Source: Phoronis australis (lineage: Eukaryota > Animalia > Phoronida). From it: 64,000 bases of DNA. Numbering within the stretch: position 1 is the first letter of the stretch; every line of letters begins with the position of its first letter. The position numbers and the translations under genes are program-made. The DNA lies in contig NMRA01000015.1 in the NCBI GenBank assembly GCA_002633005.1, positions 423,793 through 487,792 of the forward strand, read 5' to 3'. The notes beneath the pieces were generated by a model. That model saw only the letters and a list, made by a program, of their open reading frames with translations. It had not been told where the DNA came from and searched no databases. This document shows, one piece after another, positions 1-64,000 of this stretch.

Positions 1-938
1 CACATGTTGCTGACAGACAGGATCCTATCATGGTATGAAATATAACGAGACCAAGGTTATTAAAGTAAAAAAGCAAAAGACTTAATTCAATTTTTGTCTT
101 TTCTAACTAAGCAAGGTCAAATGCAGCTTTAAGTGATTATTTTTTATTGATATGGTTAAATTTTCTTGCATCAAATTTTATAGCACCATTTTCTCAATCA
201 TGTGCGACTGGGAATACAGGAAGCTACAGCACCAAGTTCATGCAACACTTTTGATGTCCATTATTTCTCTACGTGTAGTGTTCTTTATTTCTGGTACTGA
301 GATGGCAAGGTTGGTCTTACGCCTCTTACTGATGGCAAACAAATTACTTTGTATAACTTGAAGAAGAAACACGAAACAACCAGGTACTCGCAAAGGAGTG
401 ATCACTTCAAACACTACCACTAGAGGGAGAACCAACAATAGTAAGCTTGACACTGCCTTAGTGGCGAAGCACTAATCATTACAAAAATTCACTTCACCAG
501 TATCAATCAATCAATTTCGCAGACAGCGGAGTAGATGACAAAAAGTACAGTTGCCACAATAAGGGCTGCAGCACTGCAGATATTCTTCCAATTCACAAGA
601 TCTTTCAAGTGATTTGACAGAAAGTATGAATGTAAAAAAATAGAAGTGCCACTGGGAGGTGCATTAGTTTATTAATTCGTAGGAACATCGACAGGTGCTC
701 TCAGTTGTAGAAAATAAGTATTCAGTGCAGGAAGGCAGCTTCAGCTAAAACCTCAAACTGATTTTTCATCAAAATATGGCTTTATGAACACTTTGTAGTT
801 GAAGTCATGAAAGCATTTTTGGATGTCCCTTTTTAATAACTCCTAAACGCTGAATAAAACCAGTTTAGACCAATGTGTCAAAAATGTTCAAGGGACCATG
901 ATCCAATCTAGATACATATGTTTGAGAATAAAATAAAG

Positions 939-1240
939 TGTGTATGGGTCCACTGGAGACTTGAGTGTAATGTGTGTATGGGTCCACTGGAAAGTGAAGT
1001 GTAATGTGTGTATGGGTCCACTGGAGAGTGGAGTGTAATGTGTGTATGGGTCCACTGGAGAGTGAAGTGTAATGTGTGTATGGGTCCACTGGGTAGTGGA
1101 GTGTAATGTGTGTATGGGTCCACTGGAGAGTGAAGTGTAATGTGTGTATGGGTCCACTGGAGAGTGGAGTGTAATGTGTGTATGGGTCCACTAGAGACTG
1201 GAGTGTAATGTGTGTATGGGTCCACTGGAGACTGGAGTGC
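939..1240. repeat. Minisatellite, 34-bp unit, about 9 copies
   Basis: Unit GTGTAATGTGTGTATGGGTCCACTGGAGAGTG(G/A)A repeated head-to-tail. It explains the three periodic ORFs at 865-1249. Confidence 0.95.
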
Positions 1241-2984
1241 GAAGTGCATACGCCTTCAGGGGTTTTCAGTTATTTTTGGAACAAAGGATAAATTTAAACA
1301 AGTGTAATTCATTTTGAGAAGGCAAGTTATTTCTAGTCATCGCATACTTTTCAAAGTGTCATATTTTTCTTAAACACGCCTACATTTTTGGAGTTGTGGC
1401 CTCCACAAAGTTTATTAATTCAACAGACCATAAACCTAGTCATGACAAGAGAAATGAGTTTGAGAAACCTTAGACAGCAACGGAAATGTAGTCACCTAAA
1501 TAAAACTATTGATTACGAAACTAGATAGTTAATCAGCTATTCTTTAGGCATATTTGTTCTGTTTTATTCATAAACGAACACCCGTTTCATAACACGTCAC
1601 ACCCCAGACAGTCTCAAGGCCTCACAACATGAATATAAGATAACCACACGTTTCTACATGGTAGAACAAAGACTCAAGCCTTCTACCACGAAAAAGTTGG
1701 GAGTTATCAAACTGAAAGACGTGTTTGATACATAACATTTTATTTAATGTAGCTTTATCGATTTTAAAAAACATCCTAATGCTTTTAACAACAAGCATTT
1801 TCAGAAGTATGTTTAGTACGGTAGCGCATCATGCTACCAGTTATCTTATGTAGATTGAAGCTGTTCACTAAAGTTAAGTTTTTCTTCTGTTTCCTTATTA
1901 AATCAGTAAACATCAACAAACATTTCAGAGAAAATTTAGCAGATCTGCTGTAAATTACTAGACCTCACTGATTCACACAATTTTCCTCTGGAAACAATTA
2001 AAGTGGCAATAAACACGCTTTCTATAACCAACATCAATTTTTGATTTACCATTAAGAAATTGGTCTTAAATTGTTCCTTAGTCAAAAATAGGTTTGACTT
2101 CCTAGACTGGGAAAATATTGAGTTGATTATTACACGAGACCAAGCTCAAAAAGTTGACTTGTCATGCTGTCATTTTATTCACCGCGCATAGTCTCCAAAG
2201 TAACAATGGTCAATATCACTGCTTGAAAAATAGTTTTTCATAATTTTGTGACTTTTACCCAACTGCAAAAAATTAAATGTACATTGAGCTGTTATCGGAA
2301 TGTCACTATTACCACCATACATTCCGCTTCACACAATGACGAGTGTTGAATGTTTTGATTTGATTTTTGTGATGGTCACAAAAATCCAGTAGTGAAAGGA
2401 AAAAAGGCAAGAGTCAAAACGCTTGTTTTCTATGATTAAATTGTGGTGCGAGTAGAGATCACAAAGGTTATTTTTGGCATAATAAACTGCTACATAAGCT
2501 CACCTAAAAATTGTCTATATACCGGAACCTGCCATTAAGCAGCAATAAATAAAACTTTTGTGAGGGTAGTCTTTTTCAGTCATGATGCCGTGAACTAATC
2601 TAAACCCAGTATTGGATACATATGCTGGTATACCTGACAATAGATCTGCATCAAACTATTATAAAAATTGCGACACAGGCAGCTGCCCATTGTTAACAGA
2701 AAAAAATAGAGAAACAAACAGAACAAAATGGAATATTCATGGCGAGTAACTGATCGTGAGATATTACAAAAAACATCAATTGTTCTGTTGCAAGATTAGG
2801 GAGAAATGTCTGAAATGGACTCAGAGTTGATCAGACACATTATATTTTATGCAGGCGGTCTGGTACACGCTACACCAGACGCTATACCAGACGTGTGCAG
2901 GCTGCAGAGGAGGGCCCATTGCACTGGTCACCTGGAACCATTTTCATGCTTCACTAACATACAGTTAAATGCATGCTGAGGAGC

Positions 2985-3089
2985 TGGAGACCTGAATTAA
3001 GGGTCAAGCAGTGTCCCCAGTGGAAATCAAACCCACGACCTTCAGTAAAGGAAGAAGACACTTATCCCAACAGGCCACACTGCCTCCTC
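2985..3089 (-). mobile_element. Degenerate tRNA-derived SINE head
   Basis: The minus strand reads GAGGCAGTGTGGCCTGTTGG (A-box-like) ... GGTCGTGGGTTTGATTTCC (B-box-like). No intact cloverleaf. Confidence 0.45.
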
Positions 3090-3989
3090 AGGCAATGCAA
3101 TGGAAATAATACTTAAGTAGAAAACAAACCTTAAATAAAAGCTGACTTTGATCTTTTTCATTGTAATGAGTTTCAAATGAACTTCTTTTCCCATTTTCAT
3201 TTCTAGACTATGTCATTTCTCAAAGGGTTCCCTTGAAGTAACTACAGACTGAGGAATGCACATGACTGATGAAGTGTCCAATTAATGAGCCCAAGTTCTT
3301 TCAATAACAACATAGAAACACAAGTTAACGTATGTAAAGAATTTTTATTTTTTATTATTGTGAGACATAATTTTATTTCCTGTGGCATTTTAATTTCTAA
3401 GCCACGGTCCCTGATAACATAATCTTCACATAAAACAATATTGGTTCATAAAATGATCCAAATGATTTCACAGTTCGTAAAATGATCCAAATCATTTCAC
3501 AGTGATTTAGTTGCCAAACCTTCTAATTGTCCCGAAAATTTAATGAAGCACTTTCAAAAATGCAAGTTTTCAGTTTTTGACTTAGGTTATAATTGTAGAT
3601 TGTGTTATCAATAAATTCCAACCATGGTTCTAAATGATAAAGCTGACATCCCGAAAGTATTTTGAAATTGAGAGGAACATGCTGTTCTGTAGGAAATAAT
3701 AATGTTGATCCAATGAGCAAACACATGTTTGGCTGAAACCTGAGGATATCATAGTAAGAAGCCAACATCGACTAGCAGTCATTTTTTTACCCTTTTCAGG
3801 GAGTTGAATACCTACAGTCAAAATTCAAAATTGTACTCGTACTATCATCGAACTGCGTACTAATAAACTTACTATGACTTTTTCTAACATGGGAGTTGTA
3901 GCCAAAGTTTGCTGGATGAAGAGATTTATCCAGTGCACTTAGCTTGAAACTTTTAGAAAGAAACATTGTAAGCAAGCAAATGCTGACCA

Positions 3990-4230
3990 GGCGCATTGGA
4001 GTTCCACATTCTCTTTGTTGAACTTTTGTCTTTTCTCGGTGGCATTACTCTATTTGTCCTTCGAATGCTAACAAAGTACTACTGCTGTGCTGTAGGCTGC
4101 AACTCCAACGTGAGAATGTTTGATAAACTAGCCAAATACCTGTGGATGCCTGATGTGAACTTCTTCACCTTTCCCAACATCAATGAGACAAAAAAATGCA
4201 AAGCCAATGGGTAAAACAAGTTTGTTGGGT
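3990..4230 (+). pseudogene. Decayed THAP zinc-finger fragment (DNA-transposon relic), copy 1
   Basis: Translation YCCAVGCNS...FFTFP, then a frameshift into QWVKQV, fits the THAP C-x(2-4)-C...FP...W pattern. Homologous to 26295-26515. Confidence 0.6.
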
Positions 4231-5954
4231 TAATTCTGAACCGAATTCCCTTTCTTGAAGATACCCGTTCAATTCCGGCACTTAATGAACAGTTGAAATC
4301 AGGAGTATTTCCACGGCTATACACCTCTCCCAGAGGGACATGATCTGAGAAAATGTGCCAGATTTCCAAAAAGGGGTCATGTGCTTTCTTATCTCCAGAA
4401 CAAAGGAGAGTGCTATTGCCGTGTAATCCGGGACGGCCTTATTACGGTTCACGAGCTTCTCAGACTCCTGTACTTGCCTAAACACCATGTAGTTGAACAG
4501 AGAGATACAGTTCAAATTTAGACTGTGAAGTAAGATTTTTTCACACGGTAATTCTACTCACAGTTGAAATAACGTTGTTTTCTAATTCTATGTATACAGT
4601 GATGCATGTTTACGTGAATCAAAACAGATTTCTGCAATAATTACAATCCCATTCTCTATCATTAATTTTGCTGCCATCTATTAGGACTGGGATGAAGGCT
4701 GACATAGATCAACTGATGACACACAAATCTGGCCAACCAAAAAACCCTAAGTGGCTAATCAACGTGCCTCCAAAGGTGACCCTTAGAAGTTCCTTTCCAA
4801 AATAGTATAGTGTCTGAAAACCATGCCAGCAAACCCGATGCATATTCACAAAATTCCTTGGATTTGTCATCAAATTTATGGTATTTGTAAATTATCAGGA
4901 AATTTTCAAAGCTTTTCTCAATTTCTTGTGAGAACAGAAAGCGCATGAGACAGGCCAACTGTATTGCCTATCGTCAATAACTAAAATTTTATTCCTCAGT
5001 TGTCAGTATTTAGCTCTGCCCACACTAAACTAATGAACTAAGCCATTAAAGCTAAAAAAATCATTTTCATAGTATTCCTTTAACCATGATAGTACTTGAT
5101 TTTCATTTTCAACAACTTACGACATCGAAAGTGTCAGTGCAGACTCAAGAAAACATTTTAGAGTTTTTGGGGTAGTATAAGCCAACCCTATAGTTGAAAA
5201 TTGACATACGGTGCATGTAGGTTTTGCCTGTGATTTGAATTGACAGCTCTCTCAGTAACATTTCAACATTGAATAAGCCTGTTTTTATAAACACTAAGGT
5301 TAAGAATTCAACATTGAAAGCTAAACTGCAGCGAAACCCACCTTTAACTGCTGGACTTTAAGTCAGCAGCTTGCCAAATCAGAGCATAGTTAAACATGTT
5401 ACTATTTTTCAGAAATTATAAGCTTGCCCTTCATTTTGATCAGGTGAAGTTGTTGTCTATTGATCGATCAATCAACGAACCCGTTTATTGCTTACTCACA
5501 TTGAAATGTACTAACATTTAGTCAACAAAACAGCCATATTTATGTTAACTCATGACTTGACACAACACATCCATGGAAACACACACTTTGCAAAATGAAT
5601 CTCTATTGCCAAAAATATTTTCACTAATGTTTATAGAAACAAAAGCGAAATCAAATTGAAAGAAGTTTTATTTTCAAGTGAAAAGGTTTAGAAATTCAGA
5701 CAACCTTAACTGTTTAATTACTTGTCATGCGCTTGAACATGTTACAATGATAAGTCACATTTGCATGACCATCTCTCCCCACATGAAGAATGCAGACAGT
5801 TGACCTGATATGACCAGACGTAAACACACACTGTACTTTCGCGCTAAAATCGATTATATCAGATGTCACCGAACAGTGGAAATAAGTCTGCGATTACAAT
5901 AAAAAACCCAACTACAATCAGCTGTATACTTCTGACTGTATCTAAGATATAAAT

Positions 5955-6680
5955 GTTGTCACTTCCGTTCATTTTTTTCTACGCGGTTAAAAAATGGCAG
6001 AATAGTGTCTGTCGGCTTTATCGAGTATCTATGGTCGGCCGCCGTCTAGACAGTCTGGTTGAACAACGCGCCCAGACAATGGCATAAATCGTTGCTTAAA
6101 TAATTCCGATTAAAATTACAAGCTTCAGAATGTATTTCAAATATATCTCTAACAGAAAAACGAAATACATATAACATACTTTTCCATTTAACAGGGTACA
6201 TACCTAACAATAAGAATCTCCCTTTTTTAACTCGACATTTTTTATGTCGGCCATATTACAAGTGCACACGAGTGGCGACCTCTCGGTAAAGACTTCAGGT
6301 CAACAAAAGACGTCGCTTGCCGCGTTCTGGGCAGCGGGTTTGACTAACTGCACCGGGCAACATGTTGTTCGTGCCCCGGAGCGACTAAAGACATTGCCCT
6401 GGTTGATATCTATTACCGTTTCATGATTTTTTGCCTCATTTTAGACCAAAATATGCTTCAGTTAATACTGAAGTTCGGAGTTCTTACGTTTTTGCGTAAG
6501 TTCTTTCGTAAGTCACCAAGTTTTCGAATGTCCACACCGCGCTGCCAACGGAAAATCGCCGACTAGTGGCAGTGCTTAGGCTTTTGCGCATCTCTCTAGT
6601 CAATTCAGAAAAAAAGTAACCATGGCAGAGGTTTTTGGAAAATTTCTTCGCTTCAGAACTTCAGAGTCAAATATTTTCAG
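5955..6680. promoter_or_regulatory. Possible CpG-richer promoter region with a candidate first exon on the minus strand
   Basis: Local CpG enrichment, ETS-like CACTTCCG and YY1-like AAAATGGC/AATATGGCCG motifs, and a strong minus-strand donor TAG|GTATGT at 6204/6203. No downstream coding exon was identified. Confidence 0.3.
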
Positions 6681-7158
6681 GTTAGCACGACGCAACAGCA
6701 TAATCTGCTGCAGAAAAAAGGTTGGACGGACTTAAGTTGGTCTTGGCCACAATAAGTTTTTCTTACCATGGATGTCAGTACAAGTCTGACTTTCTTTGCC
6801 GCCTAATTGTTACTGTTACAAACGTGAAAATAAAATTTACAAAAGGTATAATGGTTTGTGAGCGTCCGGGAAGTGGCACACACTACAATTTCATCTCCCA
6901 GCCACAATTTTCGACCCGGAGCACGCCGAACCCCCCACCTCGGTCCCCACTAAGTTTCCCCCGACTCACTTGCCGTGTGAGTAACTCGCAGGTCGAAGAA
7001 ATATTTATACGACGATTTATCTTGAAGGACGTACCGAGTGCACGAACCAGTACGAATACTGTGTAAGTGGAAATTCACCCAATGTTGTACTCACGCGAGC
7101 AGTGAGTGACGAATTATCCATTATGGACCAACGATTGGCAAATTAAACCGTTTTAGTA

Positions 7159-8315
7159 CAGTGGCGGATCTAGGATATCACAAGGGGGGCCCAACATTTT
7201 GTCCGGCTGTAAGCATTTGCGCAAACCACGATTGTAGATGCGCATAGCACCGAATGGGGGGAGGTCGGGAGGGGGGTTTTCCCCCCCTCCCGCTCAGGAA
7301 ATTTTTCTGTTTTTTCCTCTAAAAATCAAGCATTTTCCTTGATTTCTGATGTATCATCCAAGAAAAAAAGGAAGAAAAAACACGAAGAACGTGTCACACA
7401 GGAAAAATTGCGAGCATCACGGACACGAACCCACGACCTGGCTGATTGGACGTGCGTGCTTAGCCACTACACCATCACGACTTCAACAATAAATCGTAAT
7501 TAAGAGACCTACTTGTTTATGGTCCACAACGTTTGCGCGCGAAACCTACTTCTTTTTGTAATGCTTATTACACGTTATTTATTTTGTGCAATCGGTTCTT
7601 AACAAATTTGTTGTATTTAAAATAGTCAAATGCCCAAAAGACCAAATCCGTTTTTCGTGTTGGCAATAATGACGGGATTGCTTTGGAAATCGTCTTAAGT
7701 TAAGGTTTGACAAAGAGAGAATTAATGAGTTTCTGAGTGATTCACTAAGGCTTCGATTAAAATTCACGTCTTACCAGCAGCTTCTGTTTTTTCATCGTCA
7801 CTCAGGTTCCATTTTCTTTAAAAAATGAAGTAAATTTTCTCCATTGCACAATGGAGCAGACGACGGAAACGGAGTCGTAGTGCGCAGCGCCACTGCNNNN
7901 NNNNNNNNNNNNNNNNNNNNNNNNNNNNNNNNNNNNNNNNNNNNNNNNNNNNNNNNNNNNNNNNNNNNNNNNNNNNNNNNNNNNNNNNNNNNNNNNNNNN
8001 NNNNNNNNNNNNNNNNNNNNNNNNNNNNNNNNNNNNNNNNNNNNNNNNNNNNNNNNNNNNNNNNNNNNNNNNNNNNNNNNNNNNNNNNNNNNNNNNNNNN
8101 NNNNNNNNNNNNNNNNNNNNNNNNNNNNNNNNNNNNNNNNNNNNNCCCCCCCAAACACTAAAACTGCACACATTTAAATCTTTTTTCATCCGTATAATTT
8201 TGATTACCGGGGCAAATTAATAAACTCAACATTTCCCTACGCTCTTGCTGTTTTATTTTTTTGCGCCAGCCAAGGAGGGGGGGAGGGCCGGGCCCCCTGG
8301 GCCCCCCCCTAAATC
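7159..8315. mobile_element. Non-autonomous DNA transposon with CAGTGGCGGATC end (hAT-like), copy 1, spanning the assembly gap
   Basis: 7159-7895 aligns with 10871-11583. After the gap, a C-rich right-end-like segment stops at TAAATC, where another repeat begins. Confidence 0.75.
7897..8145. other. Assembly gap (249 N)
   Basis: Run of n. Confidence 1.
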
Positions 8316-8989
8316 TTCGGTCTCGGTCGATACGCGTAATAATATCGAGTGGGATATTACTTCATGTACGCCAATCGAGGTACGTTTTGTATTTATCTCA
8401 TACGCTTCGAATTCCTAAGTTTCTTTCATTTTTTCCGCAGATTTTTTAAATACTTCACTCAGACTGTTCACGTGGCGGATCACATCCTATATGTAGGCTT
8501 ACGCACTTGCACGTTAGGCTGCAAGTTTTCTCTAGTAAAAGAAACAGTTTTAAATGTGACGATTTATTACTTGAAAAGGGATAACAAAGATGAAAACAAC
8601 TTTTCATTGAACTTGTAACATTTCCTGATAAATAACAACAATATTTGATATTGTAGTTAACGAGGAATCGGCGCCTGAGTTGCAGACGATAAAATAATTA
8701 GGAAATGAAAACTGAGACAGAACTATCATATAATAAACAGTCCTGTTCCAGATGTTACGATTGAGACCTGATAGTATGTTGAGCGTTGTTTACGCTGCTA
8801 TAATTGTGTTGCTTTAAACTATTTTCCGAAAGTTTGGTGATCGAACCGCGTAACGACGTCAAGTCGACATTGACCTACCTTTTGAACTTTCCGTGTCAGA
8901 GGTCACTGTTGAAGTAGTACGGGGATGAACACGGAAAACTTTATTACATGGCCGTATTTCCCTCGACAGATTCAACGCGTATGGGATAA
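8316..8989. mobile_element. Palindrome-bearing interspersed repeat, copy 1 (5'-truncated, internally deleted)
   Basis: Collinear with about 41340-42190 and shares its end CAGATTCAACGCGTATGGGATAA. Lacks about 200 bp present in copy 2. Confidence 0.85.
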
Positions 8990-9345
8990 CAGTGGCGGAT
9001 CTACAGGGGGGGGGGTTAAGGGGGTTTAAACCCCCCCTTGGGCCAGGACCCAAAAATAAAAAAAAACGTGTTAAGCAAAACAAAAACGGCACCGCCAACG
9101 TGTGTAAACCCCAAATAAACCAACTTGGAAAAAATAGAGGGGGAAGGGTTCAATCTGAAAATATAATGTTTTGCATTGTGAATTGCTGTTATGAAAATCA
9201 AAACATTTCGTGTCTTTGTGGCTCATCGGCAAAACGCGCGGAGAGATCAATTGTGCGCGCGCTTCAGCCGACACTTCTGAAGTAGCCAAGCATTCGGGAT
9301 CCACCGCTGAAAGAGCAGCTCTATAGCTGATTTCTTTAGGCAATT

Positions 9346-9592
9346 CATGCGCGCACCCACGGGGGGCTCTGGGGGCTCAAATGAGCCCCCCATCTGGCGA
9401 AGTGGGCAAAAAGGTCCGCCCCTTTGAGACAAAAAGTCCGAGAAAATGAGACATAAGTCCATTAAACATGCGCAATTGCGCAATCCACTTTGCTGTTCCC
9501 GTTTTTTTTTAGTCCGCCCCACTTTTTTGTAACCAAAAGGTCCACAAAGTAAAGAATTCGAGCCCCCCCATTGAAGGCTGGGTGCGCGCATG
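9346..9592. mobile_element. MITE with CATGCGCGCACC terminal inverted repeats, copy 1
   Basis: Ends are CATGCGCGCACCCA...TGGGTGCGCGCATG. A related copy lies in opposite orientation at 15617-15854. Confidence 0.8.
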
Positions 9593-9919
9593 TAATAGCA
9601 ATTAGCTTCTTTACTCTAAGATATGTCTTGATTTGATTAGGGGAAATACTGTAGTGCCGCAACCCTGATATTCAGACGAATTGACGTGCAACGTTTTTAC
9701 TTCATCTGTCATCCCGTGTTATTCTATTACACTCCACACGTTTGTAACTCGAATTTAGCTGGTGTATAGTAAAGTTGCCTTGCGCAACATCACACAGTGT
9801 ACATGTACATGTAATATTTTTGAAAAAAATCGTTTTCCGAAGAATTGCTATTGTGGCGGGCGTCGTGGTCTGGTCGAGAGTCCGTTTGAAGATGCACTTT
9901 AACAAGTTGTGTCTATACA

Positions 9920-10870
9920 AGGAATGAACACGGGGGCACTCATTCGCATTCGCGAACAGTGTACAGTACCAGAAATTGCGGGGAGGTTGTACTTTCACAA
10001 CAAAGTCTTGCGGGACTGGTGCGATGTTCAATAGGGCTCCAAAGGAGTCCTAGTTCCGACCTCAATACCTGCAATAAGCACCACTGCCGTCTTCTATACT
10101 GGGAATTTCCGCAGAAAGGCCCACCCGATGAAACGTCCATGCCCATGGGCATTTATTTGATGTTAGTAGTCCGGGTTTCAAGCGTTCAGACATTGGGACG
10201 TTTATTCCGAAAATTGCAAGAAATGCAAATTGGCCCTGGGATACGTCGTCAAGGTTTGAAGCAGTCCACGATGAACTGATCAAATTAAGTTACGCATGTA
10301 AGTCTTTAGATTGGATTTGGCAACCTCAGGGCGCTTAGTGCCAACTGAGCTGCGGAACGAGACGCTGAAATTGTAGAGGCTTACAAGCTCATTGACACAG
10401 CAGTTGTCGAAGTGCAAGCGTTGGGAACAAACATCGAAGATGTCTGGATAGAATGGTTCTAAGACGAGCAAACCATTGGATCCGATATATAGATTCATTG
10501 GAAGTCAAGACAACAGAAGGATAGGACTAACGTTCCTGGAGAAACACCCAGGTAATTAGTTATAATTCTACATAGTTTGTATATAAAGCCGGTTTTTTAT
10601 GCTTGTGTACAATGAAAACGAATTCAAACAGAAATTATTTTTGGACATGCCAAATTTTCCCAGTACAGCAGAGGGTCTACGAGCGCACAGAAACTGATTC
10701 TGGTTTGTATTTCCACTTGGCTCTGTCTGTTTCATATCCAAAATCTATTTCACGTAGTGCGTTGTTAAATTTGTTGTCAATACTTGTTTCTTTCAGTGAG
10801 TACTACAGAACGGTGCAAAAACCCTTCCTAGACAACCTCTCGCAGCAGTTGACCAACAAATGTGTAAAAT
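9920..10870 (+). pseudogene. Decayed hAT-superfamily transposase (THAP12/PRKRIR-like) with an intron
   Basis: Fragments ERDAEIVEAYKLIDTAV and SRQQKDRTNVPGETP, spliced through GT 10552..AG 10796 to SEYYRTVQKPFLDNLSQQL, resemble the hAT C-terminal region RQxxRxNxPxxTPEEYYRxxxxxPFLD. Many stops and frameshifts. Confidence 0.7.
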
Positions 10871-11689
10871 CAGTGGCGGATCTAGGATATCACAAGGGGG
10901 GGGGGCCCAACATTTTGTCCGGCTGGAAGCATTTGCGCAAACCGAACCACGATTGTAAATGCGCATAGCACCGAATGGGGGGAGGTCGGGAGGGGGGTTT
11001 GCCCCCCTCCCGCCCAGGAAATTTTTCTGTTTTTACCTCTAAAAATCAAGCATTTGCCTTGATTCCTGAAGTATTATCCAAGAAAAAAAGGCAAAAAAAA
11101 AAACACGGAGGAAAAAAATGCAAGTGTCAAAGACTCGAACTCATGACCTAGAGGGTTGAACTCGCGTACGTTACCACTACACCACCACGATTTAACTACA
11201 TCACTTGTACTAAAAGACTTACTTGTTTATGGGCCACAGCGTTTGCGCGCGTAACCTACTTCTTTTTGTAATGCTTATTATACGTTTTATATTTTGTGCC
11301 ATCAATTCTTAACAAATTTGTCGTATTTGAAATAGTCTTCAAATGCCCAAAAGACCAAATCCATTTTTCGTGTTGGCAATAATGACGGGATTGCTTTGAC
11401 AAAGAGAGTATTGCGAGTTTCTGAGTGATTCACTAAGGCTTCGATTAAAATTCACATTTTACCAGCAGCTTCTGTTTTTTCATCGCCACTCAGGTTCCAT
11501 TTTCTTTAAAAAATGAAGTAAATTTTCTTCATTGTACAGTGGAGCAGACGACGGAAACGGAGTCGTAGTGCACAGCGCCGCTGCCGGTCGCCTAGGATAT
11601 CGCGGGAGATTCTATACTTAGCCATAGTTCCGTTATGAACGCGCCGTGTTCCGAATTTGACACTTGAAATTGGANTAAATCCGCCTATA
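10871..11689. mobile_element. Non-autonomous DNA transposon with CAGTGGCGGATC end, copy 2
   Basis: About 90% similar to 7159-7895. A right-end-like TAAATCCGCCTATA follows the n at 11675. AAAAT on both sides (10866-10870, 11690-11694) may be a 5-bp TSD. Confidence 0.75.
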
Positions 11690-14600
11690 AAAATACACGT
11701 ATGAGCAACCACTGGGGATTAAAAAGTGTCTAGAGAGTTTTCAATTCAAAATTTTTTGCATGGTACACTTTAGGTCTCGCTACAGACCAAGCCAGCTTGA
11801 TTTCTGTAGAGTATTGTGATGTTTTTTTATCAAAGTGTGCTTTCTAAAACTATTTATCTCAGCCAGTAGTGTTTGGTCCCGCGGCAGATCGACTATTTTT
11901 ATAGAGATAATAAGCACAGGTGTACTTTTGGTCTCGTGACGGACCAGGTCAGCCTTTTTGTGTACTCTCAGTGTACATGTACATGTGGCCTCCCTGCGAA
12001 CTGGTCCTGTATTTCTTTTCACCAAGGTCTACAGAACGTTTTGGTTTCGTGAAACTGTTTTCAGATGATTTGCTTCCTGATACATTTGATGTTTTTCAAT
12101 TGTTGTCAATGTGATTCAGTTTAAAAAAGTGATACTTAATTGTTTATTGTCGCTTTTAATAATAGACTTTGAGCTGAGAGCACCATCTTTCGCAGGTTTT
12201 TCTCGTAACGAGACAGAACACATGTTTATTTCCGGACTCCGGCCTTCGTTCTTAAACAACTTGAGGCTGCTGTTACGCGATCATCTGATATTCAAGTTTT
12301 TATGCCCCGTAGGTGCTCCTTATGCTCTTGAATATTTGGTAGTTGCCTAAACCCCTGTATACACACCACACTTTTTCGTATACGACTTTTCGTATGCTAA
12401 AATAGCAGATGTTCCAACAAAAATTTTTGCTGGTGGCGTGACTCATACCCAAATGTGCACAAATATGGTTTCACGAAAGTTATGAGCCAAGTTCATGTGA
12501 CGAAATCGAGAAGGGTTTTAAATTATTTAAAAAAAACTCCAGAGACATGTTAAGTGCCAGAAACTTACCAGGATGCATGGAAAGGACACTGTTTGGCTAC
12601 AAAAACAAAAAAATGTTTTACACGGGCGGAGGGAAACCCCCTCTCGACCTCCCGCCGCTCGGCGCCACGCGCCTCGGATTCGACCTTTGCGGGAATCCTA
12701 AACCCCCCCCTTACTGAAAACGATCCGTCACTGGATAAATCATTATTTTCGATCCTGGTATAAAAATGTAAAGCCGCAGATCCTTGTATTCTGTGGCAAT
12801 AATGGCAGAAACAATTCATCGGTGTCGCCGAAAAAATTCTGAAACATTTACCAATCAAATGCAATGAAAATGACCTCAACTTGAACTCCGCTAAGCGAGT
12901 GCGTTTATTCCATCGCGTGTGGATGACTACTAAGCAGCACCCCTTGTGAGTCTAGTTAGTGACGTTAGACAATGAAAAAGAAAAGATCTCCACTGGATCT
13001 GTGTGGGTCTACGAAGAGAATTTAAGGTTATCTCAAACCTTATTCCGAAAGAAAGTTGTACAAATTTAAGACAGGCCAGTAATAAAGTGACTAGATGTTC
13101 CGTCTGGGCGTCATAAATTGGATGTGATCCAACGAACACCTAAGTTGCCAAGGTTTTATCATACATAATGTTTTACATTGTAACGGTAAGTTCTCCATTT
13201 AAAAATAATAACATACTGGAACCTATTTGGTCGTCGAGATAACCAACATTTCAGTTTTTGCGTCCTGTAGCTTGGCATTACTCTGTCATATGGCCGTAGA
13301 AAGAAGGGGGGCCGCCTGGGGCACGCCCCCATCCAAAAAAACTTTCAGGCGTCAGAGTTAAACCGTGGCAACCGACATAGTACGCGTGGGGCGGGGACAG
13401 TCAAGAAAAGAAAGACTGCCAAATGTGGATAAGAGAGAAAACTCAAGAGAACATTTTTAAATGTTATTAAAATAACTCTGTATCAGTGCATAGTTTACCT
13501 TTTGAGGACCCTGGCCTGGACATTATTGTTGGGGTCTCCGCTTCGCAGCACAGGTCGTCTAAATGCAGTTGGAAACGTACACGTAATGATTCATGCATAT
13601 ATTTCGAAAAATCGACAAAATTTGTAAAGCGAAGCTTTTGCAGAGCGTATTAATTTACTGCAAAACCATATTTTTCCAGAGGCCCCTCTCTGGCAAGGGA
13701 TAAAGGAGACAACTGTCGCTTTTTTCTCGAATTGTATATCACTTGAGAAAAAATGATTACCCGACAGATATCAATTGCTGCATGTTTCTTGATTTTTGAA
13801 AATATAGATATTTTCACATAGAGGGGCCCCACTTCTGAAGGAGGCCATTGATGACATACAAGTGGCCACAGTTTTTATGTTTCTATTGACAAATTCTTAA
13901 GGGTACGCTTGCGGAGAGAAGATCCAACGTTGAACTTGATTACGTCTATTTTCCTATCTTTTGTGAAATCGTGCAACCACCTTTCATGTTGAATAAGGTC
14001 ACTCCATGCCCTGTCGTCTGACCACACGACGGTGGAATGAACTGTCCCTCTTTTCCAAGCTTAATGATATTTAGCTTTTCATAATTAAGGTGTCCCATTT
14101 CAGACAGGACCCTCTCTCGGTGGAGCGGTTCGGAAAAATGTCCCTTTGTCCCTCTATACATGTAAATCCGACACTGCCAAGTATTCACGAGGAAAGTTGT
14201 GACTTGAAATTCATCAAAAAACACAAAACATTCATGCACAGCACAGCAGTATCAAGACATTTGACCCAAACAACAAAAAATTGTGAAAAATACAATATGA
14301 TCGACCCCCATCGAAAGGGAGTCAGGAATTTTAAACAACGCGAAGACAGCTGTTAATTACACAAAATGACCATTTTCGATGGTTAGTTTTAAAATAATGT
14401 TACTGTTTCCATATTATCACAAGAATACTATCTCTTTTGAAGATGGTTACTATGAATTGTCTGAAAGGAATTCCCACATGTGGAAATCACTGCTGTCGAG
14501 GCTATCATTGGGGTGATCGTGGACATGTCGAACGAGTGTACCCAAATACTCGCAATAAACAAATTAAACAAATATTTCAGCGTTTTTTGTTTTGTTTTGA

Positions 14601-14744
14601 GGTCAAGTTAAAATCGTGAACCGTTATAGGTACCTCGGAAAGAGCAAAAATACATCTTACTATGAATGCCCAATCTCCCATTTCCCCAGGTAACCGTCAA
14701 AAATCTGCGAGCATGCCTGCGGAAATTGCTTACAACATGCCGTT

Positions 14745-15400
14745 TTGATCAACAAATCCGTTGGTTTCTGATTTACATTTTTATGTATATACGAAAACCG
14801 ACAGGTTAATAGATGATTTTGGCAATTAGAAGCTAATCTTTTAAGAAACGATGACGATTCAGGGAATTTAGTTGAAGCCTGAATATGGAAAAAATTATAA
14901 TCCGATCCCCAAATAGTAAAGTGCACTTGGACGCTTTTAGCCTATCTAAAATAACTCTCAAAAGCATTGATGAAATTAAGACACTTCCCAAAAAAATTAC
15001 TCACAATTCAAATGGCAATAAATGCATTGAATTTTGACATCGGTACAAGTCACTAACAGGGTCTCAAAAAGGAATTAAGTCATTAAATCAAGGTAAACGC
15101 ATTGCTCATGGATTTGATTGTTGCTTTCTGATTTACATGTTTATGTATCTACGAAAGAAGATTGATTGAGAGATGATGTTTTTGACAATTAGAAGCTAAT
15201 GTTGTAAGAAATGACAATACTTCAATGAACTTAATTGCAGGCCGACATTGGGAAAATTCGATCTTTCATCAGATCCCAAAATATAAAAGTACACTAAAGA
15301 TTTTTGTCTATCTGAAATAAGTCTTAAGGAAATTGATGCATTTCGGACAGCTCAACAATGTGTCCCAAAATGTTCTCACAATTCAAATGACAATAAATAG
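14745..15400. repeat. Old diverged tandem duplication, period about 360 bp
   Basis: The blocks TTTCTGATTTACAT, CAATTAGAAGCTAAT and CTCACAATTCAAATG.CAATAAAT each occur twice in the same order. Confidence 0.8.
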
Positions 15401-15616
15401 TTTATTGGCTTAGGAACTAGATTACTGGGTTTAAGTTGACAAACCGTAGATCGAAAACGAAGTTTAAGTACTTAAATAAATAAATAAAATCAAAACTTAT
15501 TGGTCATCAACTTGGAAAGGTTGTCTTTGAACTTCCTTGATGTTTTTGCTTCCAGTAGTATTACCCAATGAATTTTTGTTCCTCAAAACTGAATCATTTG
15601 CATACTACACATACGG

Positions 15617-15854
15617 CATGCGCGCACCAAGCCTAAAATATAGGGGGGCTCGAATTTTTGAGGATGTGGACCTTTTATTAAAGAAAAAACGAATACGAGG
15701 TTCGTTCAGAGCTATGAATTGTGCATACGCCAAATCCTGCCTTTTTAGTAGACTTTGGTCTCGTTTTACTCGGACTTTTGGTTTCTCTGAGGCGGACTTT
15801 TCTTGCCCACTTTGCCATCGAGCCCCCTAGCCCCCCCCCCTAGGTGCGCGCATG
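15617..15854. mobile_element. MITE with CATGCGCGCACC terminal inverted repeats, copy 2
   Basis: Ends are CATGCGCGCACC...GGTGCGCGCATG. The interior is a diverged reverse complement of 9346-9592. Confidence 0.8.
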
Positions 15855-17528
15855 CAGGGAGCACGTCATGACAGGCACACCCACGTTAAAAACAAAGTGT
15901 AACCATGCAGTAGGCATGCTTAGAATCTCAGTTACCCACGGGAACTGAATTTGAATTTCAGGATACATTTTGGGACACACTCTGTATCATTTTCTTTAGC
16001 AACCAGAAACTGGACTACTGTGTTTCATCAAATGATTCTGAAACGGCCACAAAGGCACTCATACTGGGCACCTCGGGTCCTCACTTTTCCAAATATTACT
16101 TCAAAGAATGGACATAATAAAATGAAGTTTTCCCGAAACTGGATCATAGTAAAAAGGAACCTTGACCTTCGACCCAGCTATAGTAACTTCAGGCAGCTCC
16201 CAGCTACCCGTCAGTACATTTGGGGCCTAGACACATTCTTACTCTCCGTGAATCTTTGTTGGTTCACGGTTACTCAAATCCTCATGGCTGCATCCCCGGT
16301 TTTACCCCCACCTATGGCGGACGTGGGGGTGGGGTCCGGTACAAATATGATGACATCCAGAGAACGGAGGGGATGACGATAGCACGGTTGGCAAAATCAA
16401 ATTGGTTTGTGCGCCCCCCCCCCCGAATATTTTTTTCCTTCCTACGGGCCTGTTTCCAGAGGTCCTTGCTCTTGCACCTCATACACGATTGTTAAAAAAG
16501 TGTAGAATTGCAAGTTCTTGAGAAAGTAAAGATATTTACCTTAGTACATGGCCCGGGTGAGGATTGAGGACCCACAGTTTTTATAACTCGGGACCTCGAA
16601 CTACCTTAATCCGGTAGTGCCGATGTGTACATGCTCCAGTTTCGAATTTGCAATTTTGAGATTAACCAACTTTCATTGAGCTCTGAAGCCTTTTCTCGAA
16701 TCCCTAATGATGTCGATATTCTAATCGGTAACGGAAATCAAGTCCTATCACGGAAAGGAGCATCTTGAGAGCAATTTTATAATGAGCTTAAGTGGCTTAC
16801 TTCATAACAGAAATGCAGTTTTATTGTTTAAAATTGCCACTTCATCAATAACGTTAGTGTGGTAAATAAGAACAAAGGCTAAAACATTAAAATGAAAAAT
16901 AGTCAATGGTCAATGCATGTTGGTCATCTGAAAGTGTTGTAACATGCCTCTATGTTTTCGGTCATTTGCAATGGGGGCTTGCTTATTTATTTTTTTAAGT
17001 TTGTGCGTTCGGATGGCCAATTTCCCGTGGATATGCTATGGACTAGAATTGTTAGAGACTAATTTCAAGTGTAGTACTGAAAGGTACATGTGAAAGGAAG
17101 TTTTAAAAATTGCAGTTTTCAATTAATAAGCAGACCCTGAAATCTCTTAAACGTTATATCCTCAGCGTACCTGGTGGCATCGGCCGCAAAATAAGACACA
17201 CAGATTTGTATTTTCGGTGAATTTCCTAATCCTTGTGTAAAGAGGTACAACGAAGCGTTCTTACCGTAATCTTTTTAAGGCGTCAAAATAACGAATGCAC
17301 TACAGAAACACAGCCACGGCTGAGTGCTGTTCGTGCTACGATAGCGAGGTTTTCTCTTCCTTTGACGGGAAGAGGGTGCACCGCATAAGTATATGTGATG
17401 TCTACGGTCCAGCGGCTGTACGTATTTGGTACTAACCGATGGATATGAAAACTATAACAGAACCCACATTGGCAGAGTACTATGAAATGCATGGACTGTT
17501 CGACGTTTCAAACAATAATACTAACCTG

Positions 17529-17678
17529 GGCCCGGTTGCATAAAAGTTATACGCCGTATAGCAACAATGACGTCGTATTATCACGCGCCACGTCGTTATT
17601 GTTGAATAATGCACTTGACGTCATGCAACAATTTAACTTATTCAGCGGATAACTTTTGAAGCTTTATGCAACTCAACC
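17529..17678. mobile_element. PIF/Harbinger-like MITE
   Basis: Imperfect TIRs GGCCCGGTTGCATAAA / TTTATGCAACTCAACC, with CTG on both sides (3-bp TSD). Confidence 0.65.
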
Positions 17679-19535
17679 CTGAAGTGCACTTCAATACATA
17701 ACTGTATGCGGAACGTGAGTCGCCTACTCAGATCGCCACGAACAGGAGCACTTGACGGATCTGGTAGTTTATGAATACCTTATGGATATCTCACAACTAG
17801 TAAATTTTGATGTGATGAACTTTAATTAAATAAATAAACATTTTGCTGGGTTTATAGCTTCCATCTTTCAAAAGAATTATCGGTGTTATAGGGGAAAATC
17901 TCCTTTACGAAAGTTTGGTTTTCATGAAAGTTCCCTACGAAAGAATACAAGTCCCATATGATCGCACTATCTCTCCATGACATCATTTTTATGGTGCCGA
18001 CTCTCTAAAAGGGTTACTATCCTAATTTTGTAACCATAAAAATTACTTCCCAATTAGCTAACAGTATTATATCTACTGAAACGCGTTAGCCAGATATGAA
18101 GATCGTTAAAGAGTTTTTAACAAGTGGGCAGCGTCAAAAGTTTCAACATTTCTGCAGTGCTGAGGGAGGTGGGTGAACTGTCAAATTTGCGCTGTCACAA
18201 TGAAATTGCGCCCTTGTCAAAAAACACTCTCAAATCTGAACGCTACGTAACTGGTAGAAAAAAATAGCCAACTGCTGTCACCTTTATTTCGCAAATGTGC
18301 GCTGTCATATTTATTAGATATCAAATAACTTGACATCAAATATGCATTTCGCCCCGTTTAGCTGGCTGAAAAACGAAAATCGAATGTAGCCTTTTACGCT
18401 CATAAAATCGGTCGTACAATATCCCTTACGATAGGATTCCATTTCCGTTACCAAATAATGTGGCAATTTGGAGTCGCGAACAATTTGGAGTCCCTGGTAA
18501 TTAAACATTTGAGGCAGGTGAGTTTTGAGGTAAGCATTACATGCAGATTCAGTGAATCTGGTTTGTTGTGTTTGCGAACATGTTGGGAATGAGAAAAGTC
18601 CACTAATTCGGCTTTAGTTACACTTTTCTTTAAAACGGCGTGCCTTAAAGCATTGAAGCATTGCCAGGTAGCGACTAAGGAGTTTGCTGTGATTTTTGAC
18701 AGTCCTCAAACAAACCAAATTTCAAAAAGATCTATCCGAATGGCAGCACTTTTGAACCGCATTTTTGAAATCTGCCTAAAATTTGACTTCGGACTCTAGT
18801 GTTGACTTATTACTAGCATTGGCAGGGAAGTGGAAATTTTGGACTGAAAACTGCCAATGTTGCGTTTTTGCCCCTTTTTTCGGAGCCTCGCTTCCTTTCT
18901 CTCTGGACATAAATGGGTCGAAAATATGAGACATGGTAAAGTTTCTGCGATCATGCGTAGCGCTTTTGATACGAGACCACTCACAGTCTCATATTGTATT
19001 CATGGAGTTTTCGACACAGTGGAGAAAAGGCATCAAGTCCAATGACGTCCCACAGAGAACTGTACTGTGCTTCGTAACGTTGACGAGTACAGGTGCCGTT
19101 ATCGAATTCGCAATTCTAGGGCTGGTAAACTCCAATAAACACTTAAGCGTTTACTCGAGTCACTGATGGTTCCTTTGTTCTCGTTGGTACGGAAAAAGAA
19201 TGCTATCAAGGTAAGGAACATTATGAGACCAATTTTATGGAGGGGGTACTAACTGGATGTTCGTTTTTCTAGTCAGCTAGCCTAACTCAAAAGCGCGTTA
19301 AGAGATATTGTAGTATTCTCTCTGAATACAGTTCTCACTCATGACCTATGTACAATCAACTGTTACTAGACAAACCCTCGTTTGCCCTATCAAAGAAACA
19401 ATTTTTACTTCGACAATTTACTGGTCACAACTAGTTTTTTACTCTGACGAGAAGTGATTTCTGAGCTTGTAAAAAGCATACAGTTCATTATTGCTGGGGA
19501 CTTTGCTCGGGGCTAAATAGGCTAACCCGTCTTAA

Positions 19536-20855
19536 AGGCGAAGGCAACCTTTTTTCATGTCATTTTTAGCAAAAATAAGGTTCGTTGATTATCCCAGACA
19601 TATTTTTTCACTTAATTACTGCTTGTCGTAATTTAATTAATTACTCGTCGTCTACTCCGGAAGTGACGTTTTGGGAGGCAAGAATTTCTTTTCATATAGT
19701 CTGACTGTGAGAGCAGTCGAGTCAATCATTGTTCTACCTCGGTTGTGATAAGTTCGGTCGTCGCTTGCTTTTGCTTAAGAGTCAGTCAACATGCCACGCT
19801 GTTGCTGCGTACTGGGGTGTACTCATTATTGTCTCACGTACAGAGGAAGAACTGTCCCACATGCCCGAGTGTCCCGCGACACATTCCCACTGGAGGGTGA
19901 TCTGAGCACCCAAACTGCTTACATCCCGCCGTGTGACTCCCGCGCCACACATGTGGCACCTTCCAAATAGCTCCAATACACGTCCACAATAAACTTATCA
20001 AACTTAGGCTCACCGATCTGTTCATTGGATGACGAACTGTCCTCTTCACTGGGTGTCGTACTGGGCTTGTATTCACTCCCACTACTCGACATCGCTGCAG
20101 GGCTGCTTACAGGCTCTGGGCTAGAGACAACAGCACAGGGCGAATCAATGCTAGTTCCCGGAATTGCACGCAATGGGGGTACGTTCAGAGGCACGGGTAA
20201 CAGTAGATGAAGTGCCTCCAGTCACTGTATATAGTGGCCACAGCTCGCGAGGCTTCTCGCTTCAAAAACGCACTTGTCGGGGTTGGCGACGGGGCACTGC
20301 CGGGAATCAACAGCGACGGTATGATACCCTTCTTCAGGCGTTGTTTCGCAGGGACCTTCATCAATTCAGCGTACATATCTGTCATAATTTGACGGCAGAA
20401 AATGCTTGCTACACACTCGGTAACCCTCCATTGCTTTGTACGTTGCGTGGACGGGTAGCGCTGCGTTCTTCAAATGAACGAGCTAGCCAAGTATGGCGAA
20501 GTGTGTCATCCTTCGGAAAGCGACGCAAGGTACCCAAAGCGCGTGTGAGACGATAATGAGTACATCCCGGCACGCAGCAACAGCGTGGCATGTTGACTGA
20601 CTTGTAAACAAAAGCAAACGACGACCGAACTTATCGCAAACGAGGTAGAACAATGACTGACTCGACAGCTCTCACAGTCAGACTATATTGAAAAGAAATT
20701 GGCGCGAAACTCTTGCCTCCCAAAACGTCACTTCCGGAGCAGAGGACGAGAAATTAATCAAATTACGAAAAGCTGTAATTAAGTGAAAAATGTGTCTGGG
20801 ATAATCAATGAACCTTTTTTGCTAAAAGTGACATGAAAAAAGGTTGCCTTCGCCT
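19536..20855 (-). mobile_element. Kolobok-type DNA transposon derivative with about 300-bp inverted arms and a decayed THAP-domain ORF
   Basis: Ends are TTAA|AGGCGAAGGCAACC...GGTTGCCTTCGCCT|TTAA. Arms lie at 19536-19837 and 20545-20855. Frameshifted minus-strand coding pieces read MPRCCCVPGC..RFPKD..W, RVCSKHF, LKKGIIPSL (THAP) and ELFGRCHMC..WECVAGHSGMWDSS (Cys/His cluster). A TTAA target with AG..CT termini is the Kolobok pattern. Confidence 0.85.
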
Positions 20856-21074
20856 TTAACAAGACAGCTTGTTGAGCTTGGTCTCAACTAAACAACCTCA
20901 ACGAGCTGTCTGTTCTTTCCAACCCATAAGGAACAAGCTTAGATCAAAGTCACATAGCCTACAGGCAACTACAAGTGCATTTTTTTTAGTTTTTGACAGG
21001 AGGCGGCTTTGCAGATTTAAACCTTAGGGCTGGACTGCTGAAACAGAACGCTTAAAGCGCACCTTGGTATAACA

Positions 21075-21351
21075 CATACTTGCCAAATGTCCCGCTTTTG
21101 GCTGGATCGTCCCGATTTTTGAACCTTCATCCCGCGCCCGGCCACATCATTCAAATGTCCCGTTTTTTGACCCACGCGGTGAAATTGTATATTTTTGTGT
21201 TTTTACACAAGATTTACTCCCATTTTCTTGTGTCATTTCACAGAAATGACTGAACAAAACAGGGAAAAACACCGTCTAAGCGTTTTAGGGTGTTGCGGCA
21301 TACATTTGAGTCTGGCGTTCCCGATTTCACTTTCGAATGTTGGCAACTATG
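21075..21351. mobile_element. MITE with CATA(C/G)TTGCCAA terminal inverted repeats (hAT-like)
   Basis: Ends are CATACTTGCCAA...TTGGCAACTATG, with repeated subterminal TCCCG motifs. Confidence 0.7.
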
Positions 21352-24300
21352 AACAGCATACCTTGTATAGAACGTTTACAGCGATACAACGAGCAAACTT
21401 CGAAGTCCTGATTTCCGGAATTGTAGTTGGTGTAAGTCACAATCGTTTACAACGCACACCTTTTCAACGTTAAATCGATGTAACCTTTAAAATTTCTGTC
21501 CTCAATTACCATCAGCCTATTTTTACAGGCATTGGCCTACTTTGCGACCCATTCTGAAGAACGTGTTACGCGCACGTGAATACGCCACCAGTGGAGACAC
21601 TAACGCGTTTTGAGTTGCCTATATAACAATCAAGTCCATATTCGAGACTCGGCTGTGTTAAGGGCTAAAGTGAAAATTTTCTGGTTAGTTACCAAATGCC
21701 AACTGGATCTCATATGCAAAGGGTTATTTAGTTATGCAAAATAAAAAAGAATTATCAAAATTAGATCGTGTTTGAGAAATTTATACAATTTTTTGTCTTT
21801 GAATATCATGCATTTTTAGCGTTACGAGTGGCCATTTCCAATTTTCAAATGTCAAGAGTAGAAAAGAAATTTATTTTATTAAGTATGCAATTGTTTTGAT
21901 ATGACTAGGAATAAGTCCCCTTCATAATCACTTATATAAAGTTGTCATTAATCATTGAGAAACGGTAGGGTTCACCCTAAAACAGGAACAAATTTTGTAA
22001 TTTCTGTGTTTCTAACCCTCATCTACTGTAATGAAAGTTGACGCACTACAGAATATGTTAGCCTAGGCAACAAAGCAAATTATTCTAAAGAAACCAAAAG
22101 TTTGGATATTACCCGGGCTCTGCTATGTTGACAAAGGGCCAAAAGGCTAATAAAACGTAGTGTACGTACCCTAAGTGAAATTCAGGAACATAAGTGGTGA
22201 TTGCAAATGAAATTGCCTTTTAAATAAAAACAATATGTTTATTACCACCAAAGAAAAATAATTGGCTATACGCATAATATTACCATGAAACAGTGATTTA
22301 GTGCATGTACCAATTTTTGTAGTGCACGTACCCCGAAGTTAACTAATATCATGAAACTAAAATATTACTTGGTAAATGAGCAACATTGGTCACAGACAGT
22401 TTCCTCCCTTAAAAAATGTTAGGTTAAAAGGGTGTTTATTACAAATACTTTGTTTTGAGTGAAATGTTGACATTTGTAGTGTAGGTAGGCCTACTCTATA
22501 TTTTAGTATGTGGCTATTTTCACTGCTTACACGTTCTCTTTCAATAGATTTGGTAAATGAACTAACTCTCAGTAGATTCAAAGTATTTAGTTATAAACCT
22601 GAGATGTCATTGATATGTAATGTACGTACATTTGTAGTGTACGTACCTTCAACTTTTGTGCCATGAAATATTGCCTACACGTATTTATACATACTGCTGT
22701 TCTTGTGAACATTACTAGCATATCCTAAATGCAACCCAGTCAGCCAAAAAACAAATAGACATTGTCCAATTTGTGGGAAACAGAATGCCGCACAGGAGTT
22801 AGCCAGCAACATCCTAGAAGACACGTCATGAGACAACTGATGTTACAAACACAGAATAGATGCTCTATCTCTCAAGACTACTTACTGCAAACCAACTAGT
22901 AGCGACAGCACAAAACTCGCGATCATCGGAGTCATTTGAAACTTAGTCAAAATTTGATGTTGATTGAGTGTACGTTATTACGTACCGGGTAGTGTATGTA
23001 CCTCCGACCAGTACCATTTATTTACTGTTTACAAGTTGAATGCTGGACCTAGCATTGCTTTAAACTACAAACAGAGTACTGTTAGCCGGCTACGTTTTAT
23101 TACGTAATATTGACATTTTAAAAACCCAATTCATTACCAAGACAACTTTTAAGAAACATATTTATGGAAAAATATTTTGTGATGAAAAACATCGCTTGTA
23201 CAAATGAATGACAGGTGCCAATACCTTTTTAACTTTATAAAATCAAATTTCAAGCAATTTTCATTGATGTAATAGTCTTATGTAGACCATGGAAATACTG
23301 GAATAATGCAACTGCAAAAAAATCGAACAACCTAGGGATACAAACTAAAATTCCAATAATGTTCATCAATACTTATTTTTTCCCTGTTGCATGTCTCAAT
23401 GCACTTGCAGGAATAATAAAACAACATTACGCTTCACATTACTTGTATTTTCACGAAGCTCATCCAAGTTGTTTCAAAAGAGCGACTACATACTTCAATA
23501 CGGCCCGCAGAAAGAAATTTGTGCCTAATCAGGGGGCCAGAGTTTGTCGAAGTTGAGTTTGTCTGTTGAACTGGCACCTTTCTATGACCCTGTGGCGTGT
23601 GATTGCTTATTGTAAAATGAGGCGAGTATCTCAGGAAAAAATAGATAAAAACTAATACGGAATTGAGGTCTTCTTTTGGCCTACTTTATCCAACAGTTAA
23701 CCTCAAAATTCCTACTTTCCTCACGCTTCTTGTTAATATCTCCATCCATCCCACGACGCTCTTTCATTTGAAAAAGTTTGAAAACCTAATATCAACACTT
23801 GTTTGTAATTAAAAGTGGTTTTTTATTATACTAGCAGGCGATGTGATTTTTTAAAAGTTAATTTTCTGTTACTCAGTCCTACTTTGCTTGTTTAATATCA
23901 TAAACAATATTCAATGTCAGATGGAATGCCTCAGACGATATTTTCTTTAATAATGACGCAATGTACATGAACTCTAAATTTCAACATTTTTTTCATTTTT
24001 CAACAAATTCATTGTAAAATACACGAAAATATACAACTTTAAAAAAAATAAAAAAATGAATGAGTTAACATCGTAAAAGATAATTGTCAGCCAATGTGCT
24101 CACGAAACCTATGTCTACTGCTCCTACAGATGAGCAGGGCCCCTTGACCAATTCTGTGTTAGATTGTCAAGAAGACAGTAAGCATGTCTGCTCATCAAGT
24201 GTTCTGCTTTTTGTTGTCAAAGGCCATATTTCGTCAATAATGTTGACACTCAAATGTACCCCAGTGAAGTCTACCTCTGTCAAATATAATGAGTTGGTGC

Positions 24301-26294
24301 CGTACGAACAGTTCTGTCGCAGTTTTCGTGAAAATAGAACATTGTCTGGGAAAGATAACTATATTGTACAGTAAAGATGTGCACATGAGAAACATAATTA
24401 TGACTTTGCTCGAAAAAACACCTCCTAAGAAAAAACGTCCGAGTGGTTCATGAAGATGGCTGCCAAAAGATTTTGACTTGATCAAATTATCGCTGCGACT
24501 TTAACAAGTATGATTAACTATCTAGCTCACCTTCATAGGTATTTAATACTTACCTACTTACACACCTTTCTTCTCCCTGTCCTATTGGTCACCTGCAGAC
24601 ATGTCTTGCAGTCTTCCACAAGATTAAGCTATGGTATGACACAAATTTTCAAAAATTAAGACTTTCAAACATTGAACTCAGACTAAAGTTCATTAAACAG
24701 CCTTGTAGACTGGTATCAAAGTAATGCCTGGGCTCTTATACGACTTTGTGGCGTTCTCAACGCACTGTTGGCGAATAGTTCTAAAATGCAGCAAAAGAAC
24801 AGCTAATTCTTCGTGGGCACATCTGATATCATGTGGTTTCTGGTAATTCCAAATGGGGTATTTTTGGTGTCAAGTTAGAAGAAGCTGAAATTGATTTGAT
24901 TTCATTTCATTTTACTAAGTGGAAACCCGTGCACATTTCCACAGACACGTAAACCACAAGCAGATAGTCCAGCCAACTCACAGGATTGAGTGGTAGTCAA
25001 GTGTTTTTCATTCAATTATCACAGGTGATAATGACCGTCAGCTCAAGGTATGTCACGAATGCGATCGCGAGTCAAAACATCGACCATCACGTCATCAATT
25101 AAATTCCAATTATGCAACTATTGTCGCAAGCAGCACTGATAGCGTGACCATCCGACCGCGATAATGCGATGACACTTGGGACTTGGGTTTGGGTTCAGAA
25201 TTCACCTAATTCCGCCATCGTATCTGCGCCCTAACCAGCCAGCTAGCTATAGGAAGGGACGTCAAAATGCATTTAAACAATTTTGCACCAAGGCTATATG
25301 AGTCCAAGATTAATGCACAAATCGACTGCAAATCTACATTAACTCTTCCAAAGCCAAGTCTCTGTATCACTCAGTGCTTGATGAGGATACTTACATTATG
25401 AGGTGCAATGATTAAACAACACTCTAAAAATTGTATTGTCTGTGGGTGTGGTCCGGTGTGTCGTGCAATGACACACATGTGTTGTTTTCTGGTGTATTCT
25501 AAAATTATGACATGGCAGGTAATTGGCAGGTAGAGTATTCAAGATCTGATTACGGGTGAAAACACGTTATCTACGGTCAATGAAGGGGTTTGCTTGAAAT
25601 TCATACCCCCGCCGGCCTGGATAAGCCTTTAATACAGTACCTCGTCTCACTTCTTACATTTCGAATTGGCAGATCCTGAGTATATCTTGAATTTGAGACA
25701 ATAACATCTCGACGACGGACAGTTTGACGGCCATTGCGTCAATCCCAATTCACCAGGTTTAACGATCGACCGAACTTCTTTCCTATGTCGAAAAACTTGA
25801 CTTTCATTCAGCATTTGGTAGGCCTATACTGATAAAACAGGGTAGTGTTCATTAACACTAGGACCTATGTCAGCCTCGTCCCAAGCCCCAAGATGATGGC
25901 GGTGATCGGTTTAGCCATTTGCGGCTTGGTCAGAGATACCTTCTTCGCAATGATTGGCAAAGGCAGATTTTAATTATTTTCACAGGAGTTGGAAGTTGCT
26001 GCCATTCATGAAACAGGAGGGACTGTAAGTTTTGGTTGTATAGAAATCTGTTTTCGAATCAAAATGCCATACATCGTCTTCACAATAATTTAGACCTAAA
26101 TAACTGCAATATACCGTTAGTTTTCATTTTTAAGTTATACTGCAGGAAATTGCAGAGTTGATATCAAATTTTATATTACACGTCTGCAATTTCCGTAAAA
26201 ATGCCCGCGTTACACTGCGACACTCGAATTTCGCTGTATTTACCCACAGTGCTGTAAACATCCGTGAGGCACATTTGCTGCCTCGTTTTCGTGT

Positions 26295-26515
26295 CCATGG
26301 AGTTTCTCATGTTATTTGTTGTTGTCTGATTCTTTATACAATTTTTTTCTCGGTTGCATCACAATATTCGTCCTTCCAGAGCCAACGTGGGCTGTGGGGT
26401 GCAACCCCGACTTGACGGAAAAAGTTCAAACTAGACAAATACCCGAGGATGCGTGATCTGGAATTCTTTGCCTTCCCGCGGACATCAATGAGAGACACGA
26501 AAATGTGCTTTATTT
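26295..26515 (+). pseudogene. Decayed THAP fragment, copy 2
   Basis: Nucleotide blocks are shared with 3990-4215 (TTTTCTCGGT.GCAT, GCTGT.GG.TGCAAC, AAACTAG.CAAATACC, ACATCAATGAGA). Translates AVGCN..KLDKYPRMRDLEFFAFP across a frameshift. Confidence 0.6.
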
Positions 26516-29500
26516 CCAAAACTAGGTAATGTGCTTTCTTATTGCTGGGACAAAAGAGAGTTCTATCGTCGTGTAATACGAGACGGTCCTATTCTGACAC
26601 TCCTTACCAAGCCTCCGATCAAATGGCTACACTCGACCAACGCCATCGTGAGGTTTGGGGCCGAGGCTGGGACCTACGCTAGAACATCCCTCAAAATGAG
26701 AATTCACGAGATAGCGTGAGATATTGCCAAATCGCAATGAGGCTCATAGTCTTCTTTACAACAGCTAAGTTTGTGTAGACGGCCGGAAGCAAAATAATGA
26801 TGATAAAAAGACCGGCGGAAATGGGTGCGGGTGGACCCTGGAAATCAAAATATATATTGTTCGTAAATAAAATAAAATAAATTTCTAAGATTGCTCGCGA
26901 CCGGACGAGGGTTATAACAGTGGTGACCATCACCGTTTTGGCGCAAGTAGATTTTCATCATTTTCCACAACAACTATGGCACTCGTCAACGACCAAGCTC
27001 GAAGATGAGAGACGACTATCCGGTGTTAGCAGGTTTAGTCATTACAAGGATAATTTCAGGAGTGCGCCGCGCGTCATTAACACAGAAAAAAAATCATTGA
27101 CGCACTCAGGTCAACCGACCCACTATAACTGTCACAAATAATTCGCCTGAATTTTTCTTGATTAATACGCATTGTGTCCAGAATCTGACATAACTACATG
27201 CACAGTAGCTCATCAAATCAACAATTTTAGCATATTGCGAAAATGCAGATTCCAAGTGTGAACATGCAGTTAGTCATTCAGAGTGATCACTAATCTCGTA
27301 ACGAACTGAGGGTAGCAGACGAAATTATGCATATTTTAATGCCATTCGCCAAAACCAAATCGAAATCAGACTTTCGACTAACATAGCCCACATGTCTTAA
27401 AGATTTGAGGCCATGTGGGTCTATTGGCTCATATGCTCCTTTTAATCACTACAACAGAACTAGACTTGTACCAAGCTCACTAACTTGAGTGAGCCGGTTC
27501 AAGTTTCCCAGGGGCATCTATCATGCAAAGAATGGTTGTTTTATGTTTAGATTTGCGATTGCGTGTTAAATAAACATTTTAAGTAACCAGGAACGAACTT
27601 TTAATACATTATTTTACGGGCAGGTGACCTTCTGAAAATATTATTAAGAACAATAACACAGCATAATTTTACATTTCTGGGATTTTTTGGCTAAAATCTT
27701 TATTTGGCCCTTTAACAGTTTTGAAATAAATTAAAATGAGTGTGTTAAAGCATATGTAATGGGCAAGTCTTCCAGTAGCTGATAAAATGAAATGAGATGT
27801 GCATTCACTGGCAATTAAAATTTATTGGAAATACTTTAATGATTCGTGTCACTATTTGAAGGTCGATATTATTATTTCACAACATGGCGGTGGTAAGATG
27901 GTGTTAAGAATTTGGTAACGTGAGCATGACTTGGTTGTTATCGAGCTCACAGATGTCTTGGCTATTTATCAAAACCGTAGCCATGATAATCGGATTATCT
28001 CACCTGAGTATTTCCTGTTTCTACGTCATCATTACGATTATGCTTCCAGTAGCATCAGTAGACTGTTTGCTTTTACCAAATATCCGCTTCACTTGGCAGC
28101 ATAACACGTGCAAACAACACACCCTCTCATTTCTCAGATTCTTTTTATTAATTTCAAGATACCCCAATTCTTCACCTATTTAAAAGTCAACACAAAATAG
28201 CGCACTTTGATTTTTTTCTCAGCTTTCTAGGAAAAATAAAGATAAAGAAATGCAAGATTATGAAGAGCTTGACTGAGTAGATATCCAGCAACAACGGTTG
28301 GTGACGTCATAAACCTATGTAATAGCAGACTGAATCCGTTCTTCAAAATTTTAAATTGTTTTGATTGCAAGTTTTTCGCAGAGATTAAGTTAAAATGATT
28401 ATGTTATTGCAAATAGTATTTTTGTGTGGCATGTGACGTGTATGTAACTGTATCTTTAAAGTACATTTTAACTACATTGAAAATTAACACATTTAAAACT
28501 TGTCCCTAAAGCTTCCTTAAACGTCACAATAAATTGTTAGATTAACACTGTTGTAGGCCTACACTTTGGCTTCGCTTGCAAGCTTTCTTGAAAAGTGACT
28601 TTCGATGTTAGTCGCGTGTTTTTCACAACGGCACATACGCCTAAATTCAAATGCACAGCTTTTCGGACAAGCTCATGAATCTCAAAGTGCAAATGCGCAA
28701 TGAATGTTCTTGTTTAAAAATCCCAAAAGGTGTCTCGCTAAGAAGGAAGAAGATTCATCCTGAACAGTTTCAATTTTTAAGCACTTTTTAAACGTGAGGA
28801 ATTTTCTCTTACAACTTGTGTGACTCTTATACAGTAACACAAGCCATTTCAGTAGACACTCTGACTTCCTTTAATTTTGAATTAAATTGTCAAAAGAAAA
28901 AAATCCGAAACAACGCGAGTAAACATTTTTAGTTTTGCCACGGCGTCCTCGAGGAGTTCTACTCGATTGTATTGTCCGCGAAGAACCTTACCGGATGTAT
29001 AATAGGCGCCATTTGTGGAATGTCTTGCACAAAAAGTTTCTCTTAAAACTCTTCGGTTTGCAGTTGGGGAAATTGACGTGTAAAAGCGAGCACTGTCTCA
29101 CTTTAAAACAGAATGGTCTCTCAGGCTTCTAAAAATTGTGATATATTTCCGTCAACAAATAACTTTTAAAACTTTCAACACCCGATGTGAATAGTGTATT
29201 TGCTTCTCTTGGCAGGTCCATGTTTTATTTTGCCTGCAGCCAACCCATTGCATTGTAGATTTTGAGTAAGACGCTGAACAGCACTGAAACGTTTTAGAGT
29301 ACTTTTGATCCGAACCGTCACTAAACAGTAGCCTCTTACTCTGTTGAACAGCTACATCGGCCTGTTTATTACCTAATCGGAGCCGACTTTGTGACACAAT
29401 AAGCGTGAACCACACGATTTTACTTACAGCTTGTGCCAGCCATTATCCAGCATTATGTTAATAGTAATCCACTCTGTGTATTAACGTTGAGAACACTAAT

Positions 29501-29893
29501 ACTGTTCACAACACATTAATTTCTGCCATTGAACCTTCACGGAGGGCATTTTCGCTTCGTGTTCGCCGACAATGTCGGCTTATCGTCTACTAGTGACTGT
29601 TATCTTTGAGCGTTGGTATAAACATTGCACGCCAAGGTAAATTCATACAGATTGGCTTCAGACAAGTGAACCGGCAAGACCCGTGAGAAGCACAGAGAAT
29701 CTTTGTTTTGATTCACTGTGTTTTGTGATAGTGTTTGGATGGAGCAACCTTTACGCTTTTGTGGTTTTCAATGTGATCGCAGTTAGTCAAACGTGGACTG
29801 TGTTTGTACAATCAAAGTGCCGAGAGTGGAGAACTGTTGCGGAAGGGTGCATTGTTTTGCTTCTATCGAGTGCCATTATAAAAATCGTACGCT

Positions 29894-29999
29894 ATGCCAA
29901 CGATGTCTTCACCTATCCGGAAACTTTCGACGGCAATGAACAGTAAACCACGTCCGATTCGCGTTCTCCTGCTCGGACAATCAGCTGTTGGAAAAACAG
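29894..29999 (+). CDS. Ras-family small GTPase, RERG/RASL11-like, coding exon 1
   Basis: MPTMSSPIRKLSTAMNSKPRPIRVLLLGQSAVGKT contains the G1 P-loop. Donor G|GTAAGG, phase 1. The start could be one of the downstream in-frame ATGs. Confidence 0.9.
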
Positions 30000-32900
30000 G
30001 TAAGGCGATTAGTTTTCTTTGTCCTCAATCATCCAGGTAAAGTGATGAAAATTCTGTCTCAGTTCATTTGCAGATTATATGCTCATCATTGCAGCCAATG
30101 CACAGAAGCCAGCGTTGCCGGTGGTTCGTTGTCGAGGTCATTGTCTTCACACAATTTCACACAAATTCGGCACCGGTTTAGCCGATCCGCTGGTTTAGAA
30201 GTTAGAACCCTTATCAGTCAAAGGAATTTTAAAAAATGACTTATCGGTTTTTTACTTCATGGTATTTACCTTCTAGACAAATTCCTACCCTGCTTTTAAT
30301 GAGCCAAGCTCGAGTGCTTACTTCTAGACAATATTTTCTGTTTTACCTCCTAGAAATTTGGCAAAAGCATCCGAAATCTACTCAACATGCTTATAGAAAA
30401 GTAATACACTTCAATTCTTTCGAACACAAGGTTGTGTGAAATATTACAAATTTGTATTTTTTATGTGGCACTCTTTTACCACCTAATGGAGCCTGAGTCA
30501 GGGCTGCACGTCTAAATTGAAACTGTCTCGAGATGTTAGTACTAAGTTTTCAGCGGACTTTCCACCAACCGAACCGCTGCTCATAATTTGATTTTAAGCT
30601 GTTATTTTATTAACACCTTAACAATGTACAGCAGTAGCAAAGAATTTTATTGCTGGGTGGGCAAATGAGGGGTTTTTGACATATTACGCAAGTTGTTTTG
30701 CATTGCACAAAACAGTACTGTGTATTCATTTTGAAAACCAACTAAGTCTGCTTTAACAGAAAACACCACCTAGAAACGTACAATATTGTACAATCGTCTG
30801 ACATCGAATTAAATATTCTTCTGTCAATTAGCATTTTGTTGACACAAATGAAGACTTACTGATTGACAAAGGCCTCAGAGTAATTCAGGCAGACCTGTCG
30901 TCTTATCGAACTAATCACGAACGAGTCACTTCATACAAAAGCATTTTAACTCGACTCGTCATTCGGATCTTAGCTCATTGTTCGGATTTAATGCCACTTC
31001 TGAGTATATTTAACGTCTACGAAACGTATTATAGGCTAACTTAACAACACGTTATCTTGGTTATGTTCTTGTTATGGGTTTGTGTGTTTACGAACCTGAA
31101 TTCTTGGTAAACTATTGTGTTCAGGTATTCGTATATAAAGCACTTCGGCAACGTATCGTGGGACTCAAAAAAAAAACGAGAGAACACCCATATTTCTGTG
31201 CAAGACCAGGGGAGTGGGCGGATATCCCAGAGGGGACAGCGTGCCCTATTTTCGGAAGACACAAAGTTCGTTTACTCTCGAGTTTTTATCGATTAGAAAC
31301 TTATGGGAATTTTATTGATTGCCTGGAATTTTCCGAAACTACATTTTCATAAACCTTAATGATGATATGCAATCTACATGTGACAACTAATCCAGACAAC
31401 ATCACCTCATACAAATATGACGAATGTTGTGACCACGTCATACTTTCGCTTGCATTCTTTGCATTGCACACATACTATTAAGCCCCTGTATAGAACAAGG
31501 TGTTTTCTGGCATACCACATATCGCACTTAATGGTCATAAATCATGCAGTCGAAATCTTCGGGGATTCAACAACCTAATAAAATCGAGGGTCATATAATG
31601 CAGCCTTAGTAATTAAATTATGTAAAGATTCGCGTGATAACATCGATTAAGGTCAAGAATAGGGCATCTCACATTTCCCAAAATCAAGTGACCGGTTCTT
31701 TTGTCTAATTCATTTTTCAAAATGCAACATTACGATAAAGCAACTTTATTCACAGACGTATGTTCTCTTTCAACGCAACGCAATCAGTTTTTGGTTGAAA
31801 TGGAAATTGGTTACGATAAAACGCCTGGAATATTCCCCCAACAGCCATATTGCATCCAAGAGCCACATTGCTTCAACGGATGAAATTAACACGCCGTGTT
31901 AAGCTACTGGTTGTTTTTCTCAGACCCAGAAATCCTTTCTAGTCTGACCAAGGAATACCACTGACGTGGCTCATTTCTAGTCTGACTAAGAAACATCACG
32001 TGGCCCATTTCATAACAGTGGTCTAAAATCACTGTAGTTTTTGACAGACAGTCGGGTTTATCATTGTATATAACGCGTAGCATGTATTTTGATATATAAG
32101 AGAAATCTCAATGGTGAGCTTTTTATAACTGTAATGATGAACTCCGTGTCTCTTCTTTGCCTATCCACTTGTTGTAGCCATACACCTTGCCATTGGCCAC
32201 GTCACTCACATTTCTCGACATTTCCTCGGGGGAATTTTCGAGAGATAGGATCTAAGAGCAAAATTCTTGCTTTTAAGCGTTGAAAATCATCATTTTCTCA
32301 GCTGCGGGAACTGTCACTCAAGTGTTTAGTTTAACGGGGTTGTGTGAAGGAAGCACTCAGAACAATTTCAAACTAATTTTTCGCATCACTACTTCGACGA
32401 CCAAACTAAATAGGTAGTGAGAGGCTCTGTTCAACAAGGCTATTATTTACTACGTGTTGGTTTCAGTTTTCATTATTTGAAGGCAGTTCCGTGTAAAATC
32501 ATTTCATGCGCATAGACTTATTGATCAAATTTAAAACTGTGAACATGAAATGACGACAAAATACTCGAACTAGCTGTACGCCAAACATTGTAGGCCGATC
32601 CGATGAAGAGTTCTCGCTAAAGGTGCTACACAATCGTACGCACGAACATCAAATTATCCGCACGACCCACTGAATTACCCGCATGATTTTTTGCTCGCCA
32701 AAATGCGTATATTACACTGTGCCCTTGCGCACGGAAAGATGATCAAGATATTGACTTCGATGTACGAGCTTTATTCTTTAGTTTGCGTATAACGGCTGTT
32801 GCTTCGTATGCACTAGGCAGCGTTGCAAGCGGTTTCCCTAAATAAATACACGAACTGAAATGAAATTGAAGAAATGTCACGCTAAATTCGTTATCTTTTA

Positions 32901-34304
32901 ACTATTAACGAGAATAATCCGATTGTCAATTTCGGGTACGATAAATGGGTATTCGATTAATCCTCTCATAAACTGCCACTCCGCATGTGATCTCCACAGA
33001 GTGGTATCCCGGACGACTTAGGTCCTTCGTGCTATTTCGTACCTGCTGCTGAAGGAGTGTGAAGTTCAAAATAGCACCATGATCGGCGGTTGATTAATGA
33101 AAAATGAGACCTCCATTGCAAATTGATGACCGTAGCCGACAGGTGGTGATAATCTAGCACTGGCTTCCAGGGGCGTAAAAGAAGTTATTACAACACGCCC
33201 GTTTGTCACAGCATTAAAAACAACAAATATAAAGGATTTGATTTCATTGACTATGGATTCAAAGCTGTTTTGCTGGTCTTCATTGAGGTCCTATTTTCAT
33301 GTTGTTTTTTATTGTTTATTACGAAAATTACGATGTACAATATTAATAGTTAAGCCTAGAAAGCGCCAACATGCGTTTTATCAGGCAAACCTTGAACAAC
33401 TACATCTCTGTCTCCACACTTGTATTTCGTCTTCCGCCCGACTTTGTACGCATACCGTCGGCAGTTGAATTACTGAAAGAACACTTCAGCAGTTGTATGC
33501 GAAGTCGCACACCGGCGAAAAACAGTTGACAGTGGATAAAGTTGATGTACCCGAGTTCGGGCGAACAGGGCAGTTAAAATTCAAATTGAACCGATGCTGT
33601 TATTCGTTTTTTGGTCCGGATTAAAAGAATCCCAAACCTTGCAGTCTCTAACAATAATGGCGGATCTTGTTATTAGAGAATGGTAGAACACTTGTCTTTG
33701 GGGATTTTTGTTTCCTGGTTAAAGATCTCTTACTTGGGAAAAGCTGGTGCAGCAACTGAATATAGACTCACATTCGCGTCCCGAAGTAACTACTTCTGGG
33801 AATCAACAAATTTCATGATCATGCACAAGTTTACCTTTCCACGGTTCCCATGTTGTGCACTGGATGCCGCTGTTTACGTAACGTCATCCTAGTCATAGAT
33901 ACCACTGTGATGACCTTCATATGACCTTCACGGCACGAGGCCTCTTGTTTGCATCATATCTTAGTATATTTTTTGGGTCAGACACGAACTCAAAATTTAA
34001 CTCCACAACAGCGGCTGATTAGAGAATGGTAACTGGACAACCCGGCGGACTGGGAGTTATTTGTTATAAGCACCAAAAACAAGACGATTGATTAAAGCCA
34101 ACGCCACGTTTATACTTCAGGCTGACACAGACAATTTGTAAGCGGACGTGGTAACGGGAAGTGTTGGTGCTTGCATTGTGATAATTAACAGCGTAACGAA
34201 AAATCGTATCGTAATTCAAGCATATGTCCCATCGATGGAGTTTTTCTTTTGAGACAGTTGCACAATAACTGGTTTCCAGCTTAGAACAATCATCATCCAC
34301 TATT

Positions 34305-34585
34305 TATGTCATGGTGACACATGCACAACAAGCTAGATGAGTCATCGTCCACTAGATGGTGGTGACACATGCACAAGACGAGTCATCGTCCACTAGATGG
34401 TGGTGATCGACACATGCACAAGACGAGTCATCGTCCACTAGATGGTGGTGACACATGCACAAGGCGAGTCATCGTCCACTAGATGGTGGTGGCACATGCA
34501 CAACAACTGAAGACGAGTCATCGTCGACATGCACAGCAAGACGAGTCATCGTCCACTAGATGGTGGTGACACATGCACAAGACGA
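34305..34585. repeat. Imperfect minisatellite, about 41-bp unit, about 6 copies
   Basis: Unit GAGTCATCGTCCACTAGATGGTGGTGACACATGCACAAGAC with small indels. Confidence 0.9.
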
Positions 34586-36682
34586 AAGAATTGGCACAAT
34601 CACCTTCTGCCGTCTGATTTCTTGGAAAGTATTTCACTTGTAGTTTCCCAAAAAATTTGGAATATTTTTAATTTTTGTGTCACCAGTGACCTAATATGAC
34701 CTTGCCGAGGAAATTTCCGTTACATGTATGAAAATGGCAACCAGGACCTCTGATCCCGGGGAAATTCTCACCCGAACCAAACGAGTGACAGCTGGTTACT
34801 GAGATCCAAAGTTTTATGAGATGTAGTTACCCAGTCTGAACACAAAACATCTATGCAAACATTGTAATATAGTGTAACTTTTCATTCAGTGTACGTAACC
34901 TGTTAATCGGGTATCATATATACCTTTGACACGAGTTATTTATTAACAACAGAAGTAGTACATGTAGCAATAGGATCATTTATTTCGGTAAAACATAAAT
35001 ATGACGCTAGATCAAATAATTTTATATTAATGATGTTGATGTCACACTTCTGCCAGCCAGTTTGAAGCCGTTAACTGGTTGGGTTCAGAGGTCAACTGGC
35101 TGCTGTCACTTGCGCAAAGCTTGAAAGCTCAAAATGACATGAATTTAGCTGAACATCGACAGCAGTGTCGAGTTCAATAACTGTTTCGCGACGAGAAAAA
35201 CATAGCCAAAAAAAACGCGCTCTCATTGAAAATACACAACGATGTCTCGCGGAATCTCACGAGACCTCGCTTTTCTAGTGGCGCTGAACGCTGTCCAGGT
35301 TTCCACCAAAGACGCTAACGGTCTCTGTTTCCACCCTCCCTGGTCCACAGTGTGGTCGCATGGCACCTATGACTCGTGCTGCCATCTGGTGGTGTTAGGG
35401 AATACTTGGTGGGTAGCAAGGGCAACCAGGGGGGCAAAAGGGGGGGGGGGGGGTTGGCGAGGTACTTACAAGGTCGGGGGCATATACGACTCAGATGGTT
35501 GATTGATTTTTTACGGCTAGATTGCCCTTGAAAGCTAAAGATACCAGTTTTCCAGGTAGATTCTCAATGAAAGAGTCCACTTTCACAATGGATGTCGTAA
35601 GCTATTGTTTAACTTGCGAGATCTATGCAACAGGCGTAAGCGCGTCGCATGGTTATCATCTACGGGGTACTACCATTGTTTTCCTTTGTTGAGTCTTTGT
35701 TGGATATAACAATGCAGGTAGCACGGATATCGTAGCTTGCATGGGCGTACATCAGCCGGTTACCGATAAATGCTTTCCATCATCTTTATTGTAAGAAAGA
35801 AAAACAAAGTGAACAATGGATTACGCCTATCTACCGGTCTCTATGCGACGAGCTTGCGACCTAGTTTCCCGTGGGTTTACAAAAGGTCTCATGTTGTGTT
35901 AAAATAATATAGTTGGATGTTGATTCATTAAATAGCATTTTATAGCGTTTGAGATCCCTATAAAGGACGTTATGAGAAAAAAATACGAAATAACAAATTT
36001 TCACAGAAGTTCATAATAAATTGTGCCAAGTCCCCAAAAGGGTGGGGGGTTACCTTACTGACTCTATAAAAGGGCGACTATCGTAATTTCTCAACGGTAC
36101 ATCCCTTCAAAATAGTTGAAGGGCCCCTACATGGAGAAAACCACGTCCGATTTCATGAAAATATATGTTTATTAGACATTTTGCAAAAACGTGAAGTTCG
36201 TTACTTTCAGCAGGACAGAAGCTTTCGGTCTCCAACGTTGCCTCGTGAACATCTCCATGTTGGTGCGTAACTCCCCCCCCCCGTAAAATCCCTTAGATAA
36301 AGGCTGCCTTTATGTTTTCCATATCCGTTTATAGTGCACTTTTCGTCCATACCCCCTGCCGCCTAGCTTGTCAGGCATGCAAGAAACGTTTCACGCTTTT
36401 CCCCAATGGTTTTTAATTTCTCATTGCTTGCAATGCGAATAGTTAAATCTCTAGCGACCTAATCACAGTTGACGTTGTGTGTGTAATCTCTTATCTGAAT
36501 TATATATTCTATAAAAATTAGCCAAGATATCGTGGGCGATAAGAAATTCGACCACCTCGTCGTCCCAAACTAAATGTTGACACGGGAAAAAATGCAGGAA
36601 ATGGGTTTTCCATACACTTTTAACGAAAGCAGTTTTAATTGCTTGTGTTAAAAGTGTATGGAAAAAAACATGTTGAAAAGTC

Positions 36683-36903
36683 CATGTATGCTGCAGTCAC
36701 ACATAGAGTTCATGTATGCTGCAGTCGTACACAGAGTTCATGTATGCTGCAGTCGTACATAGAGCCCATGTATGCTGCAGTCGTACATAGAGTTCATGTA
36801 TGCTGCAGTCGTACATAGAGTTCATGTATGCTGCAGTCGTACATAGAGTTCATGTATGCTGCAGTCGTACATAGAGTTCATGTATGCTGCAGTCGTACAT
36901 AGT
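36683..36903. repeat. Minisatellite, 28-bp unit, about 8 copies
   Basis: Unit CATGTATGCTGCAGTCGTACATAGAGTT. The array ends near the n at 36915, so the copy number may be collapsed. Confidence 0.95.
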
Positions 36904-38422
36904 TGCGTGAGGATNGGGGGGGGGGGGTCAGGGCAATTCAGTGCCCCCCTCCTTAGATTCGGGTAAAACAAACAAATATTCGGAGGATCCGTGAGAAAAA
37001 CCAGGAAAAACGAGAAATTGTGGTGGCTACAGGGGGACAGGGGGAGGGGTTGGTGGCGGCCGGGGAATGGGTACAATATGTGGTGAAATTGGTGGCAACA
37101 GCGGGCCGCGAGGAGTGCAATTCTCCTACGCCAATATTCGGGCAAATGCTTTTCATTTGCCTACCCAGACAGCCGAGCACAGATACGCCCACGATCCTGG
37201 CACCATCCCGTATCGGAAGGTTGCTAGATTTATGACTGGGTTAAATTATTGGCTGAGATTTTCTGAATGCACGTGGACGAAACATTGCTGAGTGATATGC
37301 AGTGGAGCCTCAGGATGAGAATAAACTTCAGGTGATAAATATAGAATGAGGTAACAATATTGATTTATGCCTTGATTTTACCACAATAGTAAGCAGATTG
37401 TAAATTTGGTCTGTGTGGTATTTAGAAAGTAGATATTAGAACAAGTTCATTGTTATAAGTTCAGTCTACTGTCTACATAAGATGGTGAGAAGAGTTTAGT
37501 CGTGGCACGTGAAACGGCATATTGCCGTGCGTGAACGCTTTTTGTCATATCCCGATGAAACGTGTATTTTCGTGAACCGTGGCGATTGTGGGGAAAGGGG
37601 GATTGGCAGCAATGGGCGGAGGTGAGACGACGGGGGAGGGGATTCTCCCCTGCCTTCATTGGCGGACAAAGCTATGGCATATGCCCCCTTCCGTGAACAG
37701 GCAAGTCCAGATACTCTTATGGTTTGGACGTCACTATACGTTCAAGATTCATTTAGTGTTCTGAGGGCATCTTTGTTTTATTTCACAAATTCGTTCACGA
37801 CTTGTGGTTCGTGACAGATCAGCATTTCAGACAATGTACCGACTTAGCTTTATGAAAGAAATTAATAAATGCTATCTCATGTTCAATCTGGATTGTAGGA
37901 TTTCTAAGGATTATCGTGTTTCGCCGATGTATCTTATTCACAGTTTGCGATAATCTTTGGCCTCGCTGTTTACCTTGTTGGATTTAATAAGCAAATATAA
38001 ATATTTCATTAGCAAAATTTCAGTCATCACTCCAAGCCGTGTTGGCCACGTGGCCTAACATCAAATTTAATAATGAATCAGACTTAAAAAACGCTACAAC
38101 GTCTTTCATCCAAACATTTTCCTGATAATAACGAATTTTGAGAATTCCGTAACTAACACTCGTGTTACAGTACGTGTGTAGGGCACTTGAATAATGTATG
38201 TTCCCGTCTCAGATGAAGCTCTAAGGTGCAGCCGCAGACGACAGATCCAAATTTTGGGTTACATAAACAACAAATGGTTTATTATTATTTTAAATGGCTA
38301 AATTTTAACGTTATTGGAGTTGCTTCACTAATTTATTATTTTCGTTTTTCTAAATGCGTGTCATTGAGTTCTATCTTTACTACAGAGATGTTCCATACTA
38401 ACTTTCATATTCTCTATTCCAG

Positions 38423-38479
38423 CGTTAACTGTTCGGTTCATTACGAAAAGATTTATTGGCGAATATGACCCAACATTAG
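38423..38479 (+). CDS. RERG/RASL11-like GTPase, coding exon 2
   Basis: Acceptor TTCCAG|. Encodes (A)LTVRFITKRFIGEYDPTL(E), the switch I/G2 region. Donor G|GTGAGT. Phases 1-1 match the neighbouring exons. Confidence 0.93.
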
Positions 38480-40694
38480 GTGAGTACAGCTCTCAATGAA
38501 TCATTCTTTATAATGTCTCCAAGATTACTCCAGATCAAGCCATTGATTAATTTTAGATTTACCCGCGGAAAACAATTCCGCGTTTCACTGCAACGAACAA
38601 AATCGACACTTTTTTGTAACTTTACCCATACTTGATAGTATACGTAACGTATGTGGACTGACACTTCGCAACCAGCTGTGTTCTCATGTCTCACATCAAA
38701 ATGAAGCTATTTCAAAACAATATTTCAGCAATGGCTGGAAAAACGGAACTGAATATACAGAACGAATGGTTACTTGTCAAATGGTCGTCTGAAAGGTTTT
38801 CATAACATGCGTGAAAAATGAGTGAATTGTTATTTTGCAAAATTTTTGTCTTAAAATTGTTAACGTTAACACACCGTAACTTGTGGAAATACGTTAATTT
38901 CCCACTTTATTTGCTGCGGCTACGAACACGCGTTCCGTCAACAACACAAAGTTTTGATTTAGACTTATCGCTGTAAAACTGATCGTCACTCCTTGCTAAC
39001 TCTTTTGAGAGGTGCTTCTAGACAGTTAGCTATCGTTCGAAACCGTTCTCGGCGCAATGACCGTAGCAAGCCAACTTGTTAGCCTGGATTTAAGCAATGG
39101 TGACATACTGCCATCTCTTTCCGAGCTCACAAATTCGTCTAATTTGATTGAGGGAGAATTTAAGACGGAAGCAATCTAAATCAGAAGTTAGTGTTGTGAC
39201 GGAAAGCTGGTTTGTAGCCGCTCTAAAATATCGCATATTAAAACGCCGAAGAAATTATGAATTGCAGATAGAAGATTATGCATGTAGGGTGCTGCTCGAG
39301 TATATTAATTGAATTGATAAAGATGAAACGATAATTTCCATAATAGACTTATCAAGACCTATGTTTAAGCATATTTCCAATAAATCGTCGCTGACTGGTG
39401 ACTAAGAAATGTATGCTTCAGTCGAATTTCAATTAGCAAGTACACTTTAATGAACAGAGAGTGAATTTCATAGCTATTCTTCTAGGTCCAACATGTGTCT
39501 CCCTGTCCTTTATTAATTATGTAATAAACTTGTTGGACCTAGGCGGTAATTTAAAGTTCAACTTTTCTCTGAGTTAATCTCCAACATTGCATCTACTCTA
39601 TCTCAAGTGAAGAGATTATGTCGTAGATTCCTAAGTGCGCATAATTTGTCCAACAGATACTGACAAGCCTTATAAAAATGTGTGATTTATTTTAAAAAAA
39701 TCTTTATTAAATTTTTGAAACGCTTGGCAACCACTTGCTTGTCGTACTATATATGTGTCATTCGTAAAATGTTTTGCTGATGAAAATACAGCAAGGGACG
39801 TCTAATTTTGCAAGAGACACAATTACATGTAAAAAAACCCGATGATTTTGTTGGTAACGGAAATAGACTTTAGTCGTACGCTTTTTTCAGTTCTGAAATC
39901 TAATTTGAGCAAAAGTGTAAAGTCTCCGAGATATACACATAATAGCTAAATGATGACATAATTTCAAAAACGATTTCTAGGCTATGAAACGCTTGCAATT
40001 ACTTGGACAAACTTGTATTCAGCAACTTTGAATTGGGAGCGTAATACCAAATATTTGTCTTCATGAAACATACCTTAACAGGTGAGACATTATTCTCAGA
40101 TAGTTTATGTACGAAGACTCATTGACAATGTTGGTATCGGTCACTAACCCGCGAAGATGATTCTCAATAGATGAATAAATATATTACAAATGTAACATAA
40201 GCATTAAATTGTCGACAACCAGCTGTGCACTATTGGTAACCTCTGACGTAGAATGATACATTTGGTGTAGTAATCGCCGGCGTGTGTACATGATCGATGG
40301 TTCTAATGAATCCAAATCGCCACATCTACTCACGATTTATTGTTGCTTTTTTCTGAAATAGATCGAATTATGCTCGCAGAAACTGGTCCAATCTTTTGAT
40401 AGTTATCAGGGTTTGTATATTTAGGTAGATATGTCCGCATAACTGTCATCCATAAATCAGCAGTAAAAAAGTATCGGACATACAAGTATTTAAACTATTA
40501 ATTTAACAGTAGCCTAATCACTAGCGCTCACTCTTCTGAACTGATAACGTCTAAATATATCCTTTACAAAATCTTCTATGGAAGTTTATGGCAAATACTA
40601 TAGATTTTATCAAACTTAATTGGTTTACGATCTGAACCTAGTATCACTAACATTTGTTTCAGGTTTGATATCGGGACGGTGTCGACGGGACGGC

Positions 40695-40797
40695 AATAGT
40701 CACCTGCAGCGTACCGCATTTTGAGAACCAGTTTGGTGCCTGTTATTCAGTGGAGAAAACTGGTTCTTAAAATGAGGGACGCCTGTAAGTGACAATT
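40695..40797. repeat. Imperfect hairpin / small MITE remnant
   Basis: GTCAC.TGCAG..CATTTTGAGAACCAGTTT pairs with AAACTGGTTCTTAAAATG..CTGTAAGTGAC around a loop of about 22 nt. Confidence 0.7.
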
Positions 40798-41253
40798 ACC
40801 TAAGGGGCTGTTGTATTTCTTCTTTCTAAGCTCTTACCCAGAGATAGCAAGTCGACACTTTTTCTAGGTATAATGCAGGGTCTTTTTTACCGCTCGGGTG
40901 GCCCAGAAATAGTGGCGTGACACTTTTCCCCATCTCTGAGTCAATTAAATCGAGGCTTATTTCTTGATGAAAATTGTTACCTCGCCTAGATCAAGTCTAC
41001 GAATATCATTCCTTTTTGATAGCTTTTAATTGTCCTCACACTCCTCACACCGAGTTTCTCAGCTAATACCTTCACGATTTCGATCAGATAAAGCAGATAT
41101 AACTATCCTTGCCCAAGAAATAGGAGATCACCACTTTTCGTAAAACATGGTCGCTTTCTATCTTTGGATCAGAGAATACGAAGTAGTGACGTCTAGAAAA
41201 AAAAAGAAAAAAGAAAGAAAAAAATGAAAAAAATGAAAGAACAAAAGAAAGGA

Positions 41254-42191
41254 ATAAATACACAAAACGTACCGAGAGTGGCGTACATGAAGTAATATCC
41301 CAGGAGACATTATTCCGCGTATCGACCGAGACCGAACGTCGAGGTCAATACGCCGAATAAGGTCGAGTGGGATATTACTTCATGTACGCCACTCTCGGTG
41401 CGTTTTGTATTTATCCCATGCGCTTCGAATCCCTAAGTTTCTTACATTTTTTCGGCAGATTTTTCAAATACTTCACCCAGACTGTTCACATGGTGGATCA
41501 CATCCTATATGTATGTACTTGCGCGTTAGGTTAAGTTTTCTCTTGTAAAAGAAACAATTTTAAAAGTAACGTTTTATTTCTTGAAAAGAGGTAGCAAAGA
41601 TGAAAACAACGTCAACTGTGCAGTGAACTTGTAACATCTCCTGGAAATAGTTAAAAAACAACATTTGATATTTTAGTTTCCTAGGAATCGGCGCCTGAGT
41701 TGCAGACGATATGGTATTCAGCAACTGAAAACTGCGACATAAGTGTCTTATAATTAACAGTTATGTTCCAGATTTTACGTTTAGGACCTGGTTGCATGGC
41801 GAGTGTTAGTTACACTGTTGCAAATGTATTACTTTATACTATATTCGGAAAGTTTGATGACCGAACCGGGCAACAAAGCGCCTCATAGAGCGAGGATGGC
41901 AATACAGAGATGCAGTAAAAACTCGTACCAGGGGAAAAGATCGAAGATTCTGTAACCAGCACGAACTTGGTTGCATCTCCAAATTTACATACATTGCGTG
42001 CAATACTGGAAGTAAGAGGGCCAGAGACTATCCCGGTGCCTACCCTCTGACGTCACCACAGAAACAGAACCGGTTGAAGACCTCGACCTTTTGAACTTTC
42101 CATGTCAGAGGTCGCTGTTGAAGTAGTGAATACGGAAAACTTTATTACATGGCCGTATTTCCCTCGACAGATTCAACGCGTATGGGATAAA
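41254..42191. mobile_element. Palindrome-bearing interspersed repeat, copy 2 (apparently full length)
   Basis: A hairpin of about 160 bp at 41254-41414 is followed by TTATCCCATGCGCTTCGAATC...GATTCAACGCGTATGGGATAA. Homologous to 8316-8989. Confidence 0.85.
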
Positions 42192-43007
42192 AAGAAAAAA
42201 AAAAACGAAGGAGAAAAAAAGAAAAATCTGTCTCTGACTGACCGGGTGAGCCAGAGACATCATTCTTCACGTTACCTGAGCAACACAGCTTCTCCACTCA
42301 TCTTGACGAACGTAGTTCCTTTACGGATCACAGGCCCGATAAACTGGCTCACAAATACCGCGCACCGATCACCAAATAGGATTCACCCGCAACCGCCAAA
42401 CAGGAGTCGCCGGCAACCGCCAAACACGATGCCGGAATTTCTCAAAAATTTTTGTATGGATTCACGAACATACCTCAATAACTCCATGTCCGTGTACCGC
42501 GTATTGTGAAACTCGAAAGTAAGCAGGGGTGCGCTCCGTAGACGCAAGAAACCAGCTAGTGTTTCACGAGTATGCTCTGTAACGTATTAGTGTATACCGG
42601 CAAATCGCTGTCTCTGAAGTGATTAGCCGGTGAGGTTGAAATGTTGAATTATTGGATAGAATTCACTGGTTCCGTTCCATGAGCGAATAACTCTCGCCGC
42701 AAGTGTCTGCCCTAGCGCATCTGTTGGACTGCGCCGGAGAGCACCTCTGCTTATTGACCAACGTAAAACAAAATGAAGCATTCTTTACATACAAATGACA
42801 GCACAATTCTGGTTGTATGTATGAATATGTCCAGGTGATTGCTCAGAGAGCTCGATATGTTTTCTCCACCAGCGGACTGTATCCAACAGGCAACGCCGCA
42901 AGCATATGTCAACGCGTGTCTGGGCTATGCACTTTCCCTTAGTGCACAAAGCACTTGAACGGTTGAATATGACGTCACGGATTAATTTACTTCATTCATA
43001 ATTTCAG

Positions 43008-43081
43008 AACAAAAGTATTCTTGCACAGAAAGTATTGGCGGCGACACAGCTCACTTTGAAATACTGGACACTGCAGGACAG
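43008..43081 (+). CDS. RERG/RASL11-like GTPase, coding exon 3
   Basis: Acceptor TTTCAG|. Encodes (E)QKYSCTESIGGDTAHFEILDTAGQ with the G3 motif DTAGQ. Donor CAG|GTAAAA, phases 1-0. Confidence 0.93.
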
Positions 43082-45276
43082 GTAAAAGAAATGTTTTGTT
43101 AAAAAGTTAAGCAACGAAAAAACCCAATTATTTCTATACCAGTGCCAACACACTTTACTTATCGCCATCATCGAACTAGTGTACCCAGCAGGGGCGGGTT
43201 TTGGAACAACTGAACCAGCCAAGAAAGACTCCCTTGTGGAAAAAATAATTTTGATTTAGACCTCGTGACGTTATTAATATGATATCAATTTATTTGTATT
43301 ATTTCGTGGTTTAGGAAGAACCCCCGGGTGGTATTTGCATAGGTATGTAAGGTAACGGTTCAGAAAAGTTTTTTTCTCATGTCCCTACAAAGAGTACTAA
43401 CTTTTCGGACAAACTCTCCAACAAAAGGGTTCACTTTGGGTGTTCAAAAACCCTACAAGGGGTTCACTTTGGGTGTTCAAAAACCCTACAAAGGGACAAA
43501 GGGTTCCTTTTCCTTCTAGATAAATTTTTAAAATTAGTTTTACTCTGCAACATAGCTCGTGGCGTACCCCGGGCAAAATAGATTACGATAAATATTATCC
43601 CTATTTTTAAAACTTAAGTTTCAAATTTTAGATGTACTGCTGTTGGACAACATGGCAAATGTTCATGTCCTATTTTACATTTAACTGTTTTACAAGCTTA
43701 CAGAAGAGTTTGCATGTGGAATTAGTCAATATAAGGGTAGTACTTTGGGAGCAAAATACTACAAAAGTCGCTTTTTCATGCAAGTTTCCCACAAATTGGT
43801 TCTTTTTTCGAGTCCACTCCCTAAGTGGGCGAGTATCTTAATTTTCCAGCAGCACCCCGTCAAAAATGTAACTCGCTATCCCGGAGAAGAACAGAAAATT
43901 TGTTACCTCTTGACAGAAGGCTAATAAGTTGGCTGGTTATTTTATCCAACGATCATGATGTCAAAAATAACCAACTCAATCAATTCTACGATATCTGAGC
44001 AAGAAACAATTTGAGACCTATTTTGCAGCAGCAAATGGTCTAAGTACAGAGTTATTTTGGGTGATTGATGTCTGAGGGTGATCACCAGTCAGTCGCTTTG
44101 AAAGCAAGTCGTCTTGTCCTCCTATCGAATTCATTTAGATCACAAACAGTTTTACCAGTTGACGGAGTGCGCATCATTTAACAGTGCTTATAAAGCTAAA
44201 CACCAAACGCTTTGCTGACGAACTTTTGAAATTTCACTCTATGAATAACGTAGACTGTATTTTATTCGTATTTAACTGGAAAACATCGATAAGAATTAGC
44301 GATTTGTTATCAAACCCCCAAAACACGACGGTTTTATAGCTCTGGTCAAAACTAATAACTTCAAAAGTCTATCCTATCCATCAATAATAATAACTTCGAA
44401 AGTCTCATCCGACAATAACCACACAAAAATGATAATGTACTTTTAAGAAAATAGGAGAAATCTACATTTTTACTCTGCCTTGGAAACTTTCATCTACCTT
44501 ATTTCTACAACTCACCGATATAAATCGAATACTAATCGGACTCATAAAGAGGCAATTGGTGGATACAGATTTTCACTTAAAACTCATCCAAGTACCATTA
44601 AACGACTGCACTAATAGGCGTCCCCGTAAAATCCAACCTCAGAAAACATCGTTTATTTGCAATAAGCAACAACTTGACAACCAGATCAAAGGTTACACCT
44701 GTTGGGGTCCCTTCGGCATTCATACCTCCCAGGTTTTGGATTCCAGGAGTCGCGACTTTTATGAATGTCATCGTTCAACTGTCGCGGGAAATCCTCAAGC
44801 AAATATGCAAGTGCTACCTAAATTAATCGTTAGTGTGATAAGGTGTATTTAAGTAAAGATAAAAACATAAAACTTCACTGACAGATTTATGACCAGAGAG
44901 TTCCTTCAATCTGGCCTACATGAAATGAACACCTGAGAATTTGTTACCTGAGAGAAATCATCACTCAACTGGTCACCGCTGGCTTACACCTGTTTCCGAT
45001 GGAAATAAAATTTCATAGGCCGTCAGCTGGTTTAGTATAAATGCTTGGGCTAATTTCCTGTGTCTTATAATTATTCACTATTTTATGCAGACTAGATCTC
45101 TCTTACAACTTGGTTTAAGAATTACATATGTGAGTGTATCAAAATCTCCGAAAATACAACTTATCTGGGAACGTAATATTGCACAGATGTATCAAAATTA
45201 CTGCCGAAACGCTGCGATTTTAAAATGCGGTCGACGTTGGTGGAGTTTACGTTTCTTGTACGTTTCTTTTTTGCAG

Positions 45277-45864
45277 GATGAAGATCAAATGCGATGGGAG
45301 GAGAATATAAAATGGGCCGACTCTTTTATTCTGCTCTACTCCATCACGGACAGTCTCAGTTTTGACGAATGCACGAGATATAAATTTCTGATAAACCATA
45401 TCAAAAGAAAGAGAAAGATCAGCGTCGGGGCGCTGGCGCAGTCACATGATATTCCCGTTGCTCTAGTCGGAAACCAAACAGATCTCAAATACGACAGAAT
45501 GGTATCAACGGAAGACGGACAAAGGCGAAGCGATGAACTCGGATGCACGCACTTTTTTGAAATATCAGTTCGAGAATCCTACCAGGACGTATTCAAAATA
45601 TTTGAGCATATTTACAGAGACGTCAAAGTTAAAAAACACACCACCCACCATCGAATGAACCCGCCGTCACCCCCGGAGAACCGAGCGCGTGCGTTTACTG
45701 TTGTGTCTGAGGGTGGCGTCGGCAGTAGCGACTTTGCAACATATCGCCCACTTAGACGATCGACTACAACATCATCGACGAAAAGTCGAGGAAACAAAAT
45801 GCCAGCAGTATTCTCATCAAGACGTGAATTAAAACGGTCGAACAGTTTCGCGACTTTCACTTGA
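45277..45864 (+). CDS. RERG/RASL11-like GTPase, last coding exon
   Basis: Acceptor TTTTTTGCAG|. Encodes DEDQMRWEENIKWADSFILLYSITD...LVGNQTDL...FFEISVRE...RSNSFATFT*. The four exons total 825 nt (274 aa). No CAAX box, as in the RERG/RASL11 subfamily. Confidence 0.95.
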   Translation, partial: DEDQMRWEENIKWADSFILLYSITDSLSFDECTRYKFLINHIKRKRKISVGALAQSHDIPVALVGNQTDLKYDRMVSTEDGQRRSDELGCTHFFEISVRESYQDVFKIFEHIYRDVKVKKHTTHHRMNPPSPPENRARAFTVVSEGGVGSSDFATYRPLRRSTTTSSTKSRGNKMPAVFSSRRELKRSNSFATFT

Positions 45865-46722
45865 TGTGTATGTGCATTTGCTGTTAACGTCTTCCAATTT
45901 GGTGGGATGTGAAACTTCCGCACTACTCTCACCGTGCGTTGCTAGTCACGTGTCAACAATTAGAGGTCTGCCATCGCCCTTTCGGTTTGATATTTAAGGA
46001 TAGTATTTCCTTTTCGTTTTGTTTACTCTGCCGAAAAACTATAATATTGTTGTCATAAAGCCCTGAGGTAATTTCAGTCTGATAGATCTATGTATTATCT
46101 TAACACCTCAAGCTTGACCGGGGATGTGTGCGGTAACGGCGGTTGAGTTTCGCCAGGCTGATTGGCCACCAGTAAATTTAAATTCAAAATTTCTTATTAG
46201 AATCTGTTATTTCCGAAATACTGAGCTGCGATTTTTTTGAAATGTTACCGNCATCAAGACGTGAATTAAAACGGTCGAACAGTTTCGCGACTTTCACTTG
46301 ATGTGTATGTGCATTTGCTGTTAACGTCTTCCAATTTGGTGGGATGTGAAACTTCCGCACTACTCTCACCGTGCGTTGCTAGTCACGTGTCAACAATTAG
46401 AGGTCTGCCATCGCCCTTTCGGTTTGATATTTAAGGATAGTATTTCCTTTTCGTTTTGTTTACTCTGCCGAAAAACTATAATATTGTTGTCATAAAGCCC
46501 TGAGGTAATTTCAGTCTAATAGATCTATGTATTATCTTAACACCTCAAGCTTGACCGGGGATGTGTGCGGTAACGGCGGTTGAGTTTCGCCAGGCTGATT
46601 GGCCACCAGTAAATTTAAATTCAAAATTTCTTATTAGAATCTGTTATTTCCTAAAAGATCATGTTATCATCTAAAAGTATTATTTGGAAATACTGAGCTG
46701 CGATTTTTTTGAAATGTTACCG
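45815..46722. repeat. Near-identical tandem duplicate around a single n; probable assembly artefact (two haplotypes)
   Basis: 45815-46250 matches 46252-46722 except for one visible substitution and a 35-bp indel. Confidence 0.85.
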
Positions 46723-47669
46723 GAAATGATGCGGAAATAGACTCTTTGAAATCACCGTGACTCGTATGTTTTGTTTTTCAAAGTGCATATTTAGACATGT
46801 TCAGTCGTTAGTTAGGTAGTGCCCAACAGATCTCTCCTGACGTCGGAGAGTCTCCAGATGTGCCAATCATCCGCCAGGAGGATCACAGTCAACATAACAA
46901 CAGAACTCCTGATCATAACCAGGGACGATACTACTTTTCCACTATATGCCATTTTAACAATCGTGCGACATATAACAACTGCATGAACGGATATGCAAGC
47001 TTCTATTTATTGGAAGTTGTTAACTTGACGTTGTAAAAGTTTTGCTTTACATAATCTATTTGGACTTTGTCTTTCAACAAGCGTTATGCTACATGTTTGT
47101 AGATATCGTAGTTATTGTCAACCTACAAAATAATGATATTTGCAGAATACCATAGTTGTGTTTCTTGTCATCTCAACACGCGCTACTGACTAATTTAGTG
47201 TACGTCGTAACCCTGTGTTGACACCAGACGTCAAAGTCCGTATTTAATTGATAAACCATTTACAAAGCGTATTTCATGCGCACACATGTATCCTAGTTCA
47301 CATCAGAGTAGATGTTGATATGTTTTTAATTTGGTTGGGTAATCAATTGAATAGTACAGAAAAGGATAGAAAAGTTCAGTGAAGACATTGAAGGACGCCA
47401 ACAGCAGGTATAAATGAAGTTTTAAAGAATATGCGACACACCTGAGCCCAAAGAAAATAGTATGAAAGGTCTTCGCGGCAAAAAGATTGGCGTTTCTGCC
47501 GTACCTGAACATGAATTTTTTAGGAAGTAATGAACAGTAAAATTAGACTGAAATCGTGAATGTGAAGTAGAGTTAGGAGTTAGGATAGTAGTAAGTGAAA
47601 TATATCAGAACCTGCATGGGAGCAAGTGGCGTCCGCTGAGATTGGTGAAGATTGTTAATGTTTTACACT

Positions 47670-47925
47670 AGAAAGATGTTAGGAACCAAAGGAGCCAGAA
47701 CTGATAGTGACTGGGGAGGAAAGATATTAAGAACCAATGGAGCCAGAACTGAAGGTGACTGGGAGAGGAAAGATAGTAGGGACCTGGTGATGGAGCCAGA
47801 ATTGACGGTGACTGGGGGAGGAAAGATATTAGGGACCAATGGAGCCAAAACTGACGGTGACGGGGGAGGAAAGATATTAGGGACCAATGGAGCCAGAACT
47901 GGCGGTGACTGGGGGAGGATGAAGT
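47670..47925. repeat. Minisatellite, about 49-bp unit, about 5 copies
   Basis: Unit GAAAGATATTAGGGACCAATGGAGCCAGAACTGACGGTGACTGGGGGAG. Confidence 0.9.
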
Positions 47926-50181
47926 AGATTAAAATCCCTAGAACTGAAAAATTGCCGCCGTGATTCGTGACACGAGCTCTCTTCACCTCGCCAAAATCAT
48001 CTTGAAAAACATTATACCGAGAAAGGCGCATGTGGCTAAATGAGCGCATTTTTTTTCTGCGAACTGCTACATTGGGTTCACAAAATATGCATTGCCCTAT
48101 CAAATAAAATGAGAACAATTTCCAGTTATGCTTCATTAGCAGTAAAGATTGTATGTTAAAATGTCCAGTATTTTCAGTTTGAGAATGCTGCTGGTTAGAA
48201 TGAAGGACTAGCTTAAATGTAATGTGCAGTATCAAAATATATCTAATGATTCTCTCATAAATTAATAAAATGACAGTAGGTTTTTGTAGGCTACATGATT
48301 AAAATGAAACTGGCGGGCTTTAATGTAAAGTTCATATTTACACATATCTATGTAGTCCTGCAACTGGCAGCTGGACAGTTTATCGGTTGACTCCGAAAAG
48401 ATCAATGTTGTTTTCTTACAAAACTGTCAGGTTTCGTACACCTGTGTAAATACTAAACCTCCTATAAATCCACCTTCCGTCAAAAAACTAATTTATATTT
48501 TGACCACCCACAGTTATGAAATTGTCTCTTGTTCCTTTCCGATTAGGAGCAATTTTTGGACTTGGAAAGAACAGACAATTTGTTATTGCTGGGAACCATT
48601 GCAAGCCTCCGGTCAGCAAGTTAGCTCATGACGTCATTACGATAAGGTTACAACTAAGGAACGATTCTGAGCTGTAAATTTGTTCCACATCTCAATAATA
48701 CTCTTCAACAGATACACAATGAAATGAAACTTAAATCTGTCAGACACTTAACGGCGAAAATTGGAACTAATAGTCGAATTCTAATGGTCCTGGCATGTCG
48801 ATTGCGCGATGCGATTACCATTTGATTTATCGCCACATCCTTATTTTCTTGATTCGCCGATGGTTTTGATGCTCTTGCTGGTGACAAAATCAAGTCCCAT
48901 CACGGTAAGGAATATTATGAGACCCACTTTTGGAAATTCCGCCCTATTTATAGTGGCTAAAAAACGAAAATTAAAATAAGCCATTTAGTCTCTTAAAATT
49001 AATGAACAGGTCTCTGATGAGATTCCATCGCTCACCAGCTCATGCACCACTTTCAAATTCACAATTTAGTGGTTGGCAACCCCAATAAACTCTGAAGTGT
49101 TTTAATGAGTCACCGATAGTTTCCATGCTATTGTTGATTGAGAATCCTATCAGGATAAGCAATGCTGTACCATGGGTTTTATCAGAGTAAAAGGTTTAAT
49201 CCAGCTGAACAGAGCAAAATGCAGCTTTAATTATTTGTGGCAGCTAAATACCGAGGAAAAGTAGTTTTAAACTGCACAATTCAAATCCCTTCTTTTTAAT
49301 ACAGAGACGAAAGGGTAATTTAACACAAATTATTATTTTTCTTTAGGGACAACTTGCGCCCTCTTTTGAGTAAGTAGAAACAGGCAAACATTTAATACTG
49401 GGTAACTAAAATACCGTATGTTTTATTATAACATTTCTGCATAATGAAGTTACGTCTACATACGCACCTAGAGTCACATATTTCACTTTCACAGGCAAAT
49501 ACTCACTGTCACTGCTACTAACAGATAATGCAAGCAGACAAGACTTTACTAGATGAAACAGGCAGTAACTAAAGTTTTAGACACAAAAGAACACTTATAT
49601 ACAGCTAGCATTAAAGCCTAACTTCAACAGAATTTTGTTATTTTAGATGTATTGGGTTATCCAGATAGTCCTAGCAAAGCCTTAATAAAATAAAAAATAC
49701 AGTTCAATCGCACAAATGTAAGCCCGGAAATGATGAGTGAAGCCGCCTTTTCGAGCCATGTTGCGTCACCGCTAGATCCCAGCACAAACAACAAAAGGCC
49801 GATAAAAGTTACATTGAATAGGGATCTGAATAGAACACCATTGTGTGCGGGTGATATTCGCAGCTCTTTGAATTAAAAGGTGATTCTCGCCCTGACATAG
49901 ACAGAAGCAAGCCAATACGTTAGTTCATTACATTTGGCAATTTATGGCACTAGCGGACTGGTAGCGATGCTCTTAACATACTGTAGGAACTAAATTTACA
50001 GGTGTTACCATTCAAGATAGGCCTTAATATTACAGTTCACCCTTCTAAACTGGCTAAAATCTCAATAAGCCTTTTCATCTCAAAATCAGTCCCGTGATAT
50101 TCCTTACTACTACAGGATTCCAATACCAAAAAGAACATGGCAACCATCAATACCTCAGTGTTTATGAGAGTTGGACAACCC

Positions 50182-50372
50182 CACAGGGCAAAATACAACT
50201 GTGCAGTTACACTAGGCAAAATGTAACTGTGCAGCTACACAGAGCAAAATGCAACTGTGCAGCAACACAGGGCAAAATACAACTGTGCAGTAACATAGGG
50301 CAAAATACAATTGTGCAGCTACACAGGGCAAAATACAACTGTGCAGTAACACAGGGCAAAATACAACTGTAA
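50182..50372. repeat. Minisatellite, 28-bp unit, about 7 copies
   Basis: Unit ACACAGGGCAAAATACAACTGTGCAG(T/C)(A/T). Confidence 0.9.
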
Positions 50373-52063
50373 AACCAGGGCACAACATGTAATCTTCAAA
50401 CTTAAACTTAGTTTTGGAATTTTTTGTTTTACTTTAGTTATAATTAAGTATAAGTTTCTATCAGTCTGTACTCTTCCATGACAATATCATTTACACAGAC
50501 GGCTTTGTAGTCCAAGTTTGCACTTGATAACACCACATTCTTACTAAAGACTTAAAGAGTTTGAATCCAAGTTAAACGGATATGTAACAAATCTGATTAC
50601 AAGATGACTGACTAAATCATAATGCACTTGTCAGCATCAATGAAAAACACTTAGGAGTTCACTGTGAAGTAGAAGAAATCATGAAGTGTAAGTTGGAGTT
50701 GGAGATTACTGACTGGTGAAACTGCCATTGACCATTATAAATGAACAGTAAATGAACAGAGGAAGTTATAACATAATGATAAAATAACATGTATAACAAC
50801 ATGCCAAAACAGAATCCAACTCACATATGAAAAATACAAAAAGCAATCCCTGATATTAACATGATAAAATGTTTACTACACACTCAACTCCTGCAATCGT
50901 TATCATAATAATAAAAATGGTGAAGATACTACTTAATCCTTCCATGAAAGCAGCACCCCCATTTATCACAAGCAAACATTTTGGAAAAATCGGAATAACA
51001 CTTAATGCATGGATGCCGTGTGACAGACACAATGTCTTCATAAAATCACTCTCATCTCAACGTAAGAGTCATAACAGTTTCCAGTGCCTTCTGAATACAT
51101 TGTCCAATTAACAGCCATTCCCAACAAGGAAGTCATTGCAACTACATTTTAGCCAGGGGAGGGGAGCACACAACAACCTCAAGGACATTACAAAAACTGT
51201 TAACAATTACAGTCTGTGGTATAAAGGGAACTGTGACAGTGGAAATCTAATGCAACAGTCATTTGAACACTCTCCACTTCACCCCATTAACATTAAAGCA
51301 TCAACACCCCCTCCATATATTACAAAACCCCAATTTAGACCACCTATCCTATGAAATTGGTGACAAATTGTTCCTTAATCAAATAGGAGGTGATTTCAGG
51401 GCTTTGAATGAATTGAAACTTCGTTATTGTTTGAAACCAGGCTTTACAAGTTGGTTTATAATATTATGCTCTGAGCATGGTCTCAAGGAATAATGAACTA
51501 TCAGTTCTTTGCACACCCAAAAATCTCTTCTCATCTGGGTAAGGAATACACAGGAACACACAGAGACCAAAGTGGTCTAAATTAAAATTTTGTTTCTTGG
51601 ACAGGTTTATAACCACTTTAGAAGGAAAAAGTGTAAAGTGAATACAATAAGGAAGTCTGGGTAATATCAGCCTTACATAATGTGAGAATCTCACAAAGTC
51701 GACAAAATGAATGGAATATACACCCAGCATATAATGCAAAACTGTTCACACCAGAAAGGAGTCAGGCTTCTTATCTAACCTAGAACAGTCACATTCTCTC
51801 CTAGGAAGGATTGTCACTCCACTGAAGAGTGTACAGTGCCACTGTTCACCAGCTCTAGTATTTCTCATATCAAGAAACGGTGACTCTCACATATTGTAAA
51901 CAAGTACACAGAATGTCAAACTCTACATAAAAGAGTATTGTCTTGGTCTGCCAAGGGGGTGACTCCCACTGTTGCATGAAGACTATACCACAACAGTCCT
52001 TATTCATCCACCTTGAGAGGATCATTCCCATTACTGCAAAGGATCTGCACAGTATGACAGGCT

Positions 52064-52272
52064 CTAGTGCAACAAAATCACATTCTCCTTGTCCAGAGAG
52101 TCGTATCTGACCGGGGAGTCACTCCCCTTGACTGACCGCTCGTATTGCACAGGTGGAGTGTTACTGTTGCTGTTTCTGGACATCAAACCAAGTTTGGCTA
52201 CCTGCTTACGTTGAACTATGACCCTAGGTGAGTTGGTGTCCACACGAACTGGTGTTAGTGGTGACCGGTTTC
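52064..52272 (-). CDS. CDCA3: Cell division cycle-associated 3 (Tome-1), last coding exon
   Basis: Acceptor TGCAG|. Encodes (G)NRSPLTPVRVDTNSPR...DSLDKENVILLH*. The RSPL..NSP motif and C-terminal DKEN (KEN box) are as in vertebrate CDCA3. Confidence 0.85.
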
Positions 52273-52692
52273 CTGCAGCAAAGAAACGTATCAGATTATG
52301 GTATTAGTAATGGCAATTAAGTCAACTAAAATTCAAACTTAAGTGGAATTTTCTGTATTTTATACATCGAACTGAATTGATTTTGTGATCTTTTATCTAA
52401 GAATGTTAGTCTGGTCTAATGAGAAAGGTGACAATTTGGTACAGTAGGTTATCACGCTGATATAAAATATGTTCAGACCGCAAACTAGTCCGGACCAACT
52501 CTAATACATAAGCAGCTTAATTCAAAGCTCAGTCAGAAAACAAGAACATAGTGTCACCATAACTGATGAAAAATGATGTGAAGGACAGAACAAACAGAGG
52601 TCAAGGTCAGTATAGGGAGATATTAGTGCACTTGACATAAAAATGATGGTAATGGTTGTATTAGGGCATTAACGTAGACCAAAGCAATCTAC

Positions 52693-52797
52693 CTGATCTT
52701 TGTTGTTTCTTGTGAGGAGATGAGCTTGCCTGCAGCTGCTTGGTTCTCTGCTGTTTCTTGACCTTAACAACAGAGGGCCCCACTGTGCTGGAAGTCT
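52693..52797 (-). CDS. CDCA3: CDCA3 coding exon 3
   Basis: 105-nt open symmetric phase-1 exon bounded by TTTAACAG| and CAG|GTAGAT. Encodes (E)TSSTVGPSVVKVKKQQRTKQLQASSSPHKKQQRS(G). Confidence 0.75.
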
Positions 52798-53159
52798 CTG
52801 TTAAATACAACAGACATGTATGTTGAGTTTTCACAGTTTTACTATCAATAGTCTGTTTTAATCGATTTCCATTAATTATTCTGAATTCTCACCTGTAATA
52901 AACACAGAAATTCTGAACAATTTAAGACACAATATGGAGGAGTGGTGAAACTCCATTATTTCAAAAGATTAGTAGCACCAAATGCTAGGTCAATGCGGCC
53001 AACAGACGTTTTGAGAAATTGTGGACATTCACAATATTAGATATTGAAACTTTGAATAATGGAAAAAAGCAATTTTTGCATTTACTCTTTCCAACATTGG
53101 TGATATGTGCCCACACTTACAATTATACTCTGGTTATTATTATAATTATTAATTAAAAG

Positions 53160-53671
53160 CAGGGCTTGGAATGACCAATGACAAAAAACGCGGAAACTTT
53201 TACGGCCCAAATCATGGCCGATAACCAGCCTTTGAAATGGTCAATGTGAACCTTTCCGCGACAAAAATCGGGAGGACTAAAAAAAAAAAAAAAAAAAAAA
53301 ACGTTACCACCATCAGTAGCATGCGTCTGCGTCCTTTTAGCTCGCCCGTCCACAACCAACCCACACAATTTTGGCTGCAGAGCGGTAGTATTTGTCGCCG
53401 CGCTTAACAATAACACGAGCCGCACTTGAAAATCACACCACGCTTTACCCAGATGCCCCGGCAATGTTGACAATTTACGTTCCTCCGAAACATAAAGAGC
53501 AACTTCCGCTTTCAGAGGTGAACGTCGTCTGCAACGCCGCGGTAAGAAAGGAATTTGCCGCAGAAATTTCATATCAAATCCGATTTTTTACGCGGAAATA
53601 TTATAAAAAAAGCGGAAAGCACATTTCAAAAAAGCGGAAATCCGCGTTTCCGCGGAAAATTCCAAGCCCTG
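53160..53671. mobile_element. hAT-like MITE in a CDCA3 intron, 6-bp TSD
   Basis: Perfect 13-bp TIRs CAGGGCTTGGAAT/ATTCCAAGCCCTG, repeated subterminal GCGGAAA motifs, and TAAAAG on both sides. Confidence 0.85.
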
Positions 53672-53768
53672 TAAAAGACAACTGCAGATATGAAATGTTC
53701 AGAAAAAAGAGCATAGGAGTTCCTAATATTGGGATAGTTATAATAACATGTTCAGGCAACAGTTTTAC

Positions 53769-53927
53769 CTTGGACAACTTTTGTGTCACCCTTTACTTCA
53801 TTTTGCTGATGGTCAGGGGTCATGACCTCTGTGTTGAGTGAAGATATTGCAGAGATTGTGACAGGACTGTGGAGGGAGTAATCACCCAGAAGTAACTTGA
53901 CAGGTTCATGAACTGTTACTGGAGATG
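53769..53927 (-). CDS. CDCA3: CDCA3 coding exon 2
   Basis: 159-nt open symmetric phase-1 exon bounded by GTGTTACAG| and AAG|GTAAAA. Encodes (T)SPVTVHEPVKLLLGDYSLHSPVTI...DTKVVQ(E). Confidence 0.75.
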
Positions 53928-54770
53928 CTGTAACACAGTCATTATACAGGGTGGTTAAAACACTGCATTATCATAATTCAATAAAAAAGATCAAAGGTTA
54001 CGTATTTTCCAACAGTGGTAGAAAAGGATTGGTTAAATCATGGTTACAAACATTAGCTTGACAACGTGACCTTACAGTGGCAAATTGCAGATGTTTCAAC
54101 ATAAGTTTTACAACTACTCCTGTGTTGTTCCACTCCAGCTACATGTCAACAATGGCTGTTTATCACGAGTCATGACTCAAGTCACACTATAAGGGAATCA
54201 AAACATAAAATTCCACAATGAAATGCCTTCCAGCTGACCTAATACAGTTGATTTAAATCAAAAACATTATGGCACGGATCTTCACTACGTTCCTTCTCAG
54301 CGCCATCATGCGCCCGCGTTAAAATTCAGATGCGAACAACAATCATTGGTAGCATTTTCTAAAGGGCCAAAACAACATTGAGTGGACAGATTACACTGCA
54401 TGTTAGGTTCCACTTGCACTTTAGCAGGTTCACAGGCACTGGGAAAAGTTCAAAAATCAAAGCTTCCTATTGCCTGTGGTGGGATGGAACCTTTTGTTTT
54501 GTTTTCTTTAATAAGACCACAGACCAACTAAAGTTCATTGATCACAGTACTTGAAAGGGAAGATCCACTGGGCACTTCTCGATTTATTTCTAGTTTGAAG
54601 TTTGTGACTTGGGCTTGACCTAATAAGCACTAGACGAGACTTTGAAAGCAGAGAGGGTGTTAACTAGGTCTTTCTAGCCTTGCAGTCTGCACAGAGTTTT
54701 GAGCCAAGATGTAAGGAGCATGTAACAGTCAGGAAACACTTATACCAATTATGAAGCAGGACATACATAC

Positions 54771-55002
54771 TTTTGGAAATAGTTTTACCATCCAGGATAG
54801 GGGTTCTCACAATTCCTGCAGTGGGTGATCGTGGATCAGTCACTACATCGGGTGTCTGTTGTAAATGTATCGGTGTGCGAGTAATTCCCGAACTTGGGGA
54901 ACGAGGGTCAAAATCAGCGACCCGGTTCCCAACAGGAGTCGCCGGGGGTGTCTCAACTTCTTCTAAAAGGTCTGTGAAAGACTTCGAGGTGAAACTTCCC
55001 AT
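54771..55002 (-). CDS. CDCA3: CDCA3 first coding exon
   Basis: MGSFTSK...DPRSPSSGITRTPI...DPRSPTAGIVRTPI contains the doubled DPRSP..GI.RTP motif typical of CDCA3. Donor A|GTATGT. An acceptor 14 nt upstream of the ATG (exon starts 55016) implies a non-coding first exon. Confidence 0.9.
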
Positions 55003-55075
55003 TTTTGTGTACAGCTCTGGAAATTCACAAAAACATTATCTTCGAGTTCGACCAATACAACATACAAACCTACCC

Positions 55076-55545
55076 AGTATGTGTAAAGTACATTATGATA
55101 ACTACTCAGTATGTGTAAAGTACATTATGATGACTACTCAGTATGTGTACAGTACATTATGATGACTACTCAGTATGTGTACAGTACATTATGATGACTA
55201 CTCAGTATGTGTACAGTACATTATGATGACTACTCAATATGTGTACAGAACATTATGATGACTACTCAGTATGTGTACAGTGCATTATGATGACTACTCA
55301 GTATGTGTACAGTGCATTATGATGACTACTCAGTATGTGTACAGTGCATTATGATGACTACTCAGTATGTGTACAGTGCATTATGATGACTACTCAGTAC
55401 ATGTAGCGTACATTATGATGACAACTCAATATGTGTACAGTACATTATGATGACTACTCAGTATGTGTACAGTACATTATGATGACTACTCAGTATGTGT
55501 AAACAACATTACTATGATTACTCAGTATGTGTACAGTGCATTGTG
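55076..55545. repeat. Minisatellite, 32-bp unit, about 14 copies, in CDCA3 intron 1
   Basis: Unit CAGTATGTGTACAGT(A/G)CATTATGATGACTACT. Confidence 0.95.
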
Positions 55546-57214
55546 AGTCTGATTCTTGAAACTTCCACTCCTTATGGCCAGCAGCACACTGTCCAAAAGC
55601 ACATGGCTCACAAATAACATGAATATGCCACCACAGTAATCAGTATGGCTCGAGTAGAATCAATTAAGGATAACTCAACGCAATCTGTAATCTGGTGATT
55701 GACTCGTACTTTATGCACACTGGCACTTGATTTTGACATTCAATAGTTCGCCTAATGATTCTGTTCTTAACATGGTGACTGAGTTTATACTTGATGACAA
55801 AAAACAGCTCCAATAACAGAAATTGGAATTTGCAGAAAATCTTAGTTACGATCCGTAAATATCTCCTGGTACAATCGAAAAGCTAGTTACCTATGTAGTA
55901 GCTGCAAGGTCTAAATGAACCAAAAATGTACTGAAATACTGGGTGTTAACTAACGAAGAAAAACTCCGCTGATCACAAATTTGGTAGTATATGAGGAATT
56001 ATCAACAAGTTCCAGACAAATGTCTTATTCACGCCTTCTTGTCAACATAACCTTTGTCGTGAATTCAATGTCGTGATTTCAAAAGACGTCAAAAGTTAAC
56101 CTAATAACCTAATAATTGTATGTCATTCTAAAATTAGACAGCGTACCACTGTTTCATTAACTGACCCCAGTGGATGGTGGCCCTCCATATGAAGACATAT
56201 CCACTGGTGTTTGCAGTGTAAAAATGGCCAGTTGCCGATTTGGGCAACTGAACAAAGGAGGGTTTGAAAAAAAGTTTGATTACAGGAATATTTGTTCGAG
56301 CTGAGACATCAGCGGCTTCTTTCTCTTCTTCCAAATACAACAAGCCGTCGAAGTACTGATCCTTACATGTTGATGTGTGTTATTGATAAATTTGAACTGT
56401 CCATAACTGTGAAAATAACAACAAAATGAAGTGCAGGTTAGTGCCATTATAAAATACAAGTTTTATTATTTACTGAGTAAGATTGACGTTTAAGATGTGA
56501 CTCGTGAATGGCATGTTGTAGGTAGGCAACACGTAGCCCTCCGTTGGCCATTTAGTGGCTACAATACTTCCCATTGCATTCTGTATTAATTTTGTCTCGT
56601 GTATTTTAAATGGGTGGTGGGTGAAATCCGCTCACCCATTAAGAGCTTTCACATCGTCAAAAATACATTCTACACCTAAAACTATCACTTAAAAAAGCAC
56701 ATAACTTCTTCAATGGTCCTTTCTACTTCTACACATATTGTCGATGAAGCATAGCTACGAGAATTAAGGTGACTTTGGCAAAGAATTCCAACTCCACTTT
56801 TTGGTCACCGTTAACTTTTTCAACACGCGTGCAATAACCACAAAGTATTTCAACTGAGTCACGTGAGTTAGGCAAAGGCTAGCGCAAGACTAAGCGAAGC
56901 ACATGAAGCTGGCACGTGACAATTGCAAAATAGCACGGGAAGATATTTGTAAGATTTCTGTCCGTTGGACTTTTTATTCATCAACATGTGTGATTTCACG
57001 CAACTTCCTCAAAATGGCACCTGGTTAGAGAAACTCGAGCAAACCGTGACAGGTTTGTTCAAGTTATGTTGATTAAATTGTATCCAGAGTCATGGTATCT
57101 GTTAATTATAACTCCGTGAGCCTATATGCATGTTTCATTCCATTTTATTTGCTGTATTTTGAAATAAGTAACTTTTTATGGAGATGTACTATCGTTCCTG
57201 TATGCCTGCGGCAT

Positions 57215-57410
57215 TCAGGTGAGGGCGGTGTAATTGCCTAATCTATTCCAAAGTAAAATAGTATATGGGAAGAAAGAGTTTACGTAGTATGCAGTGTGAA
57301 CGTATGTTCTCTCAAAGGTATGACAGTGGGAATTACGTGAACTAGAAATATGTAGGGGTGGAAGGTATGTGTGGGGAATGGCAACCAGGTTGTGCACGAT
57401 ACATGAAAGA
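57215..57410 (-). mobile_element. 3' end of a CR1/L2-group LINE ORF2 (relic)
   Basis: IVHNLVAIP...SRNSH...YYVNSFFPYTILLWNRL resembles the conserved SFFPRT...WNxL C-terminus of CR1-group ORF2 proteins. Confidence 0.7.
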
Positions 57411-58796
57411 CAGTTTGTTTTGAGCATGTCCCTCTTGAAGAGTGGGCCATTTGAGAGTGTTGAGCATGGACGGAACAGAGGAGTATCTGGAGTGATCATG
57501 ATTAAGGAAGAACCTGGCTTCTTTTCAATATTAGAGGCTAAAGCGAGTGGAGGGATCCCAGACAGAGGAGGAATATTCAAGTTTGAGCCTAACTGTAGTG
57601 AAGTGTAGGCCAAGGCCTCTGTCTGAGGTGTCCCTCTATGGGAAGGCCAGTTGAGACGGTTGCCAGTTTGAGTACTACTCGGTCTACTAGAATGTGGCAC
57701 CAAACACCAAAGAATCCAAAGAATACCTCAGGCTAAGTTACTCAGTACCTGGTTGGTTAGCCTTGGTACAAATTAAGCTGTATAATAAATATACAGCTTT
57801 GCGCCGATATGGGTAAAAAAGTGGTAAGACAAAATCTGACACAAAATTGGTGTCATCAAAAACTTCAGTCTTCCTTGAGTAAACTAAATTATTTAACAGT
57901 GCAGGAAAAAATGGCATTCTACCGATTTTCTGCTGCTAAAGTTGTGGAGTGATCTTTAGCGACAGCTTTCGGCGCCATGAAATATTGCGTCACCTATTGT
58001 CCAGTTTCTTTTTTCACCGATTCTTCAACCAACTGTTCTTCTTCCACCAGGTTGCGAAGATTTCACAACAAATTATTGGAACTGGTTTCATTTAGTTACA
58101 AGTTTTTAGAATTTCGATCCCGAAAAATCGAATTTCAGAAGAAATTTTGCTGCTGCCAAGCTATCATCATCTCGAGAGATATGTCGCAAAAAGTTAGGAA
58201 ATGGCGCGTGCCCGTGTCACGTGCGTACTGTTTTCAAAACNATGCATAGGCCCTGAACAAACCCCATTTACTGTTTCCAAAAATGCGAGATCCCTGCATC
58301 CTTACATTTTAGTCTGGGCACGCGCGTCTGCCGAAATTCTGGTTATTCCTGTGCCCTGGCCCCCCTCCTAACTCAAAATCCTGGATCCACCCCTGGATTA
58401 CGCAAGAAAATGACCTTTATTAGATTGTTTTCCACTTAAACGGCTGTAACGTTTGATTCCCACACTTTGCATGTACCACTTGCGCCTTGCGGTCTTTAGC
58501 TCGACATGTTGATACAGGTTTCACGGCGAGTTGATCAGCAGAAACACCCTGGCTGCATTCAATTTCAGGGTCTATGAAAGAAAAACACACAGTGGTACCT
58601 AGCTGTATTTTGACGATAGTCTTCATACAGCTAGCTGGCTGGCTACTGCCACTGGTTGGTAAGAAGACATCAAAAAAGAACAGAAATTGACATCTTCAGT
58701 TCAGCTCAACTATGAAATAAAACGAGAAGCAAAGGCTTCAGTGTAACTTATTGACAATTAGTTTCTGCGTTAACATAAAAGATCAAATTAAATTAC

Positions 58797-59145
58797 CTGT
58801 AAGACAATTTTCAAGGAGATATAAAAATTGCCTGCAAAATGCACTTTTGTTTTCAACAGTTAAAGTTCCCGCTTTAGCCAATCAAAGTTGCGCTAACATG
58901 TCAAATACTTCATAGCGTTATAAAAACTATTTCAATTGGTTCAATTCTGTAGCTACAAAACCAAAATTTACTTTTGTATTTCATCGTTTAGAGTGTATAT
59001 ATTTGAAAAAAAATGCTAATAAAATCCAATATTTTCCGTAGAAAATAATTATTTTTGCTTTTTATGTTACAGGTACAAAAGTATTACACAAATGTTATAA
59101 ATAATCATGAACTTACTGCACTGATCTAAAAGACAAGATGGCGGC
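58797..59145. promoter_or_regulatory. Bidirectional CDCA3/USP5 promoter and candidate non-coding CDCA3 exon 1
   Basis: Minus-strand donor CAG|GTAATT at 58797/58796. E2F-like TTCCCGC at 58866-58872. CCAAT boxes at 58878, 58935 (reverse) and 59026. YY1 consensus CAAGATGGCGGC overlaps the USP5 ATG. Confidence 0.6.
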
Positions 59146-59236
59146 CTCCTTGGAACAGTACTTGTCTAAAATTCGCATTCCTTCAGGCGGAAACAAGATT
59201 TTCAAGGATGAGTGCATGTTTTCATTTGACACTCCT
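59138..59236 (+). CDS. USP5: Ubiquitin carboxyl-terminal hydrolase 5 (isopeptidase T; USP5/USP13 family), exon 1
   Basis: MAASLEQYLSKIRIPSGGNKIFKDECMFSFDTP matches the IRVP...KDEC.FSFDTP N-terminus of USP5. Donor CCT|GTAAGT, phase 0. Confidence 0.93.
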
Positions 59237-59648
59237 GTAAGTATGGATCGGAAGTACACTTCAGATCAATTTGAATTAAATAAATGTCACGTTGCTCCCT
59301 AATCCTGCTAGTGTTATGGTCAAGACACTTGTCTTGAGTCGACAAGAGGCGAAGTGCACAGTCACTGTCCGAGTACTTAGGCAGTCACAAACCCAGTGCC
59401 ACTCACGTTTTTTAGCTTTGTTGATGGTTTTCTCGAGCAATAGTTTTCAAAGAAATTTTGAATGTTGTATCTTGTTAGATGTTTAAAAAATACTATATAA
59501 TCATCATCTGGCTCTGCTAAGACGCCAAGTTACATGTCAGGACGTTTCCTAGTTGCCATTCAACAGACAGGATAGACAGTGACCACCCTCTCTAGCTGGA
59601 ATGTAGTGACCACCCTCTCTAAGTGGCCAATAGAGATGGTGAAGCTCC

Positions 59649-60234
59649 TGTTGTAAAATGTGCTTCCGGTGAATCATAAATGAGCCTCTGTTAGCCACTC
59701 GTTAATGGGCAATTGCCTATTAGCTGAATGGTTAGCATGCTCGCCTGTTAAATCGGGGTCACTGATTCGATTCCCGAGGTCGGGCAAACTCGGCTATTAC
59801 GACAATTGGCGTAGTCGGCAAAAGAATGATATACCGATGAAGCACTTCTCGGACCTGAGACAGCACGCTTGATAGTGAGCCTATTACCAGGAGTCGAGGA
59901 CCTTAATGCGAGACAATCTTGGGGTTCATTTGTCGGACGGCTATTCTGGGAGGTAAAAATCCAGAGTAAAATCTTGTGACGTAGTCCAGGAGTAAAATCA
60001 TGTGGTGAACACAGGAGTGGAGTCCTGTTTTCACCTGCCAGGTGGCGCGCTTGTTCATAGGAAAATGGGGAATGTTGTGAAACGTGCTTCCAGTGAATCA
60101 TATATAAGCCTCTAGCTCTGTTAGCCACTCGCTAACGGGCAGTTGCCTATTAGCTGAATGGTTTGCACGCTCGCCAGTTAAATCGGGGTCACTGGTTCAA
60201 TTCCCGAGGTCAGGCAAACTTGGCTATTACGACA
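59649..60234 (+). mobile_element. Miniature non-autonomous LTR retrotransposon (TRIM) with a tRNA-like sequence in both LTRs
   Basis: LTRs at 59649-59804 and 60073-60234 (TGT...ACA, about 90% identical). PBS TGGCGTAGTCGGCA at 59807-59820. PPT AGGAAAATGGGGAA at 60059-60072. 4-bp TSD CTCC. Confidence 0.92.
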
Positions 60235-60640
60235 CTCCTATAGGAGGAAACTTTTCGGCAAATTATATTAATACCTCACACTGATCAATTCATCAAAGTC
60301 ACGTTGTTCTAAATACCTTTTGATACCTTAGGCTGTTACAAACCAATGCTGTTCAAAAGTGCTGGCGGTGGTTGTCAAAGAAATTTGAAAAAATGTAGAA
60401 TGTGCGACCTTTACAATAGTTTAACAACAAATTTGGATTATAAAATGATCATCTATTCTGTTCACATTTCCTGCACAAGAATTAGCAACCCAAAATTTAA
60501 AAAAATTTTGGATAAAAAAATTTTCGGTTCTGCCAGGTTAAGATCTCGAGGGTCAGTCTCGTTTCTACATCAACCAATGGCATTCAAGTACAAACTAGAT
60601 CATAGGGTTAACTGTTGACATCTTTTCACAAATCAGGACA

Positions 60641-61189
60641 TCAACTTATGGCAGTAGCACAATGCTGGGACTGGATGAAGTATGGGCTGAAGTGCTTCAA
60701 GCCCACGGCAATTGCCAAAGCTTCAACCTCACAGGGAAGCCAAAGTACTTGGCGGGACTTAAGCTTGGCACTGAAAAAGGAAGCAATCTCGGGTTTTCCT
60801 TCCCTCGTAACATATAAGGTGGCTGCTATCCCTGGGTGCTTGGCAGAGGCGTCTGTCACAATCCATAGTTTATCCTCATGATGATGGAGTGTGATGTGCT
60901 TGTTAGACGATAGTGCCCTCTGGGTGGCAGAAAATACACTGACTAACTCATCAGACCATGTCAATGGATCCTTGGAATCGCGGTCTGAAGTAGCATCATC
61001 TAGTGGAAACATGTAGGCGGAGCAATGAGGGATTACCCTAGACAGAACCTTGAAGGCACCTATGAATGAACGCATCTGACGCACGGTTATAGGCTTGCTG
61101 TGCGAAGCAAGTGTAGCGATACGATGACTGCTAGCCTGAAGGGTGCCACGTTCCCATATCCAACCTAGGATAGTCGTGTGCTTGGGGGA
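60641..61189 (-). mobile_element. Ty3/Gypsy pol fragment (end of RT plus RNase H) in USP5 intron 1
   Basis: TTILGWIW...PITVRQMRSFIG...LTWSDE...LWIVTDAS...FFSAKL...CEVEALAIAVGLKHF contains the RNase H TDAS and E.EALA motifs of Gypsy elements. Confidence 0.88.
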
Positions 61190-61228
61190 ATAAGTACTTA
61201 TTTACAGACAGATCACTGTCTAACCATA

Positions 61229-61485
61229 GGAGGCCTTCGATGTTTTTACTTCCTTCCAACTTGAACAAATCCTCCCGTTATCAAACTTTTTCTTCGAGCA
61301 GTCCTTTGTTCAGTTCCCAAACGGAAACTGGCCATTTTACCCAGTGCATGGCAGGGGATATGATGTCATACCACCTGCCGTGTGTTTCTGATTTTGAGAA
61401 CTGAACAAAGGACTGCTCGAAGAAAAAGTTTGATAATGGGAGGATTTGTTCAAGTTGGAAGGAATTAAAGACATCGGCAGCCTCC
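61229..61485. mobile_element. Fold-back MITE with about 95-bp inverted arms, TA-flanked
   Basis: TA|GGAGGC...TCCTTCCAACTTGAACAAATCCTCCC pairs with GGGAGGATTTGTTCAAGTTGGAAGGA...GCCTCC|TA. Confidence 0.85.
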
Positions 61486-62451
61486 TAAAGTATCCCTCTA
61501 TGCGCAAAAGGTCCTGATAACCATGTGACTTTGGTTTTTTAATTGGTGTGAGGCATAATTCGCCGAAAAGCTTGCGGCGTATGAAGCACCTATAGGAGCT
61601 TCACTGTATGTAGTTCAACTACAAATGGTGGTTGCTGTCCACAGACGGAAGTGAGCTGACATTCTTACAGTCTATTGATCAGCAGTAAAACAACATGGCT
61701 CTACCATGACCTTTTCTGCAAATGAATGTTGCTCATTCTACAATTGGATGTACACTCAGTGTTCTCGCACTTGGCATTCAATTTCAAGGGGATATGACCA
61801 GTTGTTGCTAAGTCTAATTTAAAGCAATAAACTCATTGTTAATAATTGTGATGCCCTTTTCCAAACTGGTCACCATTTTTTTTCAAACAGGTCGCGGGCC
61901 ATTCAAGCATGTCGCAAGTGCTGGCAAACAGGCCGCAGTGACACCTTAAAAGAGGTTGTGAAGAACACTGATTTGTATTGATCAATGACTGTTGATTTAG
62001 TTATGAAAAGTACTTCCTTTTGTGCCATGTGTTTCAGATAACGTCTGTCTGAACCACTCAGCAGAGGGTTGGTTGCTTCATTCACTAAAGAAAGCATTAG
62101 CATGGCCGCTCTTTTTGAATGTAGACTTCTGGGATATCCAGATGTCCTGTGAGACAACATTGTAAACGGCTTCGCTTGATTTTGTTAGTGAGTGAAAGAA
62201 ATAGTGATTGCCTGAACTTTGTTTTGAGTCGTAAGGAAAGACATTGATATCCAAAGGTGTTTTATTGCCAGAAAGATACATCATGATGCTTAATTTACTG
62301 AAAAGATCTGAGGTTCTAAGCTTCATTAGATATGTATCTATTGGTTGTGCTCTAGCTTTGATGATGAATCTATCTGACAATGGCAAGGACGTACAGTTAT
62401 TAATAATGTGTTATTGAGTTGAATGAACTCTGAATGTGCTCTTTTTTGCAG

Positions 62452-62577
62452 GAGTGTGAAACAGGTCTGTACGTATGCATGAATACATTCATGGGATTTG
62501 GAAAGGACTTTGTTGAAAAACATTATCGCAAAACAGGAAGTGGGGTTTTTCTTCACTTGCGAAGAATCAAAAAAGCA
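62452..62577 (+). CDS. USP5: USP5 exon 2
   Basis: Acceptor TTTTTTGCAG|. Encodes [42 protein letters not shown] (GLY.CMNTF.GFG of the N-terminal cryptic ZnF-UBP). Donor GCA|GTGAGT, 126 nt. Confidence 0.95.
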
Positions 62578-62870
62578 GTGAGTAGCTCTGAGTGCTACAA
62601 GTCTAGCTCTGGTAATATGAGTGCTGCAGGTCATGTAGCCAATCTCTGGTCAGTGTTCATGCGTGGCTATGTGCGTCAACCAAGTAACATGTAAGGTTAT
62701 GTAGGCTAGGATCTTATCAACGATGTCAAGATTAATTTAGTCGAATATCTACAAAACCATAGAATTTCATTCAGGAAATGTTTTTTCTAAAAGTATAAAA
62801 GGCTTAAAGTGATTCTGACCAATCTTGTATTATTTGGGTCATGTTATCATGTTTTTTTTGGTTAAAATTA

Positions 62871-63165
62871 CTGTATTCGCCTTAATAACTGCCCATGCCC
62901 CTATAAGCTCCCCCCATGCATTTTCAGACTTTGCTAAAATAAATGCCCAGTCCAATTTAACAGCAAAGTTTGATAGCAATACACCACAATTTTGTAGGTA
63001 GTCTGTCATAGGTTACAGATACATCACAGAGCGTTAATATGATGAATCTTAGCTTCCGATTTCATCCGTTTTGGAGACCAGGTTTCAACTGCCTTGAGTT
63101 ACAATAAGGGCCCACCTGAAACGAATTTTTCTAAGCGCCCTGGGTGGTTATTAGGGCAAATACGG
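62871..63165. mobile_element. Tc1/mariner (pogo/Tigger-like) MITE
   Basis: TA|CTGTATTCGCCTTAATAAC.GCCCA ... TGGGTGGTTATTAGGGCAAATACGG|TA. Confidence 0.75.
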
Positions 63166-63871
63166 TAGTAAAAAATAAAGGCACAACCATATGAAAACAA
63201 CGGTAGCAATAACATGACCACAGTTTGTTTCATATAATGTTAACTACTAAATCTTAAGTATGCTCACAGTTTTTTAATTAGGAATTTGTTTCATTTTCAT
63301 TTTATGTAACATAAGAGATTTTCTTGATAGCCCCTCATGCAAGAGTGGAACATTACAATAAAATTACCAACAGGGAGAACTGTGTATCAAATAGTGCAGC
63401 CATTTCTAAGATATGATATAATTATGGGGTTAGTCAAATTTGGACTTTTTCGTAGTGTCTTGCATAAGCTCAACCATTTTGTTATCAACCTACCACAGCA
63501 TGTATTTCCTGAATCCTGCATAGCAACTTGTTTTGTTAACAGAAATGTTAAGTGGGTTGGAGTCATGTGTTTTGTAAATTACTTTCTTCTTGTGGTGACA
63601 GTTTTGAACACTGATGTTTTGTGCATGGATAGATCACCCAAAGATTTTCCCACTCATTTTCATGATCTAGGGTCGAGTAAGAAGGTTTATTCTCAAACAA
63701 CTGAGATACCAGCCATCAACCTTGAAAATAGTTTTGTGAAAAAAGAATCGTGCTTTAGATAATCTGATTTTAATTATTGAATAAAAATTTTGTCCTTAAA
63801 AAAATAATTTGAATACAATCTTCCGTTCTGTTTATTTGAGCAATTTGTGTGAGTAACTTTCTGTTTCACAG

Positions 63872-63929
63872 GTTCCCATGTCAGAAGAAGAAGAAGTGCC
63901 CAAGAAAAAACCAACAAAATTAGCGATTG
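63872..63929 (+). CDS. USP5: USP5 exon 3 (gene continues beyond the window)
   Basis: Acceptor TTTCACAG|. Encodes VPMSEEEEVPKKKPTKLAI(G), matching USP5 KKPTRLAIG. Donor G|GTAAGG. Confidence 0.92.
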
Positions 63930-64000
63930 GTAAGGCGGGGGCTCCCTGCTCACTTCTGTATTATAGTTGCTGAAGAGAGTGCATTCATATTATAGGGGGG

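What the first reader, a model, noticed from the sequence alone, without database searches (positions are those of the whole stretch)
59649..60234. Miniature LTR retroelement whose LTRs each contain a tRNA-like Pol III promoter
Seen: a 586-bp non-coding element with every LTR-retrotransposon cis signal (TGT..ACA LTRs of 156 and 162 bp, PBS, PPT, 4-bp TSD CTCC). Each LTR holds a tRNA-like unit of about 72 nt (59715-59786 and 60145-60216) with A box TAGCTGAATGG, B box G(G/A)TTC(G/A)ATTCC, complementary ends TGCC..GGCA, and a CTGTTAA loop resembling tRNA-Asn(GTT). Known: the PBS is complementary to the 3' end of eukaryotic tRNA-Ser (..UGCCGACUACGCCA). Plant Cassandra TRIMs carry 5S rRNA in their LTRs. 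As I recall, a tRNA-bearing TRIM group named Helenus, with 4-bp TSDs in animals, has been described. Inference: this is a SINE/LTR hybrid, transcribed by Pol III and mobilised by a Gypsy-type partner, and possibly a family not yet catalogued.
Basis: partly seen in the sequence, partly recalled or inferred. Interest (0 to 1): 0.8.

Follow-up and report, generated by a model that had tools for sequence, protein, structure and literature searches.

The report
Helenus mini-retrotransposon with conserved fold-back palindrome
This is a real 586-base, gene-less, repeated jumping element with a decayed tRNA-like sequence (likely its promoter) in both terminal repeats, a kind described in 2024 as Helenus, and just before that sequence it has a fold-back palindrome, also seen by eye in many published animal Helenus families, that would help join the ends of its RNA.

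Summary
The structure is confirmed: LTRs 59649-59804 and 60073-60234 (141 of 156 aligned bases identical), a 14-nt tRNA-Ser primer site, a purine tract and a 4-bp TSD. The opposite arm of the host repeat preserves the empty site and confirms the TSD. The LTR is highly repeated in the species' reads, and A box, B box and primer site are kept family-wide, so this is not a one-off SINE insertion. It fits the published definition of Helenus (Kojima 2024); only tRNA similarity by program stayed inconclusive. I saw no close match among that paper's animal consensuses, and its primer type is not listed there, so it is likely a new family. The tRNA-Asn label and a cloverleaf fold are not supported. 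Pol III transcription and the Gypsy partner remain inferred. The scan has noted this kind before on other DNA (45 notes, at least 14 genomes). One addition: a hairpin and a 10-nt palindrome precede the A box and fold back on it. By eye, 18 of 18 vertebrate and 33 of 51 bivalve Helenus LTRs carry such a palindrome, with differing sequences, and the paper's text does not mention it. Its role is untested.

The parts
59645..59648 (+). 5' copy of the 4-bp target site duplication (CTCC)
   Evidence: empty-site test
59649..59804 (+). 5' LTR, 156 bp, TGT..ACA
59688..59708 (+). short hairpin X (59688-95) : X' (59701-08) with a 5-nt loop; X is a 7-of-8 direct repeat of the bases running into the A box (59717-24)
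   Evidence: fold; family variants at 59702 and 59706 give Watson-Crick pairs and the loop base 59696 varies; alignment A1
59708..59717 (+). perfect 10-nt palindrome P, centre of a 24-nt self-complementary run (59701-59724) and of a ~50-nt fold-back over the A box
   Evidence: z -5.99; 0 of 300 shuffles fold as well
59714..59786 (+). degenerate tRNA-like unit; A box 59721-59731, B box 59764-59774; likely type-2 Pol III promoter
   Evidence: sequence, family conservation; no cloverleaf
59807..59820 (+). primer-binding site, 14 nt complementary to the 3' end (with CCA) of tRNA-Ser
   Evidence: identical to the first 14 nt of human tRNA-Ser antisense oligos in PMC13478228 and PMC3299991; no variant at 15% or more in either of 2 DNA runs
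59805..60072 (+). 268-bp non-coding internal region; its single T4 run (60028-31) is absent from the other copies laid
   Evidence: no Pfam hit for the overlapping frames; 60029 is G in all depth laid from 2 DNA runs; T runs
60059..60072 (+). polypurine tract, 13 of 14 purines, directly before the 3' LTR
   Evidence: PPT-LTR junctions of sister copies among the loose ends
60073..60234 (+). 3' LTR, 162 bp; hairpin 60118-60138, palindrome 60138-60147 (one G.U, particular to this copy), tRNA-like unit 60144-60216
   Evidence: 98% of family depth has A at 60142
60235..60238 (+). 3' copy of the 4-bp target site duplication
59573..61604 (.). host repeat (context): a high-copy element with inverted arms; the TRIM interrupts its left arm; ends approximate
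   Evidence: inverted arms; depth and loose ends
59237..62451 (+). host gene context: predicted intron 1 of a USP5-type ubiquitin hydrolase gene (coding exons 59138-59236 and 62452-62577), same strand as the element
   Evidence: Pfam zf-UBP_var on both exons, PDB USP5 hit, in-frame GT..AG read from the sequence; splicing not checked in reads

Best explanation
This is an old copy of a repeated, non-coding Helenus-type TRIM whose tRNA-derived A and B boxes likely drive RNA polymerase III transcription and which is likely copied by the proteins of an autonomous Gypsy element using tRNA-Ser as primer. Shown: paired LTRs, PBS, PPT, a 4-bp TSD, high repetition, and family-wide retention of the A box, B box, PBS and the upstream hairpin/palindrome. 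Inferred: Pol III would start about 12-14 nt before the A box (near 59707-59709; spacing recalled from Alu and tRNA genes), read through PBS, internal region, PPT and the 3' LTR, and stop at the first T run in the flank (60252-55 here). The repeated R region would then run from the palindrome to the LTR end. Gag/RT/integrase supplied in trans would package the RNA, prime on tRNA-Ser and integrate with a 4-bp duplication. The fold-back module would let the RNA's 5' end pair with the upstream part of the 3' LTR or with a second RNA; cyclisation or dimerisation is my best guess for its role (about 35%).
For: Anatomy. TSD: of junctions with 0 to 7 bases removed, only the one with 4 removed occurs in the opposite arm of the host repeat (1 of 8). 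Repetition: LTR bins show summed contig depth of 35,900-42,500 against 51-53 in the unique flank (run X2; the tool warns that this is not a copy number). Long contigs of single-copy depth align up to the exact LTR end 59804 or through the PBS (records 4, 8, 11, 13, 16), and sequence before the LTR start is heterogeneous (agreement 0.52-0.57 in four of the loose-end rows). Family-wide B box G at 59765 (93%), no PBS variant at 15% or more in DNA, PPT-LTR junctions in sister copies. Definition, 4-bp TSDs in animals and Gypsy-like PBSs are in PMC10886601. Module: folds; by-eye survey of the published consensuses; 4 of 4 fetched oyster-type Helenus loci have a 10-nt palindrome against 4 of 90 chance viral matches.
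Against: No program recognises the unit as a tRNA, so tRNA origin rests on the boxes and on alignment with published-type Helenus copies. RNA-seq shows no pile-up of starts or ends, and 91-93% of laid reads run on into unlike sequence, so they come from other copies, probably inside host transcripts. TSDs of other copies could not be read (no genome held). No partner was identified. For the module's role: the predicted gain from end pairing (-11.2 and -8.2 kcal/mol) is not beyond a control of 100 random window pieces (median -7.7, 5th percentile -11.5). The X':X'' helix shows no two-sided change in 6 sequences. Ten of the 33 bivalve cases have an unpaired central base, which suits a hairpin as well as a dimer.
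Confidence: 0.88

Rival explanations
1. An ordinary Pol II TRIM whose LTR picked up a SINE once; the tRNA-like segment is a passenger in this copy or a small subfamily.
For: The unit is degenerate and undetected by ARAGORN and Rfam. Depth over the hairpin/A-box core (88,000-265,000) far exceeds depth over the LTR start (14,000-32,000) and B box (8,000-14,000) in run X2, so the head may be shared with a SINE or with sister families.
Against: Diverged copies continue from the A box into B-box-bearing sequence and on to the LTR end (loose ends). The B box is canonical in 93% of depth. There is no A-rich or tandem tail and no internal TSD. The same layout occurs in published Helenus LTRs.
Confidence: 0.06
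2. The element is Helenus-type, but the fold-back module serves to keep the 3' tRNA-like unit from folding or being processed as a tRNA (RNase P, La), or is only the relic of an old inverted duplication of the tRNA 5' half, and has nothing to do with dimerisation or cyclisation. This rival concerns the module only.
For: The upstream arm matches the reverse complement of the unit's 5' half at 19 of 24 aligned positions in the 5' LTR and 17 of 24 in the 3' LTR. The local fold-back has probability 0.98-1.0 in an isolated 50-nt segment. The end-pairing gain is within the control range. Several families without the module keep a tRNA-like acceptor stem (Figure S1).
Against: A pure relic would not stay self-complementary with different sequences in bivalves, ribbon worms and fishes (by eye). 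In the full predicted transcript the ends pair for any start from 59701 to 59714.
Confidence: 0.4
3. The LTRs carry functional or near-functional tRNA-Asn genes that the element spreads.
For: The GTT triplet sits at the anticodon position in both LTRs.
Against: No cloverleaf. The base before GTT is G in 91% of family depth and the two bases after the loop vary. The acceptor ends are out of register.
Confidence: 0.02

Closest known systems
Animal Helenus TRIMs (TRIMp3; Kojima 2024, PMC10886601), especially bivalve Helenus-1_CVi, -2_CVi, -1_CGi, -2_MyGa, -2_MoPh, nemertean Helenus-1_LiLo, coelacanth LTR1_LCh/LTR2_Lch and zebrafish LTR-11_DR
   Same: Under 1 kb, non-coding, paired LTRs with a tRNA-like A/B-box unit, PBS for a tRNA 3' end, PPT, 4-bp TSD. 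By eye these families also have the hairpin plus palindrome before the A box.
   Different: No close match seen among the animal consensuses (all read by eye). Eight of 9 short window strings have 0 or no informative hits in the supplement, and the ninth occurs only in fungal families. The PBS is for the tRNA-Ser with the human AGA/UGA-type 3' end; the listed Ser-primed families use two other Ser ends. Helenus-2_MoPh has the same lengths (156/268) but a different sequence.
Cassandra (plant TRIM with 5S rRNA in its LTRs; PMC7215508 passages) and Ajax
   Same: TRIM with a Pol III promoter in each LTR. Cassandra is modelled as a 'super-hairpin' with the two LTRs complementary to each other.
   Different: No 5S sequence here (Rfam 0 hits); tRNA-type boxes; animal host; 4-bp TSD, whereas Ajax makes 5 bp.
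Ty1 PAL1/PAL2 dimerisation palindromes and CYC5/CYC3 cyclisation signals (PMC6844567 abstract; PMC4974528 passages)
   Same: Self-complementary sequence near the RNA 5' end and pairing of the RNA ends are needed for Ty1 mobility; this is the model for the module.
   Different: A functional analogy only, with no sequence relation tested. Ty1 is autonomous and Pol II-driven.
tRNA-derived SINEs (SINE2)
   Same: tRNA-type internal promoter, likely termination at a T run in the flank.
   Different: LTR-type ends, PBS, PPT and a fixed 4-bp TSD; no LINE-like tail.

Membership tests
Helenus (Kojima 2024) | TRIM shorter than 1000 bp, no protein coding | tested here: met
   586 bp; overlapping frames have no Pfam hit
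Helenus (Kojima 2024) | two LTRs with TG..CA ends | tested here: met
Helenus (Kojima 2024) | PBS complementary to a tRNA 3' end directly after the 5' LTR | tested here: met
   14-nt match to published tRNA-Ser antisense oligos; conserved in the family
Helenus (Kojima 2024) | PPT directly before the 3' LTR | tested here: met
Helenus (Kojima 2024) | A box (TRGCY..YGG) and B box (GGTTC) in the LTR | tested here: met
   both in the 3' LTR; 5' LTR has a private change in the B box; 93% of family depth is canonical
Helenus (Kojima 2024) | detectable similarity of the LTR segment to a tRNA or SINE2 (Censor, tRNAscan-SE) | tested here: inconclusive
   ARAGORN and Rfam negative; aligns with oyster-type Helenus copies, 1 of 4 of which ARAGORN calls a tRNA; Censor and tRNAscan-SE not available
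Helenus (Kojima 2024) | 4-bp TSD in animals | tested here: met
   this copy only, with the empty site preserved in the opposite arm; other copies not readable
Helenus (Kojima 2024) | interspersed multi-copy family | tested here: met
   depth hundreds of times the unique flank, heterogeneous flanks, independent long contigs
TRIMp3 | transcription by RNA polymerase III from the LTR promoter | not testable with these tools
   RNA-seq shows no start or end pile-up; the paper also has no validation for Helenus
Animal Helenus | an autonomous Gypsy element shares the PBS | not testable with these tools
   no genome held
Cassandra / Ajax | 5S rRNA-derived sequence in the LTR | tested here: not met
   Rfam 0 matches at E<=1
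Retrozyme | self-cleaving ribozyme in the LTR | tested here: not met
   Rfam 0 matches at E<=1 over 59000-61000; an undescribed fold cannot be excluded
SINE2 | tRNA head plus LINE-like tail, no LTR/PBS/PPT | tested here: not met
functional tRNA-Asn gene | cloverleaf with U33 and a paired anticodon stem | tested here: not met

The most novel reading that the evidence does not exclude
The hairpin-palindrome-A-box module is an undescribed, ancient cis-signal that defines one lineage of Pol III mini-retrotransposons across bivalves, ribbon worms (including Ajax), coelacanth, sturgeons, carp-like fishes and this host. That lineage is therefore one old or horizontally spread clade and not several independent SINE captures. 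The palindrome sits at the RNA's 5' end and dimerises or cyclises the RNA, letting a gene-less element hitch on Gypsy particles without LTR homology.
Probability: 0.3. Interest if true: 0.62.

Novelty: new member of a known kind. Interest (0 to 1): 0.38.

Why it matters
As an element it adds one more family, with a primer type not yet listed, to a class published in 2024; that alone is modest. The fold-back module matters more. The Helenus paper leaves open how such elements are recognised by partners whose LTRs they do not resemble, and it proposes repeated independent origins. A structure kept with changing sequence across phyla points to shared ancestry of a large animal subgroup and offers a short, mutable candidate signal for RNA dimerisation or end pairing. 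It can be tested at once on the public consensuses and on zebrafish LTR-11_DR (5575 LTRs in the paper's Table S3).

Tried and rejected
No whole genome is held, so copy-by-copy TSDs and the partner search were not possible. The run search returned 'no RNA holder listed', which is no evidence either way. Family-specific patterns gave 0 matches in metagenome and viral contigs. Host lineage: a RERG-like exon, a CDCA3 exon and a USP5 exon gave no close named relative (best named 55-56%, 58-60% and none), so I can only say 'invertebrate-like animal'; earlier AI notes say likely mollusc, unchecked. The length match to Helenus-2_MoPh is coincidence. The tRNA-Asn identity and cloverleaf were rejected. 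A ribozyme in the LTR, a lead from earlier notes on other genomes, had no Rfam support. End pairing looked striking in the whole-transcript fold but is not beyond the random control, so I do not count it as support. The pair count for X:X' (100% paired, 5 of 500 shuffles as high) is partly circular, because the search pattern imposed most of those columns in the 4 fetched loci. Of 14 metagenome matches, 4 are oyster-type Helenus copies, 3 are one identical unresolved sequence with a 10-nt palindrome and no B box, 1 is a tRNA-Lys gene and 6 look like chance. A paper search on CYC5/CYC3 terms returned 0. One search was translated in the wrong frame and not used.

Full report
Observation. It spans 59649-60234 (586 bp), with LTRs of 156 and 162 bp (TGT..ACA), a 268-bp internal part and CTCC on both sides. 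The LTRs agree at 141 of 156 aligned positions plus one 6-bp indel (K2P 0.105). Twelve of the 15 substitutions are transitions and 7 of 15 lie at CpG sites (my count), so this is an aged copy whose divergence is likely inflated by methylation. The PBS (59807-59820) is unique in the window (0.01 expected) and equals the first 14 nt of antisense oligos to human tRNA-Ser in PMC13478228 and PMC3299991 (passages). The purine tract 60059-60072 abuts the 3' LTR. There is no other copy in the window.

The TSD has an internal control. The element interrupts one arm of a larger repeat with inverted arms. The reverse complement of the other arm holds the uninterrupted site, and of junctions with 0 to 7 bases removed only the one with 4 removed is found there (1 of 8). 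The nest lies in predicted intron 1 (59237-62451) of a USP5-type gene on the same strand. The host is an animal; three protein searches gave no close named relative. Earlier AI notes on this genome say likely mollusc, which I could not confirm.

Family. No genome is held, so I laid public runs of the same species label on the region. In DNA run X2 the LTR bins reach summed depths of 35,900-42,500 against 51-53 in the unique flank; the middle of the internal region reaches about 570-610 at 85% likeness. The tool warns that these are not copy numbers; they do show strong repetition. On the 5' LTR plus PBS, depth over the PBS is 15,000-16,000. Long contigs of single-copy depth align up to the LTR's last base or through the PBS. 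Sequence before the LTR start is heterogeneous or a purine tract. Most copies differ from this one after 59846 but then resume similar sequence, so internal regions are diverged and not absent. The PBS shows no variant at 15% or more in either of 2 DNA runs, and the B box has the canonical G at 59765 in 93% of depth. A one-off SINE insertion is therefore unlikely. One point is unexplained: depth over the hairpin/A-box core (88,000-265,000) is far above that of the LTR start and B box, so sister families or a SINE may share this head.

The tRNA-like unit. It has an A box (59721-31) and a B box (59764-74), but ARAGORN finds nothing in the window, Rfam finds nothing at E<=1 in 59000-61000, and the 73-nt units fold no better than shuffles (z -0.73 and +0.18). 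The Asn-like loop belongs to this copy's 5' LTR: 59746 is G in 91% of family depth and 59750/59751 are T in 45%. It is a promoter-type remnant, not a tRNA gene. The only T4 run inside the element is absent from the other copies laid (60029 is G in all depth of 2 DNA runs), which fits Pol III read-through to a flanking T run (inference). RNA-seq runs gave 346 and 390 laid reads from 18-19% of each run; 91% ran on into unlike sequence, and no start or end pile-up was listed. Transcription of the element as a unit is not shown.

Comparison with Helenus. I read the whole main text of PMC10886601 and supplement parts 1 and 5-11 of 11. Parts 2-4, which lie within the fungal consensuses, were searched by string only, and the main-text figures are not visible. 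Helenus is defined as a TRIM under 1 kb with a tRNA-derived LTR segment, PBS and PPT; animal families make 4-bp TSDs and share PBSs with Gypsy elements; Pol III activity is not validated there. This element meets every feature I could test except similarity to a tRNA by program, which is inconclusive. I saw no close match among the animal consensuses, and no listed family has this PBS (0 hits; Figure S2). Repbase and Dfam were not available. The scan's own notes hold 45 findings with these words in at least 14 genomes, none matching this sequence.

An extra feature. Directly upstream of the A box lie a short hairpin (X 59688-95, X' 59701-08) and a perfect 10-nt palindrome (59708-17). X' and the palindrome can fold back on the A box, giving a 24-nt self-complementary run and a 50-nt hairpin (z -5.99 and -3.54 for the two LTRs; 0 and 1 of 300 shuffles fold as well). 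Family variants favour the pairing: C at 59702 (99%) and 59706 (91%), A at 60142 (98%), while the loop base 59696 varies. Watson-Crick palindromes of 10 nt or more occur at 338 of 63,999 centres in the window.

The same layout is visible by eye in the published consensuses, with different palindrome sequences. Counting a self-complementary run (G.U allowed) directly before the A box, I find it in 18 of 18 vertebrate LTRs, in 33 of 51 bivalve LTRs (21 even-centred of 10 nt or more, 2 of 8 nt, 10 with one unpaired central base), in 3 of 3 nemertean Helenus and in both Ajax LTRs (one with a mismatch). I find it in 0 of 3 brachiopod and 0 of 1 ctenophore LTRs, and saw none on a read-through of the wasp families. 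These counts are manual and have no computed control. As a partial test, a pattern that left the palindrome's interior free fetched 14 metagenome loci; the 4 that match oyster Helenus consensuses by eye all have a 10-nt palindrome, against 4 of 90 chance matches to a similar pattern in viral contigs. Those 4 loci come from only two families and I designed the pattern from them. In alignment A1 (6 sequences) X:X' is fully paired with two-sided changes at 2 of 8 pairs, partly by construction; X':X'' is 91% paired with no two-sided change.

Is the module in print? The Helenus paper's text has 0 occurrences of palindrom, hairpin, dimer or inverted. Searches for Helenus+tRNA+LTR, TRIMp3, Cassandra+TRIM+5S rRNA+palindrom and TRIM+miniature+LTR+tRNA-derived+mollusc (listings only) and passages of PMC13570524 showed no description. 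Two word searches of the scan's notes gave 0. Cassandra is modelled as a super-hairpin of complementary LTRs (PMC7215508 passages), a related idea.

Mechanism. The likely cycle is Pol III initiation near 59707-59709 (spacing recalled, not measured), read-through to a flanking T run, packaging and copying by a Gypsy partner with a tRNA-Ser primer, and integration with a 4-bp duplication. With such a start the palindrome is the RNA's first stretch and lies in the repeated region. The predicted transcript pairs its 5' end with the upstream part of the 3' LTR for any start from 59701 to 59714 (probability 0.98 for the A-box pairing; it falls to 0.4-0.5 at 59716). Ty1 needs 5' palindromes for dimerisation (PMC6844567, abstract) and end pairing for reverse transcription (PMC4974528, passages). 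Against this reading, the computed gain for pairing two strands is not beyond random window pieces, so only the conservation argues for function. Shielding the 3' tRNA-like unit from processing, or a conserved hairpin of other use, is about as likely.

Verdict. This is a genuine Helenus-type TRIM and likely a new family: a new member of a known kind. The fold-back palindrome is a testable lead on shared ancestry and RNA handling in animal Helenus. Interest 0.38.

Noticed in passing
window 59573-61604: High-copy repeat with inverted arms and an inner 95-nt inverted pair (61227-61321 / 61393-61487); depth up to 213,000 against 51 in run X2. MITE-like; superfamily not determined. Part of it recurs at 56221-56303.
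   Followed up: partly
window 60644-61201 (-): Fragment of a Ty3/Gypsy-type RT-RNase H region inside the host repeat (Pfam RT_RNaseH_2, PDB Ty3 RT). Whether it belongs to the TRIM's partner family is untested.
   Followed up: partly
window 59138-59236, 62452-62577: First two coding exons of a USP5-type gene; the TRIM nest is in the intron between them.
   Followed up: partly
window 54772-55002 (-): CDCA3-like first exon, divergent from the USP5-type gene.
   Followed up: partly
window 45184-45861 (+): RERG-like small GTPase exon.
   Followed up: partly
window 20412-20630 (-): Partial THAP domain (Pfam E 6.6e-05), possibly a transposon remnant.
   Followed up: no
PMC10886601 Data S1, Helenus-2_SyJa-LTR and Helenus-2_SyUm-LTR: By eye these wasp LTRs hold a hammerhead-ribozyme-like core (CTGATGA ... 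GAAA; motif recalled) downstream of the tRNA-like unit; the paper's text does not describe it for these families.
   Followed up: no
PMC10886601 Data S1, Ajax-1_LiLo-LTR and Ajax-1_NGe-LTR: By eye the Ajax LTRs have the same fold-back palindrome followed by a tRNA-type A-box-like motif before the 5S segment, which suggests descent from a Helenus-type LTR.
   Followed up: no
L002, L008, L011, match at 901-933: One identical sequence in three metagenome contigs with hairpin, 10-nt palindrome and A-box-like motif but no B box or tRNA call; unresolved.
   Followed up: partly
window 59684-59737: Read depth over the hairpin/palindrome/A-box core is several to about thirty times that over the rest of the LTR: sister families or a SINE may share this head.
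   Followed up: partly
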